Shown here: positions 1 through 39,132 of the stretch, piece after piece
How the letters are laid out: every line of letters begins with the position of its first letter
Numbering within the stretch: the stretch's first letter is position 1
From: a bacterium
Lineage (GTDB): Bacteria; Patescibacteriota; Minisyncoccia; Phycocordibacterales; Phycocordibacteraceae
Assembly (NCBI GenBank): GCA_021849125.1
Contig: JAJZTG010000006.1
Location: 1-39,132, forward strand
Direction: 5' to 3'
Length of the DNA stretch: 39,132 bases
Program-made: the position numbers and the translations under genes
The notes under the pieces: model-generated
Databases searched by the model: none
Told to the model about the DNA's origin: nothing
What the model saw: the letters and a program-made list of their open reading frames with translations, nothing else

Positions 1-99
1 TCTGCAAGGAGCTCCTGGGGAGACTATAGCACGCCCGCTGCGGAGCGGCGGGCGTGTGCTTCTTTATTCGTGTATTTCGTGCTAAAATGAAAGCACTAT

Positions 100-741
100 A
101 TGGTCATCACCCACCACGGCGGACAGTGCTTCAAGGTGACGTTCGGCGATCTCACGCTCGTCTTTGATCCTGTAAGCAAGAGCGGGACGCTCCCGGCAGT
201 ACGTTTCGGTGCCGACATCGCGCTCGTCTCGCGCAATCATCCTGACATGAATGGCGTCGAAGAGGTTGCGTATGGTGACAAAGAGCCGTTTGCCATCACC
301 GGCCCCGGTGAGTACGAGCGCCAGGGCGTGACGGTCCAGGGCTTCCTCTCGAAGAGCAAATATGGTCTCGGGAAAGGGCAGGAGTCGGCGGTAAACACCG
401 TCTACGCGGTCGAGCTCGAGGATATGACGCTCGTCCACTTGGGCGCGCTTGCCGACAAGGAGCTTTCCAAGGAAGCGCGCGAGGCTCTCGACGAGATCGA
501 TGTCCTTTTCGTGCCGGTCGGCGGCGACGGCGTCCTTTCTCCGGGCGATGCGCAAGCGCTTGCGGTATCGCTTGAGCCGAAGATCATCATCCCGATGCAT
601 TGGAGCGGCATGGGCGAGCCGAAATCGCTCGAAGCCTTCCTCAAGGAGGCGGGTGTTCCTGGCGAGAAGACCGAAAAGCTCACCCTCAAGAAGAAGGATC
701 TTGCCACCCATGACGGGAGTATACTTATCGTGACCCCTTAA
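100..741 (+). CDS. MBL-fold (beta-lactamase superfamily) hydrolase
   Basis: ITHHGGQCFKV..LVFDP, ADIALVSRNHPDMN, ITGPGEYE, LVHLGAL, DVLFVPVGG, IIIPMHW; metal motif degenerate. Confidence 0.8.
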   Translation: MVITHHGGQCFKVTFGDLTLVFDPVSKSGTLPAVRFGADIALVSRNHPDMNGVEEVAYGDKEPFAITGPGEYERQGVTVQGFLSKSKYGLGKGQESAVNTVYAVELEDMTLVHLGALADKELSKEAREALDEIDVLFVPVGGDGVLSPGDAQALAVSLEPKIIIPMHWSGMGEPKSLEAFLKEAGVPGEKTEKLTLKKKDLATHDGSILIVTP

Positions 742-747
742 TCTCGT

Positions 748-1113
748 ATGCTTATGAAGAACCTCTTGAACAAGATCCTCGGTCATATCGAATACCTGAA
801 AACCCAGCCGCACGAGACGCGCCGCAAAGTAGCGTTCGGCGCTGCAGCGGCAGGAAGCGGTTTCATCGCGCTTGTGTGGCTTGCAGGAAGTCTCGCTACG
901 GGCGCTTTCGCGCTTAAGGGAAATCCGGACGTGGCAAACGCCGGACAAGAGGCCGTCATCACGGTTACGCCAGACGGCACGCCGGTGGCAGGCCTTGCAG
1001 GCGCTGCTGCAGCGCTCCAGGAGCCGGATGCGCCTGCGCATATCGAGATCGTCGATACGACGCCGAAAAAAGAGGAGGTGAAGCAGCCGGAAAAGACGAT
1101 ACTGCCGTTTTAA
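748..1113 (+). CDS. hypothetical single-pass membrane protein
   Basis: Fills the gap between the MBL gene and gyrA; hydrophobic VAFGAAAAGSGFIALVWLAGSL after a basic patch. Confidence 0.7.
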   Translation: MLMKNLLNKILGHIEYLKTQPHETRRKVAFGAAAAGSGFIALVWLAGSLATGAFALKGNPDVANAGQEAVITVTPDGTPVAGLAGAAAALQEPDAPAHIEIVDTTPKKEEVKQPEKTILPF

Positions 1114-1135
1114 TACGAAAAGAAGATAGACAAAC

Positions 1136-3616
1136 ATGGCACGCGGCAAGAAAGAAGAAAGCGAAAACGCACCGGAAGAAGCGATGGTGAATGTCATCGA
1201 GCAGCCGATCGTGGCTGAGATGCGCGAGTCCTACATCAGCTATGCGATGTCGGTCATCACCGCTCGTGCGCTCCCGGACGTACGTGACGGCTTGAAGCCG
1301 GTGCATCGCCGCATCCTCTTTGCCATGAAGGATCTGGGCCTCACGCCAAGCGCCAAGTTCCGCAAATCGGCCGCCGTGGTCGGCGACGTGCTCGGTAAGT
1401 ATCACCCGCACGGCGATATCGCCGTCTATGATGCGATGGCGAAACTCGCGCAGGAATTCACGACCCGCTATCCGCTCGTCTTGGGTCAGGGTAACTTCGG
1501 CTCGATCGACGGCGACTCGCCGGCTGCCATGCGTTACACCGAAGCGAAGATGTCGCGCGTGGGCGAAGCGATGCTTACCGATATCGACAAGGAAACCGTC
1601 GCCTGGAGCCCGAACTACGATGCGACGCGCGATGAACCGAAGGTCCTTCCTGCGGCGCTCCCGAACCTGCTTCTGAACGGTACGCTCGGTATCGCGGTCG
1701 GTATGGCGACCAACATCCCGCCGCATAACCTGCGCGAAGTCGTCGCGGCGACGGTGCACCTGATCGACAACCCGGACGCGACGACCGAGGATCTTCTTGA
1801 ATTCGTGAAAGGTCCGGATTTCCCATTGGGCGCGATCGCCTTCAACCAGGCGGATATCCGCCACGCGTACTCGACCGGCAAGGGCCCGGTGGTGGTGCGC
1901 GGCGAGGCGGAGATCATCGATGACGGCAAGAAGGATACGAAGATCGTCATCACCTCGATTCCGTACCGCGTGAACAAGAGCGAACTCATCGCACGCATCG
2001 CCGAGCTCGTGCAGGACAAGAAGATCGAAGGTATCCGCGATCTGCGCGATGAGTCGACCTCGGACATCCGCGTCGTCGTCGAGCTTAAGGGCACCGCACA
2101 CCCGCAGGCGGTCCTAAACGCCCTCTATAAGCACACCGAGCTTGAGAGCACCTTCCACTACAACATGCTTGCGCTCGTCGACGGCGTGCCGGAGATGCTT
2201 TCCTTGCAGGCCATGCTCGAGCACTTCGTTGGCCACCGACAGGAAGTCGTGAAGCGCCGCACCGAATACGATCTGCGTCAGGCCGAGGCGCGCGAGCACA
2301 TCCTGCTCGGGCTCTGTAAGGCGCTCGATCATATCGACGAGGTCATCGCGATCATCAAGAAGGCGGCCGATATTCCGTCGGCGAGCGCAGCTCTCCAGAA
2401 GAAATTCGGCTTTTCCGCACTCCAAGCGGCCGCTATTCTCGAGATGCGCCTCTCCAAGCTTGCCGGTCTCGAGCGCAAGAAGCTCGAAGACGAGCTTTCC
2501 GAGGTACAGGCCCTCATCAAGAAGTTGAAGGACATCCTCTCTTCGCCCAAGAAGATCCTCGCAGTCGTGAAGAAGGAACTCGAGGAGCTCGCCGAAAAAT
2601 ATGGCGACGATCGCCGCACCAAGGTCATGAAGGGCGGCGTGAAGAATATTTCCGTAGAAGACCTCGTGCCGGATGAGGATTCGGTGCTCGTCCTCACGCA
2701 GGGCGGGTACGTGAAGCGCACGAACCCGAGCGAATACAAGGCGCAGAAGCGTGGCGGCGTCGGCGTCGTCGATATCGCGACCAAAGAAGAAGACGTGGTC
2801 ACGCATTTCCTTGTGGCCTCAGCGCATAGCGATCTCCTCTTTTTCACCGATTTCGGTAAGGCGTATCAGCTCAAGATGTACGAGCTCCCAGAGGGTCGTC
2901 GCGCGACCAAAGGCAAGAGCATCATGAACTTCCTCCAGCTTTCGGCTGAGGAGAAGGTGACTTCCATCTTGCCGGTACCGAAGGGTTCGGCACTCGATGC
3001 ATCCTCCGTCACATTCGTTACGGGAGAGGGTGTCGTGAAGCGTGTCGCGGCAAAGGCGTTTGCTGACGTCCGTCGCTCAGGCATCATCGCGATCAATCTC
3101 AAGGGTTCCGACAAGCTCGTGTCAGCGAACCTTTCCGCGGAGGGTGACACAGTCTCCATCGTGACCTCGAAAGGTCAGTCGATCCGTTTCGACGTCGAAG
3201 ACGTGCGCGAGATGGGCCGTACGGCAGGCGGCGTGAAGGGCATGACGGTCAAGAAGGGCGATAGGGTTGTCTCCGCGGAAGTCGTGAAGGCCGAAGAAGC
3301 AGATCACTCGTCGCTCCTCGTCATCATGAGTAAGGGTTACGGCAAACGCACGGCGCTCTCCGAGTACAAGGTGCAGGGCCGTGGCGGTTCGGGCATCAAG
3401 ACCGCGGAAGTTACCGCAAAGACCGGCGAGATCATCGGCGCGAAGGTTGTGGACGATAAGGTTGAGGATGGCGATGAGATCGTCGTCGTCTCGAAGAAAG
3501 GGCAGGTGATCCGCACGAGCGTGGCAGAGATTTCCAAGCTCTCGCGCGCGACCCAGGGTGTCCGCGTCATGAAGATGCGGGAGGGGGATTCCATCGCAAG
3601 CATGGCCGCCCTGTAG
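1136..3616 (+). CDS. gyrA: DNA gyrase subunit A
   Basis: [31 protein letters not shown] active site, GyrA-box QKRGGVG, C-terminal pinwheel repeats. Confidence 0.98.
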
Positions 3617-3740
3617 GCGAGCGCACCAAAAGTCCCGCCTGCGTCGTTGCTCACTCCGGCGCTCACTCACCGTACCTTTAGTATGGCTCGCTTCGCTCCT
3701 CATTCGCGCCTCGCATCCGGGAGCTTTTTGAGGCGCTCGT
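3617..3740. repeat. imperfect palindromic (REP/MITE-like) element after the gyrA stop
   Basis: gcgagcgc(3617-24)/gcgctcgt(3733-40), caaaagtcccg/cgggagctttttg, tgcg/cgca, central cgtac-cttta-gtatg. Confidence 0.55.
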
Positions 3741-3808
3741 GAATATCCCCAGAGAGCATTCGTTTTGGCGTACGTTATGCTACCGTGGTGAAAGGGAATG
3801 ACGGTTCC

Positions 3809-3956
3809 TTTGCACGGGACAAGATTTGGTTTTGTGGAAAATGCGGGATTCGAACCCGCGGGGGTACTGAGTTGTAAGAGCCGTTCCCCCGTTCGGTTGG
3901 AAACCGAATGCATTAAACCACTCTGCCAATTTTCCTCACGTCTTGTCCCGTGCAAA
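3809..3956. repeat. 16-bp perfect inverted repeats enclosing a tRNA-like gene
   Basis: tttgcacgggacaaga (3809-3824) and tcttgtcccgtgcaaa (3941-3956). Confidence 0.9.
3835..3935 (-). tRNA. atypical class II tRNA: Ser-like body with TCC (Gly) anticodon and 32-nt variable region
   Basis: GGAAAAT-TG-GCA GAGTGGTTTAA TGC-A-TTCGG TTTCCAA CCGAA-(32 nt, GGGGG/CCCCC stem)-GCGGG TTCGAAT CCCGC-ATTTTCC-A. Confidence 0.8.
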
Positions 3957-4112
3957 AGACCTGTCTCCTCTAGACATTGTAAATACGATAGGGTCAAATT
4001 TCATGTGGATAGCGGCATTCTGAAACGGTTGGGAAATTTTTCAATACAAGTGATGTGCCGTTTTAGCATCGTCTTAAGGACATGCAAATTAAGAGGTGCT
4101 ATTATGGAAAGT

Positions 4113-4223
4113 AAGCCGCGATGAGTCGGGGAACAAAGCCGGTTCCGGGTGACGCCGGAACACGCTGACCATACTGAAATGGTCCAATCCCGACAAAGCC
4201 GTATCCTCGCGGCTTTTCTTTTT
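4113..4223 (+). ncRNA. candidate multi-branch structured ncRNA, family unknown
   Basis: TGcTATTAT extended -10 at about 4097-4105; four helices; U-tract after the closing stem. Confidence 0.5.
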
Positions 4224-4268
4224 GTGCTATTGTAATCGGGGAATCAAAACTTTTTGGAGGGAAGTGCC

Positions 4269-4487
4269 ATGAGGATCGTTAAAGAGTGTAGCGGTGGGAA
4301 AGTCGTGGTCGAATTCGAGAATCTGGTCCGACATGACTCGCGTGTTGTCGGACATATGAACTCCGTGCGGGCGTTCATCCCGGAAGAAATGCTCGGCAGG
4401 GTCCAGGATGCTGCTAAGGCCGGTGCTGCGATGGCCGAAAGATTCAGGGAGATTAATTTCCTGAACGATTCACGTCTACAGTGTTGA
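4269..4487 (+). CDS. small hypothetical protein (72 aa)
   Basis: GGAGG at 4256-60 before ATG 4269; TGcTATTGT upstream. Confidence 0.55.
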   Translation: MRIVKECSGGKVVVEFENLVRHDSRVVGHMNSVRAFIPEEMLGRVQDAAKAGAAMAERFREINFLNDSRLQC

Positions 4488-4489
4488 TT

Positions 4490-4544
4490 GCGCCCCCACA
4501 CTAACTACTGTGCATACATGATGCCGTAGTTGGTGTGGGGGCGT
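4490..4544. repeat. 19-bp palindromic hairpin of the CCCCRYACYRA family
   Basis: gcgcccccacactaactac / gtagttggtgtgggggcgt with inner gcat/atgc. Confidence 0.8.
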
Positions 4545-4559
4545 GCTATTTTTATACAT

Positions 4560-5105
4560 ATGGTAAGCGCCTCATTCAGCGTGCCGCAGGAGAACGTCCT
4601 CCAGCTCGGACTTCGTGAAGGCATGAAGGTCGGCGAGTTCGGAGTCGGGAGCGGGCACTACGCGCGCGCGGCGGCTGGCGTCGTGGGGCCGAGCGGGAAA
4701 GTCTACGCGGTGGATGTGCAGGAAGACATCCTTAAGCACGTAAAGCTCAATACGCACGAGCGTCATGAGCGCGTCATCGAGACCGTCTGGGGGGATATCG
4801 AGAAGCCAGGTGGCTCGCACCTGCGTGACGCTTCGCTCGATGCGCTCATTCTCGCCAATACGCTCTTCCAGGTAGAGAACCGTTTCGGGCTCCTTTCCGA
4901 GATGAAGCGTGTCTTAAAGCCAGGCGCCAAACTCCTGGTCGTCGACTGGGCCGGAAGCTACGCGGGCATGGGACCGACTCCCGATAAGGTCGTTCCCGAG
5001 CATGAGGCCGAGGCATTCTTTATCAACGGCGGGTTCCATAAGGCAAAAGCCTTTCGTGCAGGACCGCATCATTACGGGATCGTATTCACCATGCCTAGCC
5101 TATGA
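4560..5105 (+). CDS. class I SAM-dependent methyltransferase
   Basis: VGEFGVGSG motif I, VYAVDVQ, GDIE, LKPGAKLLVVDW; ATG 4560 follows TGcTATTTT. Confidence 0.88.
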   Translation: MVSASFSVPQENVLQLGLREGMKVGEFGVGSGHYARAAAGVVGPSGKVYAVDVQEDILKHVKLNTHERHERVIETVWGDIEKPGGSHLRDASLDALILANTLFQVENRFGLLSEMKRVLKPGAKLLVVDWAGSYAGMGPTPDKVVPEHEAEAFFINGGFHKAKAFRAGPHHYGIVFTMPSL

Positions 5106-6409
5106 AAGTCTCGCTTTTCCAAGGGATCCTTTTCGCAATATTCGGTTTCGCCGCGCTTGTCGGACTCTTCGTTTTCTCGACGCACACGAGTACGACCGGA
5201 GGCGGCGCGTCAGAAGTGGGGTTGGTCACTATCTGGGGAACGCTCTCCAAACAAGACATCCAGAACGCGCTTACCGCGATAGGGCAAACGGACCAGTCCT
5301 TCAAGGAAGTCTCGTATGTACAGAAAGATGAAGCGACCCTCGCGAGCGACCTCGCTTCCGCGATCGCGACAGGCGATGCGCCTGACCTCGTGCTTGCTTC
5401 GCAGGAAAACCTTCAGTCGCTTGCAAGGCTCATTACTCCCATCCCGACCTCGACACTCTCGGCCGCAAGCTTCACCAGTGCTTTCATTGCCGAAGCGCAG
5501 CTTCTTACCACTCCGGACGGCTCGGGGTACTACGGCGTACCGTTTCTGGTCGACCCGCTCGTGCTTTTTTCGAATCGCGCGCTCCTGGCCTCGAAAGGCA
5601 TCGCGAAACCGCCTGCGACCTGGGAAGCGCTTACCGGTCTCGTCTCGACGGTGGCAGAGCTCACGCCGAATCGCCAGATCACGCGGGGGCTTATCGGGCT
5701 TGGCACCTATGACAACGTGCATAACGCGCGCGGCATCCTTTCTTCGCTTTTCTTGCAGACAGGGATACCCGTCTCGTTCTATAGGAATGGTGTCCTTGCA
5801 GCGAATCTGAGCAGCGGTACGTCAGGGACGAGCGTCCCGGGGCAAGCCGTTATCGGTTTCTATTCGCAGTTTGCGGATCCTTCGAAGCTTTCCTACACCT
5901 GGAATGCCTCGCTTCCTGACTCGCAGAAAGCATTCCTTTCAGGTGATCTCGCACTCTATCTCGGCTATGTTTCCGAGGCGCGATTCTTGCGCAATGCCAA
6001 TCCGAATCTCGATTTCGTCGTCGCGCCGTTGCCGCAACCGGGTACGGCGACCCTCAAATCGGCGTATGGCATCTTGTACTCCTTCATGATCCCGCGCGGC
6101 GCAAAGAACCCCTCGGGGGCATATCAGGCAGCAGCACTTCTCACCAGTAGCGCCGAGCAGGCGATTGCGGCGCAGGTGACCGGTCTTGCCCCGGTTTCTC
6201 TCACCGAGCTCTCGACGGCTCCCGCAGACCCGGTCGCTTCCGTCGCGTATGCTGAAGCGCTTTACGCGAACGGCTGGCTGTCCCCAACGCCCGCAAGCAC
6301 GGACCAGGTCTTTTCTAGTATGATTACAGGCGTGATAACCGGCCGTTTTACACCTGCCACCGCGCTCTCTTCAGGAGAAAATTCGTTAAATCTGCTTCTA
6401 CAAAAATGA
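5102..6409 (+). CDS. membrane-anchored extracellular solute-binding protein (sugar SBP-like)
   Basis: N-terminal TM, VTIWG, ATGDAPDL, YGVPFLVDPLVLFSN, PPATWE, FLSGDLALY. Confidence 0.85.
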   Translation: MKVSLFQGILFAIFGFAALVGLFVFSTHTSTTGGGASEVGLVTIWGTLSKQDIQNALTAIGQTDQSFKEVSYVQKDEATLASDLASAIATGDAPDLVLASQENLQSLARLITPIPTSTLSAASFTSAFIAEAQLLTTPDGSGYYGVPFLVDPLVLFSNRALLASKGIAKPPATWEALTGLVSTVAELTPNRQITRGLIGLGTYDNVHNARGILSSLFLQTGIPVSFYRNGVLAANLSSGTSGTSVPGQAVIGFYSQFADPSKLSYTWNASLPDSQKAFLSGDLALYLGYVSEARFLRNANPNLDFVVAPLPQPGTATLKSAYGILYSFMIPRGAKNPSGAYQAAALLTSSAEQAIAAQVTGLAPVSLTELSTAPADPVASVAYAEALYANGWLSPTPASTDQVFSSMITGVITGRFTPATALSSGENSLNLLLQK

Positions 6410-6825
6410 CTATGCCTACCATTCGTTCATTCGTTATCGCGGCACTCCTTGTCGTGTCGTTTGTACCGTTCGCGCATGCGGCAACCACCACCACTCCGCC
6501 GCCAAGTACCGTGACCACCACCACTCCGCCGCCAAGTACCGGTACCCAGGGTTCGGTGACTCTCATAAATCCTCTCGGCACCGGCACCACGCTCGAAGTA
6601 TTCCTGCAGAGGATCCTTGCTGTCGTAATCCGTGTCGGTTCGATCGTCGTTATCCTCATGCTGGTGTATACCGGATATAGTTTCGTAGCTGCACGAGGGG
6701 CACCGGCAGAGATAGAAAATGCGAAGAAGATGCTCCTCTGGACGGTCATCGGAGCACTCATACTGCTTGGTGCTCAAGCGATAGCTTCTGGCATCCTCGC
6801 GACCATACAGGCGCTCGGCGGGTAA
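6406..6825 (+). CDS. VirB2/TrbC-like pilin with Thr/Pro-rich repeat
   Basis: Signal peptide (AHA), LINPL, GYSFVAARG..AKKMLLWTVIG. Confidence 0.8.
   Translation: MTMPTIRSFVIAALLVVSFVPFAHAATTTTPPPSTVTTTTPPPSTGTQGSVTLINPLGTGTTLEVFLQRILAVVIRVGSIVVILMLVYTGYSFVAARGAPAEIENAKKMLLWTVIGALILLGAQAIASGILATIQALGG
6484..6541 (+). repeat. 30-bp period tandem duplication (TTTTPPPST x2)
   Basis: accaccaccactccgccgccaagtaccg at 6484-6511 and 6514-6541. Confidence 0.95.
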
Positions 6826-6830
6826 TCCTT

Positions 6831-7094
6831 ATGACGTTTGCGCAATTTGTCGGTAGCGGGAGTACGGGCATCATAGGAGTCATAAATACGGTCATTGTCC
6901 CGATCATCTTCGCTCTCGCCTTTGCTGCTTTCGTCTGGGGCGTCGTAAGCTATTTTTTCATTCACGGCGGAGAAGAAGGGAAACGTGCTGAAGGCAGGAA
7001 CTTCATCCTTTGGGGCGTGATCGGCATGGCGGTACTTTTCTCCGTTTGGGGGTTTGTAGGTCTTCTGTTATCCACGCTTGGCATCGCACGCTAA
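6831..7094 (+). CDS. VirB2-like pilin
   Basis: INTVIVPIIFALAF..WG..GRNFILWGVIG..SVWGFV. Confidence 0.8.
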   Translation: MTFAQFVGSGSTGIIGVINTVIVPIIFALAFAAFVWGVVSYFFIHGGEEGKRAEGRNFILWGVIGMAVLFSVWGFVGLLLSTLGIAR

Positions 7095-7119
7095 GCATAA
7101 TGTGCCATACTACATGCAT

Positions 7120-7554
7120 ATGAAATCGCTTATCCGCACCTCATTACTCGCGCTTATCTTGGTATTTCCGACCGCCGCTTCTGCCGTATATGATCAGACC
7201 ATCACTACGACATATAATTTCGGCCTAGGCTCGTTCCCGGGCGGTTTTACCACGGGAACGGCTTGCTATGGTGGCGGGATAGGCTGCATCGCCGCGATCA
7301 TCCTCTACCTCATCAACAGCGTCTTGGTGCCGCTTCTTTTTGCCGTCTCCTTCATTGTCTTCCTCTACGGAGTCGCTAAGGCGTACATCTTCTCTCATGG
7401 CGATTCAGCTGAGATCGGGAAAGGGCACCAGCTCATCCTTTGGGGACTTATCGGCTTCGTCGTCATGGTGTCGCTCTGGGGCCTCGTAAACGTTGCCGCT
7501 AACACCTTCGGTCTCTGGGGTTCAAGAGCACCGATACTCCCGACTTCCTACTGA
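7120..7554 (+). CDS. VirB2-like pilin
   Basis: Signal (AASA), INSVLVPLLFAVSF..GHQLILWGLIG..SLWGLVN; start 7114 or 7120. Confidence 0.8.
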   Translation: MKSLIRTSLLALILVFPTAASAVYDQTITTTYNFGLGSFPGGFTTGTACYGGGIGCIAAIILYLINSVLVPLLFAVSFIVFLYGVAKAYIFSHGDSAEIGKGHQLILWGLIGFVVMVSLWGLVNVAANTFGLWGSRAPILPTSY

Positions 7555-7556
7555 TC

Positions 7557-8000
7557 ATGAAAAATATCTTCATCGCTTTTCTTTTCGGTATAGCAGGACT
7601 GCTCGTCCCAGCGTCGGCATATGCCGCTCCGTTTGTCGGTCCTTGTCCGGCGGGGCAGCGCCCCACTGCAACGGGTTGTGAGGTTATCCCTGCTGCGGGA
7701 GGTGGCGGCATCAATATAGGTCTCGTTACCCAGTATTCCTCAGGCATCCTTGCCCTCATCAACCAGGTTTTTGTCCCCGTCCTCTTCGCGATCGCCTTTC
7801 TCACCTTCCTGTATGGCGTCTATAAGTACTTCATCCTAGGAGCGGCAAACGAAGCTGAGCGTGCCAAAGGACGCGACTTCGTGCTCTGGGGCATCATCGG
7901 TTTTGTCGTCATCCTCTCTGTCTGGGGTCTCGTCGCTATCGTCGGTCGCACATTCGGCCTTCAGGCCGGCGGTACCGCTCCGGCCGCTCCCACCCTCTGA
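7557..8000 (+). CDS. VirB2-like pilin
   Basis: Signal (SAYA), Cys pair, INQVFVPVLFAIAF..GRDFVLWGIIG..SVWGLV. Confidence 0.8.
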   Translation: MKNIFIAFLFGIAGLLVPASAYAAPFVGPCPAGQRPTATGCEVIPAAGGGGINIGLVTQYSSGILALINQVFVPVLFAIAFLTFLYGVYKYFILGAANEAERAKGRDFVLWGIIGFVVILSVWGLVAIVGRTFGLQAGGTAPAAPTL

Positions 8001-8081
8001 CTATCCACACGTGAGGGAGTCGAGCATTGACCGCATATTCTAAAAAGCTACAATTAACTACATTAATCGATTACCTGTCTT

Positions 8082-8465
8082 ATGAAAAAAGCCCTCGTTC
8101 TTACTTCCGGAACCTTTGCAGCGCTCGCGCTGCCGCTCGTCTCTTCAGCCGCGACGACGATCGCTAACATCTCTGATGTCGGCTCGTTCATGATTAACAC
8201 GATTAATAACATCATCGTCCCGGTTCTTTTCGCGATCGCCTTCATCGTCTTCGTGTACGGTGCATTCGAGACTTTCATTATCGGCGCGAACAGTGACTCG
8301 GTGAAAGAGAAGGGCAAGAACCTCATGCTCTGGGGCCTCATCGGTTTCTTCGTGATGGTCTCCGTCTGGGGCTTGGTGAACATCCTTACCGGTACCGTGA
8401 GCTTCACGAGCACGTCAGGTGTCACGGGCGGTACGCCTAAGGCAGGTGTCCAGATCGGACAGTAA
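8082..8465 (+). CDS. VirB2-like pilin, possibly the major pilin
   Basis: INNIIVPVLFAIAF..GKNLMLWGLIG..SVWGLVN; own TTGACC-N16-TACAAT promoter. Confidence 0.8.
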   Translation: MKKALVLTSGTFAALALPLVSSAATTIANISDVGSFMINTINNIIVPVLFAIAFIVFVYGAFETFIIGANSDSVKEKGKNLMLWGLIGFFVMVSVWGLVNILTGTVSFTSTSGVTGGTPKAGVQIGQ

Positions 8466-8749
8466 TGGAAACGCAGATTCCCGGACCGATTTCTGATTTC
8501 CTAGCAAGGGTGGTGACGGAGATAATCAATCCGATCATCCTGCTCCTTGCAGCCGGTGCGTTCGTGCTCTTCCTCTGGGGCGGGTTCACCTTCATACGCG
8601 AGGCAGGCGATACCGCTAAGCGTGCCGAGGGTAGGAGAGCCATCCTTTGGGGTATCGTCGGACTCGTCATCATATTCGGAGCCTACGGTATCATCAATGT
8701 GGCACTCGGGACCTTCAATCTCTCGCCGGTCCAAAGGATTACGCAATAA
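8465..8749 (+). CDS. VirB2-like pilin
   Basis: IINPIILLLA..WGG..GRRAILWGIVG. Confidence 0.78.
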   Translation: METQIPGPISDFLARVVTEIINPIILLLAAGAFVLFLWGGFTFIREAGDTAKRAEGRRAILWGIVGLVIIFGAYGIINVALGTFNLSPVQRITQ

Positions 8750-8754
8750 AAAAG

Positions 8755-8783
8755 AAGCCGGATGGAAAACCATCCGGCTTTTT
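8755..8783. terminator. bidirectional intrinsic terminator
   Basis: aagccggatgg-aaaa-ccatccggctt with A/T tracts, between convergent genes. Confidence 0.85.
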
Positions 8784-8800
8784 CGTCATAGACGCATTGT

Positions 8801-9220
8801 TCATTTGGTTGGAGAGACCAGGACGTAAGTCACCAAGGTGTTCTTGTCCTTCGACGTATTCCGAACATACTGTTCAAGAATCGGTTCGGGTACAAGAGGA
8901 TTCTCGGGGCATATCTTGTCCGTCCCGTCTGTAAAGACGCAACGAATCTCGATTTCCGTGCCGTGGGTGAAGCTATACGTCTCACCTTTCCCAACTGCGA
9001 GATGGAGGCTGTCTTCGCCAGGCTCAAGTTCAAAGCGTCCCTTGAGGGGTCCTTTAGGCTGAGTCTGGCTAGCGGCTGCCTCCTTTCCTTGAGTTGACGA
9101 GCTTGAGTTGCTCAGGTGGATCATCGTCGCGAAGATCGCGAAGATGATTACCCCCCAGGCAATCTTACTTACCGGCAGCTTGGGCGCCGGAGCGGTTCGA
9201 ACGACGTTTTCTGCGGGCAT
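8801..9220 (-). CDS. hypothetical single-TM protein
   Basis: GAAGGAGG before ATG 9220; TM IAWGVIIFAIFATMI; Cys pair in the soluble domain. Confidence 0.65.
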   Translation of the reverse strand: MPAENVVRTAPAPKLPVSKIAWGVIIFAIFATMIHLSNSSSSTQGKEAAASQTQPKGPLKGRFELEPGEDSLHLAVGKGETYSFTHGTEIEIRCVFTDGTDKICPENPLVPEPILEQYVRNTSKDKNTLVTYVLVSPTK

Positions 9221-10325
9221 GGGTACCACCTCCTTCGTTAGGTTGGGTGCTTTGATTGGGTAGGAGCATCCGAGTCATCGCTGCCGCGATAGGAGCTAAG
9301 GTTTTGACGGTCTCAGGGTCAACTCCGCTCAAGTCAATAACGAAGTTGCTTTGGTTTGACGTGACGCCAGGGATTCCGTGCACTGCCGCAGCTAGGTGTG
9401 CAGCAGTGTTTGCGTTTACCGCGGCTTCCTTCATGCCCTTTTGCATAGCGAGAATCGAAGCCTGTTTCGCTTGAGCTGCTCGCGCTTCTGCCTCAGATGC
9501 TTCAACTTTGGCGTTAGCGGCGACGATACTCGGATCCTCGCGAACGCTCGGGGTCTGGAGTTGTACCTGAACCCCGAGACGAGCCAGGATGGATACGAAA
9601 TTCCCGGCTTCCGCAAGGATAGCTTGTCTGCCATCCGGGGAGAACATAGGTTTCGTTACACCGTCGCTGTCAGGAAAGTCTGCGGCCTCGAGCTTACGCG
9701 CAAAAGCAGCATGATCCGCGCCTTTCTCAAGTGCTAAGAATTCGATGAAAAGGTTTCTCTCATTACGAATCCCTGCGGCTTGAGAAAATTGGCCAAAGAA
9801 AAGACGAGCGCCTTGTAAGTATGCATCGGCGATCTGACCAAGCGGGTCACTTACCTCAAGAAAGCGATAAGGATGAACGATACGATACTTCAACGTATTT
9901 TCTCCCCCGCCATCTTCAACGACTCCGAACCAGATCGGTATACCATCCTGAGCGTCAATCTTTTCGCCTGGGATCGTAAGGATCTGAGGATTCGTCGATG
10001 AGGGAAGCTCCAACACCTTGCAGAACAAGGGGAGAACCCAATGATTGCCGCTTGCAAGACGTAGTTGGGGAGACCCCAGTATCAACACGATACCGTCGTA
10101 GCCTACCTGGACGGTTCGGAGACCGAGCCAGAAGATGCTCGCAGCGCTACCAAGCGATGCCAGGAGACTGCACAAGAAGCGCAGCGGTTCCCAGAGTGGA
10201 GACAAGTAACCCTCGTAGAGGATCTGCCATACCACCGAAGCGATAAAGAGACTCACGATGATGCCGAGAGACAGAGTGATTGCGGGCGTGAGAGGCCGCG
10301 CACGTGCAGTTTGAGACGTATGCAT
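9165..10325 (-). CDS. SPFH/Band-7 domain membrane protein
   Basis: GAGGAG before ATG 10325; two TMs then GLRTVQVGYDGIVLILG..LASGNHWVLP, AE-rich coiled coil. Confidence 0.7.
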   Translation of the reverse strand: MHTSQTARARPLTPAITLSLGIIVSLFIASVVWQILYEGYLSPLWEPLRFLCSLLASLGSAASIFWLGLRTVQVGYDGIVLILGSPQLRLASGNHWVLPLFCKVLELPSSTNPQILTIPGEKIDAQDGIPIWFGVVEDGGGENTLKYRIVHPYRFLEVSDPLGQIADAYLQGARLFFGQFSQAAGIRNERNLFIEFLALEKGADHAAFARKLEAADFPDSDGVTKPMFSPDGRQAILAEAGNFVSILARLGVQVQLQTPSVREDPSIVAANAKVEASEAEARAAQAKQASILAMQKGMKEAAVNANTAAHLAAAVHGIPGVTSNQSNFVIDLSGVDPETVKTLAPIAAAMTRMLLPNQSTQPNEGGGTHARRKRRSNRSGAQAAGK

Positions 10326-10426
10326 GTCTTTCTCCTCAAAGGACAAGCCTGACCGAAATGGGAAGGCAGCTGCGTATATAGTACATAAACTCTTTATAAA
10401 GTCAAGTACTGTATCGGATATTCCGG

Positions 10427-10508
10427 TGCTGAGGGGGAGACTTGAACTCCCATGGGTTGCCCCGTCTGCTCCTAAGGCAGGTGCGTCTACCAATTTCGCC
10501 ACCTCAGC
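10427..10508 (-). tRNA. tRNA-Leu(TAG)
   Basis: GCTGAGG..GCGAAATTGGTAGACGC..CT TAG GA..GGGAGTTCAAGTCTCCC CCTCAGCA. Confidence 0.95.
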
Positions 10509-10550
10509 GTCTTCCAAAACCAAAAAGGTTCTGATACGATACAGTGTACC

Positions 10551-10623
10551 GCGCCTATAGCTCAGTTGGTAGAGCAGCTCCCTCTTAAGGAGACGGTCCA
10601 AGGTTCGAGCCCTTGTAGGCGCA
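10551..10623 (+). tRNA. tRNA-Lys(CTT)
   Basis: GCGCCTA TAGCTCAGTTGGTAGAGC..CT CTT AA..CAAGGTTCGAGCCCTTG TAGGCGCA. Confidence 0.95.
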
Positions 10624-10988
10624 CAAAGCGAGTCCTCGAGTCTTGTACGCCTAAGCACGCTTGGGAAGCGTGCGTCTAGGGCGAGAAGACCTTGCGAGCA
10701 TTTTCTGGAGCAAGGCGAACAGAAAATCCGCAAGGTGTACTGAAGCTGTAAGCTTCGAGAAATGTACTCATGACCCTTGTAGGCGCACAAAGCGAGTCCT
10801 CGAGTCTTGTACGCCTAAGCACGCTTGGGAAGCGTGCGTCTAGGGCGAGAAGACCTTGCGAGCATTTTCTGGAGCAAGGCGAACAGAAAATCCGCAAGGT
10901 GTACTGAAGCTGTAAGCTTCGAGAAATGTACTCATGACCCTTGTAGGCGCACAAAGCGAGTCCTCGAGTCTTGTACGCCTAAGCACGC
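10610..10988 (+). repeat. 164-bp tandem repeat (2.3 copies) beginning in the tRNA-Lys 3' end
   Basis: Units start at 10610, 10774 and 10938 with cccttgtaggcgcacaaagcg; identical copies. Confidence 0.95.
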
Positions 10989-10992
10989 CTGG

Positions 10993-11035
10993 AAAATGAA
11001 GGAACGCCTTGCTTCGCAAGGCGTTCCTTCATTTT
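10993..11035. terminator. long hairpin/bidirectional terminator between convergent tRNA units
   Basis: aaaatgaaggaacgccttg-cttcg-caaggcgttccttcatttt. Confidence 0.85.
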
Positions 11036-11036
11036 G

Positions 11037-11125
11037 TGCCGAGGGTGGGGCTCGAACCCACACGATGGTTTTTAGGCCATCTCCGAGTTTTAAGCTCGGT
11101 GCGTCTACCATTTCGCCACCTCGGC
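11037..11125 (-). tRNA. tRNA-Leu(TAA)
   Basis: GCCGAGG..GCGAAATGGTAGACGC..CCGAG CT TAA AA CTCGG..GTGGGTTCGAGCCCCAC CCTCGGCA. Confidence 0.95.
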
Positions 11126-11133
11126 GCGGTGTA

Positions 11134-11934
11134 TCACACAGTATACCTATGAGGCCCGGGAGGGATTCGCACCCTCGCATAACGGTTTTGCAGACCGTCG
11201 CGTTGCTTCTTCGCCACCGGGCCTTTGTCCCTCAAGATGGACGGAATATCTTCGATGCAAAGGTCCCGTTCCTTTAGGTACGATATAAATATATCGTACT
11301 TTCGTTTAAGCCGCAGCTCTTTCTTTTCCTCTTCTTGATACATGAGCCGAAAAAGTTTAAGGCTATCTCGAGTCGAGTATCTCAGTTGATGGGCGTCGGG
11401 CGCACTCCCATGCCGGTATAACCCTCTTCCAGTGATGCTAGCGATCGAGACCAGTCTCTGGTGTAAGGTCGCTAAAAAGTCTCTGCTGCCGCTTGTAAAT
11501 ACGGTAAGTAGACGTTTTGACCGTCCTTGTCTGTCCCGGTCTATATACGCACCTCCGTCTCCATCAAAATATCCACGTATGAAATCACCAAGGAACTCGT
11601 CTGGAACAGCGGGGAAACTCATGGTGAGTGATTTGTGTGGCGTAACTCCGAGTCCAACAAGACTCTCGAAAAGTGCATGACTACCGATTCGTAGTAGGTA
11701 TTTTTTCTTGTGGTTCCCGCGTGCATCTTGCTGCACTATAGTGTGTGTCGAATGGAGAAGGGAACGTATTACAACGATGCGGTCCTTATCTGTACTAGTG
11801 ACGCGGACGTATTTGCCACGCAAGTAGGGTGCGTCCTCAAGGCTCCCATCTGCAAACAAAAAGCCAAGTACGTATGCCATCTCTGATTCCCACCGCAGGA
11901 AGAACCTTTCATTAACTGGATATTTGACCCCCAT
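11134..11934 (-). CDS. free-standing LAGLIDADG homing endonuclease-like protein
   Basis: Two motifs AYVLGFLFADGS and DFIRGYFDGDGG; GVTPHKSL; lower GC; TGtTACCAT 6 nt before ATG. Confidence 0.88.
   Translation of the reverse strand: MGVKYPVNERFFLRWESEMAYVLGFLFADGSLEDAPYLRGKYVRVTSTDKDRIVVIRSLLHSTHTIVQQDARGNHKKKYLLRIGSHALFESLVGLGVTPHKSLTMSFPAVPDEFLGDFIRGYFDGDGGAYIDRDRQGRSKRLLTVFTSGSRDFLATLHQRLVSIASITGRGLYRHGSAPDAHQLRYSTRDSLKLFRLMYQEEEKKELRLKRKYDIFISYLKERDLCIEDIPSILRDKGPVAKKQRDGLQNRYARVRIPPGPHRYTV
11152..11223 (-). tRNA. tRNA-Cys(GCA), non-canonical D/T loops
   Basis: GGCCCGG/CCGGGCC, ACGGT CT GCA AA ACCGT, U73; T-loop TGCGAAT. Confidence 0.88.
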
Positions 11935-11998
11935 ACAATAATGGTAACATCAAATCCTGCACAGATATGTATAATGCAAGGATAATGGGTGACTAGGA

Positions 11999-12316
11999 CT
12001 AGCGCTCCTCGGTGGCGTTTTCAGTCTCCTCGCGATTGTCGAGCATGAAGTCGATGCGCGGCAAGCCGTGGAGACGCGTGTGCGTCTTCAGGTGCTCAGA
12101 GAAATCCTTACGCTTGCGGTCGAGGAACGCGAGCGCTGCAGGAGCTTTCTCTTCTGGAAACACACTTACGAAGACGAGGACGCGTTCGCCTTTCGAGACC
12201 GACTGCGCGCGTACTACGGTAATGAGGGAGCCGCTACCGGCCTCTTCCGCGATGAAGCGTGCAGCTTCGTGAGTGATGATCTCGATCGCGCGCTTGTTAC
12301 GCTCGGAGGCATTCAT
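11999..12316 (-). CDS. rbfA: ribosome-binding factor A
   Basis: Directly downstream of infB (ATGA overlap); LITV..VFVSVFP..LPRIDF KH-like pattern. Confidence 0.8.
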   Translation of the reverse strand: MNASERNKRAIEIITHEAARFIAEEAGSGSLITVVRAQSVSKGERVLVFVSVFPEEKAPAALAFLDRKRKDFSEHLKTHTRLHGLPRIDFMLDNREETENATEER

Positions 12317-13782
12317 ACTTTTTCGATCGTGAACGCGACGACCTCGTCACCGTAGACGACCGGTTCGCGCAGCTCCATCTCCATGCCGAAATCGCCTTCG
12401 ACCTTGATTTCCGAGATGTCGGCGCGGGCTTGCTGCAGGTTCGTAATCTTGCCTTGAGCGATCTCTTCGCCATTGCGGATAAGCTTTACGCGGTCGCCGA
12501 GCGTGAGCGTGCCGGAGACGTGACGGGCGCCGAGCACCTGCTTTTTCGAAGTCGAAGAGAAGGGTTTCAGGACCTTTGCCCGTCCGAGCTCTTTCTCCGT
12601 GTCCATGGCAGGCACACGTTCCTTCAGGAGCTCTTCAACCTTTTCGGCGAGCTCGTAGATGATGGAGAAGGAGAGGATGGATACGTTGTCACGGTCGGCG
12701 AGATCGCGTGCGATCGCGTCGGTGCCGGTATTGAATGCGATTACGACGCCATCTGCGGCGTAAGCGGTCTTCACATCGTTTTCCGAGACGCTCCCGACGC
12801 CTGAGGCGATGATCCGTATGCTTGCGCGCTCGTGCATGATCTTCGAGAGCTCGTGTGCGATCGCATCGATCGAGCCAGCAACATCAGCCTTGACGATGAG
12901 CGGGAGTTCGATCATGCCTTGCGTAGCAGTGCTACGTTCGGGTTTCGCTGCCAGGGTCTTCGCCTGTGTGGTGGCGAGCGCTTCCGCCTCTTTCTTGGTA
13001 GCGACGACGCTGAAGAGAGAACCGGCGGACGGAAGCTTGCTGAAGCCTGAGATGCGTACCGGTGCGGACGGCCCCGCTTCCGTGACGCGCTTGCCGAGGA
13101 AGTCCTCGATGAAGCGTATCGGAGCATACGCATCGCCCGCGACGACGAATCCGTCGCAACGGAGCGTACCGTCCTTGAGGATGAGCGTCGCCGAGGCGCC
13201 GCGTTTCGGGTCTTGAGTAGATTCGAGCACGAAGCCGGTCGCGCTCGCTGCTGGGTCAGCCGTGAGCTCGGCCAGATCAGCCGCAAGGAGAACGAGGTCA
13301 AGAAGTTCCGAGACACCCTCGCCAGTCTTTGAGGAAACGGGCGCGTAAGCGATATCGCCACCCATGCCCTCGATGTAGATCTCGTGCTCGATGAGCGAGA
13401 ATTTTGTCCGATCGATGTCGGCGTTGTTCTTGTCGATCTTCGTGATGGCGACGATGTAGGGGATCCCGGATTCTTTGATGGCTGCGAGCGCATCAAGAGT
13501 CTGTGGCATGACGCCTTCATCGGCTGCAACGACAAGGATCGCGATATCAGCCGCGGCTGCACCGCGCGTGCGCAGACTCTTGAAAGCCTCATGGCCCGGC
13601 GTGTCGAGGAACGTGACCGGGCGGTTGTCGTGTGTCGCGATATATGCCGAGACATGCTGCGTGATGCCGCCCGCCTCATGAGCCACGACGTTAGCTTTCC
13701 GGATGTAATCCAGAAGGGAAGACTTGCCATGGTCGATATGACCCATCACCGCGATGACGGGCGGTCGTGTCTCCTTCGCCAT
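12313..13782 (-). CDS. infB: translation initiation factor IF-2 (short form, no N-terminal domain)
   Basis: [54 protein letters not shown]. Confidence 0.97.
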
Positions 13783-13831
13783 AATGGCTCTATTTCATCA
13801 CAAAAACGCTGAATTTTCAACCAGATAAAAT

Positions 13832-13990
13832 AAAAAGAGCCGCGTTCGCGACTCCTGGCAGGACGACCTTCAGGGAGGTAAGGTCGTCCTGCCGTGCATC
13901 CATCCGAACCCGTATGGCATAGTCTCGCATCGGAAGCAATGCCCGTCTGCTCCGAAGAGGGAGCGCGACTCACAGGTGGTGGAATCTGCA
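13832..13990 (-). ncRNA. candidate sRNA or structured infB leader
   Basis: TTGACA-N16-TAGAGT promoter (14022-13995), several hairpins including a 14-bp perfect stem, terminator-like gagtcgc-gaac-gcggctc-TTTTT. Confidence 0.5.
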
Positions 13991-14067
13991 CGCTACTCTA
14001 GCACGTACCATATATCTGTCAAGTATCAAAAGATAAGCGACCAGGAAGGTCGCTTATAGATAAAGGA

Positions 14068-14604
14068 TCAGATACCGGTCATATAGAAGCTGCCGACGCA
14101 TTTCCAATTGCCATCCTGGTCTTCTTTGTAGACGACAAGGAGTGTGGCGATAAATTCGATCGGTTCGACGCGTAACCGCTTGATCCGTGGATACGCTTTG
14201 TCAAAGATGCTCGAAGTGTGCCGGGCAAGCGTAATGTGCAACGTGTTTTCTCCTTCGTATCGGCCTCGGACATAGCCTGGAACCTCACGGATGATCTTGC
14301 AAGCAGAGATCCATTGTTCAGCCAGAGCGAGCGGAACCTTCGGTTGAAGGCTCAGATATTTCTTACCGAAGGGGTGTATCTCGTCGGTCGTGAAAGACAT
14401 CGGAGGCAGGTTCCTTGCAAGATGCTTGGCGATGCGCTGTATATCCTCCTCCTCGGCCTCGACTGGAGGAAAGAGGGTGATGTACGGCGGACGGGTACGA
14501 TACGGAGCCTCAAGGCCGGTAATCTTCGCGACTCGATCCATGAGCGCGCGGATCTTTCCGGATGCAGGCTCAGGGACATTGAGTGCGAAGATATAACGGG
14601 ACAT
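14068..14604 (-). CDS. 2H phosphoesterase (2'-5' RNA ligase family)
   Basis: PPYITLFPP and LHITLAR paired HxT-like motifs; GGGAG before ATG. Confidence 0.75.
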   Translation of the reverse strand: MSRYIFALNVPEPASGKIRALMDRVAKITGLEAPYRTRPPYITLFPPVEAEEEDIQRIAKHLARNLPPMSFTTDEIHPFGKKYLSLQPKVPLALAEQWISACKIIREVPGYVRGRYEGENTLHITLARHTSSIFDKAYPRIKRLRVEPIEFIATLLVVYKEDQDGNWKCVGSFYMTGI

Positions 14605-14693
14605 GAGAGGCTCCCTCACGAGTTGATCTGTCTGTACTGTACGTCTCCACTGGATGCCGAGTCAATCGGTCCGTATCGTGTAGAATACATAGC

Positions 14694-15842
14694 ATGTGGA
14701 TACGTCGACGGACCTATCTTGATGCGGCAGCAGGTATGGCGGGAAACCCATCATCGCCGCACGAGGAGGGACGGCGTGTGCGGACGATGCTCGAAGACGC
14801 ACGGACGCGCATCGCGCGGCTTCTTGAGGTGCAAGGTGATGACGTGATATTTACAAGCGGCGCGACAGAAGCGAACGCGCTCGCGATACTCGGGTACGTT
14901 CGAGCGACGAGGAAACGTGCCGGAAGCGATACGCCGGGCAGGAACAACCTGCATGTGCTCTACCTTCCGAGCGCGCATGCCTCGATCGTCGAGAATGCCA
15001 AGCGTCTCGCGCTTGAGGGCGTGACCGTCGAGCCTCTTCCTATAAAGGACTCCCGTGTCGATGTGGCGCTCCTTGCGGAGATGATCAGACCCGAAACGGT
15101 CCTGGTCGCGATGGAAGCGGTGTGTGGCGAAACCGGTGTCGTATGGAATACGCGCGAGGTAGGAGAAGTACTACGCAAGGCGCGTACCAGTGACAGGCCA
15201 GCTATCGTGCTGCACGTCGACGCGAGCCAGGCACCGCTTACGGAGAAGATCACACGGGATCATTTCGGCGCAGGGACGCTCGTGCTTGATGCGTCGAAAG
15301 TCTCGGACGTACGCAGCCTGGGCGTGCTTATCGCGCATCGGACCATCCCGCTCGAATCGTTGTATGGCGGTGGCGGTCAGGAAAGGGGTCTGAGGCCCGG
15401 CACGGAGAATCCAGAAGGGGCGGCACGGTTTGCAGCGGCGCTTGAGAGCGTCGTGAGAAGCCGCGCAGCGTTCCGCAAGAAGTCCGGCAAGATCCGGAAA
15501 CTCTTGGCCGAGCGCATCCTGAAAGATATTCCGAACGTGTTCGTGCAGGAAGGGAAGGAACAGGTTCCGAATATCCTGAACGTCGCCCTTGTCGGGAGGG
15601 ATACGGACTACCTCGTGGCCCTCCTTGACGAGGCTGGGTTTGCAGTCTCGACCAAGAGTGCTTGCGAGACTGACTCGGAAGAAGGCTCACGTGCGGTTTT
15701 TGTCCTCACCGGCGACGCGGAACGGGCTCGGGCGACCCTTCGAGTCTCTTGGGGGCCGGGCTTTTCAGCTCGCGCGGCTGCACGGTTCGTAAGAGCGCTT
15801 GTGCGGGAAACCGCGTTTATTGACAAAGGTTCATCAGAATAG
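14694..15842 (+). CDS. IscS/NifS-like cysteine desulfurase (class V PLP enzyme)
   Basis: YLDAAA, GNPSSPH, FTSGATEAN, HVDASQ, DASK, GGGQERGLRPGTEN, STKSAC. Confidence 0.9.
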   Translation: MWIRRRTYLDAAAGMAGNPSSPHEEGRRVRTMLEDARTRIARLLEVQGDDVIFTSGATEANALAILGYVRATRKRAGSDTPGRNNLHVLYLPSAHASIVENAKRLALEGVTVEPLPIKDSRVDVALLAEMIRPETVLVAMEAVCGETGVVWNTREVGEVLRKARTSDRPAIVLHVDASQAPLTEKITRDHFGAGTLVLDASKVSDVRSLGVLIAHRTIPLESLYGGGGQERGLRPGTENPEGAARFAAALESVVRSRAAFRKKSGKIRKLLAERILKDIPNVFVQEGKEQVPNILNVALVGRDTDYLVALLDEAGFAVSTKSACETDSEEGSRAVFVLTGDAERARATLRVSWGPGFSARAAARFVRALVRETAFIDKGSSE

Positions 15843-15856
15843 CATCATACTTTTAT

Positions 15857-16624
15857 ATGAATATCGAGGAACTCTCCAAATCTCAGCTCATACTTCTCAC
15901 GATACTCGTGAACTTCGTGACCTCGGTCGCGACCGGCATCCTCACGGTCTCGCTTCTTGATCATGCTCCTGCCTTCGTAACCCAGACGGTAAACCGTGTC
16001 GTCGAGCACACCATCGAGACGGTCGCTGCCGCAGCTCCTGCCGCTATCATCCAAGCACCAGCTCCCTCGAACCAGGATCTCGTCACTGCTGCGATCGGTG
16101 CTGATGCTGCTCGTATCGTCGCTATCTATGACGCCGCGACAGGCACTTCGACGCCTGTGGTGAGTCCGGGGTCGTACATCGCGAAGTCGCGCATCGTCGT
16201 GACCGCTGCACAAGACGATCTGCCGAAAGAGGCGCTTATCGAATTCACGACAGGGAGCTACGTCGCGGCTTCTCTCTCGAAGGCTGGTAAAGGGATCGCG
16301 ATTTACGGGTTCGCTGATGACGCTGTCTTGCCGAAGATCTCCTCACCTGCTTTGGTCCCAGCAAGCGAGCTTAAGCTCGGCGAGACCGCTCTCTCGGTCA
16401 GCGCTGATGGCACCGCAGCGACCGGTATCGTGGCACGGATAAGCGCTAAGGGGATCAGCACGACGTTGCCGGAAATCGGGGTCGGCACCGCGGTCGTCGA
16501 TCTCTCGGGTAATCTCATCGGCATCGGCATCGGATCACCTTCCGGTCTTCTCGTCGGCACGGACACGATCAACGCCATTCTCGCTCCTGCGCCTTCGACC
16601 GCAACGTCGACCCCGGCAAAATAA
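15857..16624 (+). CDS. membrane-anchored trypsin/HtrA-like protein, probably catalytically dead
   Basis: N-terminal TM; LKLGETALSV..TGIVA..AVVDLSGNLIGI resembles the HtrA protease C-lobe. Confidence 0.6.
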   Translation: MNIEELSKSQLILLTILVNFVTSVATGILTVSLLDHAPAFVTQTVNRVVEHTIETVAAAAPAAIIQAPAPSNQDLVTAAIGADAARIVAIYDAATGTSTPVVSPGSYIAKSRIVVTAAQDDLPKEALIEFTTGSYVAASLSKAGKGIAIYGFADDAVLPKISSPALVPASELKLGETALSVSADGTAATGIVARISAKGISTTLPEIGVGTAVVDLSGNLIGIGIGSPSGLLVGTDTINAILAPAPSTATSTPAK

Positions 16625-16630
16625 GCGATT

Positions 16631-19309
16631 ATGCCTCCTTTTAACAATTTCACTACCAAAGCCAAGGAAGCCGTGCGTCATGCGCACGAGCTTGCCATAG
16701 AGCGTGGCCAGAACCACGTCTCGCCGCTCCACCTGCTTGCCGCGCTCGTCCTGCAGGAAGAATCCCTGGTATTTTCACTTCTCGACCGGATGGAGGTCGA
16801 CACGATCATGCTTGCCGACAATATCCTCGAGCACCTCGAAGCTCCAGAGACCTCCGCGACCCTTTCGCCGTCGTATCAGATCTACCTCACGCCAGAACTC
16901 GCACAGGCCTTGGAAGCCGCCGGCAAGATCGCTGCACGTCTGAATGATGCTTTCGTCGGGACCGAACACCTTTTCCTCGCGGTACTCGAACACCCTGGGC
17001 CCGCTTCCGACATCCTCGCGCGCTTCTCGATCAAGAAAGACTTGGCGCTTTCGATACTCAAGGAGATCAGGTCATCCAAGGACGCTGACGAAGGCGAGCC
17101 GCGCCGTTTCCGGGCGCTTGCGAAATATGCGCGCAATCTGACGAAGCTTGCTGCAGAAAACAAGCTCGATCCGGTCATCGGTCGCGATAGCGAGATCAAT
17201 CGCGTGATCCAGATCCTCGCGCGGCGCACGAAGAACAATCCGGTCCTGATCGGCGAAGCAGGTGTCGGTAAGACAGCGATCGCTGAAGGTTTGGCTGTGC
17301 GTATGGCCATGGGCGACGTACCCGACTCGCTCCGAGGCAAGGAACTTCTGTCGCTCGATCTCGGTCTTATGATCGCAGGAACGAAATACCGTGGCGAGTT
17401 CGAGGAGCGTATGAAGAACGTGATGAAGGAGGCCGAGCGCGCAGAAGGCAAGATCATCATCTTCATCGATGAGCTCCATACGCTCGTGGGTGCCGGCGGT
17501 GCGGAAGGCGCGATGGATGCATCAAACATGCTGAAACCTGCGCTCGCGCGCGGCGAGATCCGCGTGATCGGGGCAACGACCCTCAAGGAATATCAGAAGC
17601 ACATCGAGAAGGACGCTGCGCTTACGCGTCGTTTCCAGCCAGTGTATGTCCAGGAGCCTTCGGTCGAAGACGGTATCGCGATCTTGCGCGGCCTGCGCGA
17701 CAAATACGAGCTTTTCCATGGCGTACGTATCACTGACGGAGCGATCGTCGCTGCAGTCGAGCTGTCGAGCCGCTACATCAGCGACCGTTTTCTGCCGGAC
17801 AAGGCGATCGACCTTATCGACGAAGCTGCTTCTGGCCTCCGCATCGCGCTTGAGAACAAGCCGCCGCTCCTTGAGGAGACCGATCGCAAGATCCGTCGTC
17901 TTGAGATCGAGAAGCAGGCGCTTCAGAAAGATCTCGATAGCGAGCAGGCGAAGGAGATCAAGGAACGTATCAAGGGTATCGATAAGGAGATTGCCGATCT
18001 GCGCGAGAAGACGCAAGAGCTCGAACTCAAGTGGAAGAACGAGAAAGAGGTCCTGAACAGTATCCGTGCCGCAAAGACGGAGCTCGAGGAGCTTAAGGTC
18101 CAAGCAGACAACGCCGAAGCGGCTGCTGATCTCGGTACGGTCGCGGAGATCCGCTACGGGAAGATCCCGCATATCCAGAAAGACCTCGAGACGAAGCTCA
18201 AGCGCTTGAAGACTCTTCAGAAATCGCGTCGCGTCTTGAACGAAGAAGTGACCGAGCAGGAAATCGCTGCTGTCGTCTCGCGCTGGACCGGCGTGCCCGT
18301 AGCGAAGATGCTTGAAGAAGAGGCGGCCAAGCTCTCGCGCATGGAAGAGGCCCTGAAAGGGAGCATCATCGGCCAGGATGCTGCCGTGAAAAAGGTGACG
18401 GACGCCGTGAAGCGCTCACGCGTGGGTATCAGCGACCCGAATCGTCCGATCGGCTCGTTCCTCTTCCTCGGGCCGACCGGTGTCGGTAAGACCGAGCTTT
18501 CGAAGAAGCTCGCCGAGTTCATGTTCAACGATCCGGACGCATTGGTGCGTGTCGACATGTCAGAGTTCATGGAGAAGCATTCGGTGGCGAAACTCATCGG
18601 CGCGCCTCCGGGCTACGTGGGGTACGAGGAGGCCGGTTCGCTTACCGAAAAGATCCGTCATCGCCCGTACGCCGTAGTGCTCTTCGACGAAGTCGAGAAG
18701 GCTCACCCGGAGGTTTTCAATATCCTCCTGCAGGTCCTTGATTCGGGACACCTGACCGACGGCAAGGGCCGCAAGGTCAATTTCAAGAACACGATCATCG
18801 TGCTCACGTCCAACATCGGCGGCGAGTTCATCGACAAGCTCGCGCACATGGGCTTCGGCACGGTGAACGCGACGGAAGCGACCCGCTTCGAGGAGACGAA
18901 GGAGAAGGTCATGGGCGCTCTGCGTGAGCACTTCCGTCCGGAGTTCTTGAACCGCCTTGATGACATCATCATCTTTGATCCGCTTGCCAAGGAAGCGCTC
19001 GCACAGATCGTAGATGTGCAAGTGGAGGAGGTCGTGAAGCGTCTGGCACAAAAGCGCATCGTCCTCAATATCGCGCCTGAAGTGCACGCCTGGCTCGCCG
19101 AGAAGGGCTACAGTCCGGAGTATGGCGCCCGTCCGCTTCGCCGTGCGATTCAGGATGCGATTCTGACCCCGCTCGCCTCGCTCATGATTGGCCAGGGTCT
19201 CATGGAGGGCGGTACCGCCACCGTCTCGATCAGGGCGGGTGAACCGCATTTCGAGATCAAGAAGGCCCCCGTCCGCACCCGCCGCCCGAAGGCAGCTGCG
19301 GTTGCTTAA
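16631..19309 (+). CDS. clpB: ClpB disaggregase
   Basis: Clp N repeats, [16 protein letters not shown], long M-domain (AEIRYG), [25 protein letters not shown]. Confidence 0.93.
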
Positions 19310-19339
19310 GAACGGCCGGTCTGCTATAGTTTCCGCACT

Positions 19340-19495
19340 ATGTCACAGATTCGCCTTATCAAGCTCAAGTCGACGAAGTCGCCGCACGTCATCTGGACGC
19401 GCAAGAACAAGAAGACGACTGAGCGCAAGATCGAGCTCACCAAGTTTGATCCGACTATCCGCGCGCGCGTCACCTTCAAGGAGGCGAAGAAATAA
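19340..19495 (+). CDS. rpmG: 50S ribosomal protein L33, Zn-free type (not in ORF track)
   Basis: MSQIRLIKLKSTKSPHVIWTRKNKKTTERKIELTKFDPTIRARVTFKEAKK. Confidence 0.93.
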   Translation: MSQIRLIKLKSTKSPHVIWTRKNKKTTERKIELTKFDPTIRARVTFKEAKK

Positions 19496-19497
19496 GC

Positions 19498-19540
19498 AAA
19501 ATATAAAACGCGGACCATTTTGGGTCCGCGTTTTATATTT
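19498..19540. terminator. bidirectional terminator
   Basis: aaatataaaacgcggacc / ggtccgcgttttatattt. Confidence 0.85.
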
Positions 19541-19573
19541 TATCCGCAGGTACACAGGCTGATTTTATCTTCG

Positions 19574-20752
19574 CTACGAGCGCGTCAATCTACGCTCTGA
19601 GAGCGATACAGAAAACATGAGGAGAATGAGGCCGCTGATTACAACAATTCCCGCACAAAGAAACGCGAAAGAAGGGCTGAATGCTTGCCAGAGCCAGCCG
19701 CCGCCGATGCCGGCAAGGAGCGCGCCGAACCCGGTGACCGCCTGAAGCCAGCCGAGTCCTTTCCCGCGGACTTCTGCCGCAGAGAGTTGGGAGGCGTACG
19801 AGCGTTGTACGCCGTCAGTCAGTGCCGGAAAGAGACCGAGCGTGAGGAAGCCGAAAGCAAGCGACCATGCACCACCGGCAAGGGCGATCACTGCGTAGCC
19901 CACGAGCAAGAAGACATACCCGATGATGATGACGATCGGTGCGCCGAAACGATCGCTCGCGCGTCCGGCCGGAAGCGAGAAGACGGCATAGGAGAGGTTG
20001 TAGGCCATATAGAAGAGCGGGATATTGGCGATGAGGAGGCCGAGCGATTCCGTCTGGAGCAGCATGACCGCGATCGGAAGCGAGCCTACCGAAAGGACGA
20101 AAAGCGAGAGGAGGTAGAGCTTGAAACGGCGTGAGAGGGCACCGCTTCCGGTCGTTGCAGTCTTCAATTGCGTCGTCACGACATCACGGATGAAGAAAAG
20201 CGTCGCGATAGAAAGAAGGCCGACGACGAAGGCGGTCAGGAAGACCTTATCGAAATCAAGCGGGAAGGCGCGAAGGATGAGATAGGCGACCAGCGGCCCC
20301 AATATCGCCCCTATCGTATCCATAGCGCGGTGGTAACCGAAGGAACGTCCGAGAGTATCTTCCGACGCGGAGAAGGAGATAAGCGCGTCTCGTGCTGGGT
20401 CGCGCAGCCCCTTGCCCACACGGTCGAGGAAACGCAAACCGAGCGTCCCAGAAACCGTGGAGACGAGGACATAGAACGGACGCGTCGCGACGGAAAGGGC
20501 GTATCCCGTGATGATGAACGGCTTACGGCTCCTGATCTTGTCAGAAAGCCGGCCTGAGTAGACCTTGAATGCGTTTGCGGTCGCTTCGGCAATGCCGTCG
20601 ACGAGACCGAGCGAGGCTGCACCGGCGCCGAGGATGGAAGTGAAGAATGCAGGGAAGGCCGCAAAGACCATCTCGGAAGAGAAGTCATTGAAGAGGCTCG
20701 TGAGGCCGAGGATGAAGACGTTTTTCGGCAGGCCGAAGATACGCTCGAGCAT
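19574..20752 (-). CDS. MFS transporter
   Basis: About 12 TMs, GRLSDKIRSRK and GRASDRFG motif A, RFLDRVGKGLR. Confidence 0.92.
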   Translation of the reverse strand: MLERIFGLPKNVFILGLTSLFNDFSSEMVFAAFPAFFTSILGAGAASLGLVDGIAEATANAFKVYSGRLSDKIRSRKPFIITGYALSVATRPFYVLVSTVSGTLGLRFLDRVGKGLRDPARDALISFSASEDTLGRSFGYHRAMDTIGAILGPLVAYLILRAFPLDFDKVFLTAFVVGLLSIATLFFIRDVVTTQLKTATTGSGALSRRFKLYLLSLFVLSVGSLPIAVMLLQTESLGLLIANIPLFYMAYNLSYAVFSLPAGRASDRFGAPIVIIIGYVFLLVGYAVIALAGGAWSLAFGFLTLGLFPALTDGVQRSYASQLSAAEVRGKGLGWLQAVTGFGALLAGIGGGWLWQAFSPSFAFLCAGIVVISGLILLMFSVSLSERRLTRS

Positions 20753-20777
20753 GAGTAGATGATAGCAGAGTACTGAT

Positions 20778-21016
20778 CACCAGGATCGCGAGTACGCGTA
20801 TCGATCCTTAGAGGATCAACTCTCAAGGTTTTCGATTCCTGGTCGCGAAGTCTCCCAGACTTCGCTTGGGTCCGCCTGTGGTCACAGATAATTCAGTTGC
20901 CGTCGCAACTGAATTTCCGCGATCCCGGCTCGCGGTTTTGTCTGCTGACAAAACATCGCTGCGCCTCCCGCAAATGAGAAAAGACTGGAGCAGTCCAGTC
21001 TTTTCTCATTTGCGGG
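20778..21016 (-). mobile_element. tRNA-Trp 3'-linked structured element (two modules)
   Basis: 23-bp hairpin including the tRNA 3' end, antisense T-arm copy at 20831-43, direct tRNA fragment at 20778-85. Confidence 0.6.
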
Positions 21017-21083
21017 CCCACCAGGAATCGAACCTGGACTAGCGGTTTTGGAGACCGCTGTTCTACCACTAAACTATGGACCC
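21013..21083 (-). tRNA. tRNA-Trp(CCA)
   Basis: GGGTCCA..GCGGT CT CCA AA ACCGC..CCAGGTTCGATTCCTGG TGGGCCCG. Confidence 0.95.
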
Positions 21084-21186
21084 GAAGTGAGGCGGAACGA
21101 AGTAATGCCTCGCAGTACTCACGATACCAGAAAGCAGGGTGGGGGAAAAGCACGCACCGAAGCTTTCTGCACGGTATGATACGAGT

Positions 21187-22173
21187 ATGCGTTCCCGCGC
21201 CACTTTTCTCGCACTCTTCATCATCATAGGGTCATTCGCATTACCGCACCTCGCGCATGCGGGCGGCATCCCTTTCTTCGGCCCCATCATCCCCAAGGAT
21301 TACAGTATCTGCCCAGCAGGATGGGGACTGCTCATCACGGTTGTGAACAACATCATCAGTCTGCTCCTTACTCTGATGATCACCTTTGTCGCGCCGCTCA
21401 TGATCGCGTACGCAGGTTTCTTGCTCGTCGTAAATCGAGGGGACTCGGGGGCTATCAGCAAAGCAAGAGGGATATTTACAAACATCGTCGTTGGTCTTGT
21501 CGTGTCTTTTTCGGCATGGATGATCGTCGATTGGATCATGGCAGCGCTCTATAGCCCTTCGGACGTCGGAGGTACCTGGTCGAGTCTCATTTCCGGAGGA
21601 GGCGATGCCTGTCTCCCGCAGAAAGGCGCACTTCCGGGCGAAGGGTTAACCTCGGCAGGGTCCACAGGCGTAGCGACAAGTCCTGGTACAGGCGCATGTG
21701 CAGTAACGCCGCTCACGCCGCTTGCTACCGCTCTCGCCCAGAGAATGGAATCAGGACAGACGATCATTTGGGATAACACCGATTCACGATTGAAGCCTTG
21801 TGTCGACAAGTTCATCGGCCAGGTCGGAGGGACGGTCACTTCTGCATACCGCCCAGCGGAATACCAGTCACATTTGCGGGAAATATACGATAAGTGGTGC
21901 GGACAAGGGTTGAAAACAAATACTCAAGTTGCGTGTACCAGCATAAAAAGCGCGATCTCGACGGAGGTAGGCAAACATTTCGGTTCTAGTTGGAGTTGCG
22001 GTTCCGTCGGCCAGACATCCCAGCACTCTTCAGGTACGGCAGTCGACATAAGCGGTATCAATCACAGTAGCGCGGCAGTGCAGCAAGCCGCTGCCTCGTC
22101 TTGTCTCACCTGGCGGAATTATCCGGGCGATCCCTACCACTACGACCTCAAGTCTTCTTGTTCCTGCCGATAA
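21187..22173 (+). CDS. VirB2-like pilin fused to a C-terminal M15-type Zn peptidase domain
   Basis: YAGFLLV..KARGIFTNIVVG pilin core; TSAYRP, SQHSSGTAVD, DPYH. Confidence 0.75.
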   Translation: MRSRATFLALFIIIGSFALPHLAHAGGIPFFGPIIPKDYSICPAGWGLLITVVNNIISLLLTLMITFVAPLMIAYAGFLLVVNRGDSGAISKARGIFTNIVVGLVVSFSAWMIVDWIMAALYSPSDVGGTWSSLISGGGDACLPQKGALPGEGLTSAGSTGVATSPGTGACAVTPLTPLATALAQRMESGQTIIWDNTDSRLKPCVDKFIGQVGGTVTSAYRPAEYQSHLREIYDKWCGQGLKTNTQVACTSIKSAISTEVGKHFGSSWSCGSVGQTSQHSSGTAVDISGINHSSAAVQQAAASSCLTWRNYPGDPYHYDLKSSCSCR

Positions 22174-22184
22174 CTTAAAGGAGC

Positions 22185-23000
22185 TTAACGTCCTAGTTTC
22201 CGAAGCCACGCGCGTTGGCGGCGCGCGTACTGCCAGAGTTTTGCTGAAAGCGCGGGGAGAAGCGATGTCTCGGTGCGCTCGCCACGCAGGTACTCTCCGA
22301 CGAGACGATACTCGAGTCCGAGCTCGTTCAGGCGAGCGTCGCCCACGTCTCTACGAACACGGCGCACTTCTTCTACAAGCCGGCGATCGAGCGCTTGCTC
22401 GAGTCGTGTGTCGATGCGTTCGCGGAGCTCTTCGCGCGGGGGATTGATGATGATCCACTCTGCGTCGTAAGCAGGTACGAGTTTTCGTGAAGGCACTTTG
22501 CCGTGTGCCTCGATGATCTCAAGGGCGCGTATGAGGCGACGGCGGTTGTGCGGATCGAGCGCGGCCGCGCGGTCAGGATCAGCTGCATTGATGCGTGCGA
22601 CGAGCTCTTCATTAGAAAGCTTTTCGAGCTCCCCGCGTAGCGTGAGATCCGGGTTTGTCTCTTCCGGAAGGCCATACAGGAGCGCATCGAAATAGAAATG
22701 CGTGCCACCGGCGAGGATGGGGAGTTTGCCACGTGCGCTGATCTCTCTGATGAGTTCGGTCGCGTCTTTGACGAAATCGCCCGCAGAGTATGCATCTCTC
22801 GGGTCTCGGATGTCGATCAGATGATGAGGGACACTGCGCATCTCTTCCCGAGTGATCTTTTCAGTGCCGATATCAAGACCGCGATAGACTTGCCGCGAAT
22901 CGACGGAAATCACTTCGCCGCCGCGCGTGAGCGCTTCCTCGACCGCACGCGCGGATTTTCCTGAAGCAGTGGGCCCTGCGATGCAGAGAATTTGTGCCAT
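22185..23000 (-). CDS. miaA: tRNA dimethylallyltransferase
   Basis: GPTASGKS, ISVDSRQVYRGLDIGTEK, PHHLIDI, YARRQRAW. Confidence 0.96.
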   Translation of the reverse strand: MAQILCIAGPTASGKSARAVEEALTRGGEVISVDSRQVYRGLDIGTEKITREEMRSVPHHLIDIRDPRDAYSAGDFVKDATELIREISARGKLPILAGGTHFYFDALLYGLPEETNPDLTLRGELEKLSNEELVARINAADPDRAAALDPHNRRRLIRALEIIEAHGKVPSRKLVPAYDAEWIIINPPREELRERIDTRLEQALDRRLVEEVRRVRRDVGDARLNELGLEYRLVGEYLRGERTETSLLPALSAKLWQYARRQRAWLRKLGR

Positions 23001-23047
23001 GACTCGATGCGATGGTATCATACCCGGTACCTAACCAGAATACGCCT

Positions 23048-23707
23048 ATGAAAGAAATGAAAAGCAATTATTGTGAACACTGCGGGGAATTTCACGACTC
23101 TGTCCGCGATTTCGTCACACAGGTGAAGGTCGGTGAGACCGTCCCGGATTTCGAATTCGAGGTCTATCACAATGATGAGATCAAGACCATGAGCTTCTCG
23201 CAGCTCCGCGGCAAGTGGACGATCGTCGTCTTCTATCCGGCTGACTTCACGTTCGTCTGTCCGACCGAGCTTGAAGAGCTTGCAAAGCTCTACCCGAAGT
23301 TCCAGGAGCTCAATGCCGAGATCATCTCAGTCTCTTCGGATACGGTCTTCACGCATAAGGCGTGGCACGACACTTCGGAGGGCATCAAGGCGATCAAGTA
23401 CCCGATGGCCGCTGACCCTTCGGGCAAGATGGCGTACGCATTCGGCGTCCTTATCGAGGGCGGAGAAGCGCAGCTCACTCCGGATGAGGGTCTCGCGATG
23501 CGCGGTACCTTCATCATCGATCCGTCCGGCACGCTCCGCGCGATGGAGGTGAATGACAACTCGATGGGTCGCAAGGCCGCTGAGACGATGCGTAAGCTCC
23601 AGGCAGCGCAGTACGTCGAGACGCACAAGGGCAATGTCTGTCCGGCCTCCTGGGAGCCAGGCGATGACACGCTTGAGCCGGGTCTCGACCTGGTCGGCAA
23701 GCTCTAA
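23048..23707 (+). CDS. ahpC: 2-Cys peroxiredoxin AhpC with N-terminal CxxC extension
   Basis: FYPADFTFVCPTE, RGTFIIDP, VCPASW; start 23048 or 23057. Confidence 0.92.
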   Translation: MKEMKSNYCEHCGEFHDSVRDFVTQVKVGETVPDFEFEVYHNDEIKTMSFSQLRGKWTIVVFYPADFTFVCPTELEELAKLYPKFQELNAEIISVSSDTVFTHKAWHDTSEGIKAIKYPMAADPSGKMAYAFGVLIEGGEAQLTPDEGLAMRGTFIIDPSGTLRAMEVNDNSMGRKAAETMRKLQAAQYVETHKGNVCPASWEPGDDTLEPGLDLVGKL

Positions 23708-23723
23708 TCCCGCAGGGAAAACA

Positions 23724-23751
23724 AAAGCCCCGCTCTGTAAAGCGGGGCTTT
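23724..23751. terminator. bidirectional terminator
   Basis: aaagccccgct-ctgtaa-agcggggcttt. Confidence 0.85.
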
Positions 23752-23754
23752 GCC

Positions 23755-24222
23755 TTATCTCATGATGAGCGAGCAGCCGAACTTTTCTTGTTCGAGAAGC
23801 AGGCAGGCATGATAAGGGACGTTTGCTTGAAGATCTACCTCTTGTTGAGGCGGGGGAGGGAAAGGTTCGCCGGTAGAACAGCATTCCTCTCGCTCCATGT
23901 TACGCCTCGTGGTGTCGGAATTGTTGTAGAAAGAAAGCACGGGCTGTACGAGCAGTTGAGAGAAAATCCTGTACTCTTCATACGTAAGCGGAACTACGCC
24001 TGAATTTTTCTTGACCGTTATAGCGATGTTTTCCCGTTCCTTTTCCTCGCATCTGAGGTATTGGCCGGGATTTCTCACCACCGTCGGGACATTCGGATTG
24101 AACACTATCTTGTACTCAAAGCTAGTGTCCGCGATGGTAATCTGGCCCTCGTAATCAACATCTTCAACGACTTGCTGGATCGAAAGACGTAATTCCACGA
24201 AAAAACCTTTTAACGTGTTCAT
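23755..24222 (-). CDS. hypothetical protein
   Basis: GGAGG before ATG 24222; TTGACA-N17-TACCGT upstream; low GC. Confidence 0.6.
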   Translation of the reverse strand: MNTLKGFFVELRLSIQQVVEDVDYEGQITIADTSFEYKIVFNPNVPTVVRNPGQYLRCEEKERENIAITVKKNSGVVPLTYEEYRIFSQLLVQPVLSFYNNSDTTRRNMEREECCSTGEPFPPPPQQEVDLQANVPYHACLLLEQEKFGCSLIMR

Positions 24223-24337
24223 GTCAGACCTCCAATCTGAATAACCTACACGCAAAGAAACGAGCATTTCTGGTATGCACGGTAACCCCATGGTAAACAG
24301 GTGTCAATTGGAGAGTTGCCGAAACTGAAATAGTGAA

Positions 24338-24361
24338 GGCGGAACCATAATGGTTCCGCCT
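24338..24361. terminator. hairpin/terminator
   Basis: aggcggaacca-taa-tggttccgcct. Confidence 0.6.
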
Positions 24362-24591
24362 AGAGGATCAATCGGGCCCTTTTCCGGCCTCTGCGTCGTA
24401 GACGCCAAGGACTTGATCCAACGGGGTGCCGAAACGTCCCCTATCCTTGTGCCGGGTGGTATGCCCGGCCATTACTTCGTCGACGCGTATGCATCGTTGT
24501 CTCCTCTCTCGTTGTGGAGAATCTAAAAAGAGTATTGCGTATATATAGGTATTTGTCAATACTTCGCAGATTCGTTTTTGTACCAAAGCTT

Positions 24592-24782
24592 GGTCACGAG
24601 TCGCTAACCGTTTTGCTCCAGGCATTCGCAAAACGCTAAGCGCTCTCGACCCCGGCTCGCTATCCTCGCAGAGCCTCGGACATAGCTGCGCCTTTCAAGT
24701 CCCTCACGCATGACGCGCAGGCGTCATGCTTCCCGGCACAAACGAAAACAGCCCCCTGCGGGCTGCTTCATTTGTGCCAGGA
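24592..24782 (-). mobile_element. tRNA-Leu 3'-linked structured element
   Basis: Trailer pairs with the acceptor 3' strand; antisense T-arm GAGGGACTTGAA (24694-705); motifs shared with the Trp element. Confidence 0.6.
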
Positions 24783-25042
24783 GAGGGACTTGAACCCTCA
24801 CGCCTTTCGACAATTGGTTTTGAATCAATCGCGCCCCGATACTGAAAACGCTGTGCTGGAGGAGGGACTTGAACCCTCACGCCTTTCGACAATTGGTTTT
24901 GAATCAATCGCGTCTACCATTCCGCCACTCCAGCGTTTCAGTACGGGGTGCATCTACCATTTTACCCCGTACCAAACCGAGCGTGCGTCCTCTATCCATC
25001 TACCGTGCGATTACGGTTTTGGTATGGGGCCGACATCCCGGC
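24775..25042 (-). pseudogene. outer tRNA-Leu(CAA) split by two palindromic insertions
   Basis: GCCGGGA (25042-36) pairs with TCCTGGC-A (24782-75); D-loop piece 24949-64; anticodon/V/T arms 24783-833; extended -10 10 nt upstream. Confidence 0.7.
24854..24934 (-). tRNA. tRNA-Leu(CAA), intact nested copy
   Basis: GCTGGAG TG GCGGAATGGTAGACGC G ATTGA TT CAA AA CCAAT..GAGGGTTCAAGTCCCTC CTCCAGCA. Confidence 0.92.
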
Positions 25043-25141
25043 TATGTGTTGAAGGGTAGCATATGCTAAAATCTTTTTCATGAGCCCCGTTAGAAAATTT
25101 CTCACGAACAGTCTATTGCTCTCGAAATCTTTCTGCACGAT

Positions 25142-26155
25142 ATGACCGGTTTTTCTAACGGGGTGAATGAAGAGGCACGCTATGTTCCGACCAAGTACGA
25201 CTCGGTCTTTTGGATCGATGTCGATCGTATCGTGCCGAACCCCTATCAGCCCCGCCGTGAATTCAGCGAAATGGGCCTCAAGTCGCTCGCCGAGAGCATC
25301 CGCCAGTATGGCGTCCTCCAACCGCTCGTCGTGAGCCGTACTGATGTCGAGAAGCCAGACGGCGGTCTTGAGAGCGTCTACGAGCTTGTCGCCGGCGAGC
25401 GTCGTTTGCGCGCGAGCAAGCTCGCAGGTCTCACGCAGGTGCCGGTAGTGATCCGTCAAGGCGAAAGCAATCTCACGAAGCTCGAGCTCGCGATCATCGA
25501 GAACCTCCAGCGCGAAGACCTGAACGCGATCGACCGCGCGAAAGCGCTCCAGAAGCTCATAGAAGAGTTCGGTCTCTCGCATGGTGAGACCGCCGCGAAG
25601 ATCGGCAGGAGCCGTGAGTATGTCTCAAACAGTCTCCGTCTTCTGGCTCTGCCTGAGCATATCCAGACCGCGATCGTTGCTAGGGAGATCACCGAGGGCC
25701 ATGCGCGTCCGCTCTTGGCGCTTAATGATCGTCCTGAGGAGCGCGAAACGCTTTTCAAGGAAATCATCCTCAAGAAGCTGCCGGTCCGTGCCGCCGAGCG
25801 TATCGCACGCTCGATCGCTCAGGAACGCGTCCGCTCATATCACCGGAAGACTCGCGAGACCGTCGAGCTCGAGAAATCGCTTACCGAGACCTTGGGTACG
25901 CGCGTCATCATCGAGACTAACGCGGAAGGGGGCCGGCTCCTCATCGAATTTTTCTCGCCGGAAGACCTCCAGCACTTGGTCGATGCGCTTGTCGCGGAGC
26001 GCGAGGCAGAAGCGCAGCGTGTAGCAGAAGCGGTAGAGCAGTATCCGGTCTACCCGAACACGACTCAGGTCGAGGACGGCGCTATCGCGCAGGCGGCTCC
26101 GGAAGAACCGTCAGAAGACGAAGATCTCTACTCAGTGAGCGGATTTGCCGTGTAG
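25142..26155 (+). CDS. parB: ParB/Spo0J chromosome partition protein
   Basis: PNPYQPRR, GVLQPL, AGERRLRA, IIENLQREDLN, HTH GRSREYVSNSLRLL. Confidence 0.95.
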   Translation: MTGFSNGVNEEARYVPTKYDSVFWIDVDRIVPNPYQPRREFSEMGLKSLAESIRQYGVLQPLVVSRTDVEKPDGGLESVYELVAGERRLRASKLAGLTQVPVVIRQGESNLTKLELAIIENLQREDLNAIDRAKALQKLIEEFGLSHGETAAKIGRSREYVSNSLRLLALPEHIQTAIVAREITEGHARPLLALNDRPEERETLFKEIILKKLPVRAAERIARSIAQERVRSYHRKTRETVELEKSLTETLGTRVIIETNAEGGRLLIEFFSPEDLQHLVDALVAEREAEAQRVAEAVEQYPVYPNTTQVEDGAIAQAAPEEPSEDEDLYSVSGFAV

Positions 26156-27745
26156 GGTACGCATGCTCGAGCGGCGGTGTCGCGCTCGTCGCCCTGGATG
26201 TTTCGTTGGTTCCGTGAGGCCGAGCGCCGCACGGATATTTTTTCGCGCGAGCGACGTGCGTACGAGTTCGAGCCATTTGGGCGAGGGGTGCGCCGAGTCG
26301 CGTCGGATGATCTCCACGATATCGCCATTGCTGAGTACCGTATCGAAAGAGGCGAGTTTCCCGTTCACCTTCGCTCCTTGCAAGTGATCGCCGAGATCGG
26401 AGTGGATCGCATAGGCGAAATCGATCGGCGTCGAGGCGGCAGGGAGGTCGACCACATCTCCTTTCGGAGTGAAGACGAAGACGCGATGAGAAAAGAAATC
26501 TTCCTTGAGTCCTTCCACGAATTCCTGCGAACCGGTGGCCTCGGCATGCGCCTCGGCGAGTTCAGCGAGCCAGGGCGGGACTTTCGCAGGACTAGAAGCT
26601 TCCTCGCCGCTCTTGCTCATGCGCATAAGCGAAGGGATGAGAGAGCGCCAAGAAGAAGCAAGGGAAGAGAAGCGGCTTCGCTGCGCGTTCGGGTTGAGTT
26701 GGTCGATATCCTTCCCAAGCTGTTTATAGGACATATGGGACGCGATACCGAAGCTTGCGTGACGGTGCATCTCTTCCGTGCGGATCTGGATTTCCACGAC
26801 ACCCGCATCAGGAGTCATTACCGTGGTGTGGAGCGACTGATACCCGTTCGGTTTCGGGAAAGCGATGTAGTCCTTGAATTGCCCAGGAATCGGCTTGTAA
26901 AGGGCGTGGATGAGACCGAGGGCCACATAGCAGTCCTCCATCGTTGGCACGATGACGCGCAGGGCGGCGATGTCGTGGATGAGGTTGATGTCATCATTCT
27001 TGCGCTTCAGCTTCTGGTGGAGGCTCCAAAGTCCTTTCATGCGGATATCGGTATGGAAATCCTTAAGCCCCTTCTTTGCGAGTTCCTGGCCGATCTCCTT
27101 GCGCACCTTTGCGAGCCCGGCTTCCGTTTCTTTCGTTTTCAATTTGCGCATCTCGGCGACATGCTGTGCGGCGTCCGGGTCGATATACGGAAAGGCGAGA
27201 TCTTCGAGCGCAGTCTTCATGCGGCCCATACCGAGACGATCGGCGATCGGCGCATAGATCTCGATGGTCTCAAGCGCGATCCGGCGGCGTTTGTGTTCTG
27301 GCACATGCTCCAAGGTTTGCATGTTGTTATAGCGATCAGCGAGCTTCACGATGAGTACACGGATATCGCTTGCGGTCGCGACAAGGAGACGGCGCAAGCT
27401 CTCCGCATGCCGTTCCGCACCGTGGTATTTGTGAGTGCCGAGCTTGGTCACCCCGTCGATGATGAAGAGGAGGTCTTTCCCGAAATCTTTCTCGATATCC
27501 TCACAGGTTGCTTTTCCGTCCTCGACGACGTCGTGGAGAAGGCCGGCAGCGATGGTGGTCGCATCCATGCCATATTCGGCGAGCACCTTCGCGGTTGCGG
27601 CAGGATGGATGAAGTACGGTTCGCCGGAGTAACGGAGCTGTCCCTCGTGAGCTTTCTTCGCGAGCTCGTAGGCTTTCTCGATATACGCGATGTCCGCTTC
27701 GGACGGATGGGACATCGCCGCGATGATCTCCTTGGCCGTGGTCAT
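26132..27745 (-). CDS. rel: RelA/SpoT homolog (HD + synthetase + TGS, no ACT domain)
   Basis: SGEPYFIHP, LLHDVVED, VKLADR, KDYIAFPKPNGYQSLHT, VFTPKG, DFAYAIH. Confidence 0.93.
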   Translation of the reverse strand: MTTAKEIIAAMSHPSEADIAYIEKAYELAKKAHEGQLRYSGEPYFIHPAATAKVLAEYGMDATTIAAGLLHDVVEDGKATCEDIEKDFGKDLLFIIDGVTKLGTHKYHGAERHAESLRRLLVATASDIRVLIVKLADRYNNMQTLEHVPEHKRRRIALETIEIYAPIADRLGMGRMKTALEDLAFPYIDPDAAQHVAEMRKLKTKETEAGLAKVRKEIGQELAKKGLKDFHTDIRMKGLWSLHQKLKRKNDDINLIHDIAALRVIVPTMEDCYVALGLIHALYKPIPGQFKDYIAFPKPNGYQSLHTTVMTPDAGVVEIQIRTEEMHRHASFGIASHMSYKQLGKDIDQLNPNAQRSRFSSLASSWRSLIPSLMRMSKSGEEASSPAKVPPWLAELAEAHAEATGSQEFVEGLKEDFFSHRVFVFTPKGDVVDLPAASTPIDFAYAIHSDLGDHLQGAKVNGKLASFDTVLSNGDIVEIIRRDSAHPSPKWLELVRTSLARKNIRAALGLTEPTKHPGRRARHRRSSMRTLHGKSAH

Positions 27746-27858
27746 CTCTGCACTATACACCAATATTGATTATTTTCCATAACGTGATATAAACACTAAC
27801 GGAAATATGCTAGATGGCATACGATCCTTTTCAAAGGATATTACGGAGGTGTCGAAAG

Positions 27859-28236
27859 ATGTCGCATATCCTTCTCGTCGAAGACGACCGTTTTATGCAA
27901 GAGGCGTTGTCGCTGACGCTGGAAATCATGGGGTGTAAGGTAAGTCTCGCTGCCGATAGCGATGAAGCATGGCGGATACTTACCGACCATCCGGTTGCCA
28001 CATTCAATGCGATTATTTCTGACATGCAAATGCCAGGGAAGGACGGTTTAGCTTTGCTTGCCGAGGTAAAGCGTGAAGAAAGCCTTCACAGGAATCTACC
28101 GTTTATCCTGCTGAGTGGAAGCATGACGCCGGAGTTGAGGGAAAGAGCTCTTCAAGGAGGCGCCAAGGAAGCTCTCTCAAAGACAGAGCATAAGCTCCAA
28201 GCGATCCTTAAAGGATTACTCAACCTCAAGGAATAA
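27859..28236 (+). CDS. single-domain response regulator (CheY-like)
   Basis: ILLVEDD, IISDMQMPGKDG, ILLSG, ALSK; GGAGG RBS. Confidence 0.9.
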   Translation: MSHILLVEDDRFMQEALSLTLEIMGCKVSLAADSDEAWRILTDHPVATFNAIISDMQMPGKDGLALLAEVKREESLHRNLPFILLSGSMTPELRERALQGGAKEALSKTEHKLQAILKGLLNLKE

Positions 28237-28242
28237 TTGTTA

Positions 28243-28270
28243 AAACGCGTCTTCAGGCGCGTTTCTCTTT
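28243..28270 (+). terminator. intrinsic terminator
   Basis: aaacgcgtc-ttca-ggcgcgttt followed by T-rich tract. Confidence 0.7.
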
Positions 28271-28351
28271 TATTTGGTTGTGGTATAACGAACGCAGAAC
28301 CAGGCACTCCTGAAAGGGAGATTTCGTAGAAGTTTTTTCTAGGAGGTGGAT

Positions 28352-28759
28352 ATGAACCCAGAAGTGGGGAAGAAACCCTGCGTCCTTCTCGTGAGCGCTG
28401 CGCTCGAACTGCATGCAGCCTTCGAGTATGTTCTCAATGAAGGAGGGTTCGATACCGTTACCGTAACAAGTCGTCGTGACGGTATGCGGGAACTCAACGC
28501 ACGTGGCGGTCGCACGTACGCGGTTGTGGTCGTCGATGATGAGCTTCTGAATGGCAACGGTCTCGACCTTTTGGCGGAGCTGAAAGTTCGACCTGATTCG
28601 AAACCCCCCTCTGTCTTCATGGTCCGTAATCTGACCAGGGAAGTAGAGATGCAGGCCTCAAGCATGGGAGCTACGCGAATCATTGGCAGGGAATATTTCG
28701 GCGAACTCGCAGGACTCGTTCGTGACATTATGGACGAGAAGCAAACGATGGTCGTCTAA
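28352..28759 (+). CDS. atypical single-domain receiver protein
   Basis: VLLVS..VVVVDDELLNGNGLDLL..ASSMGA; lacks acidic pocket and conserved Lys; AGGAGG RBS. Confidence 0.7.
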   Translation: MNPEVGKKPCVLLVSAALELHAAFEYVLNEGGFDTVTVTSRRDGMRELNARGGRTYAVVVVDDELLNGNGLDLLAELKVRPDSKPPSVFMVRNLTREVEMQASSMGATRIIGREYFGELAGLVRDIMDEKQTMVV

Positions 28760-28777
28760 TCTGTCGACAAGAAAACA

Positions 28778-28803
28778 AAAAGCGCACCTTCGGGTGCGCT
28801 TTC
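28778..28803. terminator. bidirectional terminator
   Basis: aaaagcgcacc-ttcg-ggtgcgctttt. Confidence 0.85.
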
Positions 28804-31176
28804 TTATTTGAGATACTCGGCTGCTTCCGCGGGCGTGAGCGCATCGGGCGACGTGCCTTCCGGCAGGTAGATGCGGCGGAGGCCTTTCTTCAAGAAGAGC
28901 CCCTGCTTCGACTTGTAGAGCGTGATCGTCTTGCCGGTCTTCGGATGCTTGCCGACTTCTTTCACAATCTCGACACCACGCGGTGGCTTCTTCGGCTCGG
29001 CAAGGATCGCGAGCGCCTGATCGAGGGTTACCGTGTAGGGATCAGCGACAGCGGCCTTCAACGAGCGGAATTCGCCATCACTACCCACATACGGGCCGAA
29101 GCGTCCGGTGGAGGCGAAGACCGGCTTGCCGGTGCCTGGATGGGTCCCGAGCTCGCGCGGGAGGGAGAGGTAGCGGAGCGCATCAGCAAGCGTCACCTGC
29201 GAGAGGTCCGTACCAGGAGGGATGCTCGCGCGCTTTGCTGCTTTCTTCGGACGACCTTTGCCGCGCTTCTTCGGCTTCTCTTCAGCCGCTTCCGGTTCTT
29301 CCTCAAGCGCCATCTCGACGTACGGACCGTAGCGTCCGGTCTTTACGAAAATAGGCGCGCCGGTCTTCGGGTCGTGGCCGATCGGTTCGTCGCCCTTGAG
29401 CTCGACACCTTCTTCCGTGCGTGCACCGAGACAGTCCGGGTATTTCTTGCAGCTCATGAATACGCCGCCACGGCCGAGCTTGAACTCCATCGGGCTGCCA
29501 CAAAGCGGGCACGGGAACTCAGAGGGTGCATCGCCGAGTGCGGTCGCTTTAGGAAGCTTGTCTTTGGCGTGTACGGCTTTCTCGAATGGTCCATAGAATG
29601 CAGAGAGCGTAGCGACGTATCCGCGCTCGCCGCGCGCGATCTCGTCGAGCTCATCTTCCATCTCGGCCGTGAAGGTGTCGCTTACGTACTCGGGGAAGTG
29701 TTCCTCGAGCCAGCCGGAGACCACCATGCCGGTCGCGGTCGGCCGGAGCGTACGCCCAGTCTTCTCGACATAGCCGCGGTCCTGGATGGTCTTCATGATC
29801 GACGCATAAGTAGACGGACGTCCGATCCCGCGCTTCTCGAGTTCCTTGATGAGACCCGCTTCGGTGTAGCGGTTCGGCGGTTCGGTCTGCTTCTCGTCGC
29901 TGCCGAGCGAGATGAGCGTGAGCGCGTCGCCTTCCTTGAGGCTCGGGAGCTCGACGTCTTCGCCGCGTGCGCGGGTATCGAGTGCGAGCCAGCCCGGGAA
30001 GAGTACGCGCGAGCCGGTCGTCGAGAAGAGCGGGATGTCTGCGTCCGCTTTCGCGGCGATCGTCGTGCGCATGACCTTTGCGCTCGCCATCTGCGACGCG
30101 AGCGTACGGGTGCGGATGAGCGTGTAGAGCTGCTCTTCGTCAGGCGTGGCGCCTGCGCGCTCACGCGACGGCTCGGTGGGGCGCACGGCTTCGTGCGCTT
30201 CCTGCGCGTTCTTGCTCGTCGACTTGTAGGTGCGTACCTGTACGTACTCCCGGCCGAACTCCTGTTCGACGACGCCAGCCATCTTCGCGACCGCTTCCTT
30301 CGCGAGGGTTACCGAGTCGGTACGCATGTAGGTGATATGGCCCGCTTCGTAGAGTTTCTGCGCAGCACGCATCGTGCGCGATGGCGCGAAGCCGAGACGG
30401 GTCGAAGCAGCTTGCTGCAGGGTAGAAGTCGTGAAGGGGGGACGCGGATTGCGATCCTCTTCTTTCTCAGTGACCGACGCGACGCTCCAAGTAGCGCTCC
30501 GGCCGAGGGTCACGATCCGTTCTGCTTCTTCCGGGGTCGCCGGTTCTTCGACGCAGACAGCAGGGATCTTCTCGCTCTTTTTGGTGCGGAAGAGCGCGTT
30601 TAGGACGAAGTACGTGACGGGCACGAACGCCTTGATCTCGCGCTCACGTTCAGCGAGGATGCGGAGCGCGGGTGACTGCACGCGTCCGGCCGAGAGGCCG
30701 TACCGCACCTTCTTCCAGATGAGTCCCGAGAGATCGTAGCCGACGATACGGTCGAGGACGCGGCGTGCCTCTTGCGCTTCGCGCAGGTGTTCGTCGATCG
30801 CACGGGGATGAGCGAGGGCTTCCTCGATCGCGCTTTTGGTGATCTCGTGGAAAACGACGCGCTGCGGTTTCTTGAGTCCTGCCACCTCCTTGATGTGCCA
30901 GGCGATCGCTTCGCCTTCGCGGTCGGGGTCGGTCGCGAGGAAGATCTCATCGGCCTTTTCGGCAGCGCGTTCGATCTTCGCGATCGTCTCACGCTTCTCG
31001 GCAGGGATCACGTAGCGCGGCACGAAACCGCCCTCGATATCGACGGCGTCCTTGTTGCTCTTTGGGAGGTCGCGGATATGGCCGACCGAAGCGAGGACGG
31101 TGTAATCCTTGCCCAAATAGTTACCGATGGTCTTCGCCTTGGTGGGCGACTCGACGATAAGTAAACGTTTGCTCAT
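28804..31176 (-). CDS. topA: DNA topoisomerase I
   Basis: IVESPTKAKTI, ATDPDREGE, SAGRVQ, ITYMRTDS, GIGRPSTY; one Zn ribbon plus GRYGPY repeats. Confidence 0.98.
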   Translation of the reverse strand: MSKRLLIVESPTKAKTIGNYLGKDYTVLASVGHIRDLPKSNKDAVDIEGGFVPRYVIPAEKRETIAKIERAAEKADEIFLATDPDREGEAIAWHIKEVAGLKKPQRVVFHEITKSAIEEALAHPRAIDEHLREAQEARRVLDRIVGYDLSGLIWKKVRYGLSAGRVQSPALRILAEREREIKAFVPVTYFVLNALFRTKKSEKIPAVCVEEPATPEEAERIVTLGRSATWSVASVTEKEEDRNPRPPFTTSTLQQAASTRLGFAPSRTMRAAQKLYEAGHITYMRTDSVTLAKEAVAKMAGVVEQEFGREYVQVRTYKSTSKNAQEAHEAVRPTEPSRERAGATPDEEQLYTLIRTRTLASQMASAKVMRTTIAAKADADIPLFSTTGSRVLFPGWLALDTRARGEDVELPSLKEGDALTLISLGSDEKQTEPPNRYTEAGLIKELEKRGIGRPSTYASIMKTIQDRGYVEKTGRTLRPTATGMVVSGWLEEHFPEYVSDTFTAEMEDELDEIARGERGYVATLSAFYGPFEKAVHAKDKLPKATALGDAPSEFPCPLCGSPMEFKLGRGGVFMSCKKYPDCLGARTEEGVELKGDEPIGHDPKTGAPIFVKTGRYGPYVEMALEEEPEAAEEKPKKRGKGRPKKAAKRASIPPGTDLSQVTLADALRYLSLPRELGTHPGTGKPVFASTGRFGPYVGSDGEFRSLKAAVADPYTVTLDQALAILAEPKKPPRGVEIVKEVGKHPKTGKTITLYKSKQGLFLKKGLRRIYLPEGTSPDALTPAEAAEYLK

Positions 31177-31216
31177 TCATCCACTCTTAACCCGTATACC
31201 TATATATGGTCAAGGG

Positions 31217-31996
31217 CTACTGTACGACTTCGGCGACGATCGGGTGGTGGTCGGAACCATAACGATCGCTCAATACGGAGGCATCCTGTACGCGGAATAC
31301 GGACGAGACGAGGATGTGATCGAGCTGCGAGCGGGAGAGGACATGCGTCGCTTTGCCGCGCATCACGTTCGTGAGCGAGTGCTCGACGAAGCGTCGTTCG
31401 ATGTGGGAACGCTCGCGCGTATAGAAGAGCGTATCGGTGGCTTTGCCGCCTAAGAGCCAGTTGAGTGGCGTGATGTGCGGGCGCTCGAGCGTATTGAAAT
31501 CGCCGCAGACGATCGTAGGGAATTCCGGGTCGCGCTCGAGCATCGCACGCTCGAATTCCTTGAGACGCATCGCGGGCTGGAGAAGGACGAGGTGGAGATT
31601 GAAGACGCGTACGCGCGTATCGTTTTTCATGAGATCTGCGAACAGCCCGTGTCGGTTGCGTGTCTCGGAGAAATGCCATGGGCGCATGAAGCGCACGAAA
31701 AGACGCGTACGCATCGGCAAGGTCGCCCAATAATCCTCAAAAGGAATGATGCCTTGGCTCACGATGGGGTAGTGCGAAAGGATGACGTTGTACATCGGCT
31801 CGACCTTGCCAGAGGGCAGATGCTTTTCCGTATCGATCTCGAAAGCGATATGACAGGGCAACGTTTTCAGTCTTTCGAGGAAGACCGGAGGGACTTCCTG
31901 GAGACAGAAAAGATCGAAGTCGGTTTGGGACACGAAGTCGAACGCGCGCTCGAGCTCCGCGTTCCGGTACAGCATGTTCCAAGAGTAGATGATCAT
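31217..31996 (-). CDS. endonuclease/exonuclease/phosphatase (EEP) family protein
   Basis: SWNM, CLQEV, NLHL, CGDFN, LDHI, SDHHP. Confidence 0.9.
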   Translation of the reverse strand: MIIYSWNMLYRNAELERAFDFVSQTDFDLFCLQEVPPVFLERLKTLPCHIAFEIDTEKHLPSGKVEPMYNVILSHYPIVSQGIIPFEDYWATLPMRTRLFVRFMRPWHFSETRNRHGLFADLMKNDTRVRVFNLHLVLLQPAMRLKEFERAMLERDPEFPTIVCGDFNTLERPHITPLNWLLGGKATDTLFYTRERSHIERRFVEHSLTNVMRGKATHVLSRSQLDHILVSSVFRVQDASVLSDRYGSDHHPIVAEVVQ

Positions 31997-32850
31997 ATGC
32001 GATGCCACGCGCCGAATTCTTCTTTCACGAGGCCGCGGAGCTCAAGCGCGACGAGCGCAGTGAGCGCGTCCGAAGCGCCGAGCGAGCTTTCGCGAAGGAT
32101 CAGGTCGCGCGGCATGGGTTCCTGAAGCATACCCCAGATAACTCCTTCCGCGTCGGTGAGGTCGCTCGGCGCTTCGTTTTGCCTCGATCCCTCTCGTGGC
32201 GGAATACGAAGCGCCTCGAGGATGTGGAGCGGCTCGCTCACCAGGGTCGCGCCGAGTCGGAGGAAGAGATGCGAGCCGAACGAGTGCGGATCCTTGATGC
32301 GATGCGGGATGCACAGGAGCTCGCGATTATATTCGCCTGCAAGGCGCGCGGTGATGAGCGTGCCAGATTTTTCACCCGCTTCGATCACGAGTACTGCATC
32401 AGCGAGTCCGACCATGAGGCGGTTGCGTTCGGGGAAGTAGTAGGGTCGCGAGAGCTCATCTGGCGCGTACTCGGAAAGGAGGCCTCCGCCTGAAGCGACG
32501 ATGTCTTCAACAAGCGCACGATTGGCGCGCGGGTAGATGACGTCTTTCCCGAGACCAGAGCCTGGGACCGCAAGCGTATGAAGCCCGGCGGCAAGCGCGG
32601 CTTTATGCGCACAGGTATCGACACCGAGCGCGAGTCCGGAGACGATCGAGACCGGATAGTCCGCAAGCCCTGCGATGAGCATCTCGCACGCTTCTTGTCC
32701 GTAGCGGGTCATCGCGCGACTGCCTACCACCGTGAGGAGCTTATGACCTTCAGGTGGTAGTGCGCCACGCATCCAGAGCTTTGCGGGAGGTTGCGGTATT
32801 TCGAAAAGCTGCCGAGGCAACTCATCTCGTATGAGCTCGCGTATCTCCAT
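31993..32850 (-). CDS. dprA: DNA processing protein DprA
   Basis: VVGSR, IVSGLALGVD, FPERNR, SGTLITA; C-terminal wHTH. Confidence 0.95.
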   Translation of the reverse strand: MEIRELIRDELPRQLFEIPQPPAKLWMRGALPPEGHKLLTVVGSRAMTRYGQEACEMLIAGLADYPVSIVSGLALGVDTCAHKAALAAGLHTLAVPGSGLGKDVIYPRANRALVEDIVASGGGLLSEYAPDELSRPYYFPERNRLMVGLADAVLVIEAGEKSGTLITARLAGEYNRELLCIPHRIKDPHSFGSHLFLRLGATLVSEPLHILEALRIPPREGSRQNEAPSDLTDAEGVIWGMLQEPMPRDLILRESSLGASDALTALVALELRGLVKEEFGAWHRI

Positions 32851-32944
32851 ATTTTCAGTATACCTTTGCAGCATCGCGATATTCTTGTATAGTCGGACAG
32901 GATTTCACCCGTGTACAACTGTCATCATAGAGGAGTTCAGAAGC

Positions 32945-33352
32945 ATGCCCGCTACTCAGCAAGCAGGACAAAAGAAGATCATCATCGCCGAAAACCGCGG
33001 TAACGACCAATGGCTACGACACTGGGTCAAGGACACCGTCAAATGTGCCCACCCTCATCAATACAGTGTCGCCGAAGAAGCGTATCTGGTCGCACGCAGC
33101 CTTCGCGAGGCAGGGGAGGACGTTACGGTCATCATCGGCCAGCCGGAAAAGTGGTTCATCCACGAGCTTGATCCCGAGGAAGAGGTTGCGCGCGAATCGT
33201 TCCGCGACAGTTTCCGAGCTCTCGGCCTGGATGAAGAAGACATCATCGACCTCGGTGACTATCCAGGCAACAGCGCAGCAAGGATCAAAGCGATGCAAGG
33301 CAAATTGCAACAGGTATGCGGTTTCTGTTTTACAGAGCCCGCTACCGTCTGA
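32945..33352 (+). CDS. hypothetical protein, possible degenerate PIG-L/LmbE-like fold
   Basis: AGGAG RBS; CAHPHQ..ARSLREAGEDVTVII..ALGLDEEDIIDLGDYP. Confidence 0.6.
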   Translation: MPATQQAGQKKIIIAENRGNDQWLRHWVKDTVKCAHPHQYSVAEEAYLVARSLREAGEDVTVIIGQPEKWFIHELDPEEEVARESFRDSFRALGLDEEDIIDLGDYPGNSAARIKAMQGKLQQVCGFCFTEPATV

Positions 33353-33472
33353 CTTTTCACCACCCACAATACCGCCTCAGGCGGTATTTCCTTTTATCTT
33401 GCCTTTATTCGAAACTCGTTTTATAGTAAAAGACAGGTTATCTGTACACGAAACTGATGCGAGGAGACCATC

Positions 33473-33868
33473 ATGAATCTGAGTCAAAACGGATTGGTCG
33501 TAGTCATAAGCGATTCGATCTCTGCAGAAACGCGTTGGGGGATCCAGAACATAGCCGATGACCAGTGCTTTGATTTTTTCGCACCGGTTCTCGTCAAGGC
33601 TGCCCTCAGGGAAATAGGGATGTGTATGAATCCCGAAGGTTGTATCGTCGTCTTCAATGTGAGCGCTCTTCACGGACAATCCGATGATGACAATCAAGAG
33701 GTGTTCGCTCGGGACAAAAAGATGTTCATGGAAAATCTGACGAAATTAGGCGTCCCGCTAGAACAAGTGTTGGATGTCGACAGCCTTGGTGAAGGCAAGG
33801 TCCTCGAACAAACTTTCGATCTCGCGCACCGGATAGTCCGGATGCGTCCTTGCGATTCCTTTCAGTGA
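33473..33868 (+). CDS. hypothetical protein
   Basis: GAGGAG RBS; TTGCCT-N17-TATAGT promoter. Confidence 0.6.
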   Translation: MNLSQNGLVVVISDSISAETRWGIQNIADDQCFDFFAPVLVKAALREIGMCMNPEGCIVVFNVSALHGQSDDDNQEVFARDKKMFMENLTKLGVPLEQVLDVDSLGEGKVLEQTFDLAHRIVRMRPCDSFQ

Positions 33869-33935
33869 GGTACGCAAAAACATTTCAATGCCGCCCCCGG
33901 GCGGCATTTTCCTTTGTGGTATACTCGCTCGTAAC

Positions 33936-35207
33936 ATGCTCGATATTCATTTCATCCGCGAAAACGCTGACATCGTGAAGGCCGGTGCTGCGAAAAAGCA
34001 CATCGATGTCGATATCGACAAGCTCGTTGCCGTCGACGAGGAGCGCAAGCGCCTGCGCTTCGACCTCGATACCAAGCGTGCAGAGCAGAATCGCCGGAGC
34101 GCAGAGATCCAGCGCGCACAAGGGGAGGAGCGCGAGAAACTCCTCGAAGCGATGCGTCAGCTGAAGAGCGGCATGACGGAAGAAGAAGAGCAGCTGAAGC
34201 AGGTGATGGTCGAGTGGCAGAAGCTCATGCTCGCGGTGCCGAACATCCCTGACATGTCGGTGCCCGATGGCGATAGCGACGCGGATAATCTCGAAGTGCG
34301 CGTGTGGGGCGAGAAGCCGACCTTCGATTTCAAGCCGAAGCCGCACTTCGAGCTCATGCAGTCCCTCGGCATGGCCGATTTCGAGCGCGGCGCGAAGGTC
34401 GCTGGCTTCCGCGGCTGGTTCCTCGTGGGTGATGGCGCGCGCCTTCTCTGGGGTCTACGCCGTTTCGTCGAGGACCGCTTCATGAATCGCGAGGGCTTCA
34501 CGCCACTCGTCGCTCCTTCGCTCGTCCGTCGTGAGCCGTTCGTCGGTACCGGCTATCTTCCGCAGAGCGAGGAAGACCTCTACAAGACTCAGGATGGCGA
34601 ATACCTCTCGGGTACGGCCGAAGTGGGCACGATGGGATACTACATGGACGAAGTCGTCGACAAGAACGCGCTTCCGATCAAGTTCTTCGCATACTCGCCG
34701 GCGTTCCGCCGCGAAGCGGGCAGTCACGGCAAAGACGAGAAAGGCGTGTTCCGCGTGCATGAGTTTGAGAAGTACGAGCAGGTCGTCCTCTGTGAGGCGG
34801 ATCATGCCGAGAGCGTGCGTCAGCACGAGGCGCTCACGGAAAACTCGGAGAAGCTCCTCCAGGAGCTCGGCCTCCATTACCACGTCGTGGTCAACTGCGG
34901 CGGCGACCTCGGTCTCGGTCAGGTGAAGAAATACGACCTCGAGGCATGGATGCCCTCCGAGGAGCGCTTCCGCGAGACCCACTCCGCCTCCTATTTTCAT
35001 GATTTCCAGACGCGCCGTCTGAACATCCGCTACCGTGATGAAGACGGCACCTTGAAGTTCGTGCATTCGCTTAACAACACCGCCCTCGCGATGCCGCGCA
35101 TCCTCACGCATATCGTCGAGAATTATCAGCAGGCAGATGGGACGATAAAAGTGCCCGAGGTCCTCGTACCGTATGTCGGGAAGAGCGTCATCGGCAGAAC
35201 CGCGTAG
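33936..35207 (+). CDS. serS: seryl-tRNA synthetase
   Basis: MLDIHFIREN, coiled-coil arm, GTAE, FRREAG, RVHEFEK, HSLNNT. Confidence 0.97.
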   Translation: MLDIHFIRENADIVKAGAAKKHIDVDIDKLVAVDEERKRLRFDLDTKRAEQNRRSAEIQRAQGEEREKLLEAMRQLKSGMTEEEEQLKQVMVEWQKLMLAVPNIPDMSVPDGDSDADNLEVRVWGEKPTFDFKPKPHFELMQSLGMADFERGAKVAGFRGWFLVGDGARLLWGLRRFVEDRFMNREGFTPLVAPSLVRREPFVGTGYLPQSEEDLYKTQDGEYLSGTAEVGTMGYYMDEVVDKNALPIKFFAYSPAFRREAGSHGKDEKGVFRVHEFEKYEQVVLCEADHAESVRQHEALTENSEKLLQELGLHYHVVVNCGGDLGLGQVKKYDLEAWMPSEERFRETHSASYFHDFQTRRLNIRYRDEDGTLKFVHSLNNTALAMPRILTHIVENYQQADGTIKVPEVLVPYVGKSVIGRTA

Positions 35208-36012
35208 CGGCCGGCTTGCGGACAGACGACGACGCAGTCGTCGTCGTGCGCTCGTAGCACTCGCGACACTTCTTGTTTTTACGCTTGTTGGTGTAGTCTA
35301 CGGTCTCCATCAGCCAGCAGTCCGCATCGCGCAAGTGACCATCTATGGTGCCGATCAGTCGCTTGCCGATGTGGCCCGCACAGCGATGCAAGGGTCGTAC
35401 CTCGGCATCATTCCGCGCGACTCGTTCTTTTTCGTGCCGAAAGGAGAGATCCGTTCGAAGATTCTCTCAGCCCATCAGGATATGGCGGCCGTTTCAATCT
35501 TCCGAAACGGTTTCACCGGCCTTTCCATAAAATTGGATTATCGCGTTCCGGTGGCACGCTGGTGCGGTGCGGCGCCCAAGCTCGCGGCCAGCTCGACGTC
35601 TTCCGATGCTTCAAACGGCTGCTACCTTTTCGATGCCAACGGCTACGTCTACGGGCTAAGCGATCCCGATGCTGCACCGCTCAACGCAGCGCTCCTCTAC
35701 GAACCAATTTCATCAGAGAGTATCATCGGCTCGACTTTGCCGAGCGCTGACGTGCTTCCGCCCATCTTCGATTTTGCGCGGCAGTTCGCTTCCTTCGGCT
35801 CACCGGCGGCATCGATCGCCATCCGTAGCGACGAGGTCGACGTGTACGTAAAAAGCGGTACGCGTATCACCTACGTGCTCGGGGAGGAACAGGAGGCGTT
35901 TGCCGCGCTCGTTTCAGCTCGCGCAAACCTAAATCTCGCGGACGGGTCGATCGAGTACGTTGATTTGCGTTTCCCGGGCAAGGTGTATTTGAAAAAAAGA
36001 AACGCGCCGTAG
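35173..36012 (+). CDS. ftsQ: FtsQ/DivIB-like cell division protein
   Basis: Basic N-terminus + single TM + POTRA-like region; C-terminal IEYVDLRFPGKVY. Confidence 0.7.
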   Translation: MSGRASSAEPRSGRLADRRRRSRRRALVALATLLVFTLVGVVYGLHQPAVRIAQVTIYGADQSLADVARTAMQGSYLGIIPRDSFFFVPKGEIRSKILSAHQDMAAVSIFRNGFTGLSIKLDYRVPVARWCGAAPKLAASSTSSDASNGCYLFDANGYVYGLSDPDAAPLNAALLYEPISSESIIGSTLPSADVLPPIFDFARQFASFGSPAASIAIRSDEVDVYVKSGTRITYVLGEEQEAFAALVSARANLNLADGSIEYVDLRFPGKVYLKKRNAP

Positions 36013-36034
36013 AAAGCGCGCGTTTTGCAGCAGG

Positions 36035-36358
36035 TCAGCCGATGCATACGTGGTAGGCCAACGAGAGGGTTATGTAGAACTGTGAAGTGCCTTGGATCTT
36101 CCAGGCTTTTGAGCGGCGCATATTGATACGGACCTCCAGCTTCCCGAGGAATTCCCACGGACGACTGCCGTTTTGCAGCCGTTTCTCAACTCGATGCATC
36201 GAGAGGACGAACAGGTCATCAGCTACGCTCACGTCTTCGACGAAGCCTCTGTAGAGGAGGTCTTGCCATGTTCCGCTAAAGGGTTTGCCGATGAACTTGC
36301 TCGGGTCCGTCAGGATCTTTTGCCAATCTACTTCTGGATCCATGCGTTCGCCTCGCAT
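36035..36358 (-). CDS. hypothetical protein
   Basis: AAAGGAG before ATG; fills the gap between ftsQ and dus. Confidence 0.55.
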   Translation of the reverse strand: MRGERMDPEVDWQKILTDPSKFIGKPFSGTWQDLLYRGFVEDVSVADDLFVLSMHRVEKRLQNGSRPWEFLGKLEVRINMRRSKAWKIQGTSQFYITLSLAYHVCIG

Positions 36359-36443
36359 GATGGACTCCTTTCTTGCTGTTTTTCCGAAGGAGACTATAGC
36401 ACGCAGATTGTGCCCGAGCCATGCAAGATGCTAGGGTACGACT

Positions 36444-37409
36444 ATGTCGTTCTGGAAGGAGCTCAAGAAGCCTTTTTTCGTCATGGCGCCGATGGCCGAT
36501 GTCACCGACGCGGCGTTCCGCGCGCTTGTCGCGAAGCGAGGCGCGCCGAATGTTTTCTGGACCGAGTTCGTCTCGGCTGATGGTCTTTACCACACGCGTG
36601 AGATCGCGAAGATGCCGGACAGTGAGAACCCGCTCATGCGCGATTTAGAGAAGAGTGACGCAGAGCGGCCGATCGTCGCCCAGCTTTTCTCAAGCAATCC
36701 GGAGATGATGGCCTACGCGGCCAAGCTCGTCGCCGAACTCGGCTTCGACGGGATCGATATCAACATGGGGTGCCCCGATCGCTCGATCGAGAAGCAGGGA
36801 AGCGGCGCCGCGATGATGAAGACCCCCGAGGTGGCGCGCGCCGTGATCCTTGCGGCAAAGACCGCGGGTATTCCCGTTTCCGTGAAGACGCGCATCGGGT
36901 ACAACAAGGAGTCGATGGAAGAGTGGCTTCCGGTCGTGCTTGAGATCGCCCCTGAAGCGCTCACGGTGCACTTGCGCACGCGCAAGGAAATGTCCTTGGT
37001 GCCGGCGCATTGGGAGCTCATGCAGAAAGCGGTCGAGATCCGTGACCGTGTGAATCCGAACGTGCGTCTGATCGGCAATGGCGACGTGACGAGTGTCGAA
37101 GAGGGTACGCACCTCGTCGCCGAGACCGGATGCGATGGAGTGATGATCGGGCGCGGCATGTTCGGCAACCCGTGGGTCTTCGCGGGGCGGAAGAGCGAGG
37201 ATACGCCGCTTGAAGAGAAGCTGGAGGCGCTTATCGAGCTCGCGCACGGCTTTGAAGCGCTCACACCCAAAAAGAATTTTTCGATACTGAAAAAGCACAT
37301 CAAGGCGTTCGTCACCGGCTTTGCGGGCGCGGCGGAACTTCGCGCGAAGCTCATGGAGACGGAGTCCGCAGCCGAGCTTGAAGCGGTGATCGCAAGCGCT
37401 GCCCGATAA
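36444..37409 (+). CDS. dus: tRNA-dihydrouridine synthase
   Basis: MAPMADVTD, IDINMGCP, VSVKTRIG, VHLRT, GNGDV, VMIGRG..GNPW. Confidence 0.95.
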   Translation: MSFWKELKKPFFVMAPMADVTDAAFRALVAKRGAPNVFWTEFVSADGLYHTREIAKMPDSENPLMRDLEKSDAERPIVAQLFSSNPEMMAYAAKLVAELGFDGIDINMGCPDRSIEKQGSGAAMMKTPEVARAVILAAKTAGIPVSVKTRIGYNKESMEEWLPVVLEIAPEALTVHLRTRKEMSLVPAHWELMQKAVEIRDRVNPNVRLIGNGDVTSVEEGTHLVAETGCDGVMIGRGMFGNPWVFAGRKSEDTPLEEKLEALIELAHGFEALTPKKNFSILKKHIKAFVTGFAGAAELRAKLMETESAAELEAVIASAAR

Positions 37410-37454
37410 AAAAGAAAACGCCCGCCAAGACCAGGAGGTCAAGGCGGGCTGCTG

Positions 37455-37775
37455 CTAACGAGCGATCTTGCCGATGAACAAACCTCCTTGGAGGCTCACC
37501 TCGGTCCTCGGGTCAAGCAACCAGATGCGGCTGCTGAGGACGAAAGGGGCAAGTTCCTCAGGGTTGATTTCCATGGAGGCGAATGGTTCCGGCATCTCCA
37601 TCAGCTGTCCGGCAGATTCCTGCAGGTACGCTTCATCCTGACTCAAGGTCCTGTTCCTATCAGGGTAAAAGCTGAAGCGTTCCTCACCGGGTTTGCGGTA
37701 GAGGAAATCAAGCTCGATCTGGGCGTCGGGCTGGAGATCTTCCGGGATAACCAAGTAGGCAATCTTCACTTCCAC
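37455..37775 (-). CDS. hypothetical acidic protein
   Basis: GAAGGAG before GTG; TTGACA upstream. Confidence 0.55.
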   Translation of the reverse strand: MEVKIAYLVIPEDLQPDAQIELDFLYRKPGEERFSFYPDRNRTLSQDEAYLQESAGQLMEMPEPFASMEINPEELAPFVLSSRIWLLDPRTEVSLQGGLFIGKIAR

Positions 37776-37881
37776 GATTCTCTCCTTCGCGAGAAAAGTT
37801 CTGCATGTATATAACCGTATGAAATATATTTGTCAATTTCCCGCGGCGGGCTGACACCGACTCTGGTATACTCGAAGCATC

Positions 37882-38910
37882 ATGGCTCATCAGTCGCTCT
37901 ACCGCACCTACCGTCCCGGATCCTTCGCGGACGTCATCGGCCAAGAGCACATCACGAAGCCCTTGGAGGAAGCGATCAAGGGTAAGACGATCGGCCACGC
38001 CTACCTCTTCTCCGGCAGCCGCGGCCTCGGGAAGACTTCCGTCGCGCGCATCCTCGCAAACGCTATTGGCGCGACCGAACGCGACATCGCGGAGATCGAT
38101 GCCGCGAGCAACAACAGCGTCGAGGACATCCGTGCGCTCACGGAAAACGTCTACACACTCCCGTTCGAGTCGCCGTACAAGGTCTACATCCTCGACGAGG
38201 CGCACATGCTCTCGAAGGGTGCTTGGAATGCCTTCTTGAAGACGCTTGAGGAGCCGCCGTCACACGCGGTCTTCGTGCTTGCCACGACCGAGCTCGAGAA
38301 GGTACCCGAGACCGTGCAATCGCGCTGCCAGGTCTTCGAGTTCAAGAAGCCGTCGCGCGCGGCGCTCGCGAAGATGGTGGCGGCCGTCGCGAAGAAAGAG
38401 GGCTACACGCTCGAGAAGGATGCGGCCGAGCTCGTCGCGATGCTTGCGGGCGGCTCGTACCGCGACGCGCTTTCCGTCTTGCAGAAGGTGCTCGCCTCGG
38501 CAGAAGGCACGACACTTGCGCGCGCTTCCGTAGAAGAGGCGACCGGCACCCCGCGCCAAGAGCAAGTACACGCGCTCGTCTCGGCACTCGCTAAGGGCGA
38601 TCGCGCTCTTGCGCTCAAGGCAGTAGGGGAGACAGCAGTAGCCGGAGCGGACATGAAGCTCTTCCTTGAGCTCGTGCTCGGGACGCTCCGCTCGGCGCTC
38701 CTCATCCGCTATGCACCCGAGATGCGCGATACACTTGCCGCAGAGCTCGGCGAAGACGAGTTTGCCGCGCTTGAGCAACTTGGAAGTCCAACTTCCAAGT
38801 TGACGCATGCGACCATGCTCGCTTTCCTCACGGCCGCAGACCGCATCCGCTTCGCGCCTATCCCGGCGATCCCGCTTGAGCTCGCCATCCTCGAACTCTT
38901 TCCCGAATAG
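37882..38910 (+). CDS. dnaX: DNA polymerase III subunit gamma/tau (short)
   Basis: LYRTYRP, GSRGLGKTS, EIDAASN, ILDEAHML, LKTLEEPP, SRCQ. Confidence 0.96.
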   Translation: MAHQSLYRTYRPGSFADVIGQEHITKPLEEAIKGKTIGHAYLFSGSRGLGKTSVARILANAIGATERDIAEIDAASNNSVEDIRALTENVYTLPFESPYKVYILDEAHMLSKGAWNAFLKTLEEPPSHAVFVLATTELEKVPETVQSRCQVFEFKKPSRAALAKMVAAVAKKEGYTLEKDAAELVAMLAGGSYRDALSVLQKVLASAEGTTLARASVEEATGTPRQEQVHALVSALAKGDRALALKAVGETAVAGADMKLFLELVLGTLRSALLIRYAPEMRDTLAAELGEDEFAALEQLGSPTSKLTHATMLAFLTAADRIRFAPIPAIPLELAILELFPE

Positions 38911-38937
38911 GCTCTCAAGTGTTAGTCTGGTCAATAT

Positions 38938-39008
38938 TGGGAGATCGTCTAATGGTAGGACAGCGGGTTTTGGTCCCGTCAATCTAGGTTCGAGTCCTAG
39001 TCTCCCAG
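38938..39008 (+). tRNA. tRNA-Gln(TTG)
   Basis: TGGGAGA..GCGGG TT TTG GT CCCGT..CTAGGTTCGAGTCCTAG TCTCCCAG. Confidence 0.95.
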
Positions 39009-39132
39009 CAATCGTGGATTTTTTGAGTAGAGTTCGCCCAAATGCTTTGCAGTTGCAAGCTTTTTCTTTGGTTCTAACCCTGCGGATATTTTACGCGTCT
39101 CGGTAGCCATAGTTGTTATCGGGAACAGCAGA

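What the first reader, a model, noticed from the sequence alone, without database searches (positions are those of the whole stretch)
3835..3935. Chimeric tRNA: Ser-type body with a Gly(TCC) anticodon, explainable by a 7-nt loop inversion
Seen: a 101-nt cloverleaf with Watson-Crick acceptor, D, anticodon and T stems, G1-C72/G2-C71/A3-U70, Ser-like D-arm GCAGAGTGGTTTAATGC, a 32-nt variable region, A73 and loop TTTCCAA. The loop's reverse complement, TTGGAAA, is a normal Ser(GGA) loop inside the self-complementary stem TTCGG/CCGAA. Known: bacterial GlyRS needs U73 and C2-G71 (absent here), while SerRS (long variable arm) and LeuRS (A73) largely ignore the anticodon. Inference: a micro-inversion made a potential mistranslating allo-tRNA (Ser or Leu at GGA/GGG codons), a switchable Ser/Gly-anticodon gene, or a non-translational tRNA. 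A plausible promoter (ATGAAA-N17-TACAAT, 4004-3976) lies upstream.
Basis: partly seen in the sequence, partly recalled or inferred. Interest (0 to 1): 0.85.

Follow-up and report, generated by a model that had tools for sequence, protein, structure and literature searches.

The report
Serine-type tRNA carrying a glycine anticodon
A tiny-genome bacterium carries a well-formed extra tRNA whose body looks like a serine tRNA but whose anticodon reads glycine codons, held in a conserved hairpin-flanked slot that in three related species holds similarly mismatched tRNAs, so it may insert the wrong amino acid on purpose.

Summary
Window 3835-3935 (-) is a full-length tRNA (Rfam RF00005, 60.1 bits). 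It has a class II serine-like body, a 32-nt variable region, A73 and the anticodon loop UUUCCAA (UCC).

It is an extra gene. The genome already has four Ser tRNAs and Gly UCC, GCC and CCC.

It is not an assembly error or a recent loop flip. Orthologues sit in the same gyrA/methyltransferase slot in two other species. One has the same UCC loop on a different stem. The other has a UAA (Leu) loop. Twelve stem pairs show compensatory changes.

All copies lie inside a conserved cassette. This consists of an upstream TCCACA-N22/23-TAnAnT motif and a 25-nt leader/trailer helix (dG -44 kcal/mol), which none of the genome's other 39 tRNAs has.

A fourth species has the same cassette with a class I tRNA instead. 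That tRNA has an alanine-type G3:U70 acceptor and an Arg UCU loop. The cassette is in 4 of 222 genomes of the genus and in none of 400 sampled from the order.

GGA and GGG still behave as glycine codons and are not avoided.

Best reading: a genus-specific cassette for hybrid-identity tRNAs charged by anticodon-blind synthetases. Charging and use in translation are untested. The micro-inversion idea is not supported.

The parts
3835..3935 (-). tRNA X: class II (serine-type) body with anticodon UCC, A73, no encoded CCA
   Evidence: RF00005 60.1 bits over model 1-71. Cloverleaf is the minimum-energy fold. Best local isotype profile is Ser. Orthologues in G108 and G240.
3897..3903 (-). Anticodon loop UUUCCAA; anticodon UCC at 3899-3901
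   Evidence: Sequence. Identical to the loop of the canonical tRNA-Gly(UCC) of this genome and of G240. Same loop in the G240 orthologue.
3860..3891 (-). 32-nt variable region: C, a 5-bp GGGGG/CCCCC stem and a 21-nt loop
   Evidence: Sequence and fold. By my parse of the sequences it is shorter in the orthologues, about 23 nt in G240 and about 18 nt in G108.
3941..3965 (-). 5' leader arm of the 25-nt leader/trailer helix
   Evidence: Inverted repeat I1, 25 nt, 88% complementary. Duplex dG -44.2, z -7.1, against -9.7 to -28.3 (z -3.2 or weaker) for the other 39 tRNAs. 3 compensatory pairs in 3 genomes. Homologous arm in G029.
3800..3824 (-). 3' trailer arm of the helix
   Evidence: Same as for the leader arm.
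3976..3981 (-). -10-like hexamer TACAAT, ending 10 nt before the leader arm
   Evidence: Consensus scan. A TAnAnT hexamer lies 22-23 nt after a conserved TCCACA in 4 of 4 cassettes.
4004..4044 (-). Conserved upstream block, including the TCCACA motif at 4004-4009
   Evidence: 82.9% identity over 41 nt with G108. TCCACA present in 4 of 4 cassettes.

Best explanation
tRNA X is a genuine accessory tRNA gene kept by selection. It is a paralogue of tRNA-Ser (class II body) whose anticodon loop is that of tRNA-Gly(UCC).

It sits in a genus-specific expression cassette between gyrA and a methyltransferase gene. The cassette has its own upstream motif and a leader and trailer that pair into a helix of about 25 bp around the tRNA.

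In four species the cassette carries tRNAs whose charging identity and anticodon disagree:
- Ser body with UCC (this genome and G240)
- Ser body with UAA (G108)
- Ala-type G3:U70 acceptor with UCU (G029)

SerRS and AlaRS do not read the anticodon. The most likely mechanism is therefore as follows. The precursor is cut out of its helix; RNase III is encoded in the genome, and RNase P and CCA addition are assumed but were not searched for. The single bacterial-type SerRS then charges X with serine. Ser-tRNA(UCC) competes with the canonical Gly-tRNA(UCC) at GGA and GGG codons. The result is low-level, probably regulated, Gly-to-Ser ambiguity.

Shown: the gene, its structure, its conservation, the cassette, the mismatch of body and anticodon, and its redundancy.

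Inferred: transcription, processing, serylation, and use on the ribosome.
For: Structure:
- Full-length tRNA match.
- By my reading of the sequence, all universal tertiary positions are present: U8, A14, G18G19, G15/C48, U33, the T loop TTCGAAT and G53-C61.

Conservation:
- Across three orthologues, 97.7% of 129 pair cells form pairs, 12 of 43 pairs change on both sides, and 0 of 500 shuffles reach that.
- G-U pairs in the tRNA stems fit the minus strand.

Identity:
- The Ser profile scores best for all three X copies: 36.6-44.7 bits, against Leu 13.1-27.0 and Tyr 15.5-22.0.
- Each of 4 genomes in which serS was found has one copy.
- The X loops equal the canonical loops for the same anticodon.
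- U32/A38 is the pairing reported to restrict tRNA-Gly(UCC) wobble (PMC10853795, passages).

Redundancy:
- G000 has Gly UCC, GCC, CCC and Ser UGA, GCU, CGA, GGA.
- G108 has a canonical Leu(UAA) with A73, and G240 a canonical Gly(UCC).

Cassette:
- The arm pattern is found in 4 of 222 genus genomes, always in the gyrA slot.
- The G029 copy holds a different tRNA with G3:U70, A73, CCA and loop CTTCTAA.
- The helix is unique among the 40 tRNAs of the genome.
- RNase III is present in 5 of 5 genomes.
- Most tRNA genes here lack an encoded CCA, so its absence in X is normal.

Precedent:
- Allo-tRNAs with Ser or Ala identity and non-cognate anticodons insert Ser or Ala in E. coli (PMC5389517 and PMC7609411, passages).
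Against: - No expression, charging or proteome data exist. The RNA runs held nothing, and the DNA contigs missed the tRNA.
- GGA and GGG are not avoided. Their share of Gly codons is 0.296 in G000 and 0.358 in G240. It is 0.277 in G099, the closest relative without the cassette, and 0.382 in G108.
- G000's GGA and GGG codons align to Gly in orthologues 74-78% of the time and to Ser 3-5%, much like GGC and GGT. Any serine insertion would therefore hit about 2% of all codons at conserved glycines, which argues for very low activity or none in translation.
- UUA and UUG are likewise not avoided in G108 (0.171 of Leu codons).
- In this genome X has A73, whereas all four canonical Ser tRNAs have G73. 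This may weaken serylation.
- The anticodon differs between orthologues, which would also fit a role that ignores decoding.
- G029's tRNA set is incomplete (36 Rfam hits, no other Arg(UCU)). Its cassette tRNA could be that genome's working tRNA-Arg.
Confidence: 0.45

Rival explanations
1. X (and the other cassette tRNAs) works outside ribosomal decoding. It could be an aminoacyl donor for some transferase. It could be a decoy that presents the anticodon loop of tRNA-Gly(UCC), Leu(UAA) or Arg(UCU) to a loop-specific nuclease, toxin or modification enzyme. Or it could be a regulatory RNA that stays inside its helix. The anticodon would then be free to change, or be chosen for mimicry.
For: - The anticodon is not conserved among orthologues: UCC, UCC, UAA.
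- The loops copy the canonical loops exactly.
- There is no codon avoidance or reassignment signal.
- The arms are more conserved than the tRNA stems, 17 of 23 invariant pairs against 10 of 20, which hints at a sequence-specific partner.
- Non-translational roles were also proposed for inactive allo-tRNAs (PMC5389517, passages).
Against: - No aminoacyl-tRNA transferase family was found in all holders. FemAB was in 0 of 5 genomes and LPG_synthase_C in 0 of 5. PF13480 passed its cut-off only in G240, with a weak sub-threshold hit in G011.
- No Ro/TROVE partner was found for a Y-RNA-like role, 0 of 5.
- The tRNA keeps every feature needed for normal processing and ribosome use.
- Two copies encode CCA.
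Confidence: 0.3
2. Identity has shifted to match the anticodon (alloacceptor remoulding). In this genome X would be charged with glycine by the alpha2-type GlyRS, helped by A73, C35 and C36. It would then be simply an odd class II tRNA-Gly isoacceptor with no mistranslation.
For: - The genome's canonical tRNA-Gly genes have A73, and X in G000 has changed G73 to A73.
- GlyRS is the dimeric type (471.6 bits summed over the frame) and there is no glyQ.
- The loop is identical to that of canonical tRNA-Gly(UCC).
Against: - X lacks the C2-G71 and G3-C70 pairs that all canonical tRNA-Gly of the genome have.
- The G240 copy with the same UCC loop keeps G73 and a Ser-like acceptor. The G108 copy has G73 with a Leu anticodon, although its canonical tRNA-Leu has A73.
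- The Ser profile scores highest for all three copies.
- That C2-G71 and G3-C70 are GlyRS determinants is recalled knowledge, not tested here.
Confidence: 0.1
3. One reading: a recent 7-nt inversion of a Ser(GGA) loop within the stem TTCGG/CCGAA, possibly reversible (a switchable Ser/Gly anticodon), or an assembly error.
For: - The reverse complement of the loop equals the loop of the genome's tRNA-Ser(GGA).
- G240 has no detected tRNA-Ser(GGA).
Against: - The same loop is present in an independently assembled genome on a different stem.
- G108 has CTTAAAA, which is one substitution from the CTTGAAA loop of Ser(UGA) tRNAs.
- The closest ordinary tRNAs to X are mostly Ser(UGA).
- G000 and G108 keep a normal Ser(GGA).
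- The complementarity is a built-in property of UU-NNN-AA loops.
- No read-level data could be obtained.
Confidence: 0.04
4. A decaying duplicate with no function.
For: - Patchy distribution, 4 of 222 genomes.
- A sister genome lacks it.
- Divergence of 64-71% between copies.
Against: - All tRNA stems are intact, with 9 of 20 tRNA-stem pairs changed on both sides (12 of 43 including the arms) and no broken tRNA pair.
- Divergence lies within the range of canonical tRNAs of the same genomes, 60.8-94.6%.
- The flanking helix and upstream motif are conserved.
Confidence: 0.05

Closest known systems
Allo-tRNAs (Mukai et al. 2017, PMC5389517; review PMC7609411)
   Same: Bacterial tRNAs with serine (long variable arm) or alanine (G3:U70) identity elements combined with many non-cognate anticodons. 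They are patchy and accessory, and insert Ser or Ala at the 'wrong' codon when expressed in E. coli (passages read).
   Different: Allo-tRNAs are defined by an 8/4 or 9/3 acceptor/T-stem arrangement. They were reported from Clostridia, Proteobacteria and Acidobacteria, often near toxin-antitoxin genes. X has the canonical 7/5 arrangement and lies in a Paceibacterota-type genome (record titles), in a fixed gyrA slot, inside a conserved leader/trailer helix. None of this appeared in the passages I read.
tRNA-ProX with ProRSx of Streptomyces and Kitasatospora (reviewed in PMC11415595, sections 17-18)
   Same: Natural bacterial tRNAs with dual identity, where the body of one isotype carries the anticodon of another. 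They are thought to cause deliberate mistranslation, and their biological role is unknown.
   Different: Those tRNAs come with a dedicated synthetase paralogue. Here only one serS-family gene passes its cut-off in each of the 4 genomes where it was found, and the neighbours are gyrA and a methyltransferase.
Anticodon variants of tRNA-Ser that mistranslate in yeast, flies and humans (listing and abstracts only)
   Same: They rest on the same principle: SerRS ignores the anticodon, so an anticodon change makes a serine-inserting missense tRNA.
   Different: Those are single-nucleotide variants of ordinary tRNA-Ser genes, mostly deleterious alleles. X is an old orthologous gene with its own promoter motif and processing helix, kept across species.
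Ordinary bacterial tRNA-Ser(UGA) of the same genus
   Same: D arm TGGCAGAGWGGTCTAATGCA, class II architecture, T loop. These are the best non-cassette hits of the cassette model, at 70-82 bits.
   Different: They have a Ser anticodon, G73 and no leader/trailer helix.

Membership tests
tRNA (Rfam RF00005) | Cloverleaf with 7-bp acceptor and 5-bp T stem, scoring above the gathering score | tested here: met
   60.1 bits against a gathering score of 29, model positions 1-71. Cloverleaf is the minimum-energy fold.
Bacterial tRNA-Ser (class II) | Long variable arm and Ser-type D arm (3-bp D stem, C11-G24) | tested here: met
   32-nt variable region with a 5-bp stem. D arm within 1-2 letters of genus Ser(UGA) tRNAs. 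Ser profile is best at 36.8 bits.
Bacterial tRNA-Ser (class II) | G73 discriminator, as in all four canonical Ser tRNAs of this genome | tested here: not met
   X of G000 has A73. The G108 and G240 copies have G73.
Bacterial tRNA-Ser (class II) | Serine anticodon (NGA or GCU) | tested here: not met
   The anticodon is UCC.
Bacterial tRNA-Ser (class II) | Charged by SerRS | not testable with these tools
   One bacterial-type serS is present, inside this window at 33936-35177. No charging data exist.
tRNA-Gly | Anticodon C35 C36 and the loop of the genome's tRNA-Gly(UCC) | tested here: met
   Loop TTTCCAA is identical to that of the canonical Gly(UCC).
tRNA-Gly | Class I body with acceptor G1-C72, C2-G71, G3-C70, as in all canonical tRNA-Gly of the genome | tested here: not met
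   X has G2-C71, A3-U70 and a class II body. A73 does match the genome's tRNA-Gly.
Allo-tRNA | 8/4 or 9/3 acceptor/T-stem arrangement | tested here: not met
   X is 7/5. The definition comes from passages of PMC5389517 and PMC7609411.
Allo-tRNA | Ser or Ala identity elements with a non-cognate anticodon | tested here: met
   Ser body with UCC or UAA. The G029 cassette tRNA has G3:U70, A73 and UCU.
tRNA-ProX type dual-identity system | Dedicated synthetase paralogue encoded with the tRNA | tested here: not met
   Only one serS above cut-off in each of the 4 genomes where it was found. The neighbours are gyrA and a SAM methyltransferase.
Bacterial Y RNA-like (YrlA) module | Long terminal stem plus tRNA-like domain, working with a Ro/TROVE protein | tested here: not met
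   TROVE PF05731 in 0 of 5 genomes. No Rfam match other than tRNA up to E = 5. The comparison with YrlA itself is from recall.

The most novel reading that the evidence does not exclude
The gyrA-proximal cassette is a dedicated, gated 'mistranslation slot'. The leader/trailer helix of about 25 bp holds back maturation until a double-strand nuclease such as RNase III, or some condition, releases the tRNA. The tRNA inside has been swapped during evolution among hybrids that rewrite different codons: Ser at Gly GGA/GGG, Ser at Leu UUA/UUG, Ala at Arg AGA/AGG. This would give these minimal symbionts a switchable way to blur the proteome, for stress tolerance, surface variation or spoiling phage proteins.
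Probability: 0.17. Interest if true: 0.9.

Novelty: new variant of a known kind. Interest (0 to 1): 0.7.

Why it matters
Natural tRNAs whose charging identity contradicts their anticodon are rare, and their biology is unsolved.

Here such tRNAs have three unusual properties:
- They have a normal 7/5 cloverleaf.
- They are orthologous across species.
- They share one genomic slot with a conserved upstream motif and a long precursor helix, and the slot holds three different body/anticodon combinations.

That points to selection for hybrid tRNAs as such, in bacteria with genomes of about 0.6 Mb that can ill afford spare genes.

It also offers a compact, testable system: one tRNA, one SerRS and one helix. 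With it one can ask whether bacteria regulate deliberate mistranslation.

A practical point follows. ARAGORN misses this gene, and would label its relatives as plain Leu, Gly or Arg tRNAs. Such hybrids may therefore be under-counted in genomes assembled from metagenomes.

Tried and rejected
Expression and read support. One search for public runs listed one DNA holder (share 0.29, mine drainage metagenome) and two RNA runs of the same study with next to none of the words. No RNA holder was listed. Laying all three gave only two DNA contig pieces, covering 4049-4300. Nothing lay on the tRNA, so loop orientation and expression could not be checked.

Wider relatives.
- blastn of the 101 nt in 60 relatives gave only partial hits to ordinary tRNAs and one coding-region chance hit.
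- Covariance model R1 (cassette with Ser-type tRNA) found only G000 and G108 among 151 genus genomes. Among 151 genomes of the order it found nothing new; the next best hit, at 81.9 bits, is an ordinary Ser(UGA).
- The exact 5'-arm pattern in genome contigs gave 5 places: 2 real (G108, G240) and 3 chance. In metagenome contigs it gave 3 chance places. In viral contigs it gave 0.
- That pattern required GCACG and so missed G029.
- A paired-arm pattern on 401 genomes of the class found only G000. It too would have missed a G029-like copy.
- The relaxed pattern found 4 of 222 genomes in the genus and only G000 among 401 of the order.

An error of mine, corrected. After I took it that no other gyrA locus had a tRNA. 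In fact ARAGORN had listed tRNA-Arg(tct) in L024 (G029). That became the fourth cassette. Of the 31 non-G000 loci, 3 have a tRNA in the slot and 28 have none.

Partner proteins. FemAB, TROVE and LPG_synthase_C were each in 0 of 5 genomes. PF13480 passed its cut-off only in G240, with a weak sub-threshold hit in G011.

Neighbouring ORFs.
- The 85-aa ORF at 4244-4501 (-) has no Pfam hit and no homologue in 32 loci. I take it as spurious.
- The 245-aa membrane ORF next to the G240 copy recurs only in G026 and is unrelated to the cassette.

Remnants and repeats. There is no remnant of the cassette in the sister genome G099. The arm sequence occurs nowhere else in the genome, so it is not a dispersed repeat.

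Codon tests. No reassignment and no avoidance of GGA/GGG or UUA/UUG was seen. The gene calls there were crude: ORFs of 100 aa or more with a homologue in G000. The G108, G240 and G099 data are 210-300 kb subsets.

gyrA tree. It has 30 rows. G011 and G022 were dropped because their matches were under 300 aa. The three holders then known needed 3 changes. The tree was not recomputed with G029 labelled. G029 falls in the same 7-row clade as G108.

Literature.
- No paper on such a tRNA in Parcubacteria/CPR turned up in these searches: 'allo-tRNA'; tRNA + Candidate Phyla Radiation + anticodon + variable arm; mistranslating tRNA terms; tRNAscan-SE isotype mismatch terms; tRNA precursor + RNase III terms; Parcubacteria + tRNA + seryl-tRNA synthetase; tRNASer + glycine codon terms.
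- Only listings or abstracts were seen for most hits. Passages were read from PMC5389517, PMC7609411, PMC11415595, PMC8450103 and PMC10853795.
- Supplements were not opened. The allo-tRNA supplements may list anticodons and taxa that bear on novelty.
Full report
**1. The observation**

Read on the minus strand, window 3935 to 3835 is a 101-nt tRNA. Its parts are:
- acceptor GGAAAAU/AUUUUCC
- U8
- D arm GCAGAGUGGUUUAAUGC
- anticodon stem UUCGG/CCGAA with loop UUUCCAA (anticodon UCC, window 3899-3901)
- a 32-nt variable region (C, GGGGG, a 21-nt loop, CCCCC)
- T arm GCGGG-UUCGAAU-CCCGC
- A73

Rfam's tRNA model matches it end to end at 60.1 bits, against a gathering score of 29. The cloverleaf is its minimum-energy fold. 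ARAGORN misses it.

**2. The genome**

The window is contig C2 of a 578-kb assembly. It has 7 contigs, GC 0.56 and estimated completeness 99.6%. Record titles of two relatives call them Candidatus Paceibacterota or Saccharibacteria MAGs.

The genome already has tRNA-Ser UGA, GCU, CGA and GGA. It also has tRNA-Gly UCC, GCC and CCC. X is therefore supernumerary.

The canonical Ser tRNAs have G73. The canonical Gly tRNAs have the acceptor GCGGG.. and A73. GlyRS is the dimeric alpha2 type and glyQ is absent. There is one bacterial-type serS, at 33936-35177 in this window.

Most tRNA genes of the genome do not encode CCA. The lack of CCA after X is therefore normal.

**3. Orthologues**

blastn of the tRNA with flanks against all 222 genomes of the genus found two more copies, in G108 and G240. 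Both lie, like X, between the 3' end of gyrA (convergent) and a SAM methyltransferase gene.

- G240 has the same loop UUUCCAA on a different stem (CUCGU/ACGAG). It has G73, an encoded CCA and a shorter variable region.
- G108 has the loop CUUAAAA (anticodon UAA, leucine), G73 and CCA.

On the three-way alignment, 97.7% of 129 pair cells are standard pairs. Twelve of 43 pairs change on both sides, and 0 of 500 shuffles reach either figure. Sliding the partners drops pairing to 37-48%.

Divergence between the copies (64-71% identity) lies within the range of canonical tRNAs in the same genomes, 60.8-94.6%. X is therefore an old gene under structural selection. It is not an assembly artefact, a recent flip or a pseudogene.

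G108 also has a canonical tRNA-Leu(UAA) with A73. G240 has a canonical tRNA-Gly(UCC). The hybrid is redundant for decoding in each genome.

**4. What kind of tRNA it is**

I built profiles from 47 Ser, 17 Leu and 4 Tyr tRNAs of this genus. All three X copies score best as Ser: 36.6-44.7 bits, against 13.1-27.0 for Leu and 15.5-22.0 for Tyr. The profile sizes are unequal, so this test is rough.

The nearest ordinary tRNAs are mostly Ser(UGA) genes with the D arm TGGCAGAGWGGTCTAATGCA.

The anticodon loops are letter for letter those of the canonical tRNAs for the same anticodon. UUUCCAA equals tRNA-Gly(UCC) of G000 and G240. CUUAAAA equals tRNA-Leu(UAA) of G108. A paper on tRNA-Gly(UCC) reports that U32 can pair with A38 and that this limits wobble (PMC10853795, passages).

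**5. The inversion idea**

The reverse complement of UUUCCAA is indeed the loop of the genome's tRNA-Ser(GGA). However, any UU-NNN-AA loop maps to another UU-NNN-AA loop on the other strand, and UCC and GGA are complementary. The match is therefore built in.

The same loop on another stem in G240, and a UAA loop in G108 one substitution away from the Ser(UGA) loop, both argue against a recent or reversible flip. Read-level data could not be obtained.

**6. The cassette**

X is flanked by a 25-nt inverted repeat, 3941-3965 and 3800-3824, 88% complementary. The leader/trailer duplex has dG -44.2 kcal/mol and z -7.1. The other 39 tRNAs of the genome range from -9.7 to -28.3, with z no stronger than -3.2.

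The arms are conserved in the orthologues, with 3 compensatory pairs and 17 of 23 invariant pairs. That is more conserved than the tRNA stems. The arm sequence occurs nowhere else in the genome.

Upstream, all copies share TCCACA followed after 22-23 nt by a TAnAnT hexamer. In this window that hexamer is TACAAT at 3976-3981. It ends 10-19 nt before the leader arm. Its -35 is not conserved.

RNase III is encoded in 5 of 5 genomes checked.

**7. A fourth cassette with a different tRNA**

In G029 the same slot has the same upstream motif and homologous arms (leader/trailer duplex dG -28.3 kcal/mol). The tRNA inside is class I (RF00005, 60.4 bits). It has these features:
- loop CUUCUAA (anticodon UCU, arginine)
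- acceptor GGGCC../..GGUCC with G3:U70, as in the genus's tRNA-Ala genes
- A73 and CCA
- no A at position 20, by my parse of the sequence; canonical Arg tRNAs here have A20

That G3:U70 is the main AlaRS determinant and A20 an ArgRS determinant is established knowledge I recall. The review passage cites the G3:U70 work.

G029's tRNA set is incomplete (36 Rfam hits). It lacks any other Arg(UCU), and also Leu(CAG), whose gene is adjacent to Arg(UCU) in G000. I cannot say whether this tRNA is extra there.

A pattern that ignores the tRNA finds the cassette in 4 of 222 genomes of the genus. It finds only G000 among 401 genomes sampled from the order, allowing up to 3 mismatches.

On a gyrA tree of 30 genomes the holders are scattered. 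G000's sister G099 (support 99/96) lacks the cassette. G108 and G029 fall in one 7-row clade with five non-holders (G029 was not labelled in that run). In genomes without the cassette the gyrA-methyltransferase gap varies from 41 to 1394 bp. The history thus involves many losses, or spread by recombination between species.

**8. Does it change the code?**

I compared 175-218 orthologous ORF pairs per genome.

| Genome | Cassette tRNA | GGA+GGG share of Gly codons | UUA+UUG share of Leu codons |
|---|---|---|---|
| G000 | Ser body, UCC | 0.296 | 0.106 |
| G240 | Ser body, UCC | 0.358 | 0.166 |
| G108 | Ser body, UAA | 0.382 | 0.171 |
| G099 | none | 0.277 | 0.092 |

G000's GGA and GGG codons align to Gly in 74-78% of cases and to Ser in 3-5%. 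This is like GGC and GGT, at 77-84% and 2-4%. There is no reassignment and no avoidance. If X inserts serine it does so against conserved glycines, which argues for low or conditional activity.

**9. Function**

No aminoacyl-tRNA transferase family (FemAB, LPG_synthase_C, PF13480) is shared by the holders. No Ro/TROVE protein is present. Rfam gives nothing but tRNA for the region.

All four cassette tRNAs combine a body read by an anticodon-blind synthetase (Ser or Ala) with a foreign, canonical-looking anticodon loop. I therefore rank 'hybrid-identity, potentially mistranslating tRNA with gated maturation' first, at 0.45. A non-decoding role follows at 0.30. Remoulding towards Gly identity in this genome is at 0.10, suggested by A73. 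Inversion/switching is at 0.04 and a functionless relic at 0.05.

Transcription, processing, charging and ribosomal use are all inferred.

**10. Comparison and novelty**

The closest known things are:
- allo-tRNAs, which have Ser or Ala identity and many anticodons but an 8/4 or 9/3 structure, occur in other phyla and often sit near toxin-antitoxin genes (PMC5389517 and PMC7609411, passages)
- the tRNA-ProX/ProRSx pairs of actinomycetes (PMC11415595, sections 17-18)

X fails the defining structural feature of allo-tRNAs and has no dedicated synthetase. It works like these systems but belongs to neither family.

The new elements are the canonical 7/5 fold, the candidate-phyla host, orthology across species, the swap of tRNA content within one slot, and the conserved precursor helix. 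My seven literature searches found no description of such a cassette. Supplements were not seen.

Verdict: a real and unusual feature, a new variant of a known kind. Interest 0.7.

Noticed in passing
G000:C7:108142-108822 (locus L191 93-773), outside the window: The genome's tRNA-Asn(GUU) is split in its anticodon loop by an insert of about 600 nt. The insert matches the group I intron model (RF00028, 62.6 bits, gathering 50) and carries a 107-aa HNH endonuclease ORF (PF01844, 23.2 bits). This is why ARAGORN and Rfam list no tRNA-Asn.
   Followed up: partly
window 3617-3745: A noncoding element of about 125 nt lies right after the gyrA stop. It is conserved at 69-84% identity in G029, G016, G099 and G108, so also in genomes without the cassette. 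It has a covarying hairpin (CCGTAC/GTATGG against CCGCAC/GTGCGG) and outer arms at 3618-3631 and 3726-3739. It has no Rfam match. It may be a gyrA 3' element or a small RNA.
   Followed up: partly
G000:C6:21708-21781, outside the window: A degenerate tRNA-Gly-like sequence lies 5 nt from the normal tRNA-Gly(CCC). It has a normal T arm and 3' acceptor half but an aberrant 5' half. ARAGORN calls it; Rfam does not.
   Followed up: no
G000:C6:38991-39066; also G240 and G029: A tRNA-Ile with anticodon UAU is present in G000, G240 and G029. This is an uncommon way to read AUA in bacteria.
   Followed up: no
whole genome G000: No tRNA-Ala was found by ARAGORN, by Rfam or by blastn with the G240 tRNA-Ala. 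It probably lies in an unassembled rRNA operon. tRNA-Ile(GAU) sits at the very start of contig C4.
   Followed up: partly
G240 (tRNA loci L106-L144): No tRNA-Ser(GGA) appears among the 40 Rfam tRNA hits of G240, although that genome has the Ser-body/UCC hybrid. The assembly has about 30 contigs, so the tRNA may simply be missing.
   Followed up: no
window 4491-4508 / 4526-4543: An 18-nt inverted repeat, 94% complementary, straddles the start of the methyltransferase gene at 4530.
   Followed up: no
window 6406-6825 (+): A 139-aa ORF with T4SS pilin / TrbC-VirB2 domains (PF18895, PF04956) follows a solute-binding protein gene.
   Followed up: no
L020 1652-1680 and L024 1283-1310: In G108 and G029 the trailer arm is followed by a shared GC hairpin motif, TGGCCCTCGGCCCGCCA. 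G000 and G240 lack it. It may be a terminator or processing signal.
   Followed up: no

Follow-up and report, generated by a model that had tools for sequence, protein, structure and literature searches.

Hairpin-rich noncoding repeats carrying antisense and sense copies of the neighbouring tRNA tail 3' of tRNA genes in an ultra-small bacterium

Introduction

The IS200/IS605 PATEs and the REP/REPIN repeats (Y1 HUH) are small, protein-less, hairpin-rich and orientation-specific, with hairpins near both ends on one strand, and a fixed stretch of 4-5 nt at the foot of a hairpin is complementary to the insertion or cleavage site. They insert 3' of a fixed 4-5-nt target without a repeat, and are expected to act as folded single-stranded DNA served in trans by a single-copy enzyme, the cognate Y1 gene being flanked by the same repeats. 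Integrative elements of tRNA and tmRNA genes, together with their integrase-less, cis-mobilisable remnants, target the 3' part of the gene, accrete in tandem and regenerate the gene by the tail that they carry, so that a direct repeat ends at the gene end. Integron attC sites and the attP(+) sites of CTX-type phages are imperfect long hairpins in which pairing of the arms rebuilds a recombination site; they are better conserved in structure than in sequence, and their units of 60-170 nt accumulate head to tail at one site. Correia, RUP, ERIC and Rickettsia palindromic elements are bacterial MITE-like palindromic repeats, i.e. short, noncoding, multi-copy fold-back sequences, often near terminators, with constant terminal inverted repeats, short fixed target duplications and many kinds of insertion site. 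Casposons produce a 14-15-bp duplication at tRNA ends.

Here, a 39,132-nt stretch of DNA (the window) from a genome of 578 kb was analysed, in which a first-pass annotation had described elements behind the genes for tRNA-Lys, tRNA-Trp and tRNA-Leu(CAA). Elements were found directly 3' of 13 of the 40 tRNA/tmRNA genes of this genome, each with both an antisense and a second sense copy of its own tRNA tail flanking a common core. The family looks undescribed, and the earlier statement that it has no name was borne out in Rfam and in the literature searched.

Anatomy and distribution of the elements

The elements are approximately 150-270 nt long, noncoding, protein-less and hairpin-rich, and lie in the same orientation as their tRNA. 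Read in the tRNA sense, each consists of a loop (L), the antisense of tRNA positions 74 to 54 (X'), which is often interrupted by a small GC hairpin, a conserved folded core (scaffold) of type A or type B, and a direct repeat of tRNA positions 55/60 to 74, followed by the original flank. The features of the three loci are given in Table 1.

The trailer hairpin that had been reported to extend into the acceptor 3' strand was present at Trp, Lys and the partial Leu(CAA) copy, and the antisense of each tRNA's own positions 54-65 was recovered with 0/12 mismatches at Trp (13/13 matches with one extra base), 0/12 at Leu(CAA) and 3/12 at Lys. Common scaffolds were also confirmed (type B at Lys and Trp, type A at Trp and Leu(CAA)), and both types recurred at other tRNAs of the genome. 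As noted before, both type B copies are followed by tRNA sequence from position 60 onwards, but the true repeat does not begin at 59/60: the T-loop bases 54/55-59 stand just before a 14-nt mini-hairpin, so the repeat starts in the T-loop and the supposed 59/60 junction is an insertion point inside the repeat. A right repeat was present in 57 of 74 copies, and base 59 was that of the tRNA in 52 of these 57, even with the mini-hairpin parting 59 and 60.

Table 1. Coordinates of tRNA genes and element parts at the Lys, Trp and Leu(CAA) loci
Feature	Positions	Strand	Details
tRNA-Lys(CTT)	10551-10624	+	X-left (positions 54-74), 10604-10624
Lys tandem array	10610-10992	+	two full type B units of 164 nt
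Lys unit 1	10610-10773	+	tRNA 60-74 repeat, 10610-10624, then loop L; acceptor antisense, 10645-10653; small GC hairpin, 10654-10675; antisense of 54-65, 10676-10687 (9/12); type B scaffold, 10688-10759; mini-hairpin, 10760-10773
Lys trailer hairpin	10616-10653		one mismatch
Lys unit 2	10774-10937	+	100% identical to unit 1; guide, 10840-10851; type B scaffold, 10852-10923; covariance-model match, 10840-10923
Lys partial third unit	10938-10992	+	tRNA 60-74 repeat, loop, acceptor antisense; ends within the small hairpin
Two-way terminator-like hairpin	10993-11035	no strand	arms 20/20; closes the Lys array and faces tRNA-Leu(TAA)
tRNA-Trp(CCA)	21012-21083	-	X-left (54-74), 21012-21032
Trp hairpin	20967-21016	-	perfect, 23 bp (23/23); acceptor 3' end and trailer against their antisense; inner part terminator-like (predicted site, 20996-20982)
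Trp type A scaffold	20880-20966	-	no guide of its own; flanked by two acceptor-antisense copies; covariance-model match, 20880-20971
Trp shortened type B element	20778-20878	-	second acceptor antisense, 20867-20878; small hairpin, 20844-20866; antisense of 54-66, 20831-20843 (13/13); short B scaffold, 20800-20830; mini-hairpin, 20786-20799; cut-down repeat of tRNA 60-67, 20778-20785
tRNA-Leu(CAA)	24853-24934	-	intact
tRNA-Leu(CAA), partial second copy	24774-24833	-	about position 23 to 74; 93% identity; acceptor strand differs; element attached to this copy; weak tRNA match, 24783-24852
Leu(CAA) type A element	24592-24782	-	hairpin into acceptor strand, 24731-24782; small hairpin, 24706-24730; antisense of 54-65, 24694-24705 (12/12); type A scaffold, 24592-24693; right-hand repeat gone; covariance-model match, 24592-24705

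By covariance models, type A was detected in 47 of 61 related genomes (up to 24 copies) and type B in 30 of 61 (up to 23 copies). A same-strand tRNA lay within 600 nt upstream of 56 of the 82 exact-pattern matches in species genomes, and such a tRNA lay within 300 nt upstream of 81 of the 104 non-edge matches on metagenome contigs. At the type A loci of relatives, a tRNA or tmRNA stood 25-88 nt upstream in 9 of 11, with 0-2 guide mismatches. All examined elements were preceded by a complete tRNA, and none of the element-free tRNAs of the window's own genome had an acceptor-antisense hairpin. The proposal of a non-autonomous noncoding family tied to tRNA 3' ends thus stands, with tmRNA added to its targets. 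In some genomes of this large group of ultra-small bacteria, as many as about half of the tRNA loci hold an element. The elements explain odd partial tRNA calls, and annotators should mask or name these repeats. On contig C6, a false second tRNA-Gly call was explained by an element.

Match between the antisense arm and the host tRNA

As had been suggested, a constant scaffold is combined with an antisense part that tracks the host tRNA. Over the seven variable guide bases, 58 of 74 copies from other genomes had at most one mismatch to their own tRNA, against 6.7% of shuffled pairings, and the match exceeds that expected by chance. The segment that had been read as a pairing guide is indeed antisense to the tRNA, but it belongs, as one arm, to a long inverted repeat spanning tRNA positions 54-74, and its partners are the tRNA itself and the downstream copy. 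X' is the exact complement of the tRNA 3' strand and not a copy of the tRNA 5' strand; at positions of G-U pairing in the tRNA (Tyr, Glu), X' carries the Watson-Crick partner instead. The hairpin of the tRNA tail with X' is a perfect palindrome of at least 23 bp that runs through a terminator-like stem, which also points towards DNA and not RNA as the folded molecule. In most intact copies the right repeat stops at the last encoded base of the tRNA, and the repeats of Glu-CTC and Lys include the trailer (approximately 50 nt).

Turnover, arrays and mosaic copies

When an empty and a filled Arg(TCG) site were compared, the insert consisted of L, X', the scaffold and a 15-nt repeat, with the original flank next to it; the tRNA gene was left intact, and the old downstream flank stood after the new tail copy. 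Presence or absence of an element at the same tRNA varied between sister genomes, and the elements can serve as a marker for studying how they are gained and lost in organisms not yet cultivable on their own. Arrays were tandem, including mixed arrays of A and B, and copies were mosaics of internal modules swapped among copies. The scaffold tree does not track tRNA type (49 changes, compared with 54.8 ± 2.0 in shuffles and a possible minimum of 16). Arm-side modules, on the other hand, were common to elements at one tRNA type across genomes, so many copies may be old residents with cores exchanged by recombination and not recent transpositions. Their long persistence in very small genomes could reflect a host function.

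Local replication by-products offer another source of such tails: fold-back (snap-back) synthesis at a terminator hairpin and a palindromic T-loop would triplicate the tail as sense-antisense-sense, and cores would spread between loci only through gene conversion. The observed order of the tail copies agrees with this, as do the perfect palindromes centred on the terminator loop, an antisense copy that stops exactly at the T-loop start, a direct copy that restarts inside the T-loop, the trailer-containing repeats at Glu-CTC and Lys, and the exchange of modules. We nevertheless consider this origin improbable, because it leaves the 70-100-nt cores unexplained, a triplicated tail without a core occurred at no locus of the window's own genome, loop L of the filled Arg(TCG) site was not derived from the trailer of the empty site, and two different cores share the mixed arrays.

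Conserved fold of the scaffold

Two scaffold helices covary, with compensatory changes in at least four hairpins and invariant bases flanking the helices; double-change cells numbered 206, against 68 ± 5.5 in shuffles, and 0 of 500 shuffles reached the observed value. Together with the pairing of the arms, these helices would form a three-way junction. Among 1086 cells, the pairs of P2 and P4 comprised 1037 Watson-Crick, 11 G-U and 14 A-C pairs, and this scarcity of G-U favours a DNA rather than an RNA fold. P4 is capped by a triloop of the G-N-A type, which is especially stable in DNA. In the G000 copies that were read, the loop before X' was terminator-like. The inverted-repeat arm, the near absence of G-U and this loop favour folding of single-stranded DNA over the cis-antisense RNA regulator suggested by the first-pass annotation.

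The RNA reading is retained as the main rival, though a doubtful one. The element would then be a structured RNA made together with the tRNA, with an antisense clamp in the trailer, a junction core and a decoy 3' half, and the clamp would pair with either the tRNA or the decoy, thereby switching tRNA folding or processing, unless the module is released as a tRNA-ended small RNA. Elements always have the tRNA orientation and lie upstream of the final terminator, and some stand only 25 nt behind a tRNA or in between tRNAs that are co-transcribed, and these copies must be transcribed. The covarying helices with invariant flanking bases, the right repeat stopping at the last encoded base and the persistence of elements in streamlined genomes are also in line with it, and the minimum-energy fold of tRNA-Tyr with its element, in which the tRNA tail pairs with X' and the tRNA 5' strands pair with the downstream copy, demonstrates two alternative pairing states. 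However, G-U pairs are as rare as A-C pairs, which is unusual for structural selection on RNA, and little read-through would be expected past the terminator-like loop. Many copies are cut down (Trp keeps an 8-nt repeat, Leu(CAA) none), and their tRNAs are single-copy and have to remain functional; the set of element-carrying tRNAs differs between sister genomes, X' pairs through positions 73 and 74 and thereby makes an end unlike a tRNA acceptor end, and no Rfam family matched. If they are RNAs, the elements would represent the first clamps on tRNA folding to be encoded in a trailer.

Proposed mode of action

The best explanation, to which a probability of roughly 0.45 is given, is a non-autonomous family of hairpin-forming DNA repeats that homes to tRNA 3' ends. 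The active form would be folded single-stranded DNA, in which the tail copy and X' may pair as a long stem displaying the target sequence, and the scaffold would be the part recognised by a trans-acting protein. Insertion and loss would occur at or within the repeated tail, and loss also by simple recombination between the two repeats. Neither a circular or excised form nor an insertion in progress was observed. The match of arm and host may be kept by intrastrand copying (template switching of the quasipalindrome type) together with selection on the tRNA. If mobile, the family would exemplify a new route to harmlessness for a selfish element, which parks behind an essential gene, carries a spare tail of that gene and locates its site by base pairing with that tail.

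A stronger version, in which the 21-nt antisense arm is the guide of a programmable, pairing-guided DNA insertion system, is judged unlikely. Here the arm beside the hairpin feet would read the sense strand of a highly transcribed tRNA gene in its single-stranded state, direct insertion right after the tRNA and mark the right end of the element itself; the small conserved DNA fold would recruit a host or other putative enzyme, and the guide would be re-written by intrastrand copying from the target. Such a system would be a long-guide counterpart to the 4-nt guides of IS200/IS605 in organisms mostly lacking CRISPR, and a guide that is long, re-writable and read on single-stranded DNA would be of interest for targeted DNA insertion.

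Comparison with known systems and candidate enzymes

No enzyme is encoded in the window, in agreement with the earlier statement, and no linked protein gene and no long gene-bearing copy was found among approximately 240 matches. With the covariance models of Rfam 15, only tRNA reached threshold, weak matches being at chance level. The genome (99.6% complete) gave no match to RVT_1, IS110 (PF01548, DEDD), TnpB, rve, DDE_Tnp_1, Cas1 (PF01867) or RtcB. The bridge-RNA-like mechanism once considered is therefore unsupported, since without an IS110-type recombinase domain it has no enzyme here, and a casposon-like element fails for lack of a Cas1-type integrase. An intron inserted in the T-loop at 59/60 is contradicted by the complete tRNA before every element; nor was there a match in the searches made, which covered RVT_1, RtcB and the Rfam introns and ribozymes.

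Compared with tRNA-targeting integrative elements, which likewise have a direct repeat ending at the gene end, regenerate the gene and accrete in tandem, the present elements are ten to a thousand times smaller, have no inverted core sites around the overlap, and add an antisense tail copy and a covarying core; no copy contains a gene, and hence none has a tyrosine or serine integrase of its own. The elements might still be integrase scars, i.e. attL/attR of a phage, plasmid or island in the tRNA T-loop whose interior was deleted, with the scaffold as arms of the attachment site. The target in the 3' part of tRNA/tmRNA genes and a direct repeat from the T-loop to the gene end, which is the pattern of T-loop-class tyrosine integrases, would suit such an origin, and element size is near that of a full attachment site. 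This is very improbable, however, because 13 separate scars would be needed in 578 kb, a gene-bearing interior was seen in no copy, no real copy occurred in viral contigs (the core pattern had 0 matches in 2.9 million, compared with over 120 in species genomes), the compensatory changes are unexpected for protein-binding arms, a base-for-base antisense tail has no role in such a site, and the sole tyrosine recombinase of the genome, which adjoins rpsO, reads from its sequence as a housekeeping Xer type.

The elements share with attC and attP(+) the long imperfect hairpin with paired arms, the conservation of structure, the head-to-tail accumulation and the unit size. The arms are host tRNA tails instead of the fixed core of attC/attP(+), with dozens of target sites per genome, and no integron integrase or attI stands beside an array as in an integron: the sole tyrosine recombinase lies elsewhere, and copies occupy 13 sites. 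With the MITE-like repeats they have in common short, noncoding, multi-copy fold-back sequences near terminators. They are not ordinary MITEs, since each tRNA has different arms, copied from the tail of the neighbouring gene and equal to it, and the site is always a tRNA tail.

The likeness to PATEs and REP/REPIN extends to the placing of hairpins close to both ends of a single strand: the tRNA-sense strand carries P2/P3, P4, the small GC hairpin and the tail:X' hairpin. Unlike in those systems, the complementary stretch is 12 + 9 nt and varies with the target, which itself varies with the tRNA, and a 15-21-nt copy of that target, the tRNA tail, flanks the elements. One Y1 (REP-associated-like) transposase homologue was found in the genome, and Y1 homologues occurred in 40 of 61 relatives, comprising 35 of the 47 that bear elements and 5 of the 14 that lack them. 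The remaining 12 of the 47 had no Y1 match, e.g. G041 with 8 B and 11 A copies, and the palindromes on either side of the window genome's own Y1 gene, of which that genome has 3 exact copies, are unrelated to the A/B elements, in contrast to a cognate enzyme between the same repeats. Two large serine recombinases were also present, neither adjacent to any A/B copy, and the Xer-type recombinase is beside no element array; these and the Y1 homologue are candidate enzymes. In a single case (G009), a Y1 gene unit sits within a B element.

Elements behind the tRNA genes of the window

Seven tRNA genes were recognised in the window by ARAGORN and an eighth by Rfam. Directly after three of them, tRNA-Lys(CTT), tRNA-Trp, and tRNA-Leu(CAA), the structures that the first-pass annotation had described were found, namely non-coding repeats in the orientation of the gene, built on one of two scaffolds (type A and type B) and carrying an antisense copy of positions 54-65 of the tRNA that they follow (mismatches: Trp, 0/12; Leu, 0/12; Lys, 3/12). 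Behind tRNA-Lys(CTT), the repeat forms an array in which both full units are identical. Behind tRNA-Trp, a perfect hairpin is followed by a type A scaffold and then by a shortened type B element, and behind tRNA-Leu(CAA), a partial second copy of the tRNA precedes a type A element. The observation was confirmed and extended to a large family, which is apparently undescribed; full-text literature searching, judged from the openings of abstracts, yielded nothing on such elements. TIGR-Tas systems, in the part of their description consulted, have guide arrays beside Tas genes, and the elements are not of this kind.

The tRNA called by Rfam is 101 nt long, with a UCC anticodon, a variable arm of about 30 nt, and a CCA-like encoded end, and is bracketed by an inverted repeat. 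Elsewhere in the window lie a short tandem repeat and spaced copies of a 44-52-nt segment, which have the appearance of small paralogous genes in tandem.

Positions of the tRNA genes, elements, and accompanying features
Feature	Sequence	Position	Strand	Remark
Inverted repeat around the 101-nt tRNA	window	3800-3824 / 3941-3965		25 nt, 88% complementary
101-nt tRNA	window	3835-3935	minus	Rfam; missed by ARAGORN
Tandem repeat	window	6484-6541		30-nt unit
44-52-nt segment	window	6981-8669		four or five copies, spacing about 440 nt
tRNA-Lys(CTT)	window	10551-10624		
Lys array	window	10610-10992		164-nt unit, 2.3 copies, after tRNA-Lys(CTT)
Trp hairpin	window	20967-21016		perfect, 23 bp; begins inside acceptor 3' strand
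tRNA-Trp	window	21012-21083	minus	
tRNA-Leu(CAA)	window	24853-24934	minus	
Another insert type	source genome (G000), contig C4	1284-1500	plus	after tRNA-Ile(GAT)
Y1 homologue between palindromes (L153)	source genome (G000), contig C4	46000-47510		
Large serine recombinase gene	source genome (G000), contig C5	39347-40779		448 aa; apparently convergent with tRNA-Met(CAT)
Adjoining tRNA-Gly(CCC) calls	source genome (G000), contig C6	21708-21858	minus	two calls, the second an artefact
Interrupted type B element (L158)	relative G009, contig C2	about 47060-47680		behind tRNA-Leu(GAG)
Solitary type B core	locus L070	about 7740-7850		

Occurrence in the source genome

The source genome (578 kb in seven contigs, one of which is the window; rated 99.6% complete) holds 39 tRNA genes and one tmRNA gene. 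The scaffolds recur at other tRNAs: BLAST with the three trailers as queries detected them behind Glu(CTC), Tyr, His, Ser(CGA), and the tmRNA, and screening each tRNA for a reverse-complement copy of its own T-loop sequence added Leu(GAG), Asp, Ser(GCT), Val(GAC), and Ser(GGA). A type A or type B element is present at 13 of the 40 tRNA/tmRNA genes, and no acceptor-antisense hairpin was detected at the element-free tRNAs of this genome.

Gly(CCC) and Ile(GAT) are followed by other, unrelated-looking inserts that likewise repeat the tRNA tail. The false second Gly(CCC) call arises from a different short insert, present as a nested pair, in which parts of the T-arm and acceptor of two Gly tRNAs are repeated. 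The insert after Ile(GAT) contains a sense copy of the T-arm, followed by an acceptor-end repeat that lies ahead of the terminator.

Anatomy and junction

In the orientation of the tRNA, an intact copy runs from tRNA positions 54-74 (X-left) through a hairpin loop (L), the antisense arm (X'), and the type A or type B scaffold to the tail repeat (X-right), after which the original flank follows. X' is the exact reverse complement of positions 74 to 54, usually split by a small GC-rich hairpin into an acceptor part and a T part, and its portion against positions 54-65 is called the guide; X-right repeats the tRNA stretch between the T-loop and position 74 in direct orientation. Where the acceptor stem of tRNA-Tyr and tRNA-Glu contains a G-U pair, X' carries the base that completes a Watson-Crick pair instead of the 5' base of the tRNA. 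X' is therefore a true complement of the 3' strand, and its reading as a copy of the 5' strand was rejected. A primer-binding site was likewise discarded, because the arm pairs with the trailer of the gene and not with the CCA end, as was an intron, because a complete tRNA stands upstream of each copy and cut-down copies are tolerated.

The resumption of tRNA sequence precisely at position 60, claimed by the first-pass annotation for both type B copies of the window, is real but required refinement: T-loop bases 54/55-59 stand before a 14-nt mini-hairpin, after which position 60 follows. A right repeat could be recognised in 57 copies. Positions 59 and 60 adjoin directly in 23 of these, are separated by 1-2 nt in 13 and by 14 nt in 18, and lie at other distances in 3; base 59 was identical to that of the tRNA in 52. 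The stem of the mini-hairpin covaries among copies, as read by eye from the alignment.

An empty site is available in the source genome, where tRNA-Gly(GCC) follows tRNA-Arg(TCG) 40 nt on, and two relatives have a type B element behind tRNA-Arg(TCG). Since the flank after the 15-nt repeat of the element is unchanged and L is without counterpart in the empty site, the unit added after position 74 consists of L, X', scaffold, and X-right; an equivalent description is the addition of X, L, X', and scaffold before the tail.

Fold of the scaffold

In 91 type B cores, two helices (P2 and P4) were supported by pairing and covariation, with 96.8% of helix cells paired (76.4% in shuffles) and 206 cells changed on both sides (68 +/- 5.5 in shuffles, with 0 of 500 shuffles as high; at most 53 in slid controls). 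P2 is capped by P3, a variable AT-rich hairpin, and P4 is a 7-bp hairpin with a constant three-base loop; the six bases joining P2 to P4 are invariant, and the guide is linked to P2 by a short constant run. Together with the pairing of the arm, these helices would, on our reading, make a three-way junction. The last three pairs of P4 are formed with T-loop bases 55-57 of X-right, so that the T-loop part of the guide and P4 compete for them. Type A has covarying helices of its own; common to both types is an AT-rich hairpin whose 12-base loop is similar in the two, a likeness established partly by eye.

Rfam returned only tRNAs and chance-level matches (the window at curated thresholds, both regions at loose E-values), and by eye neither a hammerhead, nor a box C/D motif with kink-turn, nor T-loop mimics fitted the type B core.

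Spread, site rule, and arm matching

By BLAST, the Lys unit matched 23 of 61 related genomes. With covariance models built here, type B was detected in 30 of the 61, with a maximum of 23 copies, and type A in 47, with a maximum of 24, several of them in tandem; every genome with type B also carries type A. A degenerate 27-letter pattern of the type B core matched more than 120 stretches in a species collection and more than 120 metagenome contigs, with 0 matches in 2.9 million viral contigs; the 80 species-collection records listed all come from Patescibacteria or unclassified bins, many with Parcubacteria-type and some with Saccharibacteria labels. The exact pattern was present in only 2 of 401 genomes drawn evenly from the phylum, both from the order of the source genome. 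Phylum-wide spread was accordingly rejected, and the family is regarded as common, as sampled, in one order. The reading of the elements as phage attachment sites was also rejected: among viral contigs, a 16-nt type B word gave one chance match in a coding region with no tRNA, and a 21-nt type A word gave 0 matches.

A same-strand tRNA or tmRNA gene lay within 600 nt upstream of 56 of 82 species-genome matches and within 300 nt upstream of 81 of 104 metagenome matches away from contig edges; some of the exceptions are accounted for by a tRNA that is decayed or contains a group I intron. The hosts comprise tmRNA and at least 17 types of tRNA. The prediction that the antisense segment changes with the host tRNA held across the family: at most one mismatch in the seven variable guide bases was found in 58 of 74 copies with a parsed tRNA, against 6.7% when guides were re-paired with other tRNA types. 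At 9 of 11 type A loci in relatives, a tRNA/tmRNA lies 25-88 nt upstream, and the guide differs from it at 0-2 positions.

Two of the loci collected, L064 and L070, contain group I introns. At L064, the intron interrupts the very tRNA gene that bears a type B element, and for this reason ARAGORN did not call the tRNA; a c-di-GMP-II riboswitch match was also obtained. At L070, a solitary type B core lacking the small hairpin stands between the arms of a perfect inverted repeat (20 bp) that resembles a tRNA tail, with no tRNA within 330 nt upstream.

Folded DNA or structured RNA

The elements are read here, at a probability of roughly 45%, as a DNA repeat that forms hairpins, is non-autonomous, and homes to the tails of tRNAs by means of an enzyme that would be supplied from elsewhere. 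Its active form would be a folded single strand, with the pairing acting as the targeting device, and the arms may stay matched through intrastrand copying. Three features lean towards folded DNA. G-U pairing is not favoured, with 1037 Watson-Crick, 11 G-U, and 14 A-C pairs in P2 and P4 and 808, 18, and 9, respectively, between guide and tRNA. The hairpin of X-left, L, and X' is a perfect palindrome of at least 23 bp that runs through AT tracts and the stem of L, and looks templated rather than selected. In the source genome, L usually consists of a GC stem and then a T run immediately before X', and that of Trp was flagged as terminator-like by a scan tool, so that transcription should mostly stop short of the scaffold.

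The main rival, a structured RNA encoded in the trailer, is judged less likely. Two observations count against the lean towards DNA: L is AT-only in copies between co-transcribed tRNAs, and some type A copies begin 25 nt after the tRNA, and copies so placed must be transcribed. In the minimum-energy fold of tRNA-Tyr with its element, X-left pairs with X' and the 5' strands of the tRNA pair with X-right, so that an RNA switch is physically possible. Contigs of four DNA runs across window positions 10000-25500 were low-depth fragments of relatives with no usable joint.

Turnover

Arrays of identical units occur at Lys and other loci, and mixed arrays of types A and B at Trp and at a further locus (L018). 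On a tree of 74 type B cores, 49 changes of tRNA type were counted, against 54.8 +/- 2.0 with shuffled labels (4 of 500 shuffles as low) and a possible minimum of 16. In mosaic copies, P2-P3 is identical while P4, the mini-hairpin, and the small hairpin differ, and elements of tRNA-Glu(TTC) in three genomes have the small hairpin in common but not P2-P3. Cores are therefore exchanged between resident copies; at any one tRNA, the parts on the arm side can be of long standing, and elements may seldom be retargeted to another tRNA. That the elements are by-products of replication spread by gene conversion, a reading that bears on the perfect palindrome and on these mosaics alike, is considered improbable and ranked after the RNA rival.

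Enzyme candidates

Long copies carrying a gene were sought through long inserts and distant tRNAs in the genome and metagenome matches, and what was obtained was confined to tandem arrays, tRNAs in decay, and tRNAs containing group I introns. In the source genome, no match was found to the domains of reverse transcriptase (RVT_1), IS110, TnpB, RtcB, rve, DDE_Tnp_1, or Cas1. One recombinase of this genome, which lies beside rpsO, reads as Xer type, and there are two large serine recombinases, one of which ends next to tRNA-Met. Derivation of the elements as scars of integrases was ranked last and is considered highly improbable. From its estimated position, the gene of the 448-aa serine recombinase seems to stop within a few bases of the tRNA-Met(CAT) 3' end, and an integrated element may have its edge there.

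One Y1 transposase homologue (229 aa) is encoded in the source genome; its best named match is a REP-associated tyrosine transposase model, below the cut-off of that model, and its flanking palindromes are of their own type, neither type A nor type B, and are not dispersed. In the tally of related genomes, Y1 homologues were found in 40 of 61, comprising 35 of 47 element-bearing and 5 of 14 element-free relatives, and were not found in 12 of the 47. A motif search gave no type A or type B core beside the Y1 gene at seven Y1 loci, and the covariance model gave one type B-like core upstream of the Y1 gene of the relative G009. The association with Y1 is a lead and not a link.

At the Y1 locus of the source genome, the palindromes around the gene are near-perfect, a third copy of them stands inside the reading frame without breaking it, related palindromes lie nearby, and an NYN-domain gene adjoins. 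In G009, a Y1 transposase gene unit bounded on either side by 13-nt inverted repeats interrupts the type B element behind tRNA-Leu(GAG) after P2.

What the first reader, a model, noticed from the sequence alone, without database searches (positions are those of the whole stretch)
24775..25061. Matryoshka tRNA: an intact tRNA-Leu(CAA) nested inside a doubly interrupted tRNA-Leu(CAA)
Seen (minus strand): TGcTACCCT-N10 (same spacing as the tRNA-Lys promoter), then GCCGGGATG, [palindrome 1, 25029-24965], TAAAATGGTAGATGCA, [palindrome 2, 24948-24834, whose loop is a full tRNA-Leu], CGCGATTGATTCAAAACCAAT..TTCAAGTCCCTC-TCCTGGCA. Removing both inserts with a few flanking nt gives a plausible cloverleaf GCCGGGA TG GTA AAATGGTAGA TGC G ATTGA..; exact junctions are uncertain. 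Inner and outer share 51 identical nt (24783-833 = 24862-912), including an A-C mismatch in the anticodon stem, but have different self-consistent acceptor stems, which a simple att duplication cannot give. Inference: a palindromic element that disrupts a tRNA while carrying a rebuilt replacement, or stem-closed D-arm introns whose removal yields two tRNAs from one transcript.
Basis: partly seen in the sequence, partly recalled or inferred. Interest (0 to 1): 0.9.

Follow-up and report, generated by a model that had tools for sequence, protein, structure and literature searches.

The report
Nested tRNA-Leu gene in Kaiserbacteria
A working leucine tRNA gene, bracketed by short inverted repeats, sits inside the broken remains of an older leucine tRNA gene in a tiny groundwater bacterium, and the same nesting recurs at a threonine tRNA gene and in related species, so it looks like repeated DNA-level gene replacement rather than RNA splicing.

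Summary
On the minus strand, a conserved promoter-like motif is followed by tRNA positions 1-13 (A), a hairpin (P1), positions 14-26 (B), an inverted-repeat arm (P2L), an intact tRNA-Leu(CAA), the other arm (P2R), then positions 23-76 (C). Independent contigs from two studies reproduce it, so it is not a chimeric assembly.

The organism is a 578-kb Candidatus Kaiserbacteria (CPR) genome. At least six other species of the genus carry the same architecture.

- In those species the outer gene is visibly dead: its 3' part is truncated, interrupted or decayed, and its 5' acceptor strand has mutated.
- A ~95% identical strain lacks C altogether.
- EndA and RtcB were not found, and the region has no group I intron core.

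So "two tRNAs from one transcript" is not supported. [quoted passage not shown] is supported.

- The 51-nt identity between the inner gene and C is best read as local gene conversion.
- The nested allele is scattered on an 8-protein tree (6 changes).
- The same genome has a second nest at tRNA-Thr(UGU). Of the 30 best-matching genus loci, 15 show a covarying leader-trailer helix flush with the acceptor stem.

The mechanism of insertion remains inferred.

The parts
25053..25061 (-). TGCTACCCT, an extended -10-like motif 10 nt upstream of piece A; presumed promoter of the whole unit
   Evidence: The same TGNTANNNT-N10 arrangement directly precedes the tRNA in un-nested relatives. The simple sigma-70 scan did not call it, so promoter function is inferred from conservation only.
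25030..25042 (-). Piece A: outer tRNA positions 1-13 (acceptor 5' strand GCCGGGA, U8, G9, D-stem 5' strand with one change)
   Evidence: Orthologous to the tRNA 5' end of G011, G133 and others. The ~95% strain has the unmutated 13-mer (25033 A>C on the + strand).
24965..25029 (-). P1: hairpin inserted in the outer D loop (arms 25014-25029 and 24965-24979, 33-nt interior)
   Evidence: Short versions (4-7 nt loop) occur in G036, G089, G116 and G172. Of the 13 differences to the ~95% strain, 6 (including 25013) lie in the 33-nt interior and none lies in the arms.
24949..24964 (-). Piece B: outer D loop plus decayed D-stem 3' strand and position 26
   Evidence: Conserved as TAAAAATTGGTAGA.. in four other nests.
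24935..24948 (-). P2L: 5' arm of the inverted repeat that brackets the inner tRNA
   Evidence: leader-trailer duplex -24 kcal/mol, z -4.1.
24853..24934 (-). Inner tRNA-Leu(CAA), acceptor GCTGGAG/CTCCAGC, no encoded CCA; the functional gene
   Evidence: ARAGORN; Rfam 57.1 bits. It is the only tRNA-Leu(CAA) in the genome. No difference to the ~95% strain is listed inside it.
24834..24852 (-). P2R: 3' arm of the inverted repeat; its end (..CGGGG) also resembles an acceptor 5' strand
   Evidence: 13 P2 pairs are kept in 5 of 5 aligned nests, with a C-G to U-A change in G116.
24775..24833 (-). Piece C: outer tRNA positions 23-73. Its first 51 nt are identical to the inner gene; its acceptor 3' strand TCCTGGC matches piece A.
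   Evidence: Rfam scores it 17.5 bits, a partial match. Only its first 10 nt are present in the ~95% strain.
24745..24766 (-). GC-rich hairpin followed by TTTT; terminator-like
   Evidence: sequence. The scan lists the stem only on the + strand. Inferred.
24590..24739 (-). 'Module Y': an inverted copy of the outer-type tRNA 3' end split by a hairpin, then a structured region. It is a repeat family found after several tRNA/tmRNA genes.
   Evidence: (I5, I9).

Best explanation
This is a DNA-level nested gene replacement.

The proposed event:
- A resident tRNA-Leu(CAA) gene of the GCCGGGA/TCCCGGC type stood directly behind its promoter, next to parB.
- It was split in its D arm by a cassette: a complete second tRNA-Leu(CAA) gene (GCTGGAG/CTCCAGC type) bracketed by about 14-17 nt inverted repeats (P2).
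- A related 'empty' hairpin (P1) sits in the D loop.

The present state:
- The resident promoter now drives one transcript.
- From it, RNase P (its RNA is present in the genome), 3' trimming and the CCA-adding enzyme (present) release the inner tRNA.
- Pieces A, B and C are non-functional debris that decays or is deleted.
- In this genome, C was overwritten over 51 nt by gene conversion from the adjacent inner gene. That is why the bodies are identical while the acceptor strands differ.
- The P2 helix, and probably P1, are retained as structured pre-tRNA leader and trailer.

What is shown: the anatomy, its presence in other species and strains, the decay of the outer gene, and the lack of EndA and RtcB hits.
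What is inferred: the insertion event itself, the direction of gene conversion, the promoter, and the processing route.
For: 1. Seven genus genomes share the A/P1/B/P2L/inner/P2R/C order or parts of it: G000, G032, G036, G079, G089, G116, G172.
2. Un-nested relatives have a GCCGGGA-type gene at the same promoter spacing.
3. The outer gene is defective in the other six:
- C is cut after the anticodon loop in G036 and G172.
- C carries a 31-nt hairpin in the anticodon loop, and A/P1/B are missing, in G079.
- C has a T-arm deletion, and P1/B are missing, in G032.
- The acceptor 5' strand has mutated in G089 and G116.
4. In a ~95% identical strain (two runs of another study), the contig leaves C after 10 nt and continues into a hairpin like window ~24336-24364. 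About 460 nt including C are therefore absent.
5. In G089, G116, G079, G172 and G036 the inner tRNA is a different type from C. Its nearest un-nested matches (87-89%) are in the other subclade or another family, while C resembles tRNAs of the host's own clade.
6. There are 51 identical nt, then 4 of the next 7 differ. G032 shows the same inner = C body identity with another sequence.
7. EndA (PF01974) and RtcB (PF01139) were not found at 99.57% completeness. No Rfam hit other than the tRNA scored E <= 0.01 in 24300-25150.
8. RNase P RNA and the CCA-adding enzyme are present.
9. P2 pairing is kept in 5 of 5 aligned nests.
10. A second nest of the same topology occurs at tRNA-Thr(UGU) in this genome and across the genus.
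Against: - No enzyme for insertion was found: no TnpB-like gene, no reverse transcriptase, and only one tyrosine recombinase.
- P1 and P2 have no other copy in this genome.
- There is no clear target-site duplication. CGCG versus TGCA is ambiguous, and CGCG is itself palindromic.
- C looks intact in G089 and G116 and differs between them by a compensatory pair. That is unexpected for old debris unless the event is recent in each lineage.
- The palindrome arms resemble tRNA acceptor ends. P1L is like an acceptor 3' strand plus ACCA. The end of P2R (GCTGGGG in G089 and G079) pairs 7 of 7 with TCCCGGC by my reading. A history of tandem, internally deleted copies is therefore not excluded.
- A, B and the P1 arms are better conserved between species than flanking intergenic DNA, which hints at a function I cannot name.
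- No RNA data exist.
Confidence: 0.6

Rival explanations
1. Tandem array with internal deletions. The locus descends from three or four head-to-tail tRNA-Leu copies (with their trailers) that each lost interior segments. On this view A and C never belonged to one interrupted gene, and the palindromes are acceptor-strand remnants of neighbouring copies.
For: - P1L resembles an acceptor 3' strand plus ACCA.
- The end of P1R plus B reads like tRNA positions 1-26.
- The end of P2R plus C folds as a D-arm-less tRNA in G079.
- Tandem tRNA-Gly(CCC) remnants exist on contig C6.
- In the Thr nest of G231, the outer and inner leaders and trailers look like diverged duplicates.
Against: - A (1-13), B (14-26) and C (23-76) cover the tRNA once, in order, with only a 4-nt overlap, and the joined form is callable as a tRNA.
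- The same abutting of 5' and 3' pieces at the D arm recurs in Thr nests.
- Arm complementarity extends beyond the acceptor-like part.
- A sits exactly at the promoter-proximal start.
Confidence: 0.2
2. Remnant of a classical integrase-mediated integration. An element carrying a tRNA 3' part integrated and later left, leaving C as the displaced attR-side fragment.
For: - There is a direct repeat of the tRNA 3' part.
- tRNA gene fragments from integration of genetic elements are a known source of partial tRNA genes (PMC9897764; abstract read).
- Downstream 'module Y' ends in a direct copy of the tRNA 3' end in many relatives.
Against: - Only 18 nt separate the repeats.
- The 5' part (A, B) is duplicated too.
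- The intact gene's acceptor pairs perfectly, whereas the displaced strand pairs with A.
- There is no integrase nearby.
Confidence: 0.08
3. RNA-level excision. P1 and P2+inner are removed from the transcript, giving a second, outer tRNA-Leu (spliced, or a two-piece tRNA held together by the P2 helix).
For: - The minimum-free-energy fold of the G000 transcript pairs A with the end of C and forms P1 and P2.
- Joined pieces are callable as a tRNA.
- This genome does splice one tRNA by a group I intron.
Against: - The outer gene is defective in six other species, and C is absent in a near-identical strain.
- EndA and RtcB were not found.
- No intron family hit was found.
- P1 is as short as 31-33 nt in relatives.
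Confidence: 0.04
4. Assembly chimera of two strains.
For: The locus contains a 51-nt exact repeat, at which short-read assemblers break (contigs end there).
Against: - Identical contigs cover both sides of the inner gene in X1.
- One 931-nt contig of another study spans A to P2R.
- Six other species assemblies show the same order.
Confidence: 0.01

Closest known systems
Partial tRNA genes left by integrating genetic elements (attL/attR duplications of the tRNA 3' part)
   Same: There is a direct repeat of the tRNA 3' portion next to an intact gene, and a tRNA gene acts as a hot spot. The kind is described in PMC9897764 (abstract read). The sublocation classes of integrases are recalled from memory.
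   Different: The 5' part is duplicated as well. The intact gene lies between the two halves of the old one. Only 18 nt separate the repeats, and there is no integrase or island.
Archaeal intron-containing, split and permuted tRNA genes (bulge-helix-bulge introns at non-canonical positions)
   Same: A tRNA gene is interrupted in the D arm by stem-closed inserts, and several inserts occur in one gene (recalled; PMC3978253 seen in a search listing only).
   Different: This is a bacterial genome with no EndA or RtcB hit. The interrupted gene is decaying in relatives. No tRNA-inside-an-intron case is known to me (recall).
Group I introns in bacterial tRNA anticodon loops
   Same: The same genome has one: RF00028 at 62.6 bits inside a tRNA on contig C7, with an ORF that looks by eye like an HNH homing endonuclease.
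   Different: P1 and P2 are 33-115 nt hairpins with no ribozyme-core hit, and they lie in the D arm rather than the anticodon loop.
Leader-trailer helices of rRNA precursors
   Same: A long helix forms between 5' leader and 3' trailer and encloses a stable RNA (PMC10250234, search listing only). That RNase III cuts such helices is recalled.
   Different: Here it encloses single tRNAs. Leader pairing that extends the acceptor stem is reported to hinder bacterial RNase P (PMC9433436, abstract start in the listing), so an extra cleavage step would be needed. This is untested.
MITEs and palindromic insertion elements such as Rickettsia palindromic elements
   Same: Short inverted-repeat-bounded inserts inside genes (recalled; MITE review PMC10969869 seen in a listing).
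   Different: This one is single-copy in the genome, has no clear target duplication, and carries a complete tRNA gene as cargo.

Membership tests
Functional bacterial tRNA (inner gene) | Cloverleaf recognised by covariance model and by ARAGORN | tested here: met
   Rfam RF00005 at 57.1 bits (cut-off 29); ARAGORN calls Leu(caa).
Functional bacterial tRNA (outer gene A+B+C) | Contiguous or spliceable gene kept intact in relatives | tested here: not met
   The joined form is callable in G000. But the outer gene is truncated, interrupted or decayed in 6 of the 6 other nest genomes, and C is absent in a ~95% strain.
Archaeal-type (BHB) tRNA intron | Splicing endonuclease EndA in the genome | tested here: not met
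   PF01974: 0 matches at E <= 1; completeness 99.57%.
Archaeal-type (BHB) tRNA intron | RtcB-type ligase in the genome | tested here: not met
   PF01139: 0 matches.
Archaeal-type (BHB) tRNA intron | Bulge-helix-bulge motif at both junctions | not tested
   No BHB scan was run. By eye the P1 and P2 stems run to the junctions without the 3-nt bulges (folds).
Group I intron | Conserved catalytic core (Rfam RF00028) | tested here: not met
   No hit in 24300-25150 at E <= 1. The model does detect the intron on contig C7.
Integrative-element att duplication | Direct repeat of the tRNA 3' part | tested here: met
   61 nt at 93% identity.
Integrative-element att duplication | Element with an integrase between the repeats | tested here: not met
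   18 nt lie between the repeats. The only PF00589 hit is on contig C1.
MITE / palindromic mobile element | Terminal inverted repeats | tested here: met
   P1 arms are 12 nt at 92%; P2 arms are 13 nt at 85%.
MITE / palindromic mobile element | Several copies per genome | tested here: not met
   No second copy in G000. There are 3 loosely similar hairpins in 5 relatives, at terminator-like sites.
MITE / palindromic mobile element | Target-site duplication | tested here: inconclusive
   CGYG/CGCR flanks P2 (G036: CGTG / CGCG), but CGCG is itself a palindrome.

The most novel reading that the evidence does not exclude
Kaiserbacteria may harbour a self-propagating tRNA cassette: a complete tRNA gene whose leader and trailer form one continuous helix with the acceptor stem. 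Such a cassette would insert, from the same or a foreign genome, into loop positions (D loop, position 26, anticodon loop) of the isoacceptor gene. It would kill that gene and replace its function, so the host becomes dependent on the cassette. The recursion seen in G237 (three levels), the patchy distribution, and the identical inner tRNA in distant hosts would be its footprints. This would be a mobile element whose only cargo is a tRNA and whose mobility depends on hairpin DNA or on an enzyme supplied in trans.
Probability: 0.2. Interest if true: 0.85.

Novelty: new variant of a known kind. Interest (0 to 1): 0.62.

Why it matters
- Annotation: tRNA gene fragments are usually read as scars of integrating elements. 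Here the scar encloses a complete replacement gene, at two loci in one genome and in many species of one CPR genus. This matters for tRNA annotation in metagenome-assembled genomes, where fragments and insert-bearing genes are missed or miscalled.
- tRNA evolution: it bears on how tRNA genes turn over in minimal genomes that hold a single copy of each.
- RNA processing: the leader-trailer helices that continue the acceptor stem covary across species. They pose a concrete question, because such pairing is reported to hinder RNase P. These bacteria either cut the helix first or process tRNAs differently.
- If the cassettes prove to be mobile, they would be an unusual selfish element.

Tried and rejected
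- RNA evidence: no RNA holder was listed for the locus, so expression, transcript ends and splicing could not be examined.
- Wider scans: the nest-specific motif found 4 loci in genome contigs, all genomes already known. It found 6 loci in metagenome contigs, of which 2 were the same genomes and 4 were unrelated chance hits.
- Multicopy palindrome family: none in G000 apart from one unrelated-looking intergenic inverted repeat on contig C3. There were 3 extra CCCCGTA..TACGGGG hairpins in 5 relatives, at terminator-like sites.
- ParB-only tree: poorly resolved. It was replaced by the 8-protein tree. Those 8 genes are all linked to the locus, and rows with under 600 filled columns were dropped (G074, G127, G138, G173).
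- RNase Z: only a weak hit of 20.4 bits against a cut-off of 293, so 3' processing is left open.
- sigma-70 scan: it does not call the presumed promoter.
- Literature: five full-text searches returned no paper on nested bacterial tRNA genes or on Kaiserbacteria tRNA loci. This is a negative from those term sets only. Supplementary files were not consulted.
- Rejected idea that C is under selection on its own: it is defective or absent in 5 of 8 genomes and strains.
- Rejected idea that the inner body of G000 was converted from C: the G000 body type also occurs in the un-nested G128 and G138 and in the other subclade. Conversion from inner to C is therefore favoured, but the direction is not proven.

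Full report
**What is there.**
The minus strand of 24775-25061 reads as follows:
- an extended -10-like TGCTACCCT (25053-25061), then 10 nt;
- piece A, GCCGGGATGTCGG (25042-25030);
- hairpin P1 (25029-24965);
- piece B (24964-24949);
- arm P2L (24948-24935);
- an intact tRNA-Leu(CAA) (24934-24853);
- arm P2R (24852-24834);
- piece C (24833-24775).

ARAGORN and Rfam see only the inner gene. C scores 17.5 bits as a partial tRNA. The repeat finder gives the 61-nt direct repeat and the arms of both palindromes. The repeat is 51 identical nt followed by 4 differences in the next 7 (p = 8e-5). An A-like 9-mer arises in 55 of 20,000 shuffles. Joining A, B and C by coordinates gives an ARAGORN tRNA-Leu(caa) in 1042 of 12,474 junction variants.

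**Organism.**
- The window is a whole contig of a 578,160-base, 7-contig genome scored 99.57% complete.
- It has 56% G+C, 39 tRNA genes and a tmRNA.
- Record titles of nest-bearing relatives name Candidatus Kaiserbacteria / Paceibacterota / Parcubacteria.
- parB starts 80 nt upstream on the other strand.

**Assembly.**
- Contigs of run X1 (a groundwater sample, possibly the source) match the window exactly over 24783-24891 and over 24928-25078.
- Runs X2-X4, from another study, hold a ~95% identical strain. One 931-nt contig spans 24824-25134 with 13 differences and 1 gap.
- That contig, and one from X4, leave the window at 24824. They continue with letters that match the hairpin at window ~24336-24364 in about 25 of 29 positions (my comparison by eye).
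- In that strain C is therefore cut to 10 nt and about 460 nt are absent.
- Its piece A is the unmutated GCCGGGATGGCGG, and no difference is listed inside the inner tRNA.
- A further X1 contig shows a variant with a short P1.
- A chimera is excluded.

**Relatives.**
- Of 222 genus genomes searched, 179 matched the locus at E <= 1e-5, nearly all over the tRNA only.
- Matches reaching beyond the tRNA led to six more nests: G032, G036, G079, G089, G116, G172. More may be hidden, because 67 matches were not listed.
- G036, G089, G116 and G172 have A, a short P1 (4-7 nt loop), B, P2L, the inner gene and P2R.
- C is complete in G089 and G116.
- C is cut after the anticodon loop in G036 and G172.
- C is interrupted by a 31-nt hairpin in G079, which also lacks A, P1 and B.
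- C has lost part of its T arm in G032, which lacks P1 and B.
- Piece A has 1-5 changes from GCCGGGATGGCGG, different in each genome.

**Inner versus outer.**
- In G089, G116 and G079 the inner tRNA is identical. G172 and G036 differ from it by 2-3 nt.
- This inner type differs from C throughout its anticodon, variable and T arms.
- Its nearest un-nested matches (87-89%) belong to the other subclade or to another family.
- In G000 and G032 the body of the inner gene equals the body of C within each genome, while the acceptor strands differ. I read this as gene conversion between the adjacent copies.

**Phylogeny.**
On a tree of eight concatenated proteins encoded next to the locus (3240 columns, 27 rows), the seven nest genomes need 6 changes, all forced by branches with SH-aLRT >= 95. 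Only G036 and G172 are sisters. Either the nested allele spreads between species, or it is lost very often by replacement with intact alleles. I cannot tell which.

**No splicing machinery.**
- PF01974 (EndA) and PF01139 (RtcB) give no match.
- Apart from the tRNA, the only Rfam match in 24300-25150 at E <= 1 is a weak plastid-motif hit (E 0.073) on the opposite strand of the tRNA.
- RNase P RNA (114 bits) and a PolyA_pol/CCA-adding enzyme are present.
- RNase Z is not clearly present.

**Structure.**
- RNAalifold on five nests keeps P1 and a 13-pair P2 that continues towards the acceptor stem. A few changes are on both sides, for example C-G to U-A in G116.
- The minimum-free-energy fold of the G000 transcript also pairs A with the end of C. 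This shows only that the nested fold is possible.

**The pattern is not unique to this locus.**
- Among 39 tRNA genes of G000, the leader-trailer duplex is strongest for Leu(CAA) (-24 kcal/mol, z -4.1) and Thr(UGU) on contig C7 (-22.4, z -4.8).
- The Thr locus is a second nest, in this order:
  - an outer 5' piece, GCCGCCTTAGCTCAGTTCG;
  - a 12-nt arm;
  - an intact tRNA-Thr(UGU) of another acceptor type;
  - the complementary arm;
  - the outer D-stem 3' strand and a degenerate anticodon arm with hairpin insertions;
  - an outer T arm and acceptor strand, AGGCGGC, that pairs perfectly with GCCGCCT.
- Among the 30 best-matching genus loci, 15 have at least 12 of 14 leader-trailer pairs flush with the acceptor stem, with the discriminator paired to -1.
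- Mismatched leader/trailer pairings average 6.55 of 14. Runs of 10 or more occur in 9 of 30 own pairings against 6 of 870 cross pairings. This sample is enriched for loci resembling the query.
- The arms differ in sequence between species, so pairing rather than sequence is what persists.
- Outer 5' pieces are visible in 7 of these loci and outer 3' pieces in 8 (by eye).
- In G231 and G237 the outer and inner genes are the same type. The outer unit has its own leader-trailer helix, and G237 shows three levels.
- Several Thr loci also carry a small hairpin just upstream of the arm, as P1 does here (by eye).

**Reading.**
- The comparative data fit a DNA-level event that places a helix-flanked tRNA unit inside the D arm of the resident isoacceptor gene.
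- The promoter and the inner gene then stay under selection and the rest decays.
- Because the inner gene can be foreign (Leu; Thr in G000) or a copy of the resident gene (Thr in G231 and G237), the event is better described as nested insertion or duplication than as transposition of one element family.
- I favour hairpin-mediated template switching, or recombination after DNA uptake (DprA is encoded in the window). This is inference.
- The tandem-array alternative is kept at 0.2.

**Side observations.**
- About 170-nt modules follow at least 7 of 36 tRNA genes. Each has an inverted copy of the tRNA's own 3' end at about +20-40 and a direct copy at about +150-180. The upstream control gave 0.
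- The Leu and His modules share 68 nt at 95.6% identity.
- An alignment of eight Leu modules gives 22 of 36 predicted pairs with changes on both sides.
- One tRNA, probably Asn, carries a 604-nt group I intron.

tRNA genes of this genome are evidently a focus of structured insertions.

Noticed in passing
G000 contig C7:168900-169180 (L115:300-580, minus strand): Second nested tRNA. An intact tRNA-Thr(UGU), with acceptor GCCGGGG/CCCCGGC, is bracketed by 12-nt inverted repeats. It lies inside pieces of another tRNA-Thr(UGU) with acceptor GCCGCCT/AGGCGGC. The same topology occurs in many genus genomes, with covarying arms.
   Followed up: partly
window 24590-24739(-); also window ~10625-10790(+) after tRNA-Lys(CTT); contigs C1, C5, C6, C7: A ~170-nt 'module' follows at least 7 of 36 tRNA genes by strict criteria, and also His and the tmRNA by looser ones. 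Each has a spacer, an inverted copy of the tRNA's own 3' ~20 nt split by a hairpin, a structured region, and a direct copy of the last ~13 nt at +150-180. The Leu and His copies are 95.6% identical over 68 nt. There is no Rfam hit. Covariation is seen in 22 of 36 predicted pairs.
   Followed up: partly
window 3835-3935(-): A tRNA (Rfam 60.1 bits) with a 30-nt GGGG..CCCC hairpin in the variable region and anticodon loop UUUCCAA. ARAGORN misses it without the intron option.
   Followed up: partly
G000 contig C7:108142-108818 (L113, minus strand): A tRNA split in the anticodon loop by a 604-nt group I intron (RF00028, 62.6 bits) carrying an ORF with CxxC..HH motifs, HNH-like by eye. The acceptor TCCGCGG/CCGCGGA with discriminator G and one possible junction suggest tRNA-Asn(GUU), which is otherwise missing. 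An upstream mini-hairpin holds a partial copy of its 5' part.
   Followed up: partly
G000 contig C3:9264-9575 (L114:165-476, plus strand): A tRNA-like gene just after the 5S rRNA with a 237-nt insertion in the anticodon loop. It has no Rfam intron hit, and its identity is unclear.
   Followed up: no
G000 contig C6:21600-21860 (L116, minus strand): tRNA-Gly(CCC) is followed by a tRNA-like unit, a second Gly copy lacking its 5' end and carrying two hairpins (one with a UACG loop), and a second tRNA-like unit. This is a tandem duplication with decay.
   Followed up: no
G000 contig C7:168945-169016 (inside the Thr nest): A ~70-nt palindromic element (CTGCC..GGCAG) matches at 81-86% identity at other places in many genus genomes, sometimes twice in tandem (G031, G102). 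G000 has only one copy.
   Followed up: no
whole genome G000: No tRNA-Ala was found by ARAGORN or Rfam in an assembly scored 99.57% complete. tRNA-Ile(GAU) lies at the start of contig C4, so Ala may be unassembled or interrupted.
   Followed up: no
loci L018, L046, L047, L059 (G009, G115, G171, G070): In these relatives tRNA-Leu(CAA) lies upstream of parB in the same orientation, instead of divergent from it. The locus has therefore also been inverted in some lineages.
   Followed up: no
locus L037 (G138): A promoter is followed by a 28-nt acceptor-only mini hairpin (GCTGGGG..CTTCAGC), about 50 nt with a hairpin, and then the complete GCTGGGG-type tRNA-Leu(CAA). This is another form of 5' duplication at the same site.
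   Followed up: no
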